Of a DNA stretch of 64,000 nucleotides, positions 1 to 64,000 are shown one piece after another; within the stretch, counting starts at the first letter, position 1, and every line of letters starts with the position of its first letter. The translations under genes were made by a program, and so were the position numbers. Below the pieces are notes generated by a model that saw only the letters and a list, made by a program, of their open reading frames with translations, was not told the DNA's origin and did not search any database. The stretch is from Octopus bimaculoides (Eukaryota). Location: positions 48,360,349 to 48,424,348 of the forward strand of contig NC_068989.1 of NCBI RefSeq assembly GCF_001194135.2, given 5' to 3'.

Positions 1-289
1 CTTATGTTTATTGTCTGATCCCTATATACTGCATTAATATTCCTTGCACTTTCTGTTGCACTGTTGCCTTTATTGATTGCATAGAGCTGAATATGCTGAA
101 TATGCTCCTTTATCACTTCCATTGTAGCTTTGAAAAAAATTACTGTTAAAATCAAACTGCACTCTTCAAAACTTGCACTAAGAATAAGGGCAAAGTTAAA
201 ATTACTACCTGCTTTTATAGCAAGTTGATGCAGGTAGTTTATCCTGTTCCCCTCTGTCTTTTAGTTAATGCAATTGAAACAAATGCATT

Positions 290-3200
290 ATTTATGGGAT
301 GACCCAATATTTCAGGAAAGATTTCTCCTTTTCAAATAGAAATGTATTGTTACTAGCAAGTGTACTTCTATAGTTTTTCATTTTATACAATACTTTAAGT
401 GAATTTGGTTGATGGAAACTGTAGGAAGCTCATCACATATGCATGTGAATGAGTTTAAACGCACACATGCAAACGTGCTAGAATGTTGATATTCCACAGT
501 TTCATTTGTCACCACCAGAATGAAATGGTGTTGATGTTTATTGTTTACATTCCTTGTTGGTGTTATGACTGGTTACTCCACCCCTTTGAGTACCTGTTGA
601 ATAAAAAAAAAATCCCAGACTTGACTTTGATTCAGTCCCACTGTGCAGTAGCTTGGGCAAGTGTTTTCTGTTATAGATCCAGGCCAGTCAAAGCTTTGCA
701 AGTAGATTTTGTTGATAGAAACTGAAAGAAGCCCATTGTGTATATGTATATAATAATTTATATATATAAAATTAATAAGGTAAAAAATGGAGAGTTGAGG
801 ACGTATAGTTAATTTATTTGTATCATAGTTTGTTGTTAAGATTTAAATACAAATAAATTTTAAAAACACAATAGAAAACTCAATAATCTACGTATTCTGA
901 CCCCTTTGTAATGCGTAATCCAAAGCATTTGGGTTAAATCCCATGTTAAGAATTTGTTATCATTTTAAGCTGTATGGGGCAGAATCTCTTCAGAGTTTCT
1001 TGTTTTGATAAAATGGAGGTTACATATTTATTGAAGGGACTCAATTCAACAACTAAAGAAGTTTAAAATGTTATTTCCTATATATTGAGTGAATGTACTT
1101 GTTAAGGTTATCATTCAAGAAAAATTAAAGATAAAATAAAATAAACATATATTTAAAAAAATATATGAATAATATGAATAATAAAATAAAAATAATGCTA
1201 TATCTGTATGGGAAAATAATCATGTAATAAAATAAATAAATTAAAAATATACAATAAATAATAAGTAATGAATAATAAATAAACCGTTATAATTGTATAT
1301 TTTCCATTGGCTCGCTATTAGATACAAGTAAATATTCATGTATATGTGTTCGTCGAATCATATCTAATCAAATTTAATCGTTTATATATATGTTAGTATC
1401 TACTCAAATTTGAATAATCTAGCCGTTAATAGATGTATCAGTCAAGTTAATATATATACATAGACTTCTATACAAGCACTTGACAACTAGTGTTGGTTTG
1501 CTTACATCCCTGTAATACAGTAGTTTAGCAAAAGAGACTGATAAAATAAGTATCAGGCTTAAAAAAAAATAAGTATTGGGGTCAATTTCTTCTGCCCTTC
1601 TAGACTGTACCCCAGCATAGTTGTTTCCCATGGACAGAAACAAATAAAAGATAAGATACTTGAAAAACCGGTGAGAGTTCTGGACAGGAAGAGCATCTGG
1701 TCATAAAATCTTACCTTAAATAAGTCCTCATGGAAAAATGGACATTAAATAAAGGAATTAATCTCATACTTTTAATGATGTCAACATTTTTATTTAACAG
1801 CAAGATCATTATAAATCATAGCTTTTAATTGTGTGTGTTTTCTTCTTTTCCCTTCTTGCAGATGTCTGTAGATGAGAATTGTGTTCAAGTGCAATGGCGA
1901 ACAAATGGTAACAATGACTTGAAAAACTTAAGCAAATATTTTAATGCCATGAATATGACAGAGATGGCAAATTGTCTTGCAAAGAAACTCGAAAAGCATC
2001 AGCTGAAAGAAATTTGCTCTAGTTGCTAAGAAATGCAACTTTGTTCTCTTTTTTTCTAAAGGAAAATTAAAGACTAATAAACGGTAACTGTTAATATTAT
2101 TTGTTCAGTTTATATTTTCTTTCGTATTTTTCTGACAACAGTTATGAAATGTAGATTTTAGGTTAAAAATTCACAAGAAACAATGTTCTTGTTGTCTAGT
2201 TCTATATCAGCTCTAATCAATCTGACCTATGGAAAAGTCATTGTATCTTTTTAGAGACTTATATTATCTAATGTGTCCTTCCTTTTTTTCTTTTGAGACT
2301 GTATGGCTTGTTTTAAGAGGGATTTAACTGTTGTTTCTAGCTAGTCAAATACCTCCACACAGACTCTCTTGTTAGCTCAATTCATAGTGGTCATGGTACA
2401 TGTGTCTTGTACTGTAGTTTCAGGTTGAACAATAACTTTTGAGTGGAATTTGGTTGGGGAGAACTGTTGTTGCATGTTGAATATTCTGTCAAAGATGTAA
2501 ATATTTGTATGAAACCCAATGGACTGATGTTCTGCAAATGAAGTCCTTTGTGATATTTGACCTTTATGAATTTAAAGATACTCCCTTGTCACTCTTGTTA
2601 GGAATGTAATGAACCAGTGACTGACCTGATGGAAACCTGTATGTAATCAATACTATTATTCACATATTGCACTATAATATATGTAAATAGATGGATGCAA
2701 GCATGGCTTTGTAGTTAAGTTTTCAGGTCTATTCTACTGAGTAGCACTTTGGCCCCATATATTCTCCTATAGTACTGTGCCAAGCAATGTCTTGTCAAGT
2801 AATTTGGTGCATAGAAGTTCAGGAAGCTTGTTTGTGTAAATATTTGTATGTGTGTGAATTAATGTTTGTATTCCATGCTTCAGCAAATTAGTGGTGATAT
2901 AGACATTATGACTTGTGGCTCTGTGCTTTCAAAAACCTCTGAATCAGAGAATCTCTTACTATAAAAAAAAAAAAATGGTGGCAAGTGATGGCCATGATTG
3001 TTTTTTGTGTGTAAGTAGAATATCAAGTATACCAAAGATGGATGATATTTGCTTTCTAATAAACATGCAGATGTACAATAAAAATGAGTTTATATAATTA
3101 AATTTAATGGTTTCAAATTTTTGCACAGTGCCAACAGTTTTTGTGGGGAAGGGGGTTAGTTGATTACATCTACTCCAGTACTTGACTAGTACTTATTTTA

Positions 3201-4820
3201 CTGACCCTGAAAGGATGAAAGGCAAAGTTGACATTGGTGAAATTTGAACTTTAAACATGCCTATCAATATTTTGATAGGTTCTGCCATGATAATGGTTCT
3301 GCCAGCTTGTCACCTTTACAATTAAACTTAAAGCTTTGAAATGATTTTATGAAGCAATGTATTTTATCTAATAATAATTAAAAACCAAATATGAAATGAC
3401 ATTTAAATTTTTTTTACAAATCAATAACAAAAACGTCAATGATATTTTTTAAAAAAAGCTCTTTAATTTAATTGTTCAGTAATCACAGTTGTTGCTGCCA
3501 TATATATATTTCTTTTTCTCTAATTTCAAAATCTACTGTCTTAAGTCTTGTACCATATGTTCCAATAAAAAGAATTGGAGGAAATATATCCTAATTCACT
3601 ACAAAAAGTATTCCAAATAACTGGAGTCAACTTACATAACAGTACATTAGTGTGTGTGTGTTTTATAAGGCATAGTTTTTGGATATTTTCATATCAATTT
3701 TGCTAAACCAAATATCTCAGAGCTCAATTAAATTAACAGGAATACCTAAAAAAAATTCTAGCCATTTGCCTTAAATAATGTCTGTACTATACATATGTTA
3801 TCAGAAGGGGTTAATTTCAGTTCTTAAACTAATACTGCACAAAAGTCAATGAAAAAGTCTTTCAACACAATTCAAAAAGGTTTTCCTTTCTCATTTTTTT
3901 TTCTTCTTTACAATGAGGTGTCTATATTTTATTTTATTTTCTTCATATACAGAGAGCAAAGGCAGGAGATAAGGGCAGAAGAAAAAATACACAAGCAAGA
4001 ATCTGCAGATGGATGGATAAACATTTATATGTGTGTGTAATTATTGCATATTGCTTTATTTTTTAATTGTAGCTATTTATAGAATAAATATTAATTGAAG
4101 AACTCTATACCTTTTAAACAGACTACTGTATTTTCTTTTCTTCAAAAAGATTGTCAGTGACTTCAAAGTTTCAATATAGTTGCCTTTGTCAATCAACAGT
4201 AGCTAAGCTGAAACTGAGATGACTTGATTTTTTCCTGAGATTAAGATATAACAGCAGATGAAAGTTAATAAAGGAATTTCTCCTTCTTTTCTTCCTACCC
4301 AACTCTGGCAACATACATCTTCAATATGTAACAGTACAAAATCCCACACATACACACTTCTTTGTATAGAAGTGTGGGGACTTTTCTAGTAGTGATGAAG
4401 TGCCAGCTATTATCTTAATTCATGCACTGAATAAATTAAGATTATGCAGATTATAGACAAGAGTCATGTCATGTTTTAATACTTACAATTACACTAAACA
4501 GTGGATTGGTAAAATTGTTACAGTATCAGAAAAATGCTTTCTGCTTTTGTATCAGCTCTTTACCTTCTAAATTCAAATCTGCCTTTTGTCCCTCTGGGAT
4601 CAATAGAATTGGCTAACCCCATGCCTCAAAATTAATGGTTTTGTGCCTCAGCTGGAACCAATATTTATACATCACTGCTAAATGCACATTTCATATCACT
4701 TCTCTTATACATAACTGATTGTGTATGTTTAAACTTTGTACAGAGATGACTCAAAACTAAAGTAGGGGAGAGTTATCATCAGTTTCCTTTACTGGCATGG
4801 GTTTGATGGCTTGACGGAAA
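290..4820 (+). repeat. segmental duplicate (copy A 3' region) of about 24430-31140
   Basis: Colinear non-coding homology throughout, e.g. 2140-2640 vs 25550-26050 and 3330-4730 vs 29400-31080, interrupted by copy-specific insertions. Confidence 0.92.
1862..2029 (+). CDS. SSAT/diamine N-acetyltransferase-like gene, copy A, terminal exon
   Basis: Polypyrimidine tract + gcag acceptor; MSVDENCVQVQWRTNGNNDLKNLSKYFNAMNM...CSSC*; same length (168 nt) as the 25265-25432 paralog; resembles the SSAT C-terminus (C.R..W.V..WN......Y...GA..L). Upstream exons are presumably left of the window. Confidence 0.8.
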   Translation: MSVDENCVQVQWRTNGNNDLKNLSKYFNAMNMTEMANCLAKKLEKHQLKEICSSC

Positions 4821-5814
4821 CTACCATGCAAATGTCCTTAAAGATGGATCTGACCCTTTTTTCAGAATTTGCAGAAAATTCAGAGAAAATTGATCATGTT
4901 GTTTCTGGCTGCCCAGTCTTCACTGAAAAAGATTTAGGTGGTCTGTTTGTATCAGGGTTGTGGTGTCATCTAAATATGACTCTAGAAGGCTGTAATATCA
5001 TTTGACAGGAACATAGTGTAAAGAATACATAAAACAAGGCTGTAACTTTAAATGCCTTTAATGTCAGCCACACGTATATATACAAGCTGAATGATAAATG
5101 GAAATGGTTTGATGCGTAGAGGCCATGATCTATCTTCTCCTGTGCATTGCCTCCTGTCTGCTAGTTGCCGTGTGTCATGAGAGAGTCAACTAGATTATGT
5201 CTTCACGGTCCAACATCTAGATGCCAAAAGAGAAAGTCACAAGGCCTCGTATCAGAATCTCACAATCTAGTGCCAGTTTGTTTAAACCTGCAGTCAAGGG
5301 AGGTAACTGCGCCTACAAGGAATACCTCATAAGACATGACAGACTAGGGCAGTACATCCACTGGAATGCTTGTAAATACTACAAAATTAAATCCCATGAT
5401 AAGTGGTACAGGCACCAACCAGAGGATGTAGGAAATGGCGAGGGCATCACCATCTTTTGGAACTTCCCAATACAGACAGACAGAAAAATTGACTCCAATC
5501 AACCAGACATTGTGATCAAGGACTACAACAGAGGAACTTGTCTGTTAATAGATATATCTGTCCCACAAGATCAAAATATCTCAAGAAAAGAATACGAAAA
5601 ACTTTCTCACTAAAAAGATCTGCAAATAGAAATCACAAAAATGTGGAAGCTTAGTACTATGATAATACCAGTATTAATCGGTGCGTTGGGAATGATAAAG
5701 AAGGGAGCTGAGAAGTATATTAAGCAACTCCCTAGTAACTCCAATCTCCGTGAACTACAAAAGATAACCTTGATGGGTACAGCCCATATACTACGGAAAG
5801 CACTCTCCATCTAA
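4800..5814 (+). mobile_element. R4/Dong-clade non-LTR retrotransposon 3' fragment (zinc-knuckle remnant + REL endonuclease)
   Basis: EKIDHVVSGCP at about 4880; then RHDRLGQYIHW...PDIVIKD...LIDISVP...IPVLIGALG...LRKALSI* (5221-5814) with an in-frame stop at 5611-5613. Confidence 0.85.
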
Positions 5815-6178
5815 AACACAATAAATGTGGTGTTAATTTTAGAATACATAGCAAAACAAAAGTGCCCTTGCTACTTTTGGCCTCCAGACGATGCCTGGAC
5901 CTTTGCCAACACAATACCAATGTCCTCTCAACAATTAACTCGAGATGATTTTTAAAATGAGAATATCTGAAATAAAATCCTTCAGTGAATATCATGAGAC
6001 CTTTTGTTTTTCTCTTCTCTTAAATTCTGCTCTTCCTTTAGTAATCCTGTTGTTTTAGATCAATGTATAGAATTACGTATATATGTAAGTATACTGTAAA
6101 GTGTTAAAATGTATGTATAATCTCCTAATATAATAATGAGCATTGTCTTTTTATGTTTGTGTGTATGTGTGTGTGTGT

Positions 6179-6434
6179 ATATGCTCACACTTCAAATGCC
6201 GTTTATTGGCTTTTTCACTCCTTTTGTTATTCATCTCTCACCCTTTCCTTTCTCATTCACACGACACTCTCTTTACCATTTATCTCCTCTACCATCACCT
6301 CTCACTCCGGCTCTATTATATAAATGTGCACATATATATATATATGTGTCGTGTGAATGAGAAAGGAAAGGGTGAGAGATGAATAACAAAAGGAGTGAAA
6401 AAGCCAATAAACGACATTTGAAGTGTGAGCATAT
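6179..6434. repeat. fold-back: 89-bp inverted arms, 78-bp spacer
   Basis: 6179-6267 is the reverse complement of 6346-6434 with one mismatch. Confidence 0.9.
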
Positions 6435-6525
6435 GTGTATGTAAAAGAGAGGTATGNNNNNNNNNNATAAACGACATTTGAAGTGTGAGCATATGTGTAT
6501 GTAAAAGAGAGGTATGCTTGCATGC

Positions 6526-6571
<46 letters not shown>

Positions 6572-7407
6572 AATGGAATTGGGATGGTAATGTTCAATGC
6601 TGAAAATATGTGAGTATATATGTGTATGTGTGTACAAGAGAAACTTTACATGTACATATAAAGTTTAAAAAATCTGAAAAATAATCCAGAATCCTTGTCC
6701 AGTACTGGATTGATCCCAAAATCTAATGAGACTGTGCCAGTCATGAGGGCAAACATCCCTGAAAGTTTCATCCGAATCCATCCAGTGGTTCTTGAGATAT
6801 TTTCTCCACAGACAAACAAACAAACATGACTGAAAACAATACCTCTGCCTTAGCGAAGGTGGAGGTAATAAATGTCCTGATGCTGTGTCAAGCAGTGGCT
6901 CTCGTGGCTTCTGATCTTAACTGATTGGAAGTGCTATCATGTACATTGTTTTGTCTTGAGATAAAAGATGGGCTACAGCAAATATTCTGTTTAATACCAC
7001 AGATTTGCTTGTCAGTTGTTTGACCTTAACCAGTTGAGCATGTCCCTTAGTTGCTGATGATATGTGCGTATCTGAGGAGCATTATAGCCATGTATTGAAA
7101 GGAATTCTTTAAGGTTTGAATAATTCACCTCTGGAAACATGGGTGTTTTGTTTAACATCCTTAAACAACTCTTATTCAGGAACCTTTTGAGTGGGATGGG
7201 CTACTCAACCTGAAGAAAATTCTAACTGGGCCCCACCTGCAAGGTCATGTGCTGTTTATTTTGATATGAGATCACCATGTTGTGAGCATATGGCTGTGGT
7301 GCATGTTCCTGGTATACCCTTATCAGATGAGTAGTCATTATGGGTATACTGGGCTTTGTATATTTTACCCCAGTGTCACTTTGATGGCATGCTCTGCTCT
7401 CTCACTC

Positions 7408-7441
<34 letters not shown>

Positions 7442-7493
7442 TATACATACATACGCGCGCGCGCACGCACGCACACGCACGCGCGCGCGCGCG

Positions 7494-7545
<52 letters not shown>
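7408..7545. repeat. compound microsatellite (AAT)n + (CG/CA)n
   Basis: Direct inspection. Confidence 0.95.
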
Positions 7546-7548
<3 letters not shown>

Positions 7549-8035
7549 GATGCAGTGAAAAAAATGTCTAAATTATGAAAAAATGAAAATAACACTGACA
7601 CCTCATTTTAACAGATACATTTACCAAAATTACATTAAAATATCTTGAAATACTAAAGAGCAAATTTATTCAATAAAATCGCCATTGGCTTCAACCACGG
7701 CCTCCAGGCGACTTCGGAATTTCCTGCAACTCTTCTGGACAGTCTCCTTGTTTAAGTTGGTCAATGCTGCCATATTCCTTGCCTTCAGTTCATCTTTGGT
7801 GTTACATGATTCTTTTGTTAGTCTCTTACTTAACAGCACTCCAAACATAATAATCAAGGAGGATGCAGTCTGGGGAGTTAGGCAGCCAGATGTTAGGAGT
7901 GATTTGATTGTGGAAATTGTTTGACTACCATGACTGGGTTCTCCTGTTTGTGTGGCATGGTGCAGAGTCCTGTTGCCAGACATAGGGTCTTCCAGCAGCT
8001 GCCCTCTTGATCCAGGGCAGCACTACCTCCTCCAT
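7543..8035 (-). mobile_element. Tc1/mariner-superfamily transposase 3' fragment with terminal region
   Basis: Minus strand AGRPYVWQQDSAPCHT..TQSW*...WLPNSPDC..LDYYVW; contains stops. Confidence 0.88.
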
Positions 8036-8170
8036 AATATACTGTTATGAAAGGTTTTTATTGTGCATGGGAGGTGGGAGCATAATATAAAAAAAAGGTG
8101 GTTGGGAGACTTGATTGTTGAAAACAAAAGATAAAGAGATAGTTCATTGTCAATATAGTTTTATTCCAAC

Positions 8171-8239
8171 ATGGTGGCACCAACTGTCTCATGGCATACA
8201 ACAGCTGATGATTGTGAACACATTATTGGTTTATTCGAG
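8171..8239 (+). CDS. SSAT-like first exon, copy B (MVAPTVSWHTTADDCEHIIGLFE); no downstream exons of its own found
   Basis: ATG...GAG|GTATGT donor; paralogous to 15857-15922 with homologous flanks; resembles SAT1 [22 protein letters not shown]. Confidence 0.7.
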
Positions 8240-8513
8240 GTATGTGTTGAATATTTTATGTGAAATTTTATTTGTTAATTAATTGGTAATTTGGTGGAAT
8301 TCGGCTTTATGCATGGTATATAACATTTTTATTTTTTCGAATTTTCAAAAAATTTTGTGAATTTGTGTTCAACACATGTCATTTTGCATGCTTGAAGAAC
8401 TTTCAACATATATGTTCCAACCATGACAATACCATGCAGCATTTTTTTTTACTCTCTCTTATGAACAAATGAGCAATGCAAAATATATTGAGCAACATTG
8501 TTCAACATTTTAA

Positions 8514-8547
<34 letters not shown>

Positions 8548-8578
8548 NNNNNNNNNNATATGTATATTTTTATTAATA

Positions 8579-8617
<39 letters not shown>

Positions 8618-9355
8618 ATTCTGCTTAAAGCATCTCATATAACCTCTTAACTTTTTTATTTTTGGGAATTTTCAGAAAACTTTTCCAAATTTGTGTTTTA
8701 CACACAGAAATGCATATGATTATGCAAAAAATTTCTGAAAATTAAAAAAAGTTATGAGGGGATACTTAAACCACCCAGATATGTATTTACTTCTCTTTTC
8801 ACAGTCGAACTGAACTCAAAACCATGTGGTTTGGAAGCAAACTTCAAACCACACAGCCATGCCTCCACATATATATTTATACAAAAAGATGTAATGTATA
8901 CACACACTGAGACACTTCAACTGTCAGTCCTAGTTTCTTGTATTACATTGTATTTTACTCCACTTTGATGGTTGGTTGTCAGTTCTCTACAATTATTTGC
9001 AAAATGTGTCACAGACATAACTGTATAGTTATGTAGTTTGCATTGCAATGATGTGTTAGGTTTCTATCTTACTATCACTTTAGGAAGATGCCTCCTACTA
9101 TAACTGCAGACTAACTGAGCTTTTGGTTGTAACCCATGCCAGTATGGAAAGCGGATGTTAAATGATGATGATGTATGTAAATGCTCACATTCTGTGTGTC
9201 CCTTGCTTGATACTGTGCAAGCAAAAGGATGACACTTACATTTCTTGCAAACAATACTTCCGGTCATTTTGCTTTTGCAGCGACTCAAGGAATAAAAGAA
9301 TAATTGCTTATTAAAAAAACAGAGAGACAGAAAGGATATCTGGCAGTAAAATATT

Positions 9356-9568
9356 CTTTTCTACTCTAGGCACAAGGCCCGAAATTTTTGGGGAGAGGGC
9401 CAGTCGATTAGATTGACCCCAGTATGCAACTGGTACTTAATTTATTGACCCTGAAAGGATGAAAGGCAAACTCAACCTTGGCAGAATATGAACTCAGAAA
9501 GTAAAGACAGATGAAATACTGCTATGCATTTCACCTAGTGTGCTAACGTTTCTGCCAGTTCACCACCT
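9356..9568 (-). mobile_element. SINE family 1 with 17-bp TSD
   Basis: tctggcagtaaaatatt (9339-9355) / tctggccataaaatatt (9569-9585); empty site in the paralog at 16940-16956. Confidence 0.85.
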
Positions 9569-9689
9569 TCTGGCCATAAAATATTGCTGCAGTAACTCTC
9601 TGTCCAGCCCTTACCAGTAAGGAAAAGATAACATAAAACAAACAACCTAGAGAAAGTGTCATCTACTATAACCACGGGTTAACACTGAA

Positions 9690-11150
9690 ATGGGGGATCT
9701 GCTCCATTGAAATCAGGATGGATTCGGCTACCACTGACAAGAAGAGGGTGTGAACCAAAGGGGCTGCGGAAATGCTAGTGAAGCGCTGCCTAGGGATTCT
9801 AGGGGAGCTGATTGGCAAGTGCGACCTGAAGCTGAGTGTGGTCTTTGTGCCTTCAGAGAGAAACAAGGCAGATGCTCTAACCAGGGTAAAAAAGGCCTGG
9901 TTACGGAAGCCAGAAGAATCGAAGCAAGGGGTAGCCATGGTGTGTTAGTTAAGTGACTCCGAGCTAAGGAGACTGCATACCATGCATCATATAAGCATGG
10001 ATAGGTGCCTGTATCTCACCAGGAGGATTGACGCCAACATTACCAGATGGAGCATCCAGAAGGTGGTCAGTAACTGTGACAGGTGTCAATCCATCAACCC
10101 TGCTCCAGGTGTGCATGAGCAGGGAAACATTTTGGTAGAGCACAACTGGAGACAATTAGCAGATGGTTGATTGTGGGCTGGGCCACATGGCCATTTGGAG
10201 GGAATTGAGGACAGGCACTGCAGATGAGATGGCATGTATTCTAAATGAGGTATTCTTAGAGTGGGGCTCTATGGATAAATTGCTGATAGACAACAGTACA
10301 GCATTTTGTTTGGAAGCACTGAAGGAGATGCTTGACAGGTGGAAAGTGCACCGCTTTTTCAGAGCAGCATACAGTGGAAATGGTATTGTGAAGAGACATC
10401 ATCGAACAATCAAGGTCACAATCAAGGAAGTGGTGTTCTGGTACAACATATTGCCTTGATCAGGACAGGCCGAAGCGTTCGTGCCACATAGAGCGATATT
10501 CAAATATGAATGGTGGCATCTGAGTAAATCATCGAGATTCCCTGTGAAAGAGAGAGGGCCTGCTTTGGTGGAGATGAGAATTGAAGTCTGGATCTAGACA
10601 CCAAAGACACGCTGTACAACTCAGTGTAACAGAAGAATAGTGATGGCTGTCAATTTCAAAAACATCTCTGTGGATGGAATACTGTGTCATGTCTTGGCTG
10701 TTTGTAGGATTCTCGCTTCGTCGGATGATGATTGTGAAGAAGAGGAAGAGAACGAGGTTCCCAGTTTAAGAAGATCACAATATGTAAGGCGCCCACCTAG
10801 GTGGGTGGTAGATTTCGACATGGAGTGAAGTGAGGAGGTGATTTTTGAGATCAGGAGGGCATGTGGGGATGAGCCAGAAGAAGAAGACCATGACGTCAAT
10901 GGTCAAGGGACTGACCAGAAGAGGAAGTGTGAGAAAGGAAGTGCAGGAGAGGGGGACAGGAGAAGGTCATCCTCTTTTGGCCGGCCGAGGCATTGCAAAC
11001 AGACATGAAGGAATTCGCTCTTGGGTTGGAGATAGCAGCTGCTTATACTGGGTGACAGGGTAGGACAGGATCACCTGAGTGACTACTACTAGATGGGTGC
11101 AGACAAGAGAGGAAGGTAGGTGAACCTCTTTTCATTTCCCACGCACGACA
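9690..11150 (+). mobile_element. Gypsy-like LTR retrotransposon remnant: integrase, PPT and probable 3' LTR (10862-11150)
   Basis: HH..C..C zinc finger (SNCDRCQSINP), LLIDNSTAF, SGNGIVKRHHRTIK; purine tract aggagggca followed by TGTGG...GACA. Confidence 0.75.
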
Positions 11151-11419
11151 GCGTTATATGATTTAAGGATTATATGCGATTCCCTTACACACAATGTAAA
11201 CCTATCTGAACTATTACCATATGGGGGATCCCTCACAATTATGGACCATGTCAGGTTGTAAGGCAAGTTACAATCCCTAAGTTTATTTATATATGCTGTT
11301 AAGGTAGTGGAATTCTTATAATTAGGGTTTGAAAAGGAATTCAGATGGACCCTATATCGTCTTTTGCAGTCTATCATACTACCTATACATATATATCTTG
11401 TTTTGTCTATTGGGTACAC
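11151..11419 (-). mobile_element. Penelope-like element GIY-YIG endonuclease fragment
   Basis: YICIGSM..CKRRYRVHLNSF....KNSTTLTAYI.KL....YNLTWSI...PY. Confidence 0.82.
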
Positions 11420-12323
11420 TAACTATACATTTATACACAACATTGTATCAAAGACATAATCCAGCAAGTAGACAGGTTTTGGGGGCTCTACAGTTACAAA
11501 TTTTATTCAGTTGCGTCCTACTATTAATGTTCTTATTTATATTTCCAGCATTATTAATATCATCAGATTGGAGTATGGTACCTGGTTTTAAATTCATTAA
11601 AGTTTGATTATTATTATACATGTCACTTTTATCTCATATCTTAGTTGTATTAGGAATTTTTAGATGATTTAGGCAGTCTGCCATTTTGAAGATTGACGTT
11701 TTTATTCCTATATCTATCAACCTCTCATTCGTTTTCTGCCTCCTATATTTATCACGCATAACTTTTTACATGGAATCCTTATTTATATGTAATTTTATAT
11801 GTATTTTTATATGCTTTTATATTTCTCTTATATTTTTATGTATGTTTGGTTTTATTCTTTATATCTTTGGAGAATTTTTATGCCTGGACATGCATGCTTT
11901 ATATTGATGTATATAAATATATAAGATTCAATTACATTGATCGAATATCTTCATTTATGTTCATGTCTTCATTTATTTTCATTTACGTGTTCGGGAATTT
12001 GGTTGATTGCGTAGGATTTGTGTTTTCATTTTCCTCTACTTTGTATAAATACACACACACACACACACATATTCACATGCGCGCACACACGCGCACACAC
12101 GCGCACACGCACACACACACACATATGTAGGTCAAATACTATAATGTTACACTTGTCCTTCAGCTGATAGTGAAAATGACATTGCCACTTTGAATTACTT
12201 GAAATTCAACACTGCATTTCCTATCAACCTCACTATCAGAGAATGAAAAAACAAGCCCAAATCTTAAGCTGATCCCTTCTCACAATAATTGAACTTTTCT
12301 AGAATTTCCATATAGAAACAAAA

Positions 12324-15300
12324 CATCATCATCATCATCATCGTTTAACGTCCGTTTTCCATGCTGGCATGGGTTGGACTGTTCGACTGGGGTCTGGGAA
12401 GCCAGGAGGCTGCACCAGGCCCCAATCTGATCTGGCAATGTTTCTACAGCTGGATGCCCTTCCTAACGCCAACCACTCCAAGAGTGCTTTTTACGTGCCA
12501 CCGGCACAAGGGGTCAGAGGAGCTGGCATCGACCACAATCGGATGGTGCTTTTTATGTGCCACTGGCACGGAAGCCAGTCAAGGTGGCACTGGCATCAGT
12601 CATGTTCGGATGGTGCTTTTTACATGCTACCGGCACGGGGCTCACAACTACAATTTCCATTTGATTCCATTTTGATATTGATGTTGATGTACTTGACTCA
12701 ATAGGTCTACTCAAGCACGCCATGTCGCCCTACGATCCAAGGTACTTTTGAGTGGGCCGGTTATGCGACAGTGGTGTAGGTTACAGCTGTGAACTCACTT
12801 TATTTGCCGGGTCTTCTCAGTCACCGCATATCTCCAGAGGTCTCGGTCTTTTGCCATTGCCTCTGTGAGGCCCAACGTTCGAAGGTCATGCTTCACCACC
12901 TCATCCCATGTCTTCCTGGGTCTCCCTCTACCCTGGATTCCTTCCACTGTTTGGGAGTGGCACTTCTTCACACAGCTCTCCTCATCCATCCACAGTACAT
13001 GACCACACCAACACAAACATCTCTCTTGCACTCCACATCTGATGCTTCTAATGTCTACCATTTCTCTCAAGGCACTTACACTCTGTCATGTGTGCATACT
13101 GACATTACACATCCTGCGGATCATGCTAGCTTAATTTCTTTCGAGCCTACGCATGTCTTCAGCAGTCACAGCCCATGTTTCACTGCCATGAAGCATGGCA
13201 GTTCACACACATGCATCATACAATCTATTTTTCACTCTGAGCGAGAGGCCCTATGTCACCAGTAGGGGTAGAAACACTCTGACCTTTGCCCAAGCTGTTC
13301 TTATTCTAGTGGTAACACTTTCTGAGCATCCAACCTCACTACAGACTTGATAGCGGAAGCTATAAACTACTTCTAGTTTCTCTCCCTTGCATGTGATGGA
13401 GTCTGTTTTCTGAGCGTCTGTGTTGTTTATTGCCTCTGTGCATCTGCTGCATGTGAAAGCGATTTCCCAGTTAATCTTCCGTTGATGTTGCTGCACCTCT
13501 TATGTGTCCATAGTTTACACTGGGTACATCTTATGGAATTTCTACCTACACATTTTCCACAGATCGAGCAGGACCACCTACCTGAAGGGGTGTGATGTGT
13601 TCACCTTCCTACTTATTAGAACTTTGGTCTTTGCAACATTGACTCTAAGGCCCTTCGATTCTAAACCTTGCTTCCAGACTTGAATTTTCTTCTCTTGTTC
13701 TGGTAGGAATTCTGCTATGAGGGCCAGATCATCAGTACCGAGGAGTTCCCAGGGACGACCTGTCTTGAATTCCTCTGTTATTGCCAGGAGGACTATGATG
13801 AATAAGAGGGGGCTAAGGGCTGATCCTTGGTGGACCTCAACTTCTACCCGGAATTCTTCACTATACTCATTTCCAATCCTAGCCCTATTGACGGCATCTC
13901 TGTATAGGGTCTGTACAGCTCTTATTAACCATTCGTCAATCTCCAGTTTCTGTATTGCTCACCAGATAAGGGATTGGGGGACCCTGTCAAAGGCTTTCTC
14001 CAAGTCCACAAAAGCTAAATATAGGGGTTTATCTTTGGCTAGGTATTTCTCCTGCAGTTGCAGTACCAGAAATATAGCATCAGTGGCACTTCTACCTGGC
14101 ACAAAACTGAACTGCATCTCATCTAAGCAGACTCTCTCCCTAGTTAGTTGGGCTATGACCCTCTCCATGACCTTCATCACCTCATCCAGCAGTTTGATAC
14201 CCCCTGTAGCTATTTCTATCTAAAGCATCACCTTTACCTTTGTAGCAGTTGACTATGGTGCTGCTACGCCAGTCATTGGATATGACTCCATCATGAACTA
14301 CCTGGTTTACAATACAGGTGACTAGGCCAAAGCCCACACCACCAGATGTTTTAAGCATCTCAGAGGTGATTCCTGATGGGTTGGGGGCTTTTCCTGGCTT
14401 CATATTCTTAATTGCTTTATCTACCAGGGTGCTGTCTATTCGGATAGCTGGTCCCTCTACTGGATCAACATTTGGCAGGCTCTCCTCCTCCTACTCATTC
14501 TCCACGTTCAACAGTCACAATGGCTCCTCCAAGCCTCTTTCTTTTCCGAATCACTAAAAGCAAGTGCACCATCATCCATGTGGACATATTTCTCTCCTGT
14601 GACATCACAATTTTCTCTCATACACTGTCTCGCAATCTGGAATACTTCAGTTCTTTGGTCCTCCTGTCACTGGACATTGGCAAACTTCTTCTATTCTGCT
14701 TCGCCCTTGGCTATGTATGCCTGTCGCCCAGCCTCCCTTTTGGCTCTCTGGTATGGTTCCCTGCTACCCCAACCCTTCCAGGCTTTCCAGGCCTGTTTCT
14801 TTGCTCTAATGGCATTGTCTACTGTATTATTCCACCACCACGTTACTCTAAGTCTGGAAGGGACTTTGCACCATTTGCAGACTTGGTCTGTGGCAGTCAG
14901 TAAGCTATCCCATAAGAATTTCCAGCTACCCTCTATGTCCAAGGACTGTAGTTCCTCCTCCCTCTCATCAAATTTCTTGATGAGGATGTCCCTAAATCTC
15001 TGACCATGTGAAGGGTTCTTTAGCTTCCAAATCCTTCTCTTGTGGATTGGTCTGCTTCAAGGCATCCTCCTGGCCTCGACTCAAAAGTCACTAATGACTA
15101 GTCTATGTTGGTGGAGTGCATTCCTCACCTGAGAGGGTCTTTGTATTTAAGAGCAACCCTGCGTCCCACTGTCTGGTGAGGATGAACTCAATCTGGCTAG
15201 CAGAGTCCTCTGATTGATAGGTTATCAAGTGGCTGTCTGGCTTCCTGAACTTAGTGTTGCAGATCAAAAGGTTACATGCATCACAGAACTCCAGTAGCCT

Positions 15301-15370
15301 AGTTCCCTCATCGTTCCAAGAACCAATGCCATGGCCCCCGTGTACACCAGATTCCTGCCCAACATGCCCA
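12324..15370 (-). mobile_element. RTE-clade LINE, about 3 kb, 5'-truncated and degenerate
   Basis: RT motifs across frameshifts: GKAP.PSGIT.EML, QFSFVPGRSATDAIF..QLQEK, FVDLEKAFDRVP, GHV..M...GRGRPRKTW; (GAT)n tail. Confidence 0.93.
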
Positions 15371-15856
15371 TTAAAATGTTCTTAAATAAATTAACAAATG
15401 TTCTTATCAAGAACATGGGACAAAACAGTTATCACAGTGCCCCAGCAATCCACTTTGAAATCCTTTGTCATATGTCCATCATGTATCGATTTTGTTTGGA
15501 ATAAGCACCTCCTAGAATTCAACAAACCAGGAACCAGTATGATATGCGAACATGAAACTTTTATTGCTGGTACACAAGCAACACAACCCTCCAGACAACT
15601 GTTTTGCAAATTCAACCATTAACCACGCTGTCTTAAAATTTATATTATCATCATTTTCCTCTAGATAACCAGAACTAATTTATTTGAAAGTAAAATTTTT
15701 TTTCTTTTCTTTTTTACATTTTCTTGACACCTCTGGATTTTCAGATTTAAGATACCGTTATGAAAGGTTATTATAGTGACTTATTATAGGGACTTGATTG
15801 GTCGGAACAAAAATAAAAGAGACTATTCATTGTCAACACCGTGTAATTTCAAGACG

Positions 15857-15922
15857 ATGGCGCTAATTGCCTCGCGGCATGCAACAGCTGATGACTGTGA
15901 ATTCATTATTGGTTTATTCGAG
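15857..15922 (+). CDS. SSAT-like copy C exon 1 (MALIASRHATADDCEFIIGLFE)
   Basis: 66 nt, GAG|GTATGT donor. Confidence 0.8.
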
Positions 15923-18900
15923 GTATGTGTTGAATGTTTTATGTGAACTTTTATATGTTAATTAATAGGTAATATTTTATGCTAAAAAATGTTTATATCA
16001 TAAAGTCTTCGAGCGTATTCTTTTTTCTTTATCGTGACGGCCAGAACCGCAGTATGTTTTCATTTATAAACAAAGTGAGTTCGTTTATTATATTTATTTA
16101 GTTTCACCTCTTGCATTGCATCTCTTATCATGCACTCCTTTTCGGACATCCGACTTTACGGTCCGAACCAAACCAAAGTAAAAAAATATTTAAAATTTGT
16201 AAAATACTTCACTGTTGAAGTCATTTTGCATACATGAACTTTCGACGTATGTTCCGACCGTGACTGTCCCATGCGGTTTTGTTTTCAACTTTCTTATTAA
16301 TAATTAAACAATGCAAAATATATTAAACAAAATTTAATATAATTTGTGATAAATATTATTTCAACATAATACAATTCAAAATAAATACTAGTTCGTTTAG
16401 AACAAGTTTTACACCTATTACACTATTTTTCTTTTGTTTTTTCGCTCGGGTCAAGCGCTTTAGTTTAACCAAAATTTGAATTACAATATTTTTGTTGTTG
16501 TTGCTTATAATCCACCAATGGACCACGCGTGTGTTATTTGGTTTGGGATGTGCTACAAACCCCAGCCAAATCTCCCTTGAATCGTCCACCTTTTCCTCTG
16601 AAAACGATACTAATGATATTTATTCGTGTATGTACTCATTTTTTCTTTCTTTTTTTTCTCTCTTGTTTCAGTCATTTGACTGCGGCCATGCTGGAACACC
16701 GCCTTTAGTCGAGCAGATCGACCCCAGGACTTATTCTTTGGAAGCCTAGTACTTATTTTATCGGTCTCTTTTGCCGAACCGCTAAGTTACGGGGACGTAA
16801 ACACACCAGCATCGGTTGTCAAGCGATGTTGGGCGGACAAACACACACACACACATATACATATATACGACAGACTTCTTTGAGTTTCCGTCTACCAAAT
16901 CCACTCACAAGGCTTCAGTCGGCCCGTGGTTATAGGATATCTGGCAGTAAAATATTGCTGCAATAACTTTTCCAGCAAGGAAAAGTTAACATAAAACGAA
17001 CGACCTTGTGTGAGTGTTGTCTACTAAAACCACAGGTTGACCAAAGCTTTTTGAGAGGAAACTAAAAGAAGCATATTGTGAGTGTGTTTGAGTCTTTGTA
17101 TTTGTATCTCCCCAATTCCAACTTGTTAATTAATGTGGCTTGTGTATATCCCTGTAACGTAGCGGTTTGGCAAAAGAGACCGATAGAATAAGTAACAGGC
17201 TTTAAAAAAAGTACTGACAGTGTCCCAGCATGGCCATAGTCCAATGTCAGAAACAAGTAAAAGATACATAAAGACCCACACTACGAAGCACAATGTATTT
17301 TACCTCTATTCAACCCAGAAAGACATGAAAACTAACTGAAACTGCTGATGTTAATATTAAAACATTTTGATTAAAGAAAAAAAAATACCGAGAACCACTT
17401 GGATGTTTCCACTGGTAGATGGTTGGGTAGGTTATTGGAAAGAGATATAACAATCAAACCTACTGTGTGTGTGTGTGTGTATCTGTAAGAGGGAGAGAGA
17501 GATGGTATTCCATCTTGGCCTTCGTCGTAATGGCTAAATACCTAAAGAACACATGGTCTCCATCTCAGTTTCTTTTAATAAGGTTGATAAACTATTTTTT
17601 TTTTTAGCCATAATTCTGATATGTGCCACATTTGGAAAACACCTAAAGACTCATCTCACAAATAGTTCTCCCCACTACCTTTATAAAAGGTGTGTGTTAT
17701 GAGTTTTAAAAAATGTGTAGTGTGGATTTTTTATTTGGTTGATAATCCAAAACGAAAGAGCAATAGATGGATTTGTTTGGGTGTAAAGCAAAGTGCTCCG
17801 AAAGTGAAAGTAAACAACCATAAAATTTATGTAAAAACTACTTTCATAGGTACTGGCATTGTTGTATAAGAAGCTTGCTTCCCAACCACATGGTTCTGGG
17901 TTCAGTCCCACTACGTGGCACCATGGGTGAAAGTCTTCTACTATAGCCTCCGGCTGACCAAAGCCTTGTGAGTGCATTTGTTAGATGGAAACTGAAAGAA
18001 GCCTGCCATATATGTATGATTATATGTATATGTTTACATCCCTGTAACTTAGCAGTTTGGCAAAACAGACTGATAGAATAAGTACTAGACTTACAATTCA
18101 TATTGTTCCTAAAATACATGTATACTTGGACTGTGGAAAGAGAAATTTATACATGCTTTATGGCTCAGACCTTTTATCAAGTTAGAGTAGCATTTCCCAA
18201 CCTGTTTTCTCTCAGGACCCACTATAACTTTCCCAAAAAATGTATGTCTCACTACTTTTTGGTAAAAAACAACTTTATCTTTAATATCTTATCACGTTTA
18301 ACATAAAAGAATCTACTCTTTTATTAAGTACTGAGTTCAAAAAAAAGAAGTACATTATTGACAAAGAAATAAAAGTTAATCACTTTAATGAGAACCTTGT
18401 ACCAGGCGACTTCAGCACCAAGCCCTACCACATTTTTCCTTGGTCCCCACCAGTGGGGTGTATGCCCCACGTTGGGAATCGTTGAGTTAAAAAGAGAAAA
18501 GTGAAATTTTAAGAAAAAAATATTACATGCTGTTAGACAGGTGTCATTATAGTTACAGAGACAGGAAGTGGGAAGGTAGTGGTGGATTTTGAAGAGGGGT
18601 GTTGGTGAGTATGGTAGGCATTTTTTTGCCATGAATATGTTGACTGATTTATTGTTTCAGTATTTAAGGATAAATACTAAATACAGAGACTGATGATAGT
18701 TGTGTGAATAGGTCATGATGACTCAGTGATAGTATTAGCTAGATGCCATGCTCTATTATGTGTATCTTGTCATGTTCTAGTTTCTGTAAGAACTTCACGA
18801 CAAACCAATGATTGGAGCCTCTTCATAATTACTCAACCTGCTAGAAATAGCAGTCCAATCTCTAATTACTCCATACTGTCTTGAGAAAGGAAAGACTATA

Positions 18901-21900
18901 TTGAACCATTAATTCTACACACATATGGCCCAGACCATGATTATCAACATGAACATCAAACTTCAAAAAGTAGTTAGCTATTTAATGGTTTTAGTAAATT
19001 TATACAGAAAAAGTAAGCATTATACCATCCAGCATAAATAAAAGTCAACTTCACTATATTTTTTCTGTAAAAACCTATTCTGACATTAAATGAGTCAACT
19101 TCTGGTATGAATGTTTACATTTGTACATCATTTTTCAACAAAAAAGAATTTCTAAAAAATTCTGGAAACTATCTACTCATGTAATTTACGCACCCCCTAA
19201 AGTTTATTTTTGTTTTTGCAAAAGAAGTGCGTAAATTACATGGGTTTTTACAGTATATTCTATGGCTTTTCAAGGATTCCTGGATGTCTCTTAATACAAT
19301 CAATTTTCATTATAAAACTGCACCTTGTTGCCAATACCCATGGATGATCTGTATAAAGCAAACTACAAGGTCTATAACCAAACTGAATTTACATATATAT
19401 ATATAAATTGGAAATGTAAAAATAAAAACAAGACACAAAGGATTCTGTGGTACACGTGTTTCAAGCTTTTGTTTTTATTTTTACATTTCCAATTTATTCC
19501 TTCACCCCGGCCACAATCTGGCATACACAGGTGCTTATAATTATCAAGTATTACCTCTAACATTTATATATATATATAAATTGGAAATGTAAAAATAAAA
19601 ACAAGACACAAAGGATTCTGTGGTACACGTGTTTCAAGCTTTTGTTTTTATNNNNNNNNNNTTAATGCTTAACTTGCTCCAATCAGTCTTGAATGTGAAA
19701 TAATAATTAGTATATTTACAAACATGAAAATTTTGTTTTGTTGTTTGGTTGCTTACTAGTCACCAAAGCATAAAGGTGGTGTATTTGGACCAAACAGCTG
19801 GTATGAATTTCTGACTGTTGTGATCTGAATTTAACTCTTTAGTATTCAGATTACTCTGTCAAATACAATACTTATTTATTTTCATTGTTTTGAATTAATC
19901 AATCATTATCTCAAGCATTGAGATTTTGATGATGTGATTGCTTATTTTTAGAATGACATTGTTGGGTAGGTGTGGGAGGCCAGATCAAGTCATTTTGAAC
20001 ATAAAACATAAATATTTTGGCTGGTTTAAATGCAAAATGGTTAATTCCATTTGTTAAAATTCATCTGATTTATGTATCATCATTGTCATCATTATCCCTG
20101 TTTTACATATACATTTTCCATGCTGGCATTGGTTAGATTTGTCTCACTGTTTCTCATCACTTGTTGTAATTCTTCATAATCTACCACATAGAGAGAAAGC
20201 TCTGTGAATTAAGTTCAAGAGTGGCCAAGATTACTTTTGCCTTTCATCCTTTTGAGATAGTGGATTGACCAAAATGTAAGAATGTTGGATCCAACACCTT
20301 GCAGTGTTTGCTATGGTTCTCGACATTCCAAGCTCAAATCCAGCCTTGACCTACAAATTTGCCACCTGGCACTTTGGATGCTTTTATTGAAGTCCATTCT
20401 GTTGCATGTATCTGGACCAGGCTTTCAATTTGAGGATGCCTTCTTCCCCTTCACCAATGTCAGTGGATCTGTAACAAGTCATAGACACTGCCTTCTCTTG
20501 TGACTAAAAGATAAATAAAACCTGCTGATATTTGATGTGTAAGCTCTGTTTGAGTTAGCCTCTTCAAGGCTGGAATATACTTCAATACCCAACAGTTATT
20601 GACACTCTACAAAGCTCAAGTGAGGCCTACAGTAGGGTGTTGCTTTCACATCTAAGACAGTGCTGTTGCGATACACACATACATGTTCTAGACTGAATCA
20701 TGAAAATGGCTATATTGGCTGATTAGCACAAAATCACTTACAGATGCACTCCATGCTCTGGCCTACAGATGTACTGTCACCTCTGTGCTTGTTCTACTAC
20801 TATTATCATAGGGATCTTTCTTCTTCACTCCACACAAACATTCCTGTCCTACTCATCTTTTCCTCTCATCACCCTTGTTTTGTCTAACTCCAGTAGGTCT
20901 TGTAATAATCACTACACCAAGTCTTTCCTTCCCAAAATGTTGGCCTTCTTGGAATTCTATTCATACTGATGTCTCATCTGCAGATATTGACTTGCAAAGA
21001 TTCAAGTGGAACCTTAATGGCATCAATCTTGCTGGTCTAAGAAGGTTTGTGAAGGCCATGGGCACTGCACCACCTAACGACCTGCAAATATTAAAAAATC
21101 ATTCAAATACATAAGATTCTTCACTGACCTGTTTTAGCATTTAGTGAAGCTGATAGAATTGAATAAGTACATTTGTTGACAAGAGATTCGAGTTCTGAAG
21201 TTTTGAGTTAAACATCTTCTCTGAGAGGGAAATTGAAACTGCTCAAGATAGCACTGTTTCCTCAAACCCTGGGTTTATATATAAAATGTTGTGTAAACTG
21301 AAATTTATGGAGACATAGTTGTTGTTTGATTGAAGCTTCTCTACCCGTGTTGTCTACAAAAGAAAACTGAAATCATCAGTCTTTATTACCTTACTAACAC
21401 CAATTACTTTACAGTATTTACTGGCTGCATTTATTTCATGACACCACTACTAGTGAGGTCACCATGCTGCTTGGAACACTATGAACCCTGAGGAGGAGGA
21501 GGAGGAGGAGATCAGTTTTATGGTAAAGGACAAGGGGTTAAAGAATGAGAGGTGGGGTGTGGACAGAGGAGGTTCTTTACAGTAGGATGGTTACTCGCAT
21601 TTAGTAAGAGAGTAAGAGGAAGATCAGTAGGAGCTTCAAATAGATAGTGGAGATGAGACGTCCTGGTGATCTCCACCCCTCAAGGCAAGAGGTGAGTAGA
21701 AGTAGGTGGGTCGAAAGTTCGCAAGATTGTATTGAGGTACAGAGGATGGAAACTAAGACTGAACCTTAATGTTTTATAATGAAGATATTATTTAGCTTAT
21801 TCAGCATCTGTGCTGGTGGCATGACATCGAGGCAATGACAAATGACCAAGACCTTTGGCAATATGCTGTGCTTGAGAAAACCCATTAACCCTTTCATTAC

Positions 21901-23066
21901 CGTATTTATTTTGAGATGCTCTGTGTTTCTTTCAATTAATTTTAAATATAACAAAGAATTTAGTAAAATAACTTAGTTACCATTAAGCTAGTGTTAGGAA
22001 CATAAATCATGACTAAAGTTTGGTGAAAGATTTTAATTCAGAACTTATGAAAGCAAAACATTTGTACTTCAGGGCCAGAGGTGGTTTCAGCCAGGTTAGT
22101 ATTGAAAGCGTTAAGTGAAGTGAAATCATAGTCATGACAGATACTGGTGTCATGCAACTGGCACGTAAAAGCACCCATTACATTCTTGGAGTAGTTGGTG
22201 TTAGGAAGGGCATCCAGCCATAGAAACCATGCCAAATCAGCCGTGCTCAAACTTTCCAACCCATGCCAGCATGGACAACATATATTAAATGATGATGATG
22301 ATGTTTGTATTGTAACAGTACTTGAAGAGGAAACAAGCCAACTAATGGTTATATTTTTATGTCTACTTTATTTTAGATCTAAAAACCTACTGCTTCAATG
22401 GAGAGAACTTATCTAATATCCTCGTTGCTGAATGGAATCATAAAGATCCTTCAAAAGGTAAGATTTTTGTTCAGTGTTGCCTTCTTGTCTCTNNNNNNNN
22501 NNNNNNNNNNNNNNNNNNNNNNNNNNNNNNNNNNNNNNNNNNNNNNNNNNNNNNNNNNNNNNNNNNNNNNNNNNNNNNNNNNNNNNNNNNNNNNNNNNNN
22601 NNNNNNNNNNNNNNNNNNNNNNNNNNNNNNNNNNNNNNNNNNNNNNNNNNNNNNNNNNNNNNNNNNNNNNNNNNNNNNNNNNNNNNNNNNNNNNNNNNNN
22701 NNNNNNNNNNNNNNNNNNNNNNNNNNNNNNNNNNNNNNNNNNNNNNNNNNNNNNNNNNNNNNNNNNNNNNNNNNNNNNNNNNNNNNNNNNNNNNNNNNNN
22801 NNNNNNNNNNNNNNNNNNNNNNNNNNNNNNNNNNNNNNNNNNNNNNNNNNNNNNNNNNNNNNNNNNNNNNNNNNNNNNNNNNNNNNNNNNNNNNNNNNNN
22901 NNNNNNNNNNNNNNNNNNNNNNNNNNNNNNNNNNNNNNNNNNNNNNNNNNNNNNNNNNNNNNNNNNNNNNNNNNNNNNNNNNNNNNNNNNNNNNNNNNNN
23001 NNNNNNNNNNNNNNNNNNNNNNNNNNNNNNNNNNNNNNNNNNNNNNNNNNNNNNNNNNNNNNNNNN

Positions 23067-23108
<42 letters not shown>

Positions 23109-25432
23109 CAAAGCTGCAAAAATTCTCAATCTAAATTGTCTGACAAACAGGAACATGAAACTCTGAGTAGCAGTTTTTTGTGATGTATTTGCAGCTTTAA
23201 TGATAGTAAAGTATATATATATATTCGCATGCTCATTGTTTGAGTTGTCATTGTGATTTTCTTGCAGTCAACAGACCAAGCACAGGACCATTGGTTGGAT
23301 ATATGTTCTACCATTACATATACTCCACATGGGAAAGCAAGTCTATACAAATAACTGACCTGCATGTGTTACCACTACCAGAATATGAGTCCATCTGTGA
23401 AAATCTGTTTCATTTCCTGTGCAAGGTAATAGAATTTTTTTTTTTTTTGTCTTTGTATTGTAATTTGCTTCAAGCATTGCAGTATGTTTTTAAATGATAT
23501 GTTCGAAATATGTTGAGAATAAAAAGAAATTATTTCTCTATCTTTCAATACATCTCATCACTTCTAAAACAAACTTTGTTTGTTTACTTTCATCGTAAGT
23601 TGAATTTAACATTAGCGTCTTATGAAGCTAAATTTATAAGTTCTAAAATTGCAGAAGAATTCGTTACTGAGCAGTTTAGCTTAATGGTAAAGCACTTGAC
23701 GCGTAATCACAGGATGTGAGTTTGAGTCTCATAGCTGGCCAGTAGCGTATTTTTCTGCAATGTATGGATAATTTATCCTGATCACACTATTTATTAGCAT
23801 TATCACGCGTTTGAGAATAAAAAGAAATTATTTCTCTATCTTTCAATACATCTCATCACTTCTAAAACAAACTGTTTGTTTACTTTCATTGTACAGTTTT
23901 ATTTAATATAGGTTGTTTTAATGATCCTATATTTCAGGAAAGATTTGTCCTTTTCAAATAAAAATGTTATTAGCCACCTAATATAAGAGATGGGTTTTTT
24001 TCCTTTGTTTTCCTTTCTGTGTGTAGAACAACAGTGTTGAGACAAAATATTGATAGGGAAGGAGTAGAAGCAGGAACAAATTTGAAGAAGAATGATTTTA
24101 GGAAAAAGTATTCAGATGAGTGAGGGAAATTATAATGTGGGGAGGGGTGACAGCTACAGCAAGGGGATGGTAGTTTTGATAAAATTCTGGAACTTGTCCC
24201 TTGCTAAAGTAACAGTATATATGCTCTCTTGTCCTTGGAGCTTTGGTGTGCAGGTTGTGCTTTGAAAGACAAAATGGATAATAAACCTTGTCCAAGGGCA
24301 TGTCTATATAACAGTTTGATATACTGAAATATTACATAGGCATGACTGTGGTTAAGAAGTTAGCTTCAAAATTGTGGTTTTAGGTTCAATCCCATGCTGT
24401 GCATATACTGTTTTATTTAATATAGGTTGTTTTAATGATCCTATAATATTTCAGGAAAGATTTCGCTTTTTCAAGTAGAAATGTTGTCATTAGTAAGTGT
24501 GCTTCTATAGTTTCCATGCTAAATAATGCCTTATGTAAATTTGGTCAATGGAAACTGTAGGAAGTTTATCACTGTGTGTGTGTGTGTGCATGCACACATG
24601 CAAATGTGCACAACTGCTGATATTCCAGTTTCGTTTGTTACAACCAGAATGAAGTGGTGTTGATGTTTACATTCCATGTTGGTGTTATGACTGGTTACTC
24701 CATTCCTTTGCGTACTTGTTGAATAAAAAAGATCCCAGATGTGGCTTGAGTTCTGTCTCGGTGCAGCACCTTGGGCAAGTAACTGTTTTCTATTGTGGCC
24801 CCTAGCCAACTAAAGTTTTGTAAGTAGATTTGGTTGATGGAATCTAAAAGAAGCCCATTGTGTGTGTTTCTTTAGTTTGTTTCTTCTTCACCAGTGTTTG
24901 ACAACAGGTGTTGGTTTGTTTACATCCCTATAAGCAAAAGATTGATGGCATAAGTAATGGGGGGGGGGGTCAATTTCTTCAGCACTTTAAGGCTGTACCC
25001 CAGCATGGCTGCAGTCCAGTGACTGAAATAAGTCAAAAAGAAGATACTTGAAAAACAGGTAAGAGTTCAAGACAAAGGGCATCAGGTCATTAAATCTACC
25101 TGAAATTAGTTCTCATCCAGTCCATGGTTACATGGAAAAATGAACATTGAATACATGAAAAAAACCTCATATTTTTCATAATGTGCGCATTTTTATTTAC
25201 CAGCAAAATCTTCATAAGTCATAGCTTTTGTTTGTATTTTTTTTCTTTTCCCCCCTCATTGCAGATGTCTGTAGATGAGAATTGTGCCCGAGTTCAATGG
25301 CAAACGAATGGTAACAATGATTTGAAGAACTTGGGTAAATATTTTAATGCCATGAATTTAATAGAGATGGAAAGTTGGCGAGTAAAAAATTTTGAAAAAC
25401 ATCAGTTGAAAGAACTCAGCGCAACAAGTTGA
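15857..25432 (+). CDS. SSAT/diamine N-acetyltransferase-like (GNAT) gene, copy C
   Basis: Exons 15857-15922 (phase 0 end), [exon 2 not located], 22377-22457 (1->1), 23268-23425 (1->0), 25265-25432 (stop TGA). The peptides align by eye to SSAT: ATADDC..I, VGY.FY..YSTW, I.DL.V, C.R.QW, ESW. Intron phases match my recollection of the human SAT1 structure. Confidence 0.8.
16657..16933 (-). mobile_element. cephalopod-type tRNA-derived SINE (family 2: gaaactgaaagaagccc / gagaccgatagaataagtact core)
   Basis: Matches copies at 17868-18095, 28407-28745 and 39788-40153. Confidence 0.85.
17868..18095 (+). mobile_element. tRNA-derived SINE family 2, partial
   Basis: tRNA-like head gcttgcttcccaaccacatggttctgggttcagtccc. 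Confidence 0.85.
19831..20044 (+). mobile_element. piggyBac-like MITE (TTAA-flanked)
   Basis: TTAA at both ends, degenerate ccctttagcatt TIR; homologous to 40346-40569. Confidence 0.75.
20290..21115 (+). mobile_element. Jockey/CR1-group LINE RT C-terminal fragment
   Basis: YFNTQQLLTLYKAQVRP..C..I; degenerate with stops. Confidence 0.7.
22377..22457 (+). CDS. SSAT-like copy C exon 3 (DLKTYCFNGENLSNILVAEWNHKDPSK)
   Basis: ttttag acceptor, GTAAGA donor, 81 nt; matches the SAT1 DLLEDGF...CLVAE segment. Confidence 0.8.
22493..23066. other. assembly gap (N run), within SSAT-like copy C intron
   Basis: N bases. Confidence 1.
23268..23425 (+). CDS. SSAT-like copy C exon 4 (VNRPSTGPLVGYMFYHYIYSTWESKSIQITDLHVL...FLCK)
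   Basis: cttgcag acceptor, GTAATA donor, 158 nt; VG..Y...YSTW SSAT signature. Confidence 0.88.
23670..23740 (+). pseudogene. tRNA-Thr(CGT)-like degenerate sequence inside a repeat
   Basis: tagcttaatggtaaagc D-arm, CGT at 23702-23704, gtgagtttgagtctcat T-arm, agctggc acceptor 3' strand; mispaired acceptor and anticodon stems. Confidence 0.55.
25265..25432 (+). CDS. SSAT-like copy C terminal exon (MSVDENCARVQWQ...ELSATS*)
   Basis: Polypyrimidine tract + gcag acceptor, in phase with exon 4, TGA stop. Confidence 0.85.
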   Translation: MSVDENCARVQWQTNGNNDLKNLGKYFNAMNLIEMESWRVKNFEKHQLKELSATS

Positions 25433-26066
25433 TAAAGAACAGTGGTGTTGTTAAGGAATGCAACATTACATTTTTCTATTTTTTCTAATGAAAATAAAAA
25501 GTAACTATTATTTGTTTGGTTTACATTTCCTTTTACAATTTCCTGATAAGAGTGGTGAAATGTAGATGTACAAAATTCACTGGAAACAATGTCCTTTTTG
25601 TCTAGTTCTGTATCAGCCCTAATCAAGCTGACCTATGAAAAAAGCCATCCTATCTTTTTAGGCTTATATTATCTAATGTGTCTTTCCATTTTTGAGACTG
25701 TATGGCTTGTTTTGAGTGAGATTTAACTGTTGTTTTTAGCTAGCCAAATACCTCCACATAGACTCTGTCGTTGGCTCCAACGTTTGTAGTGATCATGGTC
25801 CAAGTGTCCTGTACCATAGTCTTGGGTTGAACAATACTACGAGTGGAATTTGGTTGGGGAAAACTGTAGTTGCCTGTTGAATATCATTTGCCAAAAGATG
25901 TAAATATTTGTATGAAAACCAAAGGACTGATGCTCTTCAAATGAAGTCCTTTGTGATATTTGCTCTTTATCAATTTAGAGATACTCCCTTGTCACTCTTG
26001 CCATGAGGAGTGCAATGAACCAGTGACTGAGCTGTTGGAAACTATGGAATCAATGCTATTGTTCAC

Positions 26067-26278
26067 TTATTGGTTTCAAATTTTAACACAAGGCCAGCAA
26101 TTTCAGGGGAGGGATAAGTCGATTACATCAACCCCCTTTGCTCGGCTGGTACTTATTTTATCGACTCTGAAATGATGAAAGGCAAAGTTGACCTTGGTGG
26201 AATTTAAATGAACTCAGAACATATAGATGAAGTGCCACTATGCAATTTGCCTAGCATGCTAACGATTCTGCCTGATCA
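26067..26278 (-). mobile_element. SINE family 1 with 11-bp TSD
   Basis: ctattgttcac at 26056-26066 and 26279-26289; absent from copy A. Confidence 0.85.
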
Positions 26279-28406
26279 CTATTGTTCACACACTGCGCTT
26301 AAAAATATGGAATAGATGCAAGCATGGTTGTGTGCTTAAGAAGTTTTCTTTGCAGCCACGTGGTTTCAGGTTCAGTCCTACTGTGCAACACTTTGGCTAA
26401 GTATGTTATCCTATAGCCTTGTGCCAAGCAATGTTTTGTCAAGGAATTTGGTGGGCAGAAATTGAGAAAGCCTGTTGTTTGTGTCTGTGTGTGTGAATTA
26501 TATTCCAGGCATTATAACCTGTGGCTCTGTGCTTATAAAGACCTCTGAAGCACAGAATCCTAAGTAGATAATGATTTTTTTAAAAAAACGCTAAGATTTG
26601 ATGACAGTCGGAGCATCTTGTTAAAAATCTTGCTTCAAATAACTCCGTCCGAATTGGGGATGGTGGTGGAAGGAACGGACATTCAACAAACGAAATAGAA
26701 GGGAGATAATTTTTATTGACTGACTAAAAATTCTAAATGTCTATAGTAAAACATTTCTTAGCATTTATATAAAATAATTTTGAACATGTACATAGTATTC
26801 AGTTAATGTTTCTGCAGTTGGAGGTTCTACTGACGGCTAAACAATTAAATATAAGCTGGGCGAATTGGCAGTCGTCAGAACATGAGTTAGAATGCTTTGC
26901 AGTATTTGTTCTGAATCCTACCACATTGAGTTCAAATCCTATTGAAGTCAACTTTGCATGGTTAGTAAATAAGTACCAGTCCAAGGCAGTCGATTGGCAG
27001 ATTTGTAAGAATGTTCAACCAAATGCCCTGGCAAAATCCTGTCATCTAATTTAACACTACCATGTTTTTATACCTTTTTGTAGACTCTATTGCAAGCATT
27101 TAGACCAGGTCTTTGGTGTATGGATGCCTTCTGATCAGTTTCAGAGACTTTATAAGGGGTCAAAGGTGCACTATCATTTCATCTGGCTAAAAGATGAATA
27201 GAAAAAACATTTTAGACATTTGAGTGTTTGGTTGTCAGAGAGACGGTGAGTTGTTTTTGATCATTTGATGTTTCTAGTGCAAACAAATGTATATTTGGTA
27301 ACAGACCTCTCATCCTTTTGCCAATTTCACTGGTGTCATGAGGTGTAGGAACAATAACTTACTACTCCAAAATGTTTAAGGACACTGCTATTCCTCGTCC
27401 AAATCCCTCAAGGTTGACTTTGGCTTGTCCGTATCAATAAAGTAAGTTAAATAATGGAGCTCATTTGATTATACACCTTTGTGACCTTCTGTCTGTGTAA
27501 AAAAAATTTATTCACATATAAAACAATGTCAGATTGCCAGACTAAATGCCAAATATTATCTTTCTAACATCCTATGATTGGTAAATAAGTGTCAATGTTG
27601 AAATATAGCTGAGTATTGCTTTACCCTCATTCGTTTGGTTTTTACCATTTTTCCATGCTAGCATCAGTTAGATGAATATAGGCCCTTCTTGTCGCTAATC
27701 CACACCTGTTTTTCAAGTAAGGGATTTCTTAGCCAGCAGAGGATTTCTTGATAGAAGTGACAACACCACCTCTTATATTTCATGATCTTCAGAGAAGCTT
27801 TATTTCATTCTACCAAACCTACCAAGCTTTAGTCAGCCCAAGGCTATAGAAGACGTTAGCTCAAGGTGCCATACATTTGGACTAAATTGAAAACAACATT
27901 GTAGGTTAATGAACTCCTTAACCACACAAACTTGCCTTCAGTAACAAGTACTATATAGTTACTAATATATCGGTGTTGATTTCATTGACTAAATCTATTT
28001 TTACTGTAATTTGTGTAAGAAATGATTATAATGGTGTGTTATGAAGAGCAAGAGGTCAACTTATTGCAGTTATTACCAAGTTTTTGATTTCTGTGTTTAG
28101 GATGCTGTACTTACAATGTTAATCTATAGGGAGTGGGGATATGAAACTATTAACTTGCCAGAAATAGAAACCAATGGAAAAGGATGTAGTACCATAGACA
28201 CATATTTCATTGTGTAATTGCTGTTTCATTAGTTTGCAGTACAAGACTGAAATTTTCCTGTGTACATCAGAGGAACCAATTTGGAGAATTACTATATAGT
28301 CATACAGAATTATTTAAAAATGAACAGCAATATTTTCCAGAGGTGTATCAATCAATAATTAAAAAAATCTAAGTTCAATTACAAAATTAACTTTTTTTTT
28401 TGTGAC

Positions 28407-28745
28407 AAGTAGCTTGCTTACCAACCACATGGTTCCGGGTTCATTCCCACTGCGTGGCACCTTGGGCAAGTGTCTTCTATTATAGCCTCGTGAATGGATT
28501 TGGTAGACGAAAACTGAAAGAAGCTCATCGTATATATGTATGTATGTGTGTCTGTTTGTCCCACCAACATCGCTTGACAACCGATGGTGGTGTGTTTACA
28601 TCCCCGTAACTTAGCGGTTTGGCAAAAGAGACCGATAGAATAAGTGTTAGGCTTACATAGAACAAGTCCTGGGGTCGGTTTCCTCGACTAAAGGCGGTGC
28701 TCCAGCATGGCCACAGTCAAATGACTGAAACAAGTAAAAGAGTAA
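28407..28745 (+). mobile_element. tRNA-derived SINE family 2, near full length
   Basis: Head with B-box-like ggttcattccc, central (TA/TG) linker, tail gaaacaagtaaaaga. Confidence 0.88.
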
Positions 28746-30666
28746 TAGGATAAAACTATGCTCATCAAATGAGATTGTATCTCTTGAAGTTCAAAATTCT
28801 TTTGTCCTTTAATCATGCAAAGTAATGTTGGGCTTTTCTTACAAGTTTTCTTTACACCCATTATAGCTTAACATTTCTCTAATGAAGTTGTGGGTTCAAT
28901 TCCTGAGCTGTGTCCTTGAGCAAGATACTTTTTTACATTGCTCCAGTCTACTTTACTGAAAGTAAACACCAGCAAATTACTGGAGCCACTCTTTCTTTCC
29001 AGCCCTCAGTGTCTTGATATTCTATCGAGTCTGGAGTGGGAGGGCCAACAGGGTGTCTATGTCTGCTTACAACTACATAAGCACCTCAAAGAATTAGAGA
29101 AACCCTACTACATACAACTAAATCCTAATTGGTGGCAAGTGATGGCCATGGCTGGCTTTTGTGTGTGTGTGTCCAAGTAGAATATTGAGTCCAGTAATGA
29201 TGGATGACATCTGCTTTCTAATAAACATGAAAAAATGAGTTTATATAATTAAACTCAATGGTTTCAAATTTTGGCACAGGGTCAGCAGTTTTTGAGGGGT
29301 AGGGGAAGTCAATTACATCGATCCCTTGGATAAATTTAAGCTCAAAACAAAGACAGACAAAATGCCTGACCGCATTTTATCTGGCGTGCTAACAGTTCTG
29401 CCAGCTTGCCACCTTCATAATTAAATTTAACGAAGCAATTTATTTTATCTAATAATAATTAATATGAAATGACATTCTTCAATTTTTTTTTTTTACGAAT
29501 CAATAACAAAAACATCAATGATATATTTTAACAAACTCATTAATTTAATTGTCCACTAATCACAATAGTTGCTGCCATATACATTTTTCTTTTCTTCTAA
29601 TTTCAAAATCTACTGTCTTAAGTCTTGTACCATATATTCTAATAAAAAGAAATGGAAGAAATACATCCTAATTCACTCCAAAATAAACTCCAAACAACTG
29701 GAGTCAACTTATGTGACAGTACGTTAGTGTGTTTTATAAGGTATAGTTTTGAAATATTTCCATATTGTGTTGAATCAGATATTTCAGAACGCAATTAAAT
29801 TAACAAGGATACCTGAAAAAAATGTCTAGTCATTTGCCTTAAATAATATCTGTACTATACATATGTTATCAGAAGAGGTTAATTTCAGTTCTTAAACCAT
29901 AACCACATAAAAGTCAATGAGAAACTCATTCAACACAATACAAAAAGGTTTGTGTTTTCATTTTTTTCTTTACAATGACCTGCTTATATTTTATTTCCCT
30001 TTCTTCACACACATAGATAGAGCAAAGGCAGGAGATAAGGGCAGAAGTCAAAAATACACAGGCAAGATTCTGCAGATGGATGTGTGTTTGCATATAGCTT
30101 TTTTTAATGTAGTTATTTATAAATATTAATTGAATAACTCTCTTTTAAGCAGACTACCGTATCAACCCTTTCCTGAGACATATATAAAAGCAAATTGATA
30201 GATAAAAGAATTTCTCTCTAGTAACCCCCACTCAACTGTTTTTGCTTTTATGAAACTATATCATTCAGGTTCTTCTCCCCTACCTCAAACAGCTACCCAC
30301 CTGGAGACATCTACAATATGTAACAGTACAAAACCCCACACAGTCACACACTTCTTTGTATGGGAGTGTGGGGACTTCTCTAGTGATAAAGTACCAGCTA
30401 GTATCTTAATTTATGTGCCTAATAAATTAGGATTATTCAAATTATAGATAAGAGACAAGACGTTTTAATATTTAAGATTTTGATGTATATCACTAGAACA
30501 GTGGATTGGTAAAATTGTTACAGTATCAGAAAAATGTTTTGTGCTTTTTGTATCAGCTCTTTACATTCTAAGATCAACTTTGCTTTTCATCCATCTGGGG
30601 GTTGAAATATTTGGCTAATGCCACCCCTCAAAATTGCCTTCTGCCTCATTTGGAAACAATATCTGT

Positions 30667-31023
30667 TTGTTGTTGGCACTCCGTCATTTACGACTGAACA
30701 GCCTGCTTGTGAAATTAATGTGCAAGTGGCTGAGCATTTCACAGACACGTGTACCCTTAACGTAGTTCTCTGAGATATTCAGCGTGACACAGTGTGACAA
30801 GGCTGACCCTTTGAATTACAGGCACAACTGAAACAGGAAGTAAGAGTGAGAGAAAGTTGTGGTGAAAGAGTACAGCAGGGTTCGTCACCATACCCTGCCG
30901 GAGCCTCGTGAAGCTTTAAGTGTTTTCGCTCAATAAACACTCAACGCCCAGTCTGGGAATCGAAACTGCGATCCTATGACCACGAGTCCGCTGCCCTAAC
31001 CACTGGGCCATTGCGCCTCCACT
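30667..31023 (-). mobile_element. tRNA-derived SINE (third family) with 11-bp TSD
   Basis: Head ggaggcgcaatggcccagtggttagggcagcgg...gtttcgattccc; acaatatctgt at 30656-30666 and 31024-31034; absent from copy A. Confidence 0.88.
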
Positions 31024-32404
31024 ACAATATCTGTATATCACTGCTAAATGCACATTTCCCATCACTTATACATAAGTGGTTGTGTAGGGGGTGGGTATCA
31101 GTTTTCCATGCTGGCATGGATTGAATGACTTGACAGGAGTTGGCAAGCCAGAGGACTGCACCAAGCTCCACTGTCTGTTTTGGCACAGTTTTTACAGTTG
31201 GATGCTCTACCTAACACCAACAACTCTACTGAGTGGGCTGGATGCTCTATATTCTAATTTTAATCATCCCGAAATTTAACCCAAACTTAGCTCAAAATGT
31301 TATTTGTAAGGGGCGTCCAGCTGTGACACACTGCCTTCAAGTCTTGCTCAAGCCAGACAGAAAAATTTAATAAATGTATGATTTTGTAATTTAGACACAA
31401 GGCCAGCAATTTTTTTTTTGAGGGGATGGAATTAGATGATACCATCAACACTGGTACTTGACAGGAAACTTTATTGACCCTAAAAGAATGAAAAATAATC
31501 TTGACTTCAGTGCGATCTGAACTCAAAACATAAAGAGCGGGAACAAATACTGCAAGGTTTTTTTTTCCTGATGCTAATTTGACTTGTAAAAATGAGGGTC
31601 GAATGGCAAATGGCACTCTTTACTCTCTAGTTCTTTAGTTCGTTGTAGCCTTCCTACCTTAATTTATGCTAGCATAGTTTCTAATAAGCCATCATATTTT
31701 GCTTTTTACTTCATTAGTCATTACATTCTAATAAATTACCAATATCCAATACTTAACTGAATAAGACAAAGAATATTTAATGTAATCAAATGTAAAACAT
31801 TTGCAAATTGGGATGAAAAACTAGATATAGAACAGTCATTAGGAGATAGTAGATTAGCAGAACCTGTAAAATACCTTGAGGAAATTTGGTCATTTTTGAG
31901 AAGAAATCCTGCTAGAGTTTTTTGGCATGTACTGTTTGCTCAACATTAATCAACTATGTATCTAAGCTTTACCCTAAATTTATGGCTTTGTGCCATTACA
32001 TATATGTAATGGCATATATAAACTTCCAAGAAAACATGAAATAATTCTTTTTTGGAATAGAGGCTCTCAAGGGCTACATTAAGGTTAGAATAAGAATTTG
32101 TAAATATTGGGTTGAAAATCCTGTTTGGATAGCAAAAAAAAAAATACTTTTCGACTTGGTATTACAAACTATTATTTATAGCTTTATGAGAATGAGGGCC
32201 CCTATTCCCAAAAAGAATGCATATATTATATGCATCTCTCTAATACAGTTCTGAGTGTATTTTTTTTTCTTTTTATGAAATATGGTAGATATCTTTGCAG
32301 ACAAAGCTTCTGATCTGCAGTCTGTAACGGATATCTGGTATTTACAAAAGAGTTCACTCAAATGAAGTTAATAATTATGAATCTAAAATATCTACTTGTT
32401 GACA

Positions 32405-32516
32405 CTATTTCCATATTCTCTTGATGACATCTGGAGATGGATCTCGTCCACGGAACATTCTGAAAATTTTGTTGGCTGATATTGAGCCACCCAATGCAAG
32501 AAATGTGTCGCGAAAT
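32405..32516 (-). CDS. oligopeptidase A-like exon 18, terminal (FRDTFLALGG...FRGRDPS...WK*)
   Basis: ccag acceptor, TAG stop at 32407-32405. Confidence 0.95.
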
Positions 32517-35500
32517 CTGGAAACAAGACAAAAAGCAAGAACAAAGTTATTGGGCCAGTAATTAGGTCAGTAAAATTTTTTAAAAAAACACTTAGGAGGA
32601 TTAAATAGGTAAATAAAAAGAAATGTGAGTAATAATCACAATGAGAGCATATTAAGAATAAATGTTTTTCTTCTGAAATGATTGAAAAAGAAATATTTGA
32701 TCCATATTATATAAAGTTTTTTTTACAATTTCTGATATTCAAAATATTTGAAGAAAGATTTTCTTAAATTAAAAATTATCAATCATAGTAAAAAAAAAAA
32801 ATAATAGGATAAAACATATTCTGGACTGCAGTCAATGCTACTTCTACAGTTTATCACATAAATAAATGTGTTTGGTAAAATGTAAATGCTTCTTTCCCAA
32901 ATACATAAGTACAGCACTCTCTGCCATCTGAACGAACAGGACATTCTATCATGACAGAAATCTTTAAGGAATTATTCATTAATTATTATTAAGTGAAAAA
33001 GGGTACTTGGAAGCTTTTGTGTTCAGTCCATGTCTGCCTACCCACTTGAATTCTAAACCCGATAATTAAAGTATCTAATTATGAACAAAAATCAAATAGT
33101 AATATAAATATTTAAGAGAGTTTAGATGTCAGTAAATTCAGTTGATGGAAGGAGCTTCATATTATAAAATTTCCAACAATTTTAATGTTCAAACACTTAC
33201 CTCCAACGAGAGTGGAATGGTTATCTGGTGTTTTACAACATAAAATTGTAAGAGGGGAAGAAATCTACAGTCCAGGGAAACAATTGAAGATTTGCATCAA
33301 TAAGAAACAGTAAAGAGGAAGAAGGCAGCGAGCTGAGAGAAACGTTAGCACGCCGGGCGAAATGCTTAGCAGTATTTCGTCTGCCGTTACGTTCTGAGTT
33401 CAAATTCCGCCAAGGTCGACTTTGCCTTTCATCCTTTCGGGGTCGATAAAATTAAGTACCAGTTACGCACTGGGGTCGATGTAATCGACTTAACTCCTTT
33501 GTTTGTCCCCTCTATGTTTAGTCCCCTGTGGGCAATAAAGAAAGAACAGTTAAGAGGAAGAAGACCCCCCCCCCCTCCTTAAAGTATCAGGATTTGTCTC
33601 CTATCTCAACAAACATTTTATGAATTTTGAAAATTGCACTGTAAGCCTATAATCACTATAAATGATATTCAATTACTGGAGCCTCCAGTACTCAGCTCTC
33701 AACTCATGGGTTACAGTTTAATTGTAAGAGATAATCTTTCACAGTTACTTACCGTCTTCCAATGGCTGATACAAGCTCTGTCTGTTCCAGACCAACTTCT
33801 TCAAAAGCAGCAAAGATGTCAGCTGCTATCATCTGAAAGGAGAGATTTAAATTTAGCTTCTGTTGGTGTTAAGAAGGGAATCTAGCCATAGAAACCATGC
33901 CAAAAGTAGACATTGATGCATGACACAGTACTCCAACTAGTCAGACCATGTCAAACCTTCCAACACATGCCATCCTGAGAAAGTGGATGTTGCATTATGA
34001 TGAAAGTGTGAAAATTGAAGCAAAAAATCTTGAAAAGATTCAAGTAAGTTACTCTTGGAATTGACCCAGCTGTTAACAATGTAACTCTTATTATTAGGGA
34101 ATGCTATTACCAAATTTTGCACCAAAATGAAATAGCTGAGATGTTTAGATATCAAACAACTGAATAAAAGAGTCATGAGTTCAGATCTCAGTCTAGGCAT
34201 TCCACTGCAACGTCACAGTTATATATTGCCTCAACTTCTTTAGCTGAATAATGTGTACCAGGATAAAATTTTTCTATCCCTGAGTAGATTTATTTTTTTC
34301 ATATAAATTAGCCAAATGATGGGGAGGAGTAATGTCTTTGACCATTGCATGCTGCTCTCCCACACTGGTGAGATTGATGTAGCTTGATATTTGGACTGAA
34401 CATCTGTAGGCAAAATGTCCTCTGCAAAATAGGGACAGCAGCAGCCCGTCGGAGAAATGAACCCTGCGAGGTGGAGTGGCTACTGCAGTGAGTGTCACTG
34501 GCCATTCTCCACAGCAACGCCATTGCAGTCATTACTGTGGGGTGCAGCTGAGCACCCCACTTGTTCTAGGACATGTGGCCCATCACCCCCGAATCCATTT
34601 TCTTTAATTTTTTATTTTTTATTTTCTTTCTGTTCCATCTTTTTAAATCAAGATTTGAAATAAAGTTAATGTAATGTCAAAAAATAAAAAATTAGGTTGC
34701 AACTTACTTCAGACCACTTATGAGAGTAATAAGCTGCTGGATGTTGATCAGAGAAAATATGGGTGAAAGAGCAAGGATGGGCATCATCGTCACTGAGAGG
34801 TAGTAACATGTATTCATCCCAGATGCGATTCATTATATCATGCCAGTGTTCTTTGCTGGAATTTCATGAAAAAATAATAGAGAAAAAAAGGATTGATATG
34901 AGATGAAAATGAATACCACTCGCATAATATATAACTTAAAGTTTTAATGATATTGGAGTTATGGAGATGGCAGGAAGCCTGTTTCAAACTACATTTGATG
35001 TTCAAATTTTGCTGATGTTTGGTTTAGTCTTTCATTTCTCTAGTGAAATAAGTACCAGTAATATACTGGTTTTCATTCGACTGACTACTTACTCTTCACT
35101 CCTACAAAATGCATAACCCTTGTCTTTATATAAGAAATTGCTTTTTGATACATTTGTTCTAATTACTGTTTTTCTAGGTATCAATTACTGTAACTACTGT
35201 ACTTCTGGGACACTTTAACCTCCAAAACACATCCCAATTTTAACTTGTGGATTTTGAAAAAGGATGAACATAAAAACAAGATCTCAGCAAGTTCCCAAAC
35301 TTCCTATTTCCTATCTCAGGGTTGAACAGCATTTCTCAAGAAGCAGGCCACATGAGACAAGGCTTACTCCTAAAAGAATTTAAGGTATTTTTTTGTTAGG
35401 CATGCTATTCACCATTATTATTGCCATGCCCAAAACCATCATTGCAAAGACCACTATATGATTAAAGACATGAAGAGAAGGAGTAAATTGAAGCTAAGCT

Positions 35501-38500
35501 ATTTTACATCAACTGCACACAATTTCATGTCTGTGTGTTTATGTAAGTAAATATTGTCTTGAGCCCGAGGACCATAAGGCCAGTTACATGTTTTCCATCT
35601 TGTACAAGTGACTGTGCCCCCTGAATTAGGTAAGTCTGTTGCAGAGTTTACAGCTAAGTGAACTGGAGCAAGACGAATTGTTTAGCTCAAGAATATAATG
35701 CACCATTCAATCTGGGAAGCAAAACCACAAGTACAACATGCTAACCATTAGGTCATACACCTTCATGTATCTGTGAAAGAAATGAATATTAAAATGAAGG
35801 ATTTGTAGGGAACTGGTCAGTTTGCCGATATCATTAGCACTGTCAATTCGCCAATATCATTGGTACCATGACTTTACTGATATCATTAGCCCCATCACTT
35901 GGCTGATATCATTGGCACTGAGTTTGCCAATATCATTAGCACCATTATTTTGTTGATATCATTGGCACCACATAAGCAGAGAAACAGAGTACTTACCTGA
36001 TATATAATTCCATGTCTAATGCACTAAGGTAGAGCTGTCGCATCATATCAAATCCAATCATGTGTTTCTGACCTGACAATAACAAATTTTATAAAAAGCC
36101 ATATCAGAAATAGAATCAAATTAAATAATTAATATTAGTTTCAAATTTTGGCACAAGGCAAGGATATCAGAGAAGGAACTAAGTCAATTACATTGACCAC
36201 CGTGTTCAACTGGTACTTATTTTATAGACCCCAAAAGGATGAAATGCAAAGTCAACCTTAGCAGAATTTAAGCTCAGAAAATAAAGAGGGGTGAAAATTT
36301 GCTAAGCACTTTGCCCAGTGAACTAATGATTCTGCCAGCTCACTGCCTTAATTAGATAATATAATTAATACTGATAATTAAATGGACAAACTGCTAGAAA
36401 ATATATAACTTAATCTGAACCAAAATGGGGATGTTGACCTGCTAGAAATAACATTCAAACTTCCTTGAAATTAGATCCATCTTGGTAAAAGAGGAGTACA
36501 ATGGTCAATGCAAAGCAAGATAGACAAAAAAGCAGGAGGGCCTTGGGTGGAATGCCTTCTATCATAGATTTATTAGACTAGGAATGACCTGGGGCTAAAC
36601 AACAGCAACCACAATATAATTGTATAATTCATTGAACTTTATCATTACAAAGAATGCTGGATGACAGACTCAGTAGAGTGGCAGACTTGCTCATTTTGAT
36701 TACATTCTGAATTCAAATCTTGCCCATGTCAGGTTTGACTTCCATGAATTGATGGTTAATAAAGCAAGTACCAGTCATGTGCTGGGATTGATATACACAA
36801 CCATACATCTCCTGGCACCTTGACAAAGGGCCAAGACACCTGATGCCTTGCTATATTCAAGAAAACCTGTTCTTCACGTCAGAATTGATACTAATGGTGA
36901 TGTCATGTAAAAAGCACTGGTGCTGGTGTTACATAAAAAGCACTCAGTACACTCTAAAATGGTTGGCATTTGGAAGGGCATCTAGCCATAAGAACCATGC
37001 CAGAACAGATAATGGAGCCTGGTGCAGCCTCTGACCTTGCCAGGTCCTGTCAAACCGCCCAACCCATGCCAACATGGAAAACAATTAAATGAAATGATGA
37101 TACACTGCTTCAAATAAAAAAAAATAAAAAATACTGCAGTCTATTGTATCATTAATCATTGATATCAGTAGGAAAAATGAATGTGCAGCTCTATTGATCA
37201 TATAGTTATGAATTCAAATTTTATGACAATTATTGTGTTGTATTCATGGGCATGGTACATAAGTGTATAACTGTAGTGTGCTCCAGTTTACTTAACTGAC
37301 AAAATCAGGTTGTGCTTGTACTTCATTGTTGAGTGGTTAACAATAAGAATAACAACCACCTGAAGAAAACCCAGACAGCTTCTGCTCAAATTTATAATGT
37401 GAGAAAAGCAAGTTAAAATTAGTCCACCATGCAAATATGGAAAAATGACTAAATACAGACAGGCAGAGGCATAAACATATGATTAAGGAGTTTGCTTTAC
37501 AACCTCATGGTTTTCAGTTTAACCCTCAAATGTCTTCTACTGAAGCCCCAGGCCAACTAAAGCTTTGTGAGTATGTTTGGTTAGGGAAATTGAAAGAAGC
37601 ACAATATGTATGAGAAAATTAATAGTTGAATATTTTCATCTTAAAGCCCATCACGCCTTTATACATGCAAATACACACAGCCCCCACTACTCTCACACAA
37701 AAACCAAAGATATAAATAAAGAAAACCTTTAAGAAGTGTGTCCACCATTTCATCAGGCATAGGTTCGCCTGTCTGATAGTGAGATGTTAAACTTTTCAGG
37801 GTACGTGCATCAGATAACCACATAGTCATGAAACTGGAGCAGACGTGGAGTGCATCCCATTCCACATTTCTTTGACCTGCTATCTCACTGTATGGAACTG
37901 TAGTTAACATTTGTTGTAGACCGTGACCAAACTGGAATAAAACAGAATGAATTTATCAAGGAAATATGACAAATATCATTATCATTATTAACGGTTTCAT
38001 TTCTAAGAACAAGATAATTTTTTTTAAAACTCAGATCCCATCTAGAGCAGTGGTTCACAACCACTTTATTACTATTTTATTCTGGTGGACCCCTATAGCC
38101 ATTTCTGTTTAAAAACTAGTTTCATAGATACTTCTTTCAAAATTCATATTTTGTTGATCACACAATTACTTATGTAGGTTGTATTATGTAAAATGTCAGA
38201 CAAAGAAACATAGCTGCTTCTTGCAATGAATACATCTAAAGCAAAATTTTTTCATGGACTCATAAATTACAACTGTGGACCCAATTTACTATTTTTCTTG
38301 TGTGGACCACTCTTTCCCCACAAATCTTATATGGACCACAAGGGGGTCATATGGCCTTTGGTTGAGAACCACTGTCCTAGAGGGACAGACACTAAGCAGA
38401 TATGTCCTTATCTATCACACAAAAACAGTGGTTGCAGTCATAAGGTAAAACAAAATGGAGGCAAAGCATACATCTGATTGATAATTTAGTTAAATAATGG

Positions 38501-41500
38501 TTACTCACACCACACATATAAGTAAGTAAATGGATCTCTGTTGGTTTTGACAGTGAGGATTCAGTCACTCAAATGAATTATCCACTCATCGAATTAATGA
38601 GTGGCTGAGTATTCCACAGACATTCATATCCTTAACGTAATCCTTAGGCAGAATCAGCATGATGCAGTGTGTGACAAAAAAAGTACTTCTGGATTATAGG
38701 TACAATACATTTGATGGGTTTCCACACAGTTTCTGTCAACCCAATTTCACTCAAGATTTGGTTTGACCCGAGGCAAATGATTTTGTGGGACCACGTGGTT
38801 GCAAAGTGAACTTCTTAGCTACGCTGTATCCACACTAAAACACACACACTTGAATGAAGGGTCAATGCTGAATATAACAAACCAATCAATGATGGCATGT
38901 AAAAAGCACACAGCACACTCTGTAAAGTGGTTGGCATTAGGAAGGGCACCCAGCCGTAGAAACCAGGCCAAATCAGACAGGAACCTGGTGCAGGTCTCCT
39001 GCTTGTCAGCTCTGGTCAAACCGTCTAAGCCATGCCAACATGGGTTAGATGAATCAATCTCTTGACAGCACCTGCAAGTGAACTGAGTAATGAACTGATA
39101 TTAGAATAAAGGGCTGGGTTAAAGATAAACTGTCAATACCTCTGAGAACAACATATGGACTTCCTGAAGTGTCATAAGAGTTGGTATACTGGGCACAAGT
39201 GGTTTGTGAAGGTTTAGCACCAAATAAGAAAATGGTTTCAGGTCATGTAAATCACTTCGCTCTGAAAAATTAAAGATAAACTAATTAATTTATTGATTAA
39301 ATTTAATGTCTAGAGGAATTATTATAACTTAAAACAGGTTTGCACAACACATATATTACAACATGCAGACTGCAACACATGAAGCATAATAATACATGGG
39401 CCACGACACATTGAGCATTAATAACATTCAAGATATTGTGATTGACAGAGTGTATTTGTCTCATTGCATATCTCTGGACAACTTCTAAACTGATTCCTAT
39501 ACTGGACGAAATGGGGTTCCAGACTGGAGATATAAACTGAATGTGGATGTACCACAGCCATAGATAAGTGGCAAGCAGCTAACTACCGTTTTACTGAGTG
39601 ATACTGAAACATCTTTAGCCCTTTTGACAATTTTAAGAATGTGATGAGCCCAGTGCAGATCATTGTTGATAACAATAACTAGGTCACATTTACTAGTAGA
39701 CTTCTTAAGGTTCGTATTGAGGAAGGGTTAAAAAAAAAAGGTATCCACTGAGAACATTAATTTTTTTTTTTTTATCATCTCGGTTCCATGGTAAGAAGTT
39801 TGCTTCTCAACCGCATAGTACTGGGTTCAGTCCCAAGGTGTAGCACCTTGGGCAAGTGTCTTTTACTATAGCCTCAAGCCAACCAAAGCCTTGTGAGTGG
39901 ATTTGGTAGACAGAAACTGAAAGAAGTCCATCGTGTGTCTATATGTCTGTGTTTGCCCCCACCACCAACAGACAACCGGTGCTGGTGTTTACTTCCTCAC
40001 AATTTAGCAGTTCAGCAAGAGAGACCAATAGAATAAGCACCAGGCTTTAAAAAAAAGAGAAAAAGTTCTGGGGTTCATCAGTTCAACTAAAATTCTTCAA
40101 GGTAGTGCCCCAGCATGGCCACAGTCTAATGACTGAAACAAGTAAAAGATAAATTTATTAAAGAATATAATTTAGAAACAATAACAATGTAATGAATCTC
40201 ACCTCGACCAATTTCCATCCATGTTCCACTCATTTTACCTTGATGTGCATAGGGATCGAAAAAGAAAGATGCCCTATATTCACCTGAAAAAAATAAATAA
40301 TTTGAAAAGGAAGTAGTTTCAATATAACATTTCTGATGGGTATAATTAACCCTTTAGCATTCAGATTATTCTGTTAAACGGAATGCTTATTTATTCACAT
40401 TATTTGGAGTTAATCATGCCTTGTTTTGTAGCTTCAAGATTTTGATGAGGTAACTGAATTTTTTGAATGACATTGTAGGGTTAGTGTCAGAGGCCAAATC
40501 TGGCCAGTTTGAACATAAAACAGGTAGAATGTTTTAGCTGAATATAGCTGGTTTAAATGCTAGAGTTAAATGTATGATTACTACTGGTGAATTTATAGCT
40601 CCACATAGAATTTTACCAATCAGTCTGCTTCCAGTAAACTAGTGTGGTTACTTCTATATTTAGTAATATTGGTTTAAAATTTTGGCACAAGGACAGCAGT
40701 TTCAGGAAGGGGTTAAGTTGATTACATCAACTTCAGTACTTCACTGGTACTTATTTTATTGATTCCGCCCAAAAGGCAAAGTGTACCTTGATGGAATTTG
40801 AAGATGATATATGCTGCTAAGTGGCTTGTTTGGTGCAGTGATAATCTTTTGTTTCAAATTTTGGCACAAGGCCAGCAAGTTCGGGGGAGGGTGTAAATCG
40901 ATTATATTGACACCAGTGTTCAAGTATTACTTATTTTATCAACCCTAAAATGATGAACAGCAAAGTTAACCCCAGCAAAATTTGAACTCTGAAGGTAAAA
41001 CGGACGAAATGCCATTAAGCATTTTTCCCGGCACTAACAATACTGCCAACAAGTTCAAGGGAGGGTGTAAATCGATTATATCAACCCTAGTGTTCAAGCA
41101 GTACTTATTTTATCAACCCCTAAAGGATGAAAGGCAAAGTCGACCTAGGTGGAATTTGAACTCTGGGCATAAAACGGACGAAATGCCACTAAGCATTTTG
41201 TCCAGTGCGGTAACAATTCTGCCAGCAAGTTAGGGGGAAAATGTAAATCGATTATATCTACCCCAGTGTTCAACTGCTAATAATTTTATCAATCCCAAAC
41301 GAATGAAAGACAAAGTCATCCTCGGACATAAAAACAAATGAAATGCTGTAGAGCAATTTGCCTAGTATGCTAACAGTTCTGCCAGCTTGGTGTTTTACTG
41401 TATTCAGTAATATTACTGGTTATGGTATATAGAGTATATATAGGATAAAGATGATAAACACAAGATGAAGTTTATACCATTTGTTCCTTACGTGTTTCAT

Positions 41501-44500
41501 TCACCATTGTGGCTATTTGCATCTTATGCAGTGGATGCTCATAGCACATTCAGATGCAGATCCACAACGACTTTTCGGGGGGCTACTATTACATTATGTT
41601 TCAATAAAAAGGTTATTTTTATTTACTCATAATGTCACTTTGTTTTTTGAAGGATGAAATGTAAATAGATATAGTTTCCAATATCTTACTGATAAATACT
41701 TGCTCAGAAAGGAATTGAATTCAGAATATCAAGACACAACTAATCCAGATATAAAGTGTTCAATATGGCTCAATACAATATTTATTAAATTCAATACATT
41801 CAGATGCACAGTTTCCTACTTTCCCTATATGTGTTTATATATATATATGTTTACAAATCTATCTAACTATTTGGAGGAAATCAACTGTTGAAAAAAGAAA
41901 AAAAAACTTGTGGTAGAGAGGGGAGAGCACTCTGACATCAATTTTTATGCAGTGGCTGGTAATTGGTGATATCTTAAAAAATACACACTAAAATAATAAA
42001 CCATAAGAGATTAAAAAAATTCTTACCTTTTTCATCATAAACACCAAACAGTTTCACATCTGGCAGTGAATTGTCATTTTGATCAGATTCATCCTGTTGT
42101 ACAGAATAAAAAATCTTTTTAAAGTAAAAAAAAAAAATCCACCTACCAATTTTGTTTCCTCATAACTTTCAGAAAAATAGATATATCTAATGAAATTTTC
42201 AATGAATATCTTTCAGACCTCTTAAGAGTTGAAATAAATAATCAATCAAGTATAGGAGTCAACATAATCTGTTAAATCCCCTCCCCTCAAAGTGACAAAT
42301 TATTATGATGTACTTGAGATAACTGTTCACAAACCTTGATTATAATTCCAAAAAGTTTTTCACAAAACTTGAAGAGAGAATTCAAAACATGAGACAACGG
42401 GAAATATTGAGCTATCTGGCTTTCATTGATGCTAGATAAACAAAGAAATAAAAAATGGTAAAGACATATTTTAGGAAATTTATAGAAATCATCATCATCA
42501 TCATCATTTTAATGTCTACTATTCCACCATGCTTGCATGAGTTAGAGGAAACTCGGTGAGACAGATTTTCAACTGCCCTATGCTGCTCCTAACACCAACT
42601 TCTCCTGTTTCCAAATAAGGAAACACTTGCCCCTAGTCTTTTGAATGTAAACAGTACATTAGCCACACATTTACTTGGAAGATTGCAAACAATTGAAGCT
42701 GCTTACAATTAGCATGTAATATCAAGATAAGGAGACATAAACATACTCATGCACAAACGCAGACACACACATACAACAGGCTTCTTTCATTTTCTGTCAA
42801 CTATATCCACTCACAAAGCTTAACTATAGAACCATATGTGAACCTACATCCACACAACCATGATGTCTGCATTAATGTACAAATATACTTCAATGTAGTG
42901 AGACATAGGCAGTTAAATGTAGAAGGGCTAGAGAGAAATGGTGCAAATAAAGCCTTTTGGAAATATAACATCAATTTGCATGGAAAGTAGGCCATAGATA
43001 AGAGAACATTTTATGTATGCAGGAGAGGAATTTGTACTGCTATGGACATATGATGTACATGAACAAGGAGTGCTAGGTTTTTAAATCAATCATCTGAACA
43101 CCTAGTTAACATTTAAAATAAACCAAAGAGGGATTTCTAGAGTATAGTAGTAGTGTGGAGGAAAGATAGGCAAAAAGAACTTAGTGTGGATTGGGAAGTG
43201 AAACTTAAGGTATTTTGTTGAGTTTGAACCAAGATTCTTCATTCTACATGTCTCATGTTACCTAACTATGAAAAATAAATTATTTGCAGCCACAAAGAAA
43301 ACAGAGAAAGTGTATTTGTAATTCTACTCACCCATAATACTGGTTTTTGTGTATCCTTCTCCAGTAAGGAACATCCCAACACTGTAACTCATGGGGAAAG
43401 CCTTCAGAAACAGCAAAATCCTGCAACTCTTCTAATTCTTCTTTAGCAATAGGTTTAAAATGATTTTTATATCTAAACAAACAAACAAATAATAATAATA
43501 ATAATAAAAACTGTAAAGGTTGTGCCTATGTTAATTGGTGCATTGGGACCAATAAGTAAAGATATAGACAAATGGTTGAAGGAGACTGGAATAGAATGTA
43601 CTGTAGAGCTTCTACAGAAAGTTTGCCTCTTAGGGACAGGAAAGATTATCAGGAGGGTTCTAAACACTAGAAAGACTAGTGAAAGCTTATGGATACCTAG
43701 GATTACAGGTAGTAACTTGCTCCCCACATAGATCCTACAAGGAATAAGACCAAAGCTGAGTCAATAATAATAATAATAATAAAAGCAAGAAGACGATATA
43801 TGATCCTAGAGGAGCAAAATAAACAAACAGTGTAAGGTCATAGATTTTGCAATTCCCTATGATAGTAGACTCAATACCAAAGAAATTGTAAAAATTGAGA
43901 AACATTAGGATCCAGCCAGGGAGCTGAGGAGACCAAGACAATAATTATTCCTGTAGTAATTGGTGCACTTGGCACAACACCTAAAATGCTTCCTAAAAGA
44001 CTGAAAAAAGTGGAATTTAAACTTGCATTGTTGTCTTGCAGAAAAGTATCATCTTATATTCTGCAAGAATCTTAAGGAAAGTTCTTAAGATTTGAGAAAA
44101 CTTGTTGTCACTGAACCTCAAGATAAAATCCCTGTTAATCAAATTAGCATGTACCAGCTTACTACTACTACTAATAATAATAATAGTAGTAAAAATAATA
44201 ATAATAATAATCCTTTCAACTATAGGATCTTAGGGGTGGGAGCTAGTTGATTGCATCGACCCTTGAACTTGATTGGCACTCATTTAATTGACCTCCTTGA
44301 AAGGATGTAAAGCAAGATCAACCTTGGCAGCATTTGAACACAGAATGTAAAAATGGACAAAACGCTGCTAAGCATTTTGCCAGCTCACCACTTAAGTTCC
44401 GTTGATGGTGGCTTCAATACCAGTAGAGTTTATCTAGAACAGGTAATGTCCCACTGTAGATTGTCCATAATCCCCAACCTAGTATTCCAGACAAGACTAC

Positions 44501-47500
44501 TAAGACTGTCATCAATGATGCCCAAATTGCTCCCAAGCCATTGCCGTGCATACCTTCCATTAACTGACTTTTCACTGATTGTTTGGTCCAGTTGATAGTG
44601 TGCAGTACATGCTTGCCTCATGGTCCATTTGGTAAAGTATATCATTCTAGATGCCCAAACATGATCTGCACTTAACCAAGGACAGTATCTCAAAAAGAAG
44701 AGCTGTAGAAAAGTATACTACACAAATGGCAGATATGTCAGCCTCAGTGTCGGACTACATATCATCAACCCCAGCAATTCTTCCCCCAAAATATGTGGCT
44801 GTATAACTAAAAAATTCACATACTTATACAGGTTGTTCAAGCTAAATTTGACAATTTTTACGTCTTTTTTTTTTCAGAAACAGCTTGATGTATTGGTGAA
44901 CAATGAAAGACAGTGAAGTATAAAGATTAAAACTGTAATTGAGAAAAAGTTAACTGACATTGAGAACTGGAAGCTTTCTAAATATTGGAAAAGATTACCT
45001 GTGTCATGATGATTTGCACCAGCCATCAAAATGCCAACATCATGAATGTTACACAAGGCTCGTGAACACTGTAAAGGCTGTAAGATGTGACATGAACAGC
45101 TGCAATGATGACTATGAAGCTATAGCCAGCAGGAACAAACACACCAGGCATTTGACTACATCTGCACACTGGAATCCATCCCCACATCTTTGAACAACGT
45201 CTTAAGCTCAATTCAGACAGTTACATGAAGCTGCTGGAGACTGTTGTCAAACTCTGACTGGAGATGGTTGCTGTTGGAAGGCAACAGGATTTGGCTCCTT
45301 GCATACTTCCACAGAAGTAGTTGTTGAAGATTTTCTATGACCTCTCCAGCCCCAATTTCTGGCCTCCTAATTCCCAATTACTATGTGTGGGGTGCAGTTG
45401 AGAAAAACACCAACCAGTTTGCCAGCAACATCAAGGCCAAGCTGGTGGGCCAAGATGAAGGAGGAATACATGTGCGAAGTTCCAGACCCTTCTTGAGACC
45501 ATGGTAGAAGCTACTTGATATTTTTTTGATTTCTTAAAATACTTTTATTTTTAGCTGGAATATTGTGTTTTGTTTTCCTTTTCCATTTACATCCCTATAA
45601 CTTGGTCATTTGGCAAAATGAGACCAAAACAATAAGTACCAAACTTGAAAATATGTACAGAATAAATTATGGCAAATAAACTCTTCAAAACTGATACCCC
45701 AGCACGTCCACAGTGCAATGATTGAAACAAGTAAGCGAATAAAGGAATAAAGAAAATAGGTATATGTATGGAACTTACGTTTCTAACATGGTGAGCACAT
45801 TCTCTACAGATCCTGCCATTTTGGTCTCCATAGACATATGAGCAAAACTGTTATACCCTAAAATGTCAGCAATGTCCTGTCTGCAAGAAATAGAAAAAAA
45901 AACCGGTTCTTAATAAATAAAACTGGAGAAATAAGTTTTATATAATAAGTTCCAAAAATTAAACAGAAATACAACAAAGATACAAATGGAAAATTCACAA
46001 CCAAAAAAGGACACTGCCATTTCCTTGACAGTTATCATCCCAAAAATCCTTACAATTTCAATGGTCATGCCAACAGAGAGAAGCTGTTGGGAATGGCAAA
46101 CGAATGTTTAGGACAGTGACGGAAACAAACACAAAACAAATATTTATATACATATAGTTAGTAGTTAATAAACTGTATGGTAGTAAAGCACATTCACAGC
46201 AGCATCCTACCTGTGAGGGATCGATACTAGATGAGTCCAAACGATTATAGCGATCAATAAAGATTCTCGTATATTACATCTTCCATCCCTCTCATTAATT
46301 ATATATATCCGCCTTTTTAAGTCCCACTCCCTGACCCCGATTGTTCCTGTTAATATAATTCTAAAATATTGGAGAGTCTGAGAAGATTATTGCTGAGATT
46401 TATCCAGAGTGATTTTCATAAGAGCTAACCAGTCATACTGTCTCTTAAGACAGCAAAACATTCCCTCAATACACACAAGAGAGAAAAAAGCCAGGTCAGT
46501 TCCTCCTCATTTTTGCGATTATCAAAGAATATCTATATGTATTTTTCCATACATGTATTTTCATACTTACACTGTTTCAAACATTTTCATCTTGTTATCA
46601 GAGATGTGTAATAATCAGTATGTAACACTACAAAGTTCATACAAAGCTTTATACTTTAAATATATTCCTCTTATTATCATCAAAGAATGTATATATGCAT
46701 TTTAATATTCAAACTGTTTTTTAACATTTTTTATTATTCTCAAAGACTTTTGATAATCTTTTTCTAAAAAAGTGAAACCAGTTANNNNNNNNNNNNNNNN
46801 NNNNNNNNNNNNNNNNNNNNNNNNNNNNNNNNNNNNNNNNNNNNNNNNNNNNNNNNNNNNNNNNNNNNNNNNNNNNNNNNNNNNNNNNNNNNNNNNNNNN
46901 NNNNNNNNNNNNNNNNNNNNNNNNNNNNNNNNNNNNNNNNNNNNNNNNNNNNNNNNNNNNNNNNNNNNNNNNNNNNNNNNNNNNNNNNNNNNNNNNNNNN
47001 NNNNNNNNNNNNNNNNNNNNNNNNNNNNNNNNATATATATATATATATATATATATATATACTGAACAGTATTAAATCCAATTTTTTAGGTTAGTTTTGC
47101 AAATTTAGATATTTGCCATTACTTTATCAACTACCATCATTATTATTTCCATGTCTATTTTCCAATGCTGCACAAGGTGGGACAGGCCCCTCTCAATCCT
47201 CTTAGACCTATGTCCGCTAGTCTTTGAGACCCAATATCCTGAAAACTGACATTCCACACTGATCATGTAAGAATGATATAGTTAATTTAATCCATTAGCA
47301 TTCAGATTATTCTGTCAAATGCAATACATATTTATTCATATTGTTTTGAATTTAATCATGCATTATCTTGTAGCTTTAAAATTTTGAAGATGTGATTGTT
47401 TATTTTTAAAATGACACTAGGGTAGATGTGAAAGGCTAGATCAGGCTGGTATATTCATAAAACTGATAGAATATGGATGAGGGTTGATGACAGAATTCAG

Positions 47501-50500
47501 CCTAATTTCTGTCTGACCTATACAATCATAGAAAAATGTCCATTAAGATAAGATGGTGGTGGTGGAGGTGTATTTTCATGTGTAAAAAAACATTTTAAAA
47601 ATTACTAAATTCTAAAGGTCTGGGAATAGTGGCAATTTGCTGTACTTGAGAAGACACATCAAGCCAAGTAAGATTGCTGCCATACATACAGGCTTATCCT
47701 TTACAGGTGCTGATGCCACATAAAATGCACTCTTGGTGGTGGCACATAAAAAGCACCCAGCACACTCTGTAAAGTGGTTGGCATTAGGAAGGGCATCTAG
47801 CTGTAGAAACCATGCCACGAGAGATAATTGGAGTTTGGATAGTTCTCCAGCTGGTCAGCTCCTGTCAAACCATCCAACCTATACCAGCATGGAAAACAGA
47901 CATATGATGATAGTGATAATGGTGATGATGATAGAAGCTCTTAAGTAAAATATTTTGACATCCTTGTGTTTTGAAGTGTAACAAAGAGAGTAAACAAATT
48001 TCACAATTTTTAAGTTGGATGAAAATTAGTACATTTCAAAATTCTAAGATTCATTAATGAAAAAATGTTATGCATTCAATCTTGACCTCCAAGTCTTCTC
48101 TGGGTCTATCTTACCTCTGACTGAAAGCCATTACAAATTTACAATATTTTTTTACCATTCAATGATCACTTTTCATTCTCATCTCAAACATATTGCAACG
48201 ACTGAAAAAAAAAAAATCTCATAATAAATATATATATTTATATATATTACCGAAGAAGCCTTATTTCATGAATAATTTTGTGGTTCGCAAGATCTCGTTC
48301 CTGATGCTTTGGTCCTGCACGGCTATTGTATGCTTGCCATACATTCCAACGAAGTGTCCGGTTGTGGCAGTGCTCCAGGAATGCTTGGTATACCTGACTC
48401 TGAAGTGTGACTTGCCATGGTCCAACTTTGGGTTGTTGTCTGGTAATTGAAATACAGTTTCATGTTAAACATAAAATTATTACAAGGACACTTAATGGTT
48501 TCTTTAGACCAAACAGCAGTCCAACAATTTTTGAGAAAGAAATATAGTTTACAGTCAGATGGTTTGGTACTGTAATATATTACTGAAACAGTTTTGGTAT
48601 TTAATTTAGGCCTATGGACTGAAGAAAAACTAAATCAGTTTCAATGGAAATTTGAACTTAGAACATAGAGGAATTAGACTAAATATTGTAAGGCTTTTAG
48701 TCTGGGGATGTACATTTTCTGAAAACATGTCAGCCTTTCTAAAAAATATTCCCATAATTGTGTCTGTTCTAAAAAATTATTTGTAACGTCGTATGTAAAC
48801 AAACAAGTTTGTTTTTCGAAGCGCTGAAATGTATGGTAGAACAAGTAGAAAGATAAATTTTATTCAACACAGATACTAAACAGTATAGATATAAAGGATA
48901 AAATTCTTTTCTTCTTTTTAAAAGCAGAAAAATTTGTCAGCAGCCAGCCATGAGGATCGAACTCACCGATCCTCATGGCTGGCTGCCGACAAATTTTTCT
49001 GCTTTTAAAAAGAAAAAAAGATTTTATTTTTTATATCTATACTGTTCAGTATCTAATTATTTGTAAGTTAAAGAACGATAAAGTCACTAGAACACCTGAT
49101 TCTCCAACTGGAGGAACCTCCTCTTGACTTTGCTCAGTAACATTTATTTGGTGTTGGAATTTCATTTTGAGGATTTGCTTTAGTCACTCCACTAGTCCTA
49201 AGGGTTGATCAGGGTGTTTGTAGACATCTCATCAAAATGTAGATAGCCAAAACAAACACCACAAAGTACCTAGTCTGACAATCAGACAGTTCTGCCAATA
49301 CACTACTCTGGATTGATAACTATTTTTTATCACTCTCAAAAGGATGAAAGGCAAGGTTGACTGTAGCAGGATTTGAATGAAAAAGTTCATGAAATTAACT
49401 AGAGTTAAAGTGATGCGATAAGCTTTATGTAAAATTGAAAGAAAAAGAATATTTAAAACATGGAAAAATGTGTGTAGACATGGACATGCAGTTAAGAAGT
49501 TCATTTCCATACACAACAGTTCTAGGTTTGATCCCCTGGACCAGTGTCTGCCATCATAGCCTCAGATAACCAATGCCTTGTGAGAAAAATTTGTTAGAAA
49601 GAAATTATGCTGTAGCATGTGTATACACACACACACACACACACATATATATCACATTAAGTTCTCTACATAGTTCATGGTCTGCTGTATTCTTACCAAG
49701 CAACACTAAAACTATTTGATGAAGGCCTAATCAATCAGACTCAAGCTGTAATTAGTAAAAGTCAAATACATATTAGAAGAGGTCAAGTATATATTATTAG
49801 TTTCAAATCAATATTGAACATCTTAACAGTATTAGTTCAGATCATATTATATATATTAGAAGTATTTGGCAAGAAATCATTGTATTTAGCTGTTGTTGCT
49901 TAGCATCAAGCCAGCTTTGATTACACAGATCTATGGCAGGTAATCAAACAGCTAACCCTAAGCAATAATTCTGTTATTCTAAATAAACCATACTACCATC
50001 TAGTAGAGAACCATACTCTGACATGCAGTGATTTGCTGTTTGGCAGTACAGACATGTTATATTTTACCCCACAACACACCAGTCTGTTTTAATATGTTCA
50101 CACAGTCTATGGTGGTGGCCACAGTGGCAGAGAGTGATGTAGACTTGGTCAGAATTCTCTGTCTTTATCAGTAATAAAATACACCACAAGGCAATACCTA
50201 AAATATTAACTAGAGGTCATTCATTACATTCCAGCTATACTTACATCAGATAATTTTGCACATATCAGCTATACAAACTTGAGCTCATATTATACATTTT
50301 CACTACCTTAGATAGAGGTTATATTGTACATTTTGGCTTTGATAACTAGAAGTCATATTGTACATCATCATCATCATTTAACGTCTGTCTTCCATACTAG
50401 CATGGCTTAGATGGTTTGACAGGAGCTGGCCAGCTGAAGGCCTGCCTGGATTCCATGTCAGTTTTAACATGGGTTTCTATGGCTGGATGCCCATCTCAAT

Positions 50501-53500
50501 GTCAACCACTTTACAGAGTGTAATGGATGCTTTTACGTGGCACAAGCACAGGTATTTTTATGTAGTACTGGCATGGGTGCTTCTTACATGGCACTGGCAC
50601 CATACATCTATGTAGTGTTGGAACCTTTACATTTTCATTATACTAAACAAAAGTCACACTGCTCATTTTGGTTATATTTACAGGGTGGACTTAGAGCATT
50701 TTCTCATGCTAGCAGCATATATGTACACCCACACAATGAGCATCTGCATTGTTTCTGTGAGTTTCACTTACAAGATATTAGTACAAGACACACAATGTAC
50801 TACTGGCAGTGAGATTGAATGCAGTACCACGTGGTTTCAAAGTGAACTTCTTCACCACATAATAGTTGCTTGCACCTGTGGAAAGGTGATGTCTAGTTTT
50901 GAAAGAATGTGTGTATAGCTGTAGAATTTACAAAATTAGCCAAAAGTTTCCAAAACAAAGAAATTCAACTTACTTGTCAGCAGCCATCATGGATATTATA
51001 GCAGGAGACATGTTTTTGACAAAAGAGTAATCAGTGACCCATTGAGAAAACATATTCTGACACACCATCACTTTGCTCCTGAACAAATTGAAAAAGAAAT
51101 ATATCTTATATAATAATACCTTAATAAATGATTTTTTTTTTTTTAAATTTGCTTTTTTAAGTAAAGATGGTAAGCATTACCCATGAATTTTTACAAGGCC
51201 CCTGAGACAGGTGAGAGAGAGTAAGGTATCTTTACACTGGAGACTTGGTATGAGTTTGTTTTTTTTTCTTTTTCTACAATAGGCATAAGGCTGGAAATTT
51301 GGGGGGTGGGGGCAGAGACTAGTTGATTATATTGAACCCCCACGCCCCACTCACTGCTCAAAATTGACACTTTATTTTATTGACTTTGAAAGGATGAAAG
51401 GCAAAGAACCCTGGTAGAACTTGAACTCAGAACATAAAGCCAGAAGAAAAGCTGCTAAGCATTTTATCCGGCTGGTTAATAACTCTCCCAGCATAAATTC
51501 TTGCAACAGAATGGACTCCACTAAAGGCACCCAAGATGCCAGGTATTGTTATTAAACAAGGCAATGGATTGAAGTCTACCACTCAAGTGAGCCATGGTGA
51601 AATTTGAACTAAGAAAGCAAAATTTCAGAGGAAATACAGCAAGGTATCTGATCCAAAGTTTTTTAAGTTCAACCAATCCATCACTCTTGGTACACTTTTT
51701 AACAACCCCAAAATAATGAAAAGCAAATATGATTTGGGCGGGATTTGAACTCAGAATGCAGAGAGAAAGAACAAAACCTTTGAGATATTGTATCTGATGC
51801 TAAGATAGTCTATTCAATTGATTATTTTAATGCATATAAGACTCTTCTCTATTTATGTTCTCTGGCTTAAAATTTATTGTGTCACACTAAAATTCTATTG
51901 TTTCTTTCTTAGCTCTGTGACCATATCATTCATTTAAAGTAGTTTTTCTCAACCATTTTTCAACTATGGACCCTTTGATTCCTATTTTACTTGGATAGAC
52001 TCTCTTAGCTATTCAATGTTAAAAAAATCCTATTATATTTTTATAATTAAATATTATTACAAATTGTATAATAATAATTATCAAAATATTTTGTGTATTG
52101 TAGAAGTACAACTAATTTAGTGTAGATAAATTTTAACAAAATCTTTTATGGACTTCAAAGGTCATATGGACCTCAATTATGAACCACCACTTTAAAGTAA
52201 ACAAGTTATAAGTGTTGAGTATTATACTAAGATAAATTTGAATACCATATATAATGTAAATACAAGCAAACTTTTTAAGTTATCATCCTTCATATAATAA
52301 TGAAATTTTAAAGGACATTTGTTTTAATTTGAACATAGAAAATTAAACAAGAGTGGTTTCATGTATGTTAATAACATAGAAATATAGATTTTGGGTTGAT
52401 ATCAAAAGAATTAAAGAGAAATGAAAGCTTTGCAAGCAACATTCTCAAGGATCAGCTATATGCCACTAACTAGTGGTTTCATTTACCATTAATTCCTACA
52501 AAGAAGGCCAAATATACTTAAAAATATGTAATTTCTTGTTTGTACACATTTAGAATAGAGGCAAAGACATCTTCAGACATCTCACTGAATTTAACTTCAT
52601 TAGTATTATGATAGTTGAAGGTTAAAAAATACAGTTGAAGGATATCATCATCATTTAACATCAGGTTTTCATGCTTGTACAGGCTGGACAGTTTGGCAGG
52701 AACTGATAAGATAGTGGATTGTAGACTAACCACCATGGTAGAGAAGGAATAGATTAGGGATAGGATGATTGAGAAAAGTGGGAGGATAGTGTGTGTGGAA
52801 AGGTGATAGAGTGGATAGTGTAGAGGGGTCTAGGGCTATCCTATATTATAAGAAGAAGTATATAAAGATGTGAGGGAAAGGGGACATGTAGGGAACAATA
52901 AACTAGGATAGAGGAATCATTAGACTCAGCAAAGGTGAGAGAGGTGTAGGGGCCATGGAGTTAGGTCTTGGGAGAAAAATAAGAAGGGGCATTAAGGAGG
53001 TACAGAAGCTGTCGGGAGAGGATAGGAGGCAGAGACAGAACAAAGAAACTTGTTTGGCAACTGTGAGTAGTATATCTTACCTAAATGTATTCCTTTCACG
53101 TGTTAGTTTGCGTAAGATATCAATAAACTTTTTCCTGCTGGACCCACTGATCTCAATGCCATTTAAGTGGCCTTCTAATAGATAAAGATTAAGTAACTGC
53201 TGCTGGTAGCAATCCAATTTAGAACGGTCTGCATTCACTTCCTGAAAACAAGAGAAGAAAATTATAAATAAATACATAAATACTTTAACCCTTTTGCATT
53301 TAAGCCAGCCATATCCGGCCAAAATATTTTATTTGTTTTATGTTCAAACTGGTCAAAAACACTCTCTTACGCCTACCCTACAATGTCAAACAAAAAGTAA
53401 ATAATCCCATAATCAAAATCACAAAGCTACAAGATAATATATGATTAATTCAAAACAAGGTGAATAAATAAGCATTATGTTTGGCAAACTAATCTGAATG

Positions 53501-56500
53501 CTAAAGGATTAAAGGAGATGAATGAATAGTTGTGTGATTTAGAAATTCCCTTTTTTTCGTTTTTATTTTTTACACTTGCAGTGCCCATAACCTTTACAGG
53601 AGCTCTGAAACTGGTGAACTTACTCATATCAATGCTCTGCTTAAACAGTTGCAAATCAACACCCTCTAAAGGAAAGACACAAGTAGGGAGCAGATTCCAG
53701 AGGGTCAAAGTTCTGGGGAGAAAGGACTGGATATAATTGTTAGTAAGGGTCCTGAAGACAGTGGGTGTTGGACACAACTGCATGGTTCCCACAATGTGGA
53801 ACCCTGAGAATGTCTTCTAGCACAAGCTTGGGTCGCCCAAGCCTTGTGAGTAAAATTGGGTGGATGAAAACTGTGTGGAAGCTTCTTTTATGGTTCAGGT
53901 GTGGGCGCATATATTAGTTATTGAGTAATATTGTTTTATTTTTAACATTGTATATTTAAAGCTTATAATGTAGTGGTGTACAGACATAAGATTATAGTGA
54001 TGTATAGCTGTGAGAGTACAGTAATATACAGTTCCATGAAGAAAATAATTTAGTGTCTCAAGAGTTATTGTGATTTCACCCAGAGAAGTGATACCAATGT
54101 GCTATGTAAATGAGAGAGAGAGGGAGAGAGAGATACTAAGTAACACAAAGAAGGCATAGAAAAAATGAGGTCTTCATAGATTGAAGCCCTTGAATAAATA
54201 GTATGGTAAAATCTTCATAGCTGAGTGGTTAGGATTAAATTAACAAGAGAAACTATCTGAGCAATGTAGTTAAAGGTTTGTATAAGAGCTGAAATTAATA
54301 GGAAAATATTAGCAAGAGTATAAACAGCCTGAGTGTAGCTATCAAAAGATCTATTCAACTCTGCTTGTTTAGGGGACACACATACTGTCTTTAATATTTG
54401 GAGAAGTGTAGAAACAAATAAATATTTAGTGGTTGTGTAACAACTTACCTTTACTGCATTATACAATGGTTCACTTATCCACCTCTCATTCTTAGCTTGA
54501 TCCACTTGTGAATGAATCTAAAAGGTAAAAGATAGAATTTAAATAGTTATACAACAGCTGATAATTTAACAGCTGTACAGCCAATGGTATAGTTAAGAAG
54601 ATTCTCAACCATATGATTTCAGGTACAGTCCCACTGTGAAGTATCTTAAGCGAATGCCTGCTACTATAGCTTAAGATCAACCAAAGCCTTGAAAGTAAAG
54701 TTGACCTCAGGATTTACACTCACAGCATAAAGAAACAGAAATAAATACTGCAAAGGATAATAATAAAAATAAGAATAATGGTTATTATTATTCCATAACT
54801 GAAGATGGTGGATTAGTAGAGTTGTCAGACAAAATGCCCTGCAGTTCTTTACTTTCTGGGTTCAAATCCTGCCAACTTCAACTTTGCCTTTCATCCTTTC
54901 AGCTCAGTAAAATAAGAAAAGTTAAAGACTAGATTTGATGGGTCAGAAACTGAAAGAAGCCCATTGTATGTATATATGTGTGTGTGTTTTGTGTCTTTGC
55001 CTTGATATCACAAGACACTTGTAAATGAGTGTCACCATCTTACAAGCAGTATCCATTTTTAATCTACAAAAACATGTCAGGCCATAAAGAAATACCACCT
55101 TGCTTGGAAACAGGTGAAGGTTGGCAAAAAGAAGGGTTTCTGGCTGAAGAAAATCTGCCTCAATGCAAGCATGGAAAATTAGTAATTTAAACAATGATGA
55201 TCATGATGACTACTGTTAACTCCATGGTAATGCCAAGGAAATAAACAAGTGTTACAAAAGCAAACCCCTCAGTTGAGAATCTGAATTTGTATTTAATATT
55301 TGTGTTCAATAAAAGTGATCAATTTTTGTTTTTATGCCCTGAGCTTTGACTGAGCAGAAGACCTATGGCCAAAAGCATTCCCATCATGATTATCTTATCT
55401 TTTAATTCAAACAGTGTATCTAGGACTCCATTACCTAATAAAAAATCAATAGGATGTTAATATTACTATTATCATTGTTAAAGCAGTAAGTTGGTAGAAT
55501 TGTTTGCAAGCTAGGTGAAGTGTTTAGTGGCATTTCATCCATCTTCATGATCTGAGTTCAAATTCTGCTGAGATCAACTTTGCCTTTCATTCTTTCAGGG
55601 TCAATTAAAATAAGTACCAGTTGAGTACTGGGTTTGATGCAACTAACTTACCCACCCCTGCCGAAATTGCTGGCCTTGTGGCAAAATTTGAAATCAATAT
55701 TATTATCATTATTATTTCGATAGCTGAGGAATAGAAAAAGTAAACATTTATGTTCAGAATTCAAATCCCACAGGAGTTGAATTTGCTTTTCATATCCATA
55801 CAGCAATAATATGATTAGAATTGATTCAATTGGTCTTACACCCATCCAGATTTGTAGTATGTAACAATACAAAAAGGGCAGCACATTGGCAGAATTATTA
55901 GAGCATCAGACAAAATGCCTTGTGGTATTTAATGGTATATTTTTATGCACTGAGGTGAATTTTGCCTTTCATCCTTCAAGGGTCAATAAAATAAGGCTGA
56001 GACAAATCTTTTACAAAATGCTGGACACTATAGTACCACCCACATATCTCAGAAAGAACACCTAGTTAGAATATGTAGATATTCCAGAAGGAATACAAAA
56101 GAAAAACAACTATCTGTTTGATAACCAAGGAGAGAGTACAACCATTGTACAACCAGATAGAAATAACAGCTAAATTTCCCTCACATCATATCCTCCCAAT
56201 TAAAAAAAAAAAAGGAATGAGGTAACAAATGCTATAATCCTAAATACAACAATATACTTGAAAATAGACAGGATGGTCACATTTGGAATGCCATTGAACA
56301 AAGGTCTGTTTAATCATGCTTGACTTGGAGTTGACAATGAAAACAATACATTCATTTTAGAATGTACACAAAGAAAAAGAAGTACAGCTATCTGTTTGGT
56401 AGCCAAGAATTCACTGACCTGTTAAAACTGACTTCCATGTCTCATCTGCTGTTACAAAAATAATCATTTGGAAGAGAAAGAGAGAAATAGACAGACAAAT

Positions 56501-59500
56501 AATACAAAGAAATCATATATCTACTTACTCTCTGGAAAGACTCCCTGAATTTTTCATTCCCTTTTATGTAGCTGAGATGTTTAGCAAGGCGCCAAGCATA
56601 GTTTAATGGAACTGAGATTTCCTCAATAGGATTGAAAACATTCTCAAATGTTTTCTCCATCTGAGGATCTAAAGAACAAAGAAACAAAACAATCAACATT
56701 CTTTTCTACTCAAGGCACAAGGCCCAAAATTTTAGGGAAGTGGGGCCAGTCAATTAGATCGACTCCAGTACTTAATTTATTGACCCTGAAAGGATGAAAG
56801 GCAAAGTCAACCTCGGCAGAATTTGAACTGAGAACATAAAGACAGACGAAATACTGCTAAGCATAAGGTGGCGAGATGGCAGAATCGTTAGCATGCCAGG
56901 CAAAATGCTTAGTGGTATTTCGTCTGCCGCTACGTTCTGATTTCAAATTCCACCGAGGTCAACTTTGTCTTTCATCTTTTTGGGGTCAATTAAATAAGTA
57001 CCAGTTACGCACTGGGTTGATGTAATCGACTAAATCCTTTTGTCTGTCCCCTCTATGTTTAGCCCCTTGTGGGCAATAAAGAAATAAATACTGCTAAGCA
57101 TATCGCCCGGCGTGCTAACATTTCTGTCAGCTCGCCGCCTTAAAACAATCACTATTACAATCAATATAAACAAAACAATCAATATTAACAATACTTTGAT
57201 GATGTGTCTGCTTCAGAATTTGAACTAAACATAGATCACTGCCTTAAAAAAATGGAAGGATACATTGGATCAATTTTCATCACTTTTCCTTGTTTTCCTC
57301 TTTTGCAGCTTCTTTCCATTTGGATCACGTGCTACCTCTTTACACAACTGCCATCTTTTATACACATTACATGCCTGTAGTTGTACAGTTTTCTCTCTTG
57401 CACATGACATTTGATTCCCCTTGTACCCAGTTTTTCTCTTAGTTCATTTGTACCATGTTATTCAAACATTACACATCCAATAGAACATATTTGTTTCATT
57501 CCTTTCCAATATTTACACATCCTATGTATTCAATACTTATGTTTGGTATCATGCAGCATCACTTTTTGTATACATACATCTTATCTACTTTTCACTAAGA
57601 GAGAGAATCTCGCTTTTGTTTGCAGAAGTAACAGCTTCCTGAACACTTTTTTCACCCCATTTTCACTCAGATAACTATGCTTTTTCAACATCTTCCTCAG
57701 TCACTAATTAAGTCATTCAATTCTCAAATACTTCTAAGGAGTCTCAAGATCATTTGAAAGAATTTATTTCACGAGTACTCTAACTGCTATTAGTCTTGCT
57801 AGTCTGCTATACATAGAGACCTTCTGTCAACCTGCATATGATCCTAATGCACCTGCTTTACACCTACACACTGAGTATACCACAAGGCATTCCTACCAAC
57901 TCATTTTCTGCAAGCTAAACATAGCCTGTTCCTAGATGGCAGGAGAGTTTTGTCTTCTTTCCTACAAATTAAAATTAACAAGAGGAGAAAGAGCAGTGCC
58001 CATGCCACTTTACAGGGTCTTTGAAATTATTAGAAGGAAATCAACTTCAGACCAGAGACCTGGCCCAAATGCCTGCAATAGAATGAACATCCCTAAAGGT
58101 ATTCAAAGGTTAGGTGTTAGCATCAACCCTTTGCCTATTTAAAAATTTGCTTGCATGTTCAGAATTTTTTTCTATAATTCTTACAAAGATTCAACAATGA
58201 TATAGGTAATCAGCATACAAAGGTTCCCATGAATTGTAACTTTTAAACTCTTCTGTCTTAGCCTGAAGAACTACAATAAACAGAAGAGGGCTAAGAACCA
58301 AACCCTGAGAGATATCTTCCTACATGCTGAATTCCTCGCTGAACTCCTTGCTAATTCTCATCTTGTTAACAGTATTTTTGTACATAGCTTCCATGGTACT
58401 CATGAGCCATTTTTCAACACCACTACAGAGCATGTCACTCTGCCAAATGCCTTCTCCAGGTCAATAAATGCTGAATATAGTGGTCTGTTCTTTGCTAAGA
58501 ACTTCTTGATACTGTTACAACATGAATATATATTTGAATATAGACAATTAATTGCAATTAATTGTAATTAAAAGAGAAGCAAAAGACTGAAAATAAATCT
58601 AAGCTACAAACCTTTTAACTGTTCTAGATGGTTGCCTAATTTAGTTTCAAATTCAATGGCAAGTTTAGCAGCACCCAACACGACATCCTTTGGCGTTATG
58701 AAACCAAATTTGGGGAGTTCTTTAAATCGCATGACAGCATTGGTTTCAGCTGTGTCTGGTGGTATTTCTGGCAATCTGAAATAAAGAAAAAGAAAAAAAT
58801 TCAAAATAAAATAGGTTTTCCATCCAAACATTGATTTTATAACTTTAATGTATTGAAGATGAACACAAATGAATTTGGTGTGCATGGTCACTTTTTTCTT
58901 AACTTAATAAGAAGAGAAAGAGCAGTGCCTATGCCACTTTTTAGGGTCTTTGAAATTATTAGGAGGAAATCAACCTTAGACCAGAGACCTGGCCCAAATG
59001 CCTGCAATAGAATGAACATCCCTAGAGGTATTCAAAGGTTAGCTGTTGGTATTAACCCTTTGCCTATTTAAAACATTTTCATAAGTTTGTCCACAATGTT
59101 TAAACATGTTTTCATACTCTTAATTTGTCCAAGTTTCATACATTGAGAGATATAAAGCTTTCCTTTCATAAGTCCCAAGTTAATTTCGTTGTTAAAAAAA
59201 ATTGGGAATGTGTATCACATATGACAAATGGATGCCAGGGAAATATGTTCTGCTTATCACATGATACACAACACCTGATTTAACCTTTAGCTTGTTTAGG
59301 ACATCACATATAACACAAGACAGGTAAAGGGTTAAATAAAATGTAACAGTATCAGCCAATGTAAGTGAGACACAAAATTCCTACAAAGGATTTGAACCTG
59401 CTAAGCTTGTAGCCCAAGATTATATCCACTGAACCATTCAGTAAAAAAAGGTTTGGGTGGGTATTTACCCAATATTTCTAAAGAATAACTTGGGGCATTG

Positions 59501-62082
59501 TTCAATTGATTAACGTCCAATTTCCCATGTTAGTATGAGTTGGACTGGGACTTCTGAATGAAATTTAGTAAACAAAAACTATGTGAAAGTCTGTCATTTG
59601 GTTCTCTTGGGGTTGTAAACTTAATCTATCACCTGGTTTAACACCACCATTCAACCCTACAGCACCTTTAGGTGAGTCCTCTCTGACTGCAAACATTCCA
59701 GGCAGTGAATAAATTATTCTCTTCCTCCCACCAGTCAAGGACCTTTGAGAAGGTGATGAGTGCTTCCATTTGTTCTCTGTTTAAGCAATTTAATAATAAT
59801 AATAATATAAGCATAAGACCTGAAATTTTGGGGAAGGGAACTGGTTGATTACATAGACTCAAGTACACAACTAGTACTTGTTTTTCTGAGTCAAAAGGAT
59901 GAAAAGCAGTTGACCAAGGCAGAAGTTGAACAAAATAATGGTTTCAAATTTTGCCATGAGGGCAACAATTTTAGGGGAGGGAAGAGTTGAATACATTGAC
60001 TCCAGTGTTCAACTGGTACTTATTTTATTGACCCTGGAAGTATGAAAGATAAAGTCAACCGCAGCAGAATTTTAACTCAGAACATAGTGATGGGCAAAAT
60101 ACTGCTAAGCATTTCGTCCAGCAGGTAAACGATTCTGCCAGCTCACCACCTTGAACATAACAATAATAAGAGTGATTTATTTAGATACAAAGTCAACAAT
60201 TTTAAGATGAGAGAGCTGTGATTCTCAATTTTAACATTTGACTGATACCTTATTTTATTGATCCCCTGAGAAGATAAAAAGTAAAGTTAACCTTGGCAGG
60301 ATTTGAACTAGGAATGTAAAATGCTGGAAGTATGCATGGCATTTTACCAACACTTTAATGCATCTGCCAGCTTACCACCTTAATAATTTCTAATTTAGGC
60401 ACAAGGCCAACATTTTGTGGAGAGGTTTAGCAAACACCATCGACCTTAGCACATAACTGTCACTTTATTTAACATTATTTTATTATTACACCAGTCTTGA
60501 GAGATGGGTGTAATAGTATCAAATTCTTAGCAAAGGAAACCGCCACACAGTTTCTTTCCCTTTTTCTTTCTTCATGAGGTAGAAACCAAATATTACACGC
60601 GTCTGGTTTTACGAAACAGTAAAAGTGTATTCTTTATTTTATCAACTCCAAAAGGATGAAAGGCAAAGTTGATCTTGGTATGATTTGAACTCAAAACCGA
60701 AAGAGCTGAAACAAATACTAAAAAAACTTTTTTCTACCTTATAAGGGTAATAATACTCAATTTTTCTGCTGTTTTAACGGTGATACTGCGTTCGAAATAT
60801 CACTTTGTATTGTACAATACATATTCGACAAATGTCAGTTATATACACGTGGTTGTTACACTGCAAAATATATTTTTGAAACGTTAACGATTCTATCCAA
60901 TTGGCCAGAAATTTAGGTGAAGGAAAACATTGGTTCTATCACCCCCCGTACTTACTGATATTTAAGTGCACGCCTACACAACATAAGATCGATAGTATTT
61001 ATGAGTTCAAGATTTGTTCGGGCTAGAAGTCAACAAACACTCTCGAGAACCCTTTGAAGTTATCTAATAAATTTTGAAAGATTTTCAGAAATAACGAAAC
61101 AAAGTTTCGAAAACATACTGGGAAAGCAAGGTTTTACCCGATTAGTCTTATATAATACGTAATTGTGTGTGTGCATATATATTCTGCTTATACCCAATCG
61201 AGTGTTTCCTGCGATATTTATAAGTTATTTCGTACATAGTCACACTCTATTTAATAGACAATTGAAGTAAATATAACAATAAACAGGTCTAGCAAGGCAA
61301 TATATAGGGTTTACATTGTTTTGTTTGAATTCGGAGGAAAATGTCAGAATGAATCGTGTCGTATATTTTTAGAAAAAAAACACAAAGACAAAAGACTCTA
61401 AAAATATAAATGACGAGTATATAAGATTCTGTGACGTTCATTCATTCTCAAGGACATTAGTTTCGTAAGTAAAGAAACATTACAAGAAATAACAGAAATA
61501 CTCTAGTTCATAAGAGTCCACTTGCCGACACCTTACATATTTAGAGAAAAAATATTAATATAAAAAAAGAAACTGAATATTTTTTAAAGTTAAATTACAC
61601 AGTGATTGAATAGACGTTTTATTAATAGACTTCACGAGAACAATTTACTAAACTTTAGAACTCTTCCCATACTTCCAATCAGCTGGTTCTACATTTAAAA
61701 TACAGAGAACAGTCCTAGATCAGACGAGGTCTCTCCTTACTGCATATACAAACATACATACTCATTCAAACACATACACAGGCAAATACACACCCTTACA
61801 TTCACACGCACAAACACTGGGGTCATATAACAAATAAAGAATCTGCAGTAACCTTCACATCGAAGGGAGATAAAACAGAAATAGCATGCGTCGAATGGAC
61901 CAAACAGAAACTCTATTAATGAAATAGAATAAGAATAACAGTGTTTTCTGTAAATCATAGGGAACTTACAAGACATAGTAGGAAGCATTCCGAACAGAGT
62001 TCTGACAAAATACATGCTCTAAATGTTTCGTTTGTCGCAACAAGCACCTGCACACACGATCTCGAACCATGGAGGCCGCCAT
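32405..62082 (-). CDS. M3-family oligopeptidase A-like protein (PrlC/OOP-like), 18 exons, 723 aa, non-canonical active site
   Basis: Join (minus): 62082-61970, 58775-58612, 56668-56529, 54517-54449, 53241-53081, 51078-50974, 48439-48251, 45880-45779, 43472-43332, 42431-42335, 42093-42027, 40283-40203, 39261-39140, 37931-37727, 36072-35997, 34855-34708, 33832-33753, 32516-32405. All introns are GT-AG, all phases are compatible, total 2172 nt with no internal stop. M3 hallmarks: GPWQVTL, LGYNSFA, WDVPYW, YFPL, DPYA, FGHGL, VEWDA, FRGRDPS. Confidence 0.95.
33322..33545 (+). mobile_element. SINE family 1, full length
   Basis: aaggcagcgagctg..gttctgagttcaaattccgcc..gtcgactttgcctttcatcc..; imperfect flanking repeat of about 20 bp, aag(a)aacagt.aagaggaaga. 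Confidence 0.88.
33753..33832 (-). CDS. oligopeptidase A-like exon 17 (MIAADIFAAFEEVG...GR)
   Basis: ttcag acceptor, GTAAGT donor, 80 nt, phase 0->2. Confidence 0.94.
34708..34855 (-). CDS. oligopeptidase A-like exon 16 (KEHWHD...FTHIFSDQHPAAYYSHKWSE)
   Basis: ttccag acceptor, GTAAGT donor, 148 nt. Confidence 0.95.
35821..35970. repeat. 26-bp minisatellite, 6 units
   Basis: atatcatt core at 35828, 35854, 35880, 35906, 35930 and 35956. Confidence 0.9.
35997..36072 (-). CDS. oligopeptidase A-like exon 15 (GQKHMIGFDMMRQLYLSALDMELYI)
   Basis: gtcag acceptor, GTAAGT donor, 76 nt, phase 1->2. Confidence 0.92.
37727..37931 (-). CDS. oligopeptidase A-like exon 14 (FGHGLQQMLT...VEWDALH...TLLK)
   Basis: tccag acceptor, GTTTTC donor, 205 nt. 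Confidence 0.95.
38048..38374. mobile_element. hAT (Charlie-like) MITE
   Basis: TIR cagtggttcacaacc / ggttgagaaccactg; 8-bp flanks atctagag / tcctagag. Confidence 0.75.
39140..39261 (-). CDS. oligopeptidase A-like exon 13 (ERSDL...QEVHMLFSE)
   Basis: ttcag acceptor, GTATTG donor, 122 nt; ends in LFSE where the canonical motif is LFHE. Confidence 0.92.
39788..40153 (+). mobile_element. tRNA-derived SINE family 2, near full length
   Basis: Colinear with 28407-28745. Confidence 0.88.
40203..40283 (-). CDS. oligopeptidase A-like exon 12 (GEYRASFFFDPYAHQGKMSGTWM...)
   Basis: ttcag acceptor, GTGAGA donor, 81 nt; F..DPY.R..K..GAWM-like motif. Confidence 0.93.
40346..40569 (+). mobile_element. piggyBac-like MITE (TTAA-flanked)
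   Basis: ttaaccctttagcatt ... aatgctagagttaa. Confidence 0.8.
40871..41386 (-). repeat. three head-to-tail SINE family 1 units, period about 175 bp
   Basis: gcca(g/a)caagt at 40871, 41045 and 41221; ends gccagc at 41381. Confidence 0.9.
42027..42093 (-). CDS. oligopeptidase A-like exon 11 (DESDQNDNSLPDVKLFGVYDEK)
   Basis: caacag acceptor, GTAAGA donor, 67 nt, phase 0->1. Confidence 0.88.
42335..42431 (-). CDS. oligopeptidase A-like exon 10 (INESQIAQYFPL...LFGIIIK)
   Basis: ctag acceptor, GTTTGT donor, 97 nt; YFPL..V...LF....LFG motif. Confidence 0.93.
43332..43472 (-). CDS. oligopeptidase A-like exon 9 (YKNHFKPIAKEELEEL...WDVPYW...)
   Basis: tttag acceptor, GTGAGT donor, 141 nt. Confidence 0.95.
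43510..44095 (+). mobile_element. two tandem R4/Dong-like 3' end fragments embedded in (TAA)n tracts
   Basis: PMLIGALG...LLQKVCLLGTGKIIRRVL and IPVVIGALGT..K...LQKSIILYSARILRKVL; (AAT)n at 43491, 43764 and about 44170-44210. Confidence 0.8.
44827..45400 (+). mobile_element. Tc1/mariner fragment related to 7543-8035
   Basis: ta|caggttg terminal-like start; LKLNSDSYMKLLETVVKL*LEMVAVGRQQDLAPC. Confidence 0.7.
45779..45880 (-). CDS. oligopeptidase A-like exon 8 (QDIADILGYNSFAHMSMETKMAGS...)
   Basis: gcag acceptor, GTAAGT donor, 102 nt; LGY.SFA..SM..KMA M3 motif. Confidence 0.95.
46785..47032. other. assembly gap (N run)
   Basis: N bases; 10-N gaps also at 6457, 8548 and 19652. Confidence 1.
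48251..48439 (-). CDS. oligopeptidase A-like exon 7 (QQPKVGPWQVTLQ...IRLL)
   Basis: ccag acceptor, GTAATA donor, 189 nt; GPWxxTL and R..VW.AY..RA M3 motifs. Confidence 0.95.
48787..49054. repeat. insertion with an 89/88-bp fold-back and 12-bp flanking direct repeat
   Basis: Arms 48871-48959 and 48967-49054; aattatttgtaa at 48775-48786 and 49055-49066. Confidence 0.88.
50974..51078 (-). CDS. oligopeptidase A-like exon 6 (SKVMVCQNMF...MAAD)
   Basis: ttcag acceptor, GTAAGT donor, 105 nt, phase 2->2; missed by the ORF track. Confidence 0.9.
51940..52189. mobile_element. hAT-like MITE, same family as 38048-38374, more degenerate
   Basis: Shared internal ggacc..gtcatatgg; flanks atttaaag / ctttaaag. 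Confidence 0.6.
53081..53241 (-). CDS. oligopeptidase A-like exon 5 (EVNADRS...ERNTF)
   Basis: ttcag acceptor, GTAAGA donor, 161 nt, phase 0->2. Confidence 0.93.
53285..53512 (-). mobile_element. piggyBac-like MITE (TTAA-flanked)
   Basis: ttaacccttttgcatt ... aatgctaaaggattaa; reverse orientation of 40346-40569. Confidence 0.8.
53520..53810 (-). mobile_element. Jockey/CR1-group LINE 3' fragment
   Basis: RT..Y.QSFLPRTLTLWNLLP..VFP....LQLFK. Confidence 0.75.
54449..54517 (-). CDS. oligopeptidase A-like exon 4 (IHSQVDQAKNERWISEPLYNAVK)
   Basis: tttag acceptor, GTAAGT donor, 69 nt, phase 0->0. Confidence 0.92.
56529..56668 (-). CDS. oligopeptidase A-like exon 3 (DPQMEKTFENVFNPIEE...FQR)
   Basis: ttag acceptor, GTAAGT donor, 140 nt, phase 1->0. 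Confidence 0.93.
56701..57141 (-). mobile_element. SINE family 1 (minus) interrupted by a same-family SINE on plus (56866-57085)
   Basis: 17-bp TSD aaatactgctaagcata at 56849-56865 and 57086-57102. Confidence 0.9.
57969..58141 (-). repeat. RTE-like 3' fragment duplicated at 58897-59070
   Basis: Near-identical 170-bp direct copies; QAFGP..KWHGH remnants. Confidence 0.85.
58141..58520 (-). mobile_element. RTE-like RT core fragment
   Basis: QGLVLSPLLFIVVL...WEPLYAD. Confidence 0.75.
58612..58775 (-). CDS. oligopeptidase A-like exon 2 (LPEIPPDT...HLEQLK)
   Basis: tttcag acceptor, GTTTGT donor, 164 nt, phase 2->1. Confidence 0.92.
59810..60440 (-). mobile_element. stack of at least four SINE family 1 fragments
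   Basis: Repeated ggtacttattttattgacc..aaggatgaaaggcaaag-type cores. Confidence 0.75.
61970..62082 (-). CDS. oligopeptidase A-like exon 1 (MAASMVRDRVCRCLLRQ...YYV), mitochondrial presequence-like
   Basis: ATG at 62082, donor GTAAGT; TT+A joins exon 2 to give YYVLLPEIPP; Arg-rich N-terminus with few acidic residues. Confidence 0.85.
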
Positions 62083-64000
62083 GTTCATTAAGAAGGTTAA
62101 AGGGAGATAATTAGGACTTTTGCAGGACAACTCTCGGAATTTAATTTTAAAATTATTAATTAAAAATCGAGTATATTGTAGTTTATTAATAATTATCATA
62201 ACCTGGAGTAATTTATACCATCTTGGCATCTCAGCAGAATGGTTTCTGCTTCATTTATGTTTTAAATGTCCTTGACAGTGGTTAACGCTTACATATGTCA
62301 AAGGCTAACACATACATTGTTTCTTATCTCTAAAAACGTTCGTGTTTCGCTTTCTATATATATATTTTTATTTTTTAGCGCATCTGGATCTCATGTTCTG
62401 GGATGCCAAATATTTTTCAGGCGTTAAGAAATTTATTAATGCCATTCTTAATATTTCCTTTCATCCAGAAAACATTAACCAATCTTATGTTTATTCAGTT
62501 ATATAACCATTGCTCCTGGGAGAAACGACGAAATCCCAATGTGGTTATTCGATCTGTTAGAAATAGTAGCTAAATCCCGTTCAACTAACACCCTACTCTC
62601 TAAAAGAAATTGGAAGTGTATTTAATCTAAAATAACTGTTAGCTTAATTGGAAATTATTATACCACTAGGTAAAAAATAGAAAAGAAAAACAATATCGGC
62701 TCAAGTATTAACATTATTTTAAAGTTTTAACAAAGACGGGAGACGTCTCCATGCATGTTTGGTCTTATTAAACCTTCTCAACGCAATGCAGTCGGTACAG
62801 AGCTCTAACAGAACCAAAACATGTCTTGAGTCGTCATCTGCACATTTTTATCGCTAATCAGGGTTGAGAAGAACATCATCTATAACCTTTCTCTTTAGGA
62901 CTTCCAAGGCTGGATGAGGTCAGGAGGAAGTCGCCTTCTAGTCAGAGACCTGATCTGAATGCTTACAACAGGACCTGGTGACGATGTTAAAGAGAAGGAT
63001 GGATTAAACTAACCACCCATGAACTTACAATGTAAAGAGCAAGAAAAACACCATAAGGCACCTCAACTAAGACTCTCACAATTTTGAAAATCCACTGCGC
63101 TTGACCAATACTTTATTACATTGTAGCGAGACCAATTTCTATTATGGTATATAAAAAAACATTTGAGTTATATAGGCTCATCACATTAATCGTTACGGAT
63201 TGGTCAGCATACCTATCATGTGAGTGTTCAGACATTTGTTGAGTCCTGTGCTGTTTTGAGTGTTGACAGGAATTGGATCGAAGGTCTAATCACATTGTGT
63301 GTAATATATTTCAAACAACTAATCCGTATGTGTTTTGGAGCCTCCTTTTTTTTGCATAAATTAGTGCAACAAATTATTTACAAGTGAGATGGGTGAAAGT
63401 TTTTCATCAGGGCAAATTATGCAGATCCAGCCGTTTTTTTAATTTTTTTTTTTTTCAGAGGAGAATTAATGTAACAGAACCTATGAACCAACAGCAACCC
63501 AAACTGAATTATCAAAGCAATGGATGAACAACCACCAGAATTTGTAATGTTTGTTACTTTGATCCACTGTGTTACTTTATGAAGGAATAAAGTCCCATTG
63601 TTATTTTAAAGTTAGCTTCTTTTGTTGCTTCTATGAATGAACACGCAATCTATATAGCTGTGAGACATTTCGACTCAAAACTGAACCCAAATCTCTCAGC
63701 TCACAACTCGACCTCAGAGGAAAATGTTTCCCACGGTCAAAAGTTTAGTTTCCCACACATTCAAAACTAAGGAAATTCACAATAGATAACAAATGTCAAG
63801 GAAAATGTTTGGCTAAAATTAACGGCCAAAACACTTGACCTTCGACACTATAAATCAAGGGAACGCTAGCCAGACATAGCTTGACTTGTCAGCGCTGTGA
63901 CCACCAAATATGTATAAATAGAGACACACCACGGCCAAGAAGCAGACAAAGTTCGTGGCTCGATCGCATACGCTACGCAAGAACGATTATCTGTCTAATT

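What the first reader, a model, noticed from the sequence alone, without database searches (positions are those of the whole stretch)
15857..25432. SSAT-like GNAT gene that has lost the acetyl-CoA loop and catalytic residues but kept an intact structure: candidate pseudoenzyme family
Seen: copy C has open exons with good splice sites. Exon 4 aligns without gaps to the SAT1 segment [27 protein letters not shown] as IQITDLHVLPLPEYESICENLFHFLCK. RGFGIG becomes EYESIC (23381-23398), and the Glu92-equivalent is Thr (23354). In the last exon the Tyr140-equivalent is Gly in copy C (25334) and Ser in copy A (1931). Established: GNAT motif A (R/QxxGxG/A) binds the CoA pyrophosphate, and SAT1 Tyr140 is the catalytic acid. 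The two motif glycines are encoded TCC and TGT here, so A-to-I recoding cannot restore them. Inference: a duplicated, apparently maintained non-catalytic or neofunctionalised protein. Possible roles include a polyamine-binding sensor, a dominant-negative SSAT dimer partner or a structural protein.
Basis: partly seen in the sequence, partly recalled or inferred. Interest (0 to 1): 0.8.

Follow-up and report, generated by a model that had tools for sequence, protein, structure and literature searches.

The report
Octopus SSAT2-like gene lacking catalytic motifs
This octopus gene belongs to a cephalopod-only branch of the thialysine/diamine acetyltransferase family that keeps the enzyme fold and is conserved and transcribed, but has lost the residues that normally bind acetyl-CoA and catalyse the reaction, so databases probably give it the wrong function.

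Summary
Copy C is homologous to human SSAT2/SSAT1 (phmmer E 2.6e-10). Motif A RGxGxG reads EYESIC, the Glu92 equivalent is Thr and the Tyr140 equivalent is Gly.

There is one caveat. Four of the five coding exons are open with good splice sites. The 46-nt exon 2 is not in the assembled sequence, and homology to copy A resumes 16 nt after A's exon-2 donor, at the right edge of the N gap 19652-19661. Without exon 2 the frame stops at once. The larger gap, 22493-23066, lies inside intron 3 and the phases match.

The window is Octopus bimaculoides. Orthologues or paralogues in O. vulgaris, O. sinensis, Argonauta hians and a cuttlefish all lack the Tyr and the Glu. Motif A is lost to different degrees across them. 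dN/dS is 0.13-0.4. An O. maya orthologue is spliced and expressed in the oviducal gland. AlphaFold2 gives an SSAT fold (pLDDT 86, TM about 0.8).

Verdict: this is a maintained, coleoid-specific, catalytically degenerate SSAT2 clade and probably a pseudoenzyme. Inactivity has not been shown, and active GNATs with degenerate P-loops exist. Interest is moderate.

The parts
15857..15922 (+). Copy C exon 1 (MALIASRHATADDCEFIIGLFE), ATG start, GT donor, phase 0
   Evidence: It is 84% nt identical to copy A exon 1 and 78% to O. vulgaris exon 1, which is orthologous to A's exon 1, not C's.
19652..19661 (.). Assembly gap at the place where copy C's exon 2 (46 nt, about EQVKSGEKKNPPSVD+G) should be
   Evidence: Homology to copy A and to O. 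vulgaris begins at 19662, 16 nt downstream of their exon-2 donor. No exon-2-like peptide occurs elsewhere in the window.
19662..20009 (+). Start of intron 2, 97.4-97.7% identical to copy A's intron 2 (a recent gene-conversion tract)
   Evidence: A and C are each only 92.6% identical to O. vulgaris here.
22377..22457 (+). Copy C exon 3 ((D)LKTYCFNGENLSNILVAEWNHKDPSK), phase 1 at both ends
   Evidence: It is 98.8% nt identical to O. vulgaris exon 3.
22493..23066 (.). Assembly gap inside intron 3, flanked on the right by (TA)n. No exon is expected here.
   Evidence: The exon 3 and exon 4 phases match (G|TC = Val). The older RefSeq model P0004 joins them the same way.
23268..23425 (+). Copy C exon 4 (beta3-beta4 and the former P-loop). 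Thr replaces Glu92 at 23354-23356. EYESIC replaces RGxGxG at 23381-23398.
25265..25432 (+). Copy C exon 5 with its stop codon. Gly replaces Tyr140 at 25334-25336.
   Evidence: It is 95.2% nt identical to O. vulgaris exon 5.
1862..2029 (+). Copy A exon 5 (last exon of XP_052826634.1, 174 aa). Ser is at the Tyr140 position (1931). Copy A's other exons lie upstream of the window.
8171..8239 (+). Copy B: a lone exon-1 copy (MVAPTVSWHTTADDCEHIIGLFE, ATG, GT donor). No further exons were found.

Best explanation
Copy C is part of a tandem cluster in Octopus bimaculoides: paralogue Z upstream of the window, then copy A, the copy B fragment and copy C.

The cluster belongs to a clade derived from SSAT2/thialysine N-acetyltransferase and found, among the named hits, only in coleoid cephalopods. 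The proteins are about 173 residues long, have the same five coding exons, and are predicted to keep the GNAT/SSAT fold.

Every cephalopod member examined has lost the catalytic Tyr and the Glu92 equivalent. The octopod members have also replaced the pyrophosphate-binding loop R/Q-x-x-G-x-G/A with an acidic loop that contains no glycine.

The genes are transcribed and under purifying selection, so they are not decaying pseudogenes.

The most likely mode of action is inferred, not shown. The protein no longer performs ordinary acetyl-CoA-dependent N-acetylation. It acts instead through binding, using the retained substrate channel (the SSAT2-type YSTW motif is kept in the A/C type) and/or the dimer interface.

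Copy C's exons 3-5 are the true orthologue of the single O. vulgaris gene. Which 5' exons they are joined to in O. bimaculoides is unresolved, because exon 2 falls in an assembly gap.
For: Homology and fold
- phmmer vs PDB: SSAT2 (2bei) E 2.6e-10; a full-length alignment for the Argonauta protein E 6e-9.
- AF2 model of P0108 (exons 1-2 of A plus exons 3-5 of C): pLDDT 86.1, pTM 0.82.
- Foldseek top hits are SSAT2 and SSAT1, E about 1e-12, TM 0.77-0.85.

Degenerate motifs
- MSA A2 shows motif A as EYESIC (C, O. vulgaris), QYEFIC (A), ENEAIS (Argonauta), N/SKKSVA (cuttlefish), QKKPVA, RTQGIS and RNKGIA.
- The Tyr140 column is G/S/A/T/V/C in all cephalopod members. The Glu92 column is T/S/I/D/K.
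- No Pfam GNAT model matches. Precomputed Pfam is '-' for all cephalopod members, but PF00583/PF13508 for every canonical hit.
- In the AF2 model helix alpha3 starts 3 residues earlier, inside the former P-loop, than in a canonical gastropod control built from the same set of sequences.

Selection
- NG86 dN/dS: C vs O. vulgaris exons 3-5, 0.31 (dS 0.11; binomial P 0.017).
- C vs A, 0.38 (bootstrap 0.23-0.62).
- A vs O. vulgaris, 0.36-0.40.
- vs Argonauta, 0.13-0.21, with dS saturated.
- Exons 1, 3 and 4 are free of indels and exon 5 shows 3 gap columns, while the 150-nt flanks carry up to 27.
- Exon-intron structure and phases are identical in O. bimaculoides A and C, O. vulgaris and Argonauta.

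Expression
- The O. maya 'SAT2' RT-qPCR primers (PMC8976471) match this gene. The forward primer spans the exon 2/3 junction.
- The predicted amplicon is 127 bp, as published.

Clade
- An NJ tree groups all cephalopod members apart from the canonical mollusc, arthropod and vertebrate enzymes.
Against: - No activity or CoA-binding measurement exists.
- Active polyamine acetyltransferases of the PaiA/LcGNAT type have degenerate P-loops (PMC10416765).
- GNAT catalysis can proceed without an obvious catalytic residue (bioRxiv 10.1101/2020.05.28.120881).
- A Tyr on beta4 (the DLYV position) is kept in most members, though copy C has His. It could in principle take part in catalysis.
- The AF2 alignment is dominated by canonical enzymes, which favours a canonical fold.
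- Several dN/dS estimates rest on few differences (19 for C vs O. vulgaris) or on saturated dS.
- Expression evidence comes from another species. It is from one tissue, and the RT-qPCR difference between stages was not significant.
- Copy C's exon 2 is unread.
Confidence: 0.6

Rival explanations
1. It is still an acyltransferase. A remodelled loop binds CoA or another acyl donor in a non-canonical way, and another residue or substrate-assisted chemistry replaces Tyr140 and Glu92. In that case the family is neofunctionalised rather than dead.
For: - Degenerate P-loops occur in active PaiA-type polyamine acetyltransferases (PMC10416765).
- Some GNATs have no clear catalytic residue.
- Less-degenerate relatives keep RNKGIA or RTQGIS.
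- The Asn equivalent to SSAT Asn133, the beta4 Tyr (in most members) and the YSTW substrate motif are kept.
- Purifying selection.
Against: - Three independent catalytic or cofactor determinants are missing together.
- The octopod loop carries two or three acidic residues where the pyrophosphate binds.
- No Pfam GNAT model recognises the proteins.
- The loop sequence differs freely between paralogues (EYESIC, QYEFIC, ENEAIS, and +1 residue in Z). That is not expected for a conserved cofactor site.
Confidence: 0.25
2. Copy C as a stand-alone gene (15857-25432) is a broken or partial duplicate.
- Exon 1C and exon 1B are relics, and exon 2C is missing.
- The conserved exons 3-5 are expressed only through transcripts that start at copy A's exons 1-2, as in the O. 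vulgaris gene structure, or not at all.
For: - Exon 2 is not in the assembly, and the left flank of the gap has no homology to A or to O. vulgaris.
- Skipping exon 2 gives an immediate stop.
- The current RefSeq model for C is a 96-aa fragment that starts in exon 4.
- The 2015 model A0A0L8G6L6 joins exons 1-2 of A to exons 3-5 of C.
- O. vulgaris has one gene, with an A-type exon 1 (91.7% identity over the exon 1 region) and C-type exons 3-5 (94-99%).
- Exon 1C is the most diverged part.
Against: - Exon 1C keeps its ATG, an open frame and a consensus donor.
- Homology resumes right at the gap edge. A 97.7% A/C conversion tract next to it is the kind of sequence that breaks assemblies, so exon 2C is more likely unread than absent.
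- Even under this rival, exons 3-5, which carry all the residues in the finding, are under constraint.
Confidence: 0.15

Closest known systems
SSAT2 / thialysine N-epsilon-acetyltransferase (human SAT2, PDB 2bei; C. elegans 8yv7), with vertebrate SSAT1 more distant
   Same: - Best sequence and fold match, with the same length and secondary-structure order.
- The SSAT2-type YSTW motif is kept.
- Invertebrate SSAT-like genes are SSAT2-type; SSAT1 occurs only in vertebrates (PMC3543422).
   Different: - The motif A glycines, the Arg/Gln, Tyr140 and Glu92 are all replaced.
- There is a one-residue deletion after the Asn133 equivalent, and the Trp of the WN pair is lost.
- Pfam GNAT models do not match.
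Non-catalytic GNAT domains: the C-terminal pseudo-HAT domain of human O-GlcNAcase and the N-terminal GNAT domain of MshD (from my own knowledge, not tested here)
   Same: A GNAT fold is retained while the acetyl-CoA-binding or catalytic determinants are lost.
   Different: Those are domains within larger proteins. Here whole stand-alone genes form a tandemly duplicated, lineage-specific clade.
PaiA/LcGNAT-type polyamine or canavanine acetyltransferases with degenerate P-loops
   Same: The P-loop departs from R/Q-x-x-G-x-G/A (PMC10416765).
   Different: Those enzymes keep the catalytic Tyr and Glu and are active. The cephalopod proteins lack both.
Two-domain SSAT-like proteins of insects, e.g. 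Copidosoma floridanum XP_014219921 (P0014)
   Same: The second SSAT-like domain has a glycine-free loop (ASPGEHNSNVRDNLF).
   Different: There the degenerate copy is fused to a less degenerate first domain, whose loop reads REKHIG. The cephalopod genes are mostly single-domain, and no canonical partner was found.
Cephalopod enzyme-derived crystallins: S-crystallin from GST and omega-crystallin from ALDH (from my own knowledge, as an analogy only)
   Same: Tandemly duplicated enzyme paralogues that lost activity but are maintained in cephalopods.
   Different: There is no evidence of lens expression or abundance here. The only expression datum is from the oviducal gland (PMC8976471).

Membership tests
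GNAT superfamily | GNAT alpha/beta fold (b1-a1-a2-b2-b3-b4-a3-b5-a4...) | tested here: met
   AF2 pLDDT 86.1, with DSSP element order the same as the canonical control. Foldseek finds SSAT2 and SSAT1 at TM 0.77-0.85. This is a prediction only, and the alignment is dominated by canonical members.
GNAT superfamily | Motif A / P-loop R/Q-x-x-G-x-G/A that binds the CoA pyrophosphate | tested here: not met
   EYESIC in C, QYEFIC in A, ENEAIS in Argonauta.
GNAT superfamily | Match to Pfam Acetyltransf_1 (PF00583) or related models | tested here: not met
   hmmscan at E<=10 finds no GNAT family for A, for the Argonauta protein or for the C peptides. Precomputed Pfam is '-' for the cephalopod members, while all canonical hits have PF00583/PF13508.
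SSAT / thialysine acetyltransferase family (SAT1/SAT2) | Significant full-length sequence homology | tested here: met
   2bei E 2.6e-10 and 6.2e-9 (residues 4-158); SSAT1 E 1e-4 to 5e-5.
SSAT / thialysine acetyltransferase family (SAT1/SAT2) | Catalytic Tyr (SSAT1 Tyr140) | tested here: not met
   Gly (C), Ser (A), Ala (Argonauta), Thr (Z), Val/Ala (cuttlefish). The Tyr two residues downstream is Ser in O. vulgaris and O. sinensis.
SSAT / thialysine acetyltransferase family (SAT1/SAT2) | Glu92 (water-mediated general base) | tested here: not met
   Thr in all octopod A/C and Z members; S/I/D/K in the other cephalopod members.
SSAT / thialysine acetyltransferase family (SAT1/SAT2) | Acetyl-CoA-dependent N-acetylation of thialysine or polyamines | not testable with these tools
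   Needs a recombinant protein assay.
Pseudoenzyme (maintained, catalytically degenerate homologue of an enzyme) | Purifying selection and conservation across species despite loss of catalytic motifs | tested here: met
   dN/dS 0.13-0.40. Present in Octopus spp., Argonauta and Acanthosepion.
Pseudoenzyme (maintained, catalytically degenerate homologue of an enzyme) | Expressed | tested here: inconclusive
   The O. maya orthologue was detected by RNA-seq and by RT-qPCR with a junction-spanning primer (PMC8976471). No expression data for O. bimaculoides copy C itself could be examined.
Pseudoenzyme (maintained, catalytically degenerate homologue of an enzyme) | Demonstrated lack of catalytic activity | not testable with these tools
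   Not measured anywhere I could find.
Unprocessed pseudogene | Frame disruption or neutral evolution | tested here: inconclusive
   There is no stop or frameshift in exons 1, 3, 4 or 5, and dN/dS is below 1. Exon 2 is unread (gap 19652-19661), and its absence would truncate the protein.

The most novel reading that the evidence does not exclude
Coleoid cephalopods may have no canonical thialysine/diamine acetyltransferase at all. Their only SSAT-family genes would then be this clade, which lost Tyr140 and Glu92 in the coleoid ancestor and later, stepwise, the CoA-binding loop. The clade would have been retained for a non-catalytic role, for example binding polyamines or basic amino acids in the female reproductive tract during sperm storage. 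The clade also tends to form tandem arrays with read-through two-domain products.
Probability: 0.2. Interest if true: 0.65.

Novelty: new variant of a known kind. Interest (0 to 1): 0.45.

Why it matters
RefSeq names these genes 'thialysine N-epsilon-acetyltransferase', 'diamine acetyltransferase 2-like' or 'speG'. At least one paper (PMC8976471) interprets up-regulation of the O. maya orthologue as polyamine metabolism.

If the proteins cannot bind acetyl-CoA or catalyse transfer, that inference is wrong.

The graded series within one animal class offers a natural experiment in how a GNAT enzyme becomes a non-enzyme and what the fold is then used for. The series runs RNKGIA, RTQGIS, QKKPVA, SKKSVA, EYESIC, with the Tyr and the Glu already gone in all of them.

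The question can be tested directly with simple recombinant assays.

Tried and rejected
1. tblastn of human SAT1 against the window gave nothing significant, and SAT2 hit only exon 4. Homology became clear only with the spliced peptide.

2. The in-frame 'HCL' just upstream of the exon 4 acceptor, which tblastn extended into, is intronic. The true FxILVAEW segment is in exon 3.

3. The search for exon 2 in the assembled sequence was negative. The best hit, at 63720, is unrelated.

4. The idea that the KYF Tyr substitutes for Tyr140 was rejected, because it is Ser in O. vulgaris and O. sinensis.

5. A possible 6-nt LP duplication shifting the P-loop register makes no difference. Neither register yields a glycine.

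6. Searching for a canonical cephalopod SSAT found none.
- The search for homologous proteins with a gastropod enzyme returned only 10 hits.
- The profile search and the cluster look-ups named no cephalopod canonical enzyme.
- This is not proof of absence.

7. Contig look-ups for P0105 and P0108 found nothing on record.

8. Literature searches for a described cephalopod SSAT pseudoenzyme found nothing.
Full report
**Source and locus**

The window is Octopus bimaculoides chromosome CM046609.1 (GCA_001194135.2). Window position 1 corresponds to position 14314 of locus L001. The region is AT-rich animal DNA with many interspersed repeats and five N gaps.

**Checking the observation**

Exon 4 of copy C (23268-23425) encodes (V)NRPSTGPLVGYMFYHYIYSTWESKSIQITDLHVLPLPEYESICENLFHFLCK. 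Exon 5 (25265-25432) encodes MSVDENCARVQWQTNGNNDLKNLGKYFNAMNLIEMESWRVKNFEKHQLKELSATS*.

- The stated coordinates are right: EYESIC at 23381-23398 (Ser TCC, Cys TGT), Thr at 23354, Gly at 25334, and Ser at 1931 in copy A.
- tblastn with human SAT1 finds nothing significant.
- The spliced peptide matches human SSAT2 (2bei) at E 2.6e-10 and SSAT1 at about 1e-3. The alignment has no gap across the P-loop region (RGQGIG/EYESIC) and places Gly opposite the catalytic Tyr.
- MAFFT alignments with 5 and 37 sequences give the same equivalences.

The homology and the substitutions are therefore real and not a chance resemblance.

**The assembly gaps**

RefSeq and GenBank proteins found with the peptide gave the full gene structure:

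- copy A: XP_052826634.1, 174 aa
- the Argonauta hians orthologue: GAB1603423.1, 171 aa

Both have five coding exons with identical phases, and so does the O. vulgaris gene.

Copy C has these exons:

| Exon | Window coordinates |
|---|---|
| 1 | 15857-15922 |
| 2 | not in the assembled sequence |
| 3 | 22377-22457 |
| 4 | 23268-23425 |
| 5 | 25265-25432 |

All four assembled exons have consensus splice sites.

The 574-N gap (22493-23066) lies inside intron 3.
- Copy A's intron there is 363 nt and holds no exon.
- The exon 3 and exon 4 phases fit (G|TC = Val).
- An earlier RefSeq model joins them in the same way.

The 10-N gap (19652-19661) is the problem.
- Exon 2 is 46 nt and encodes EQVKSGEKKNPPSVD plus one base in copy A.
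- It is absent from the assembled copy C. A six-frame BLOSUM scan finds no candidate.
- Homology to copy A (97.4%) and to O. vulgaris begins exactly at 19662. That is 16 nt past their exon-2 donor.
- The left flank of the gap is not homologous to either.
- Joining exon 1 directly to exon 3 reads GAG|ATC TAA, an immediate stop (sequence).

Exon 2C is therefore probably unread rather than lost. The neighbouring near-identical A/C tract is the kind of sequence that breaks assemblies. But copy C's complete reading frame cannot be certified. The current RefSeq model for C is only a 96-aa fragment that starts in exon 4.

**Family and distribution**

A full HMMER scan of 1.84 billion representative proteins gave 99 hits. 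Names were recovered from cluster look-ups.

The closest relatives are all cephalopod:

- O. vulgaris and O. sinensis C-type proteins (EYESIC; 'LGKSFNAM')
- Argonauta hians (ENEAIS)
- a more divergent paralogue Z in O. bimaculoides, O. vulgaris and Argonauta, with a one-residue-longer loop (EVTEHKENIL)
- a two-domain Acanthosepion pharaonis protein (NKKSVA and SKKSVA)
- unnamed transcriptome proteins (QKKPVA; RNKGIA)
- a third Argonauta paralogue (RTQGIS)

In the 37-sequence alignment every one of these lacks the Tyr140 equivalent and the Glu92 equivalent. The canonical enzymes keep RxxGxG, the Tyr and the Glu. These come from gastropods, a crustacean, insects and vertebrates.

A rough NJ tree puts the cephalopod sequences in one clade.

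No Pfam GNAT model matches any cephalopod member, while all canonical hits carry PF00583/PF13508.

I found no canonical cephalopod SSAT among the named hits. That is not proof of absence.

**Evolution of the local cluster**

In O. vulgaris (locus L003) paralogue Z is followed by a single A/C-type gene. After that comes a Peptidase_M3 gene on the opposite strand. The same neighbour is seen in Argonauta and, by collinearity, in this window from about 32.4 kb.

- The O. vulgaris exon 1 region is orthologous to copy A (91.7%, one gap). It is only about 80% identical to C.
- Its exons 3-5 are orthologous to copy C (94-99%), against 80-89% for A.
- Synonymous distances agree: C vs O. vulgaris dS 0.11; A vs O. 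vulgaris 0.34-0.41; A vs C 0.33-0.36.

So the A/C duplication predates the split of the two species. The O. vulgaris gene looks like an A-5'/C-3' hybrid. That is what unequal recombination in intron 2 would produce. The A/C conversion tract (97.7%) in O. bimaculoides sits at that same spot.

The 2015 O. bimaculoides model A0A0L8G6L6 has the same hybrid composition. Copy B is a lone exon 1.

**Selection**

Nei-Gojobori dN/dS values:

| Comparison | dN/dS | Notes |
|---|---|---|
| C vs O. vulgaris, exons 3-5 | 0.31 | 11 nonsynonymous and 8 synonymous differences; binomial P 0.017 against neutrality |
| C vs A | 0.38 | bootstrap 0.23-0.62; P 0.001 |
| A vs O. vulgaris | 0.36-0.40 | |
| C vs Argonauta | 0.21 | dS saturated |
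| A vs Argonauta | 0.13 | dS saturated |

Between A and C, exons 1, 3 and 4 carry no indels and exon 5 shows 3 gap columns, while the 150-nt flanks carry up to 27 gap columns. This excludes simple neutral decay for the coding exons that hold the degenerate motifs.

**Expression**

The Octopus maya oviducal-gland study (PMC8976471) lists RT-qPCR primers for 'Diamine acetyltransferase 2'.

- The forward primer matches the exon 2/exon 3 junction of this gene with one mismatch and has no genomic match.
- The reverse primer matches exon 4 with one mismatch.
The A-type would give 130 bp.
- The transcript was up in mated females by RNA-seq. The RT-qPCR trend was not significant.
- The authors read it as polyamine metabolism.

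**Structure**

AlphaFold2 was run on the hybrid full-length protein (exons 1-2 of A plus exons 3-5 of C) with a 109-sequence alignment.

- It gave pLDDT 86.1 and pTM 0.82.
- Foldseek returns SSAT2 and SSAT1 as best matches, E about 1e-12 and TM 0.77-0.85.
- A control model of a canonical gastropod enzyme, built from the same set of sequences, has the same order of secondary-structure elements.
- In the control, helix alpha3 starts 3 residues later and a short 3-10 turn plus a loop cover R-G-K-G.
- In the octopus model the helix begins at Tyr105, inside the former P-loop.

This is a prediction made with a canonical-dominated alignment. It supports an intact fold with a remodelled loop, and no more than that.

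**Interpretation**

Shown:
- real SSAT2 homology
- loss of three canonical determinants
- conservation of those losses across coleoids
- purifying selection
- a spliced transcript in a congener
- a predicted intact fold

Inferred:
- loss of ordinary acetyl-CoA-dependent catalysis
- a binding-based role

The acidic, glycine-free loop varies freely between paralogues. That argues against a conserved cofactor site.

On the other side, active PaiA-type enzymes have degenerate P-loops (PMC10416765). GNAT chemistry can also be undemanding. A neofunctionalised transferase therefore remains a serious rival.

The dominant-negative idea lacks a candidate canonical partner.

**Novelty and score**

- The genes are already annotated by homology.
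- GNAT pseudo-domains are known.
- SSAT2 itself is well characterised.
- I found no description of a catalytically degenerate SSAT2 clade in cephalopods.

I rate this a new variant of a known kind and of moderate interest. It has practical value for annotation and for studying how an enzyme becomes a pseudoenzyme.

Noticed in passing
window 8171-8239 (flanks 8108-8499, 9333-9683): Copy B is an exon-1-only copy of the gene with ATG and GT donor intact. Part of intron 1 is homologous to copy C's intron 1. No exons 2-5 lie between it and copy C. A 10-N gap flanked by (TA)n follows at 8548-8557.
   Followed up: partly
window 19662-20009 vs L001 11500-11848: This intron-2 segment is 97.7% identical between copies A and C, yet each is only 92.6% identical to O. 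vulgaris. That indicates recent gene conversion. It sits next to the gap that hides exon 2 and at the apparent A/C recombination point of the O. vulgaris hybrid gene.
   Followed up: yes
window 4844-4990 and 5221-5613: The older RefSeq model XP_014783682.1 used a first exon at 4844-4990, spliced to copy C exon 3. That exon lies next to a 130-aa ORF that looks to me like a transposon fragment (it ends ...DIVIKDYNRGTCLLIDISVPQDQN; no search run), so the old 5' end is probably spurious or a chimera with it.
   Followed up: partly
window ~12300-15000: A GC-richer block (42-46% GC, against about 35% elsewhere) has several 110-170-aa ORFs on the + strand between copies B and C. It is probably a transposable-element insertion. 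It was not identified.
   Followed up: no
window 16662-16935, 28484-28734, 39866-40142 and others: A repeat family of about 250 bp (73-89% identity) is scattered in both orientations through the window, including copy C's intron 1. It is also present in the O. vulgaris locus.
   Followed up: no
window ~32400-33974 onward (- strand); L003 52701+; L002 17706+: A Peptidase_M3/TOP_N (thimet-oligopeptidase-like) gene lies downstream on the opposite strand. The same neighbour follows the SSAT-like gene in O. vulgaris and Argonauta hians, so synteny is conserved.
   Followed up: partly
L003 10001-46336 (O. vulgaris); O. sinensis XP_036362831.1 and P0127; Acanthosepion CAE1317262.1: Gene models repeatedly fuse neighbouring paralogues (Z exons 1-4 to C-type exons 2-5) or encode two tandem SSAT-like domains (cuttlefish, 318 aa). 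These could be read-through transcription or annotation artefacts. This is unresolved.
   Followed up: partly
window 23258-23269; L001 13015-13025; L003 43982-43991: The acceptor of exon 4 is tag|cag in O. vulgaris (both forms are annotated, 173 and 174 aa). Copy A's annotated model uses the tag acceptor. It is ttgcag in copy C, which can use only the downstream AG, so copy C is one residue shorter.
   Followed up: yes
proteins P0014, P0024, P0093 (e.g. Copidosoma floridanum XP_014219921.1): Insect two-domain SSAT-like proteins have a second domain that also lacks the P-loop glycines. This suggests independent degeneration of SSAT-like domains outside cephalopods.
   Followed up: no
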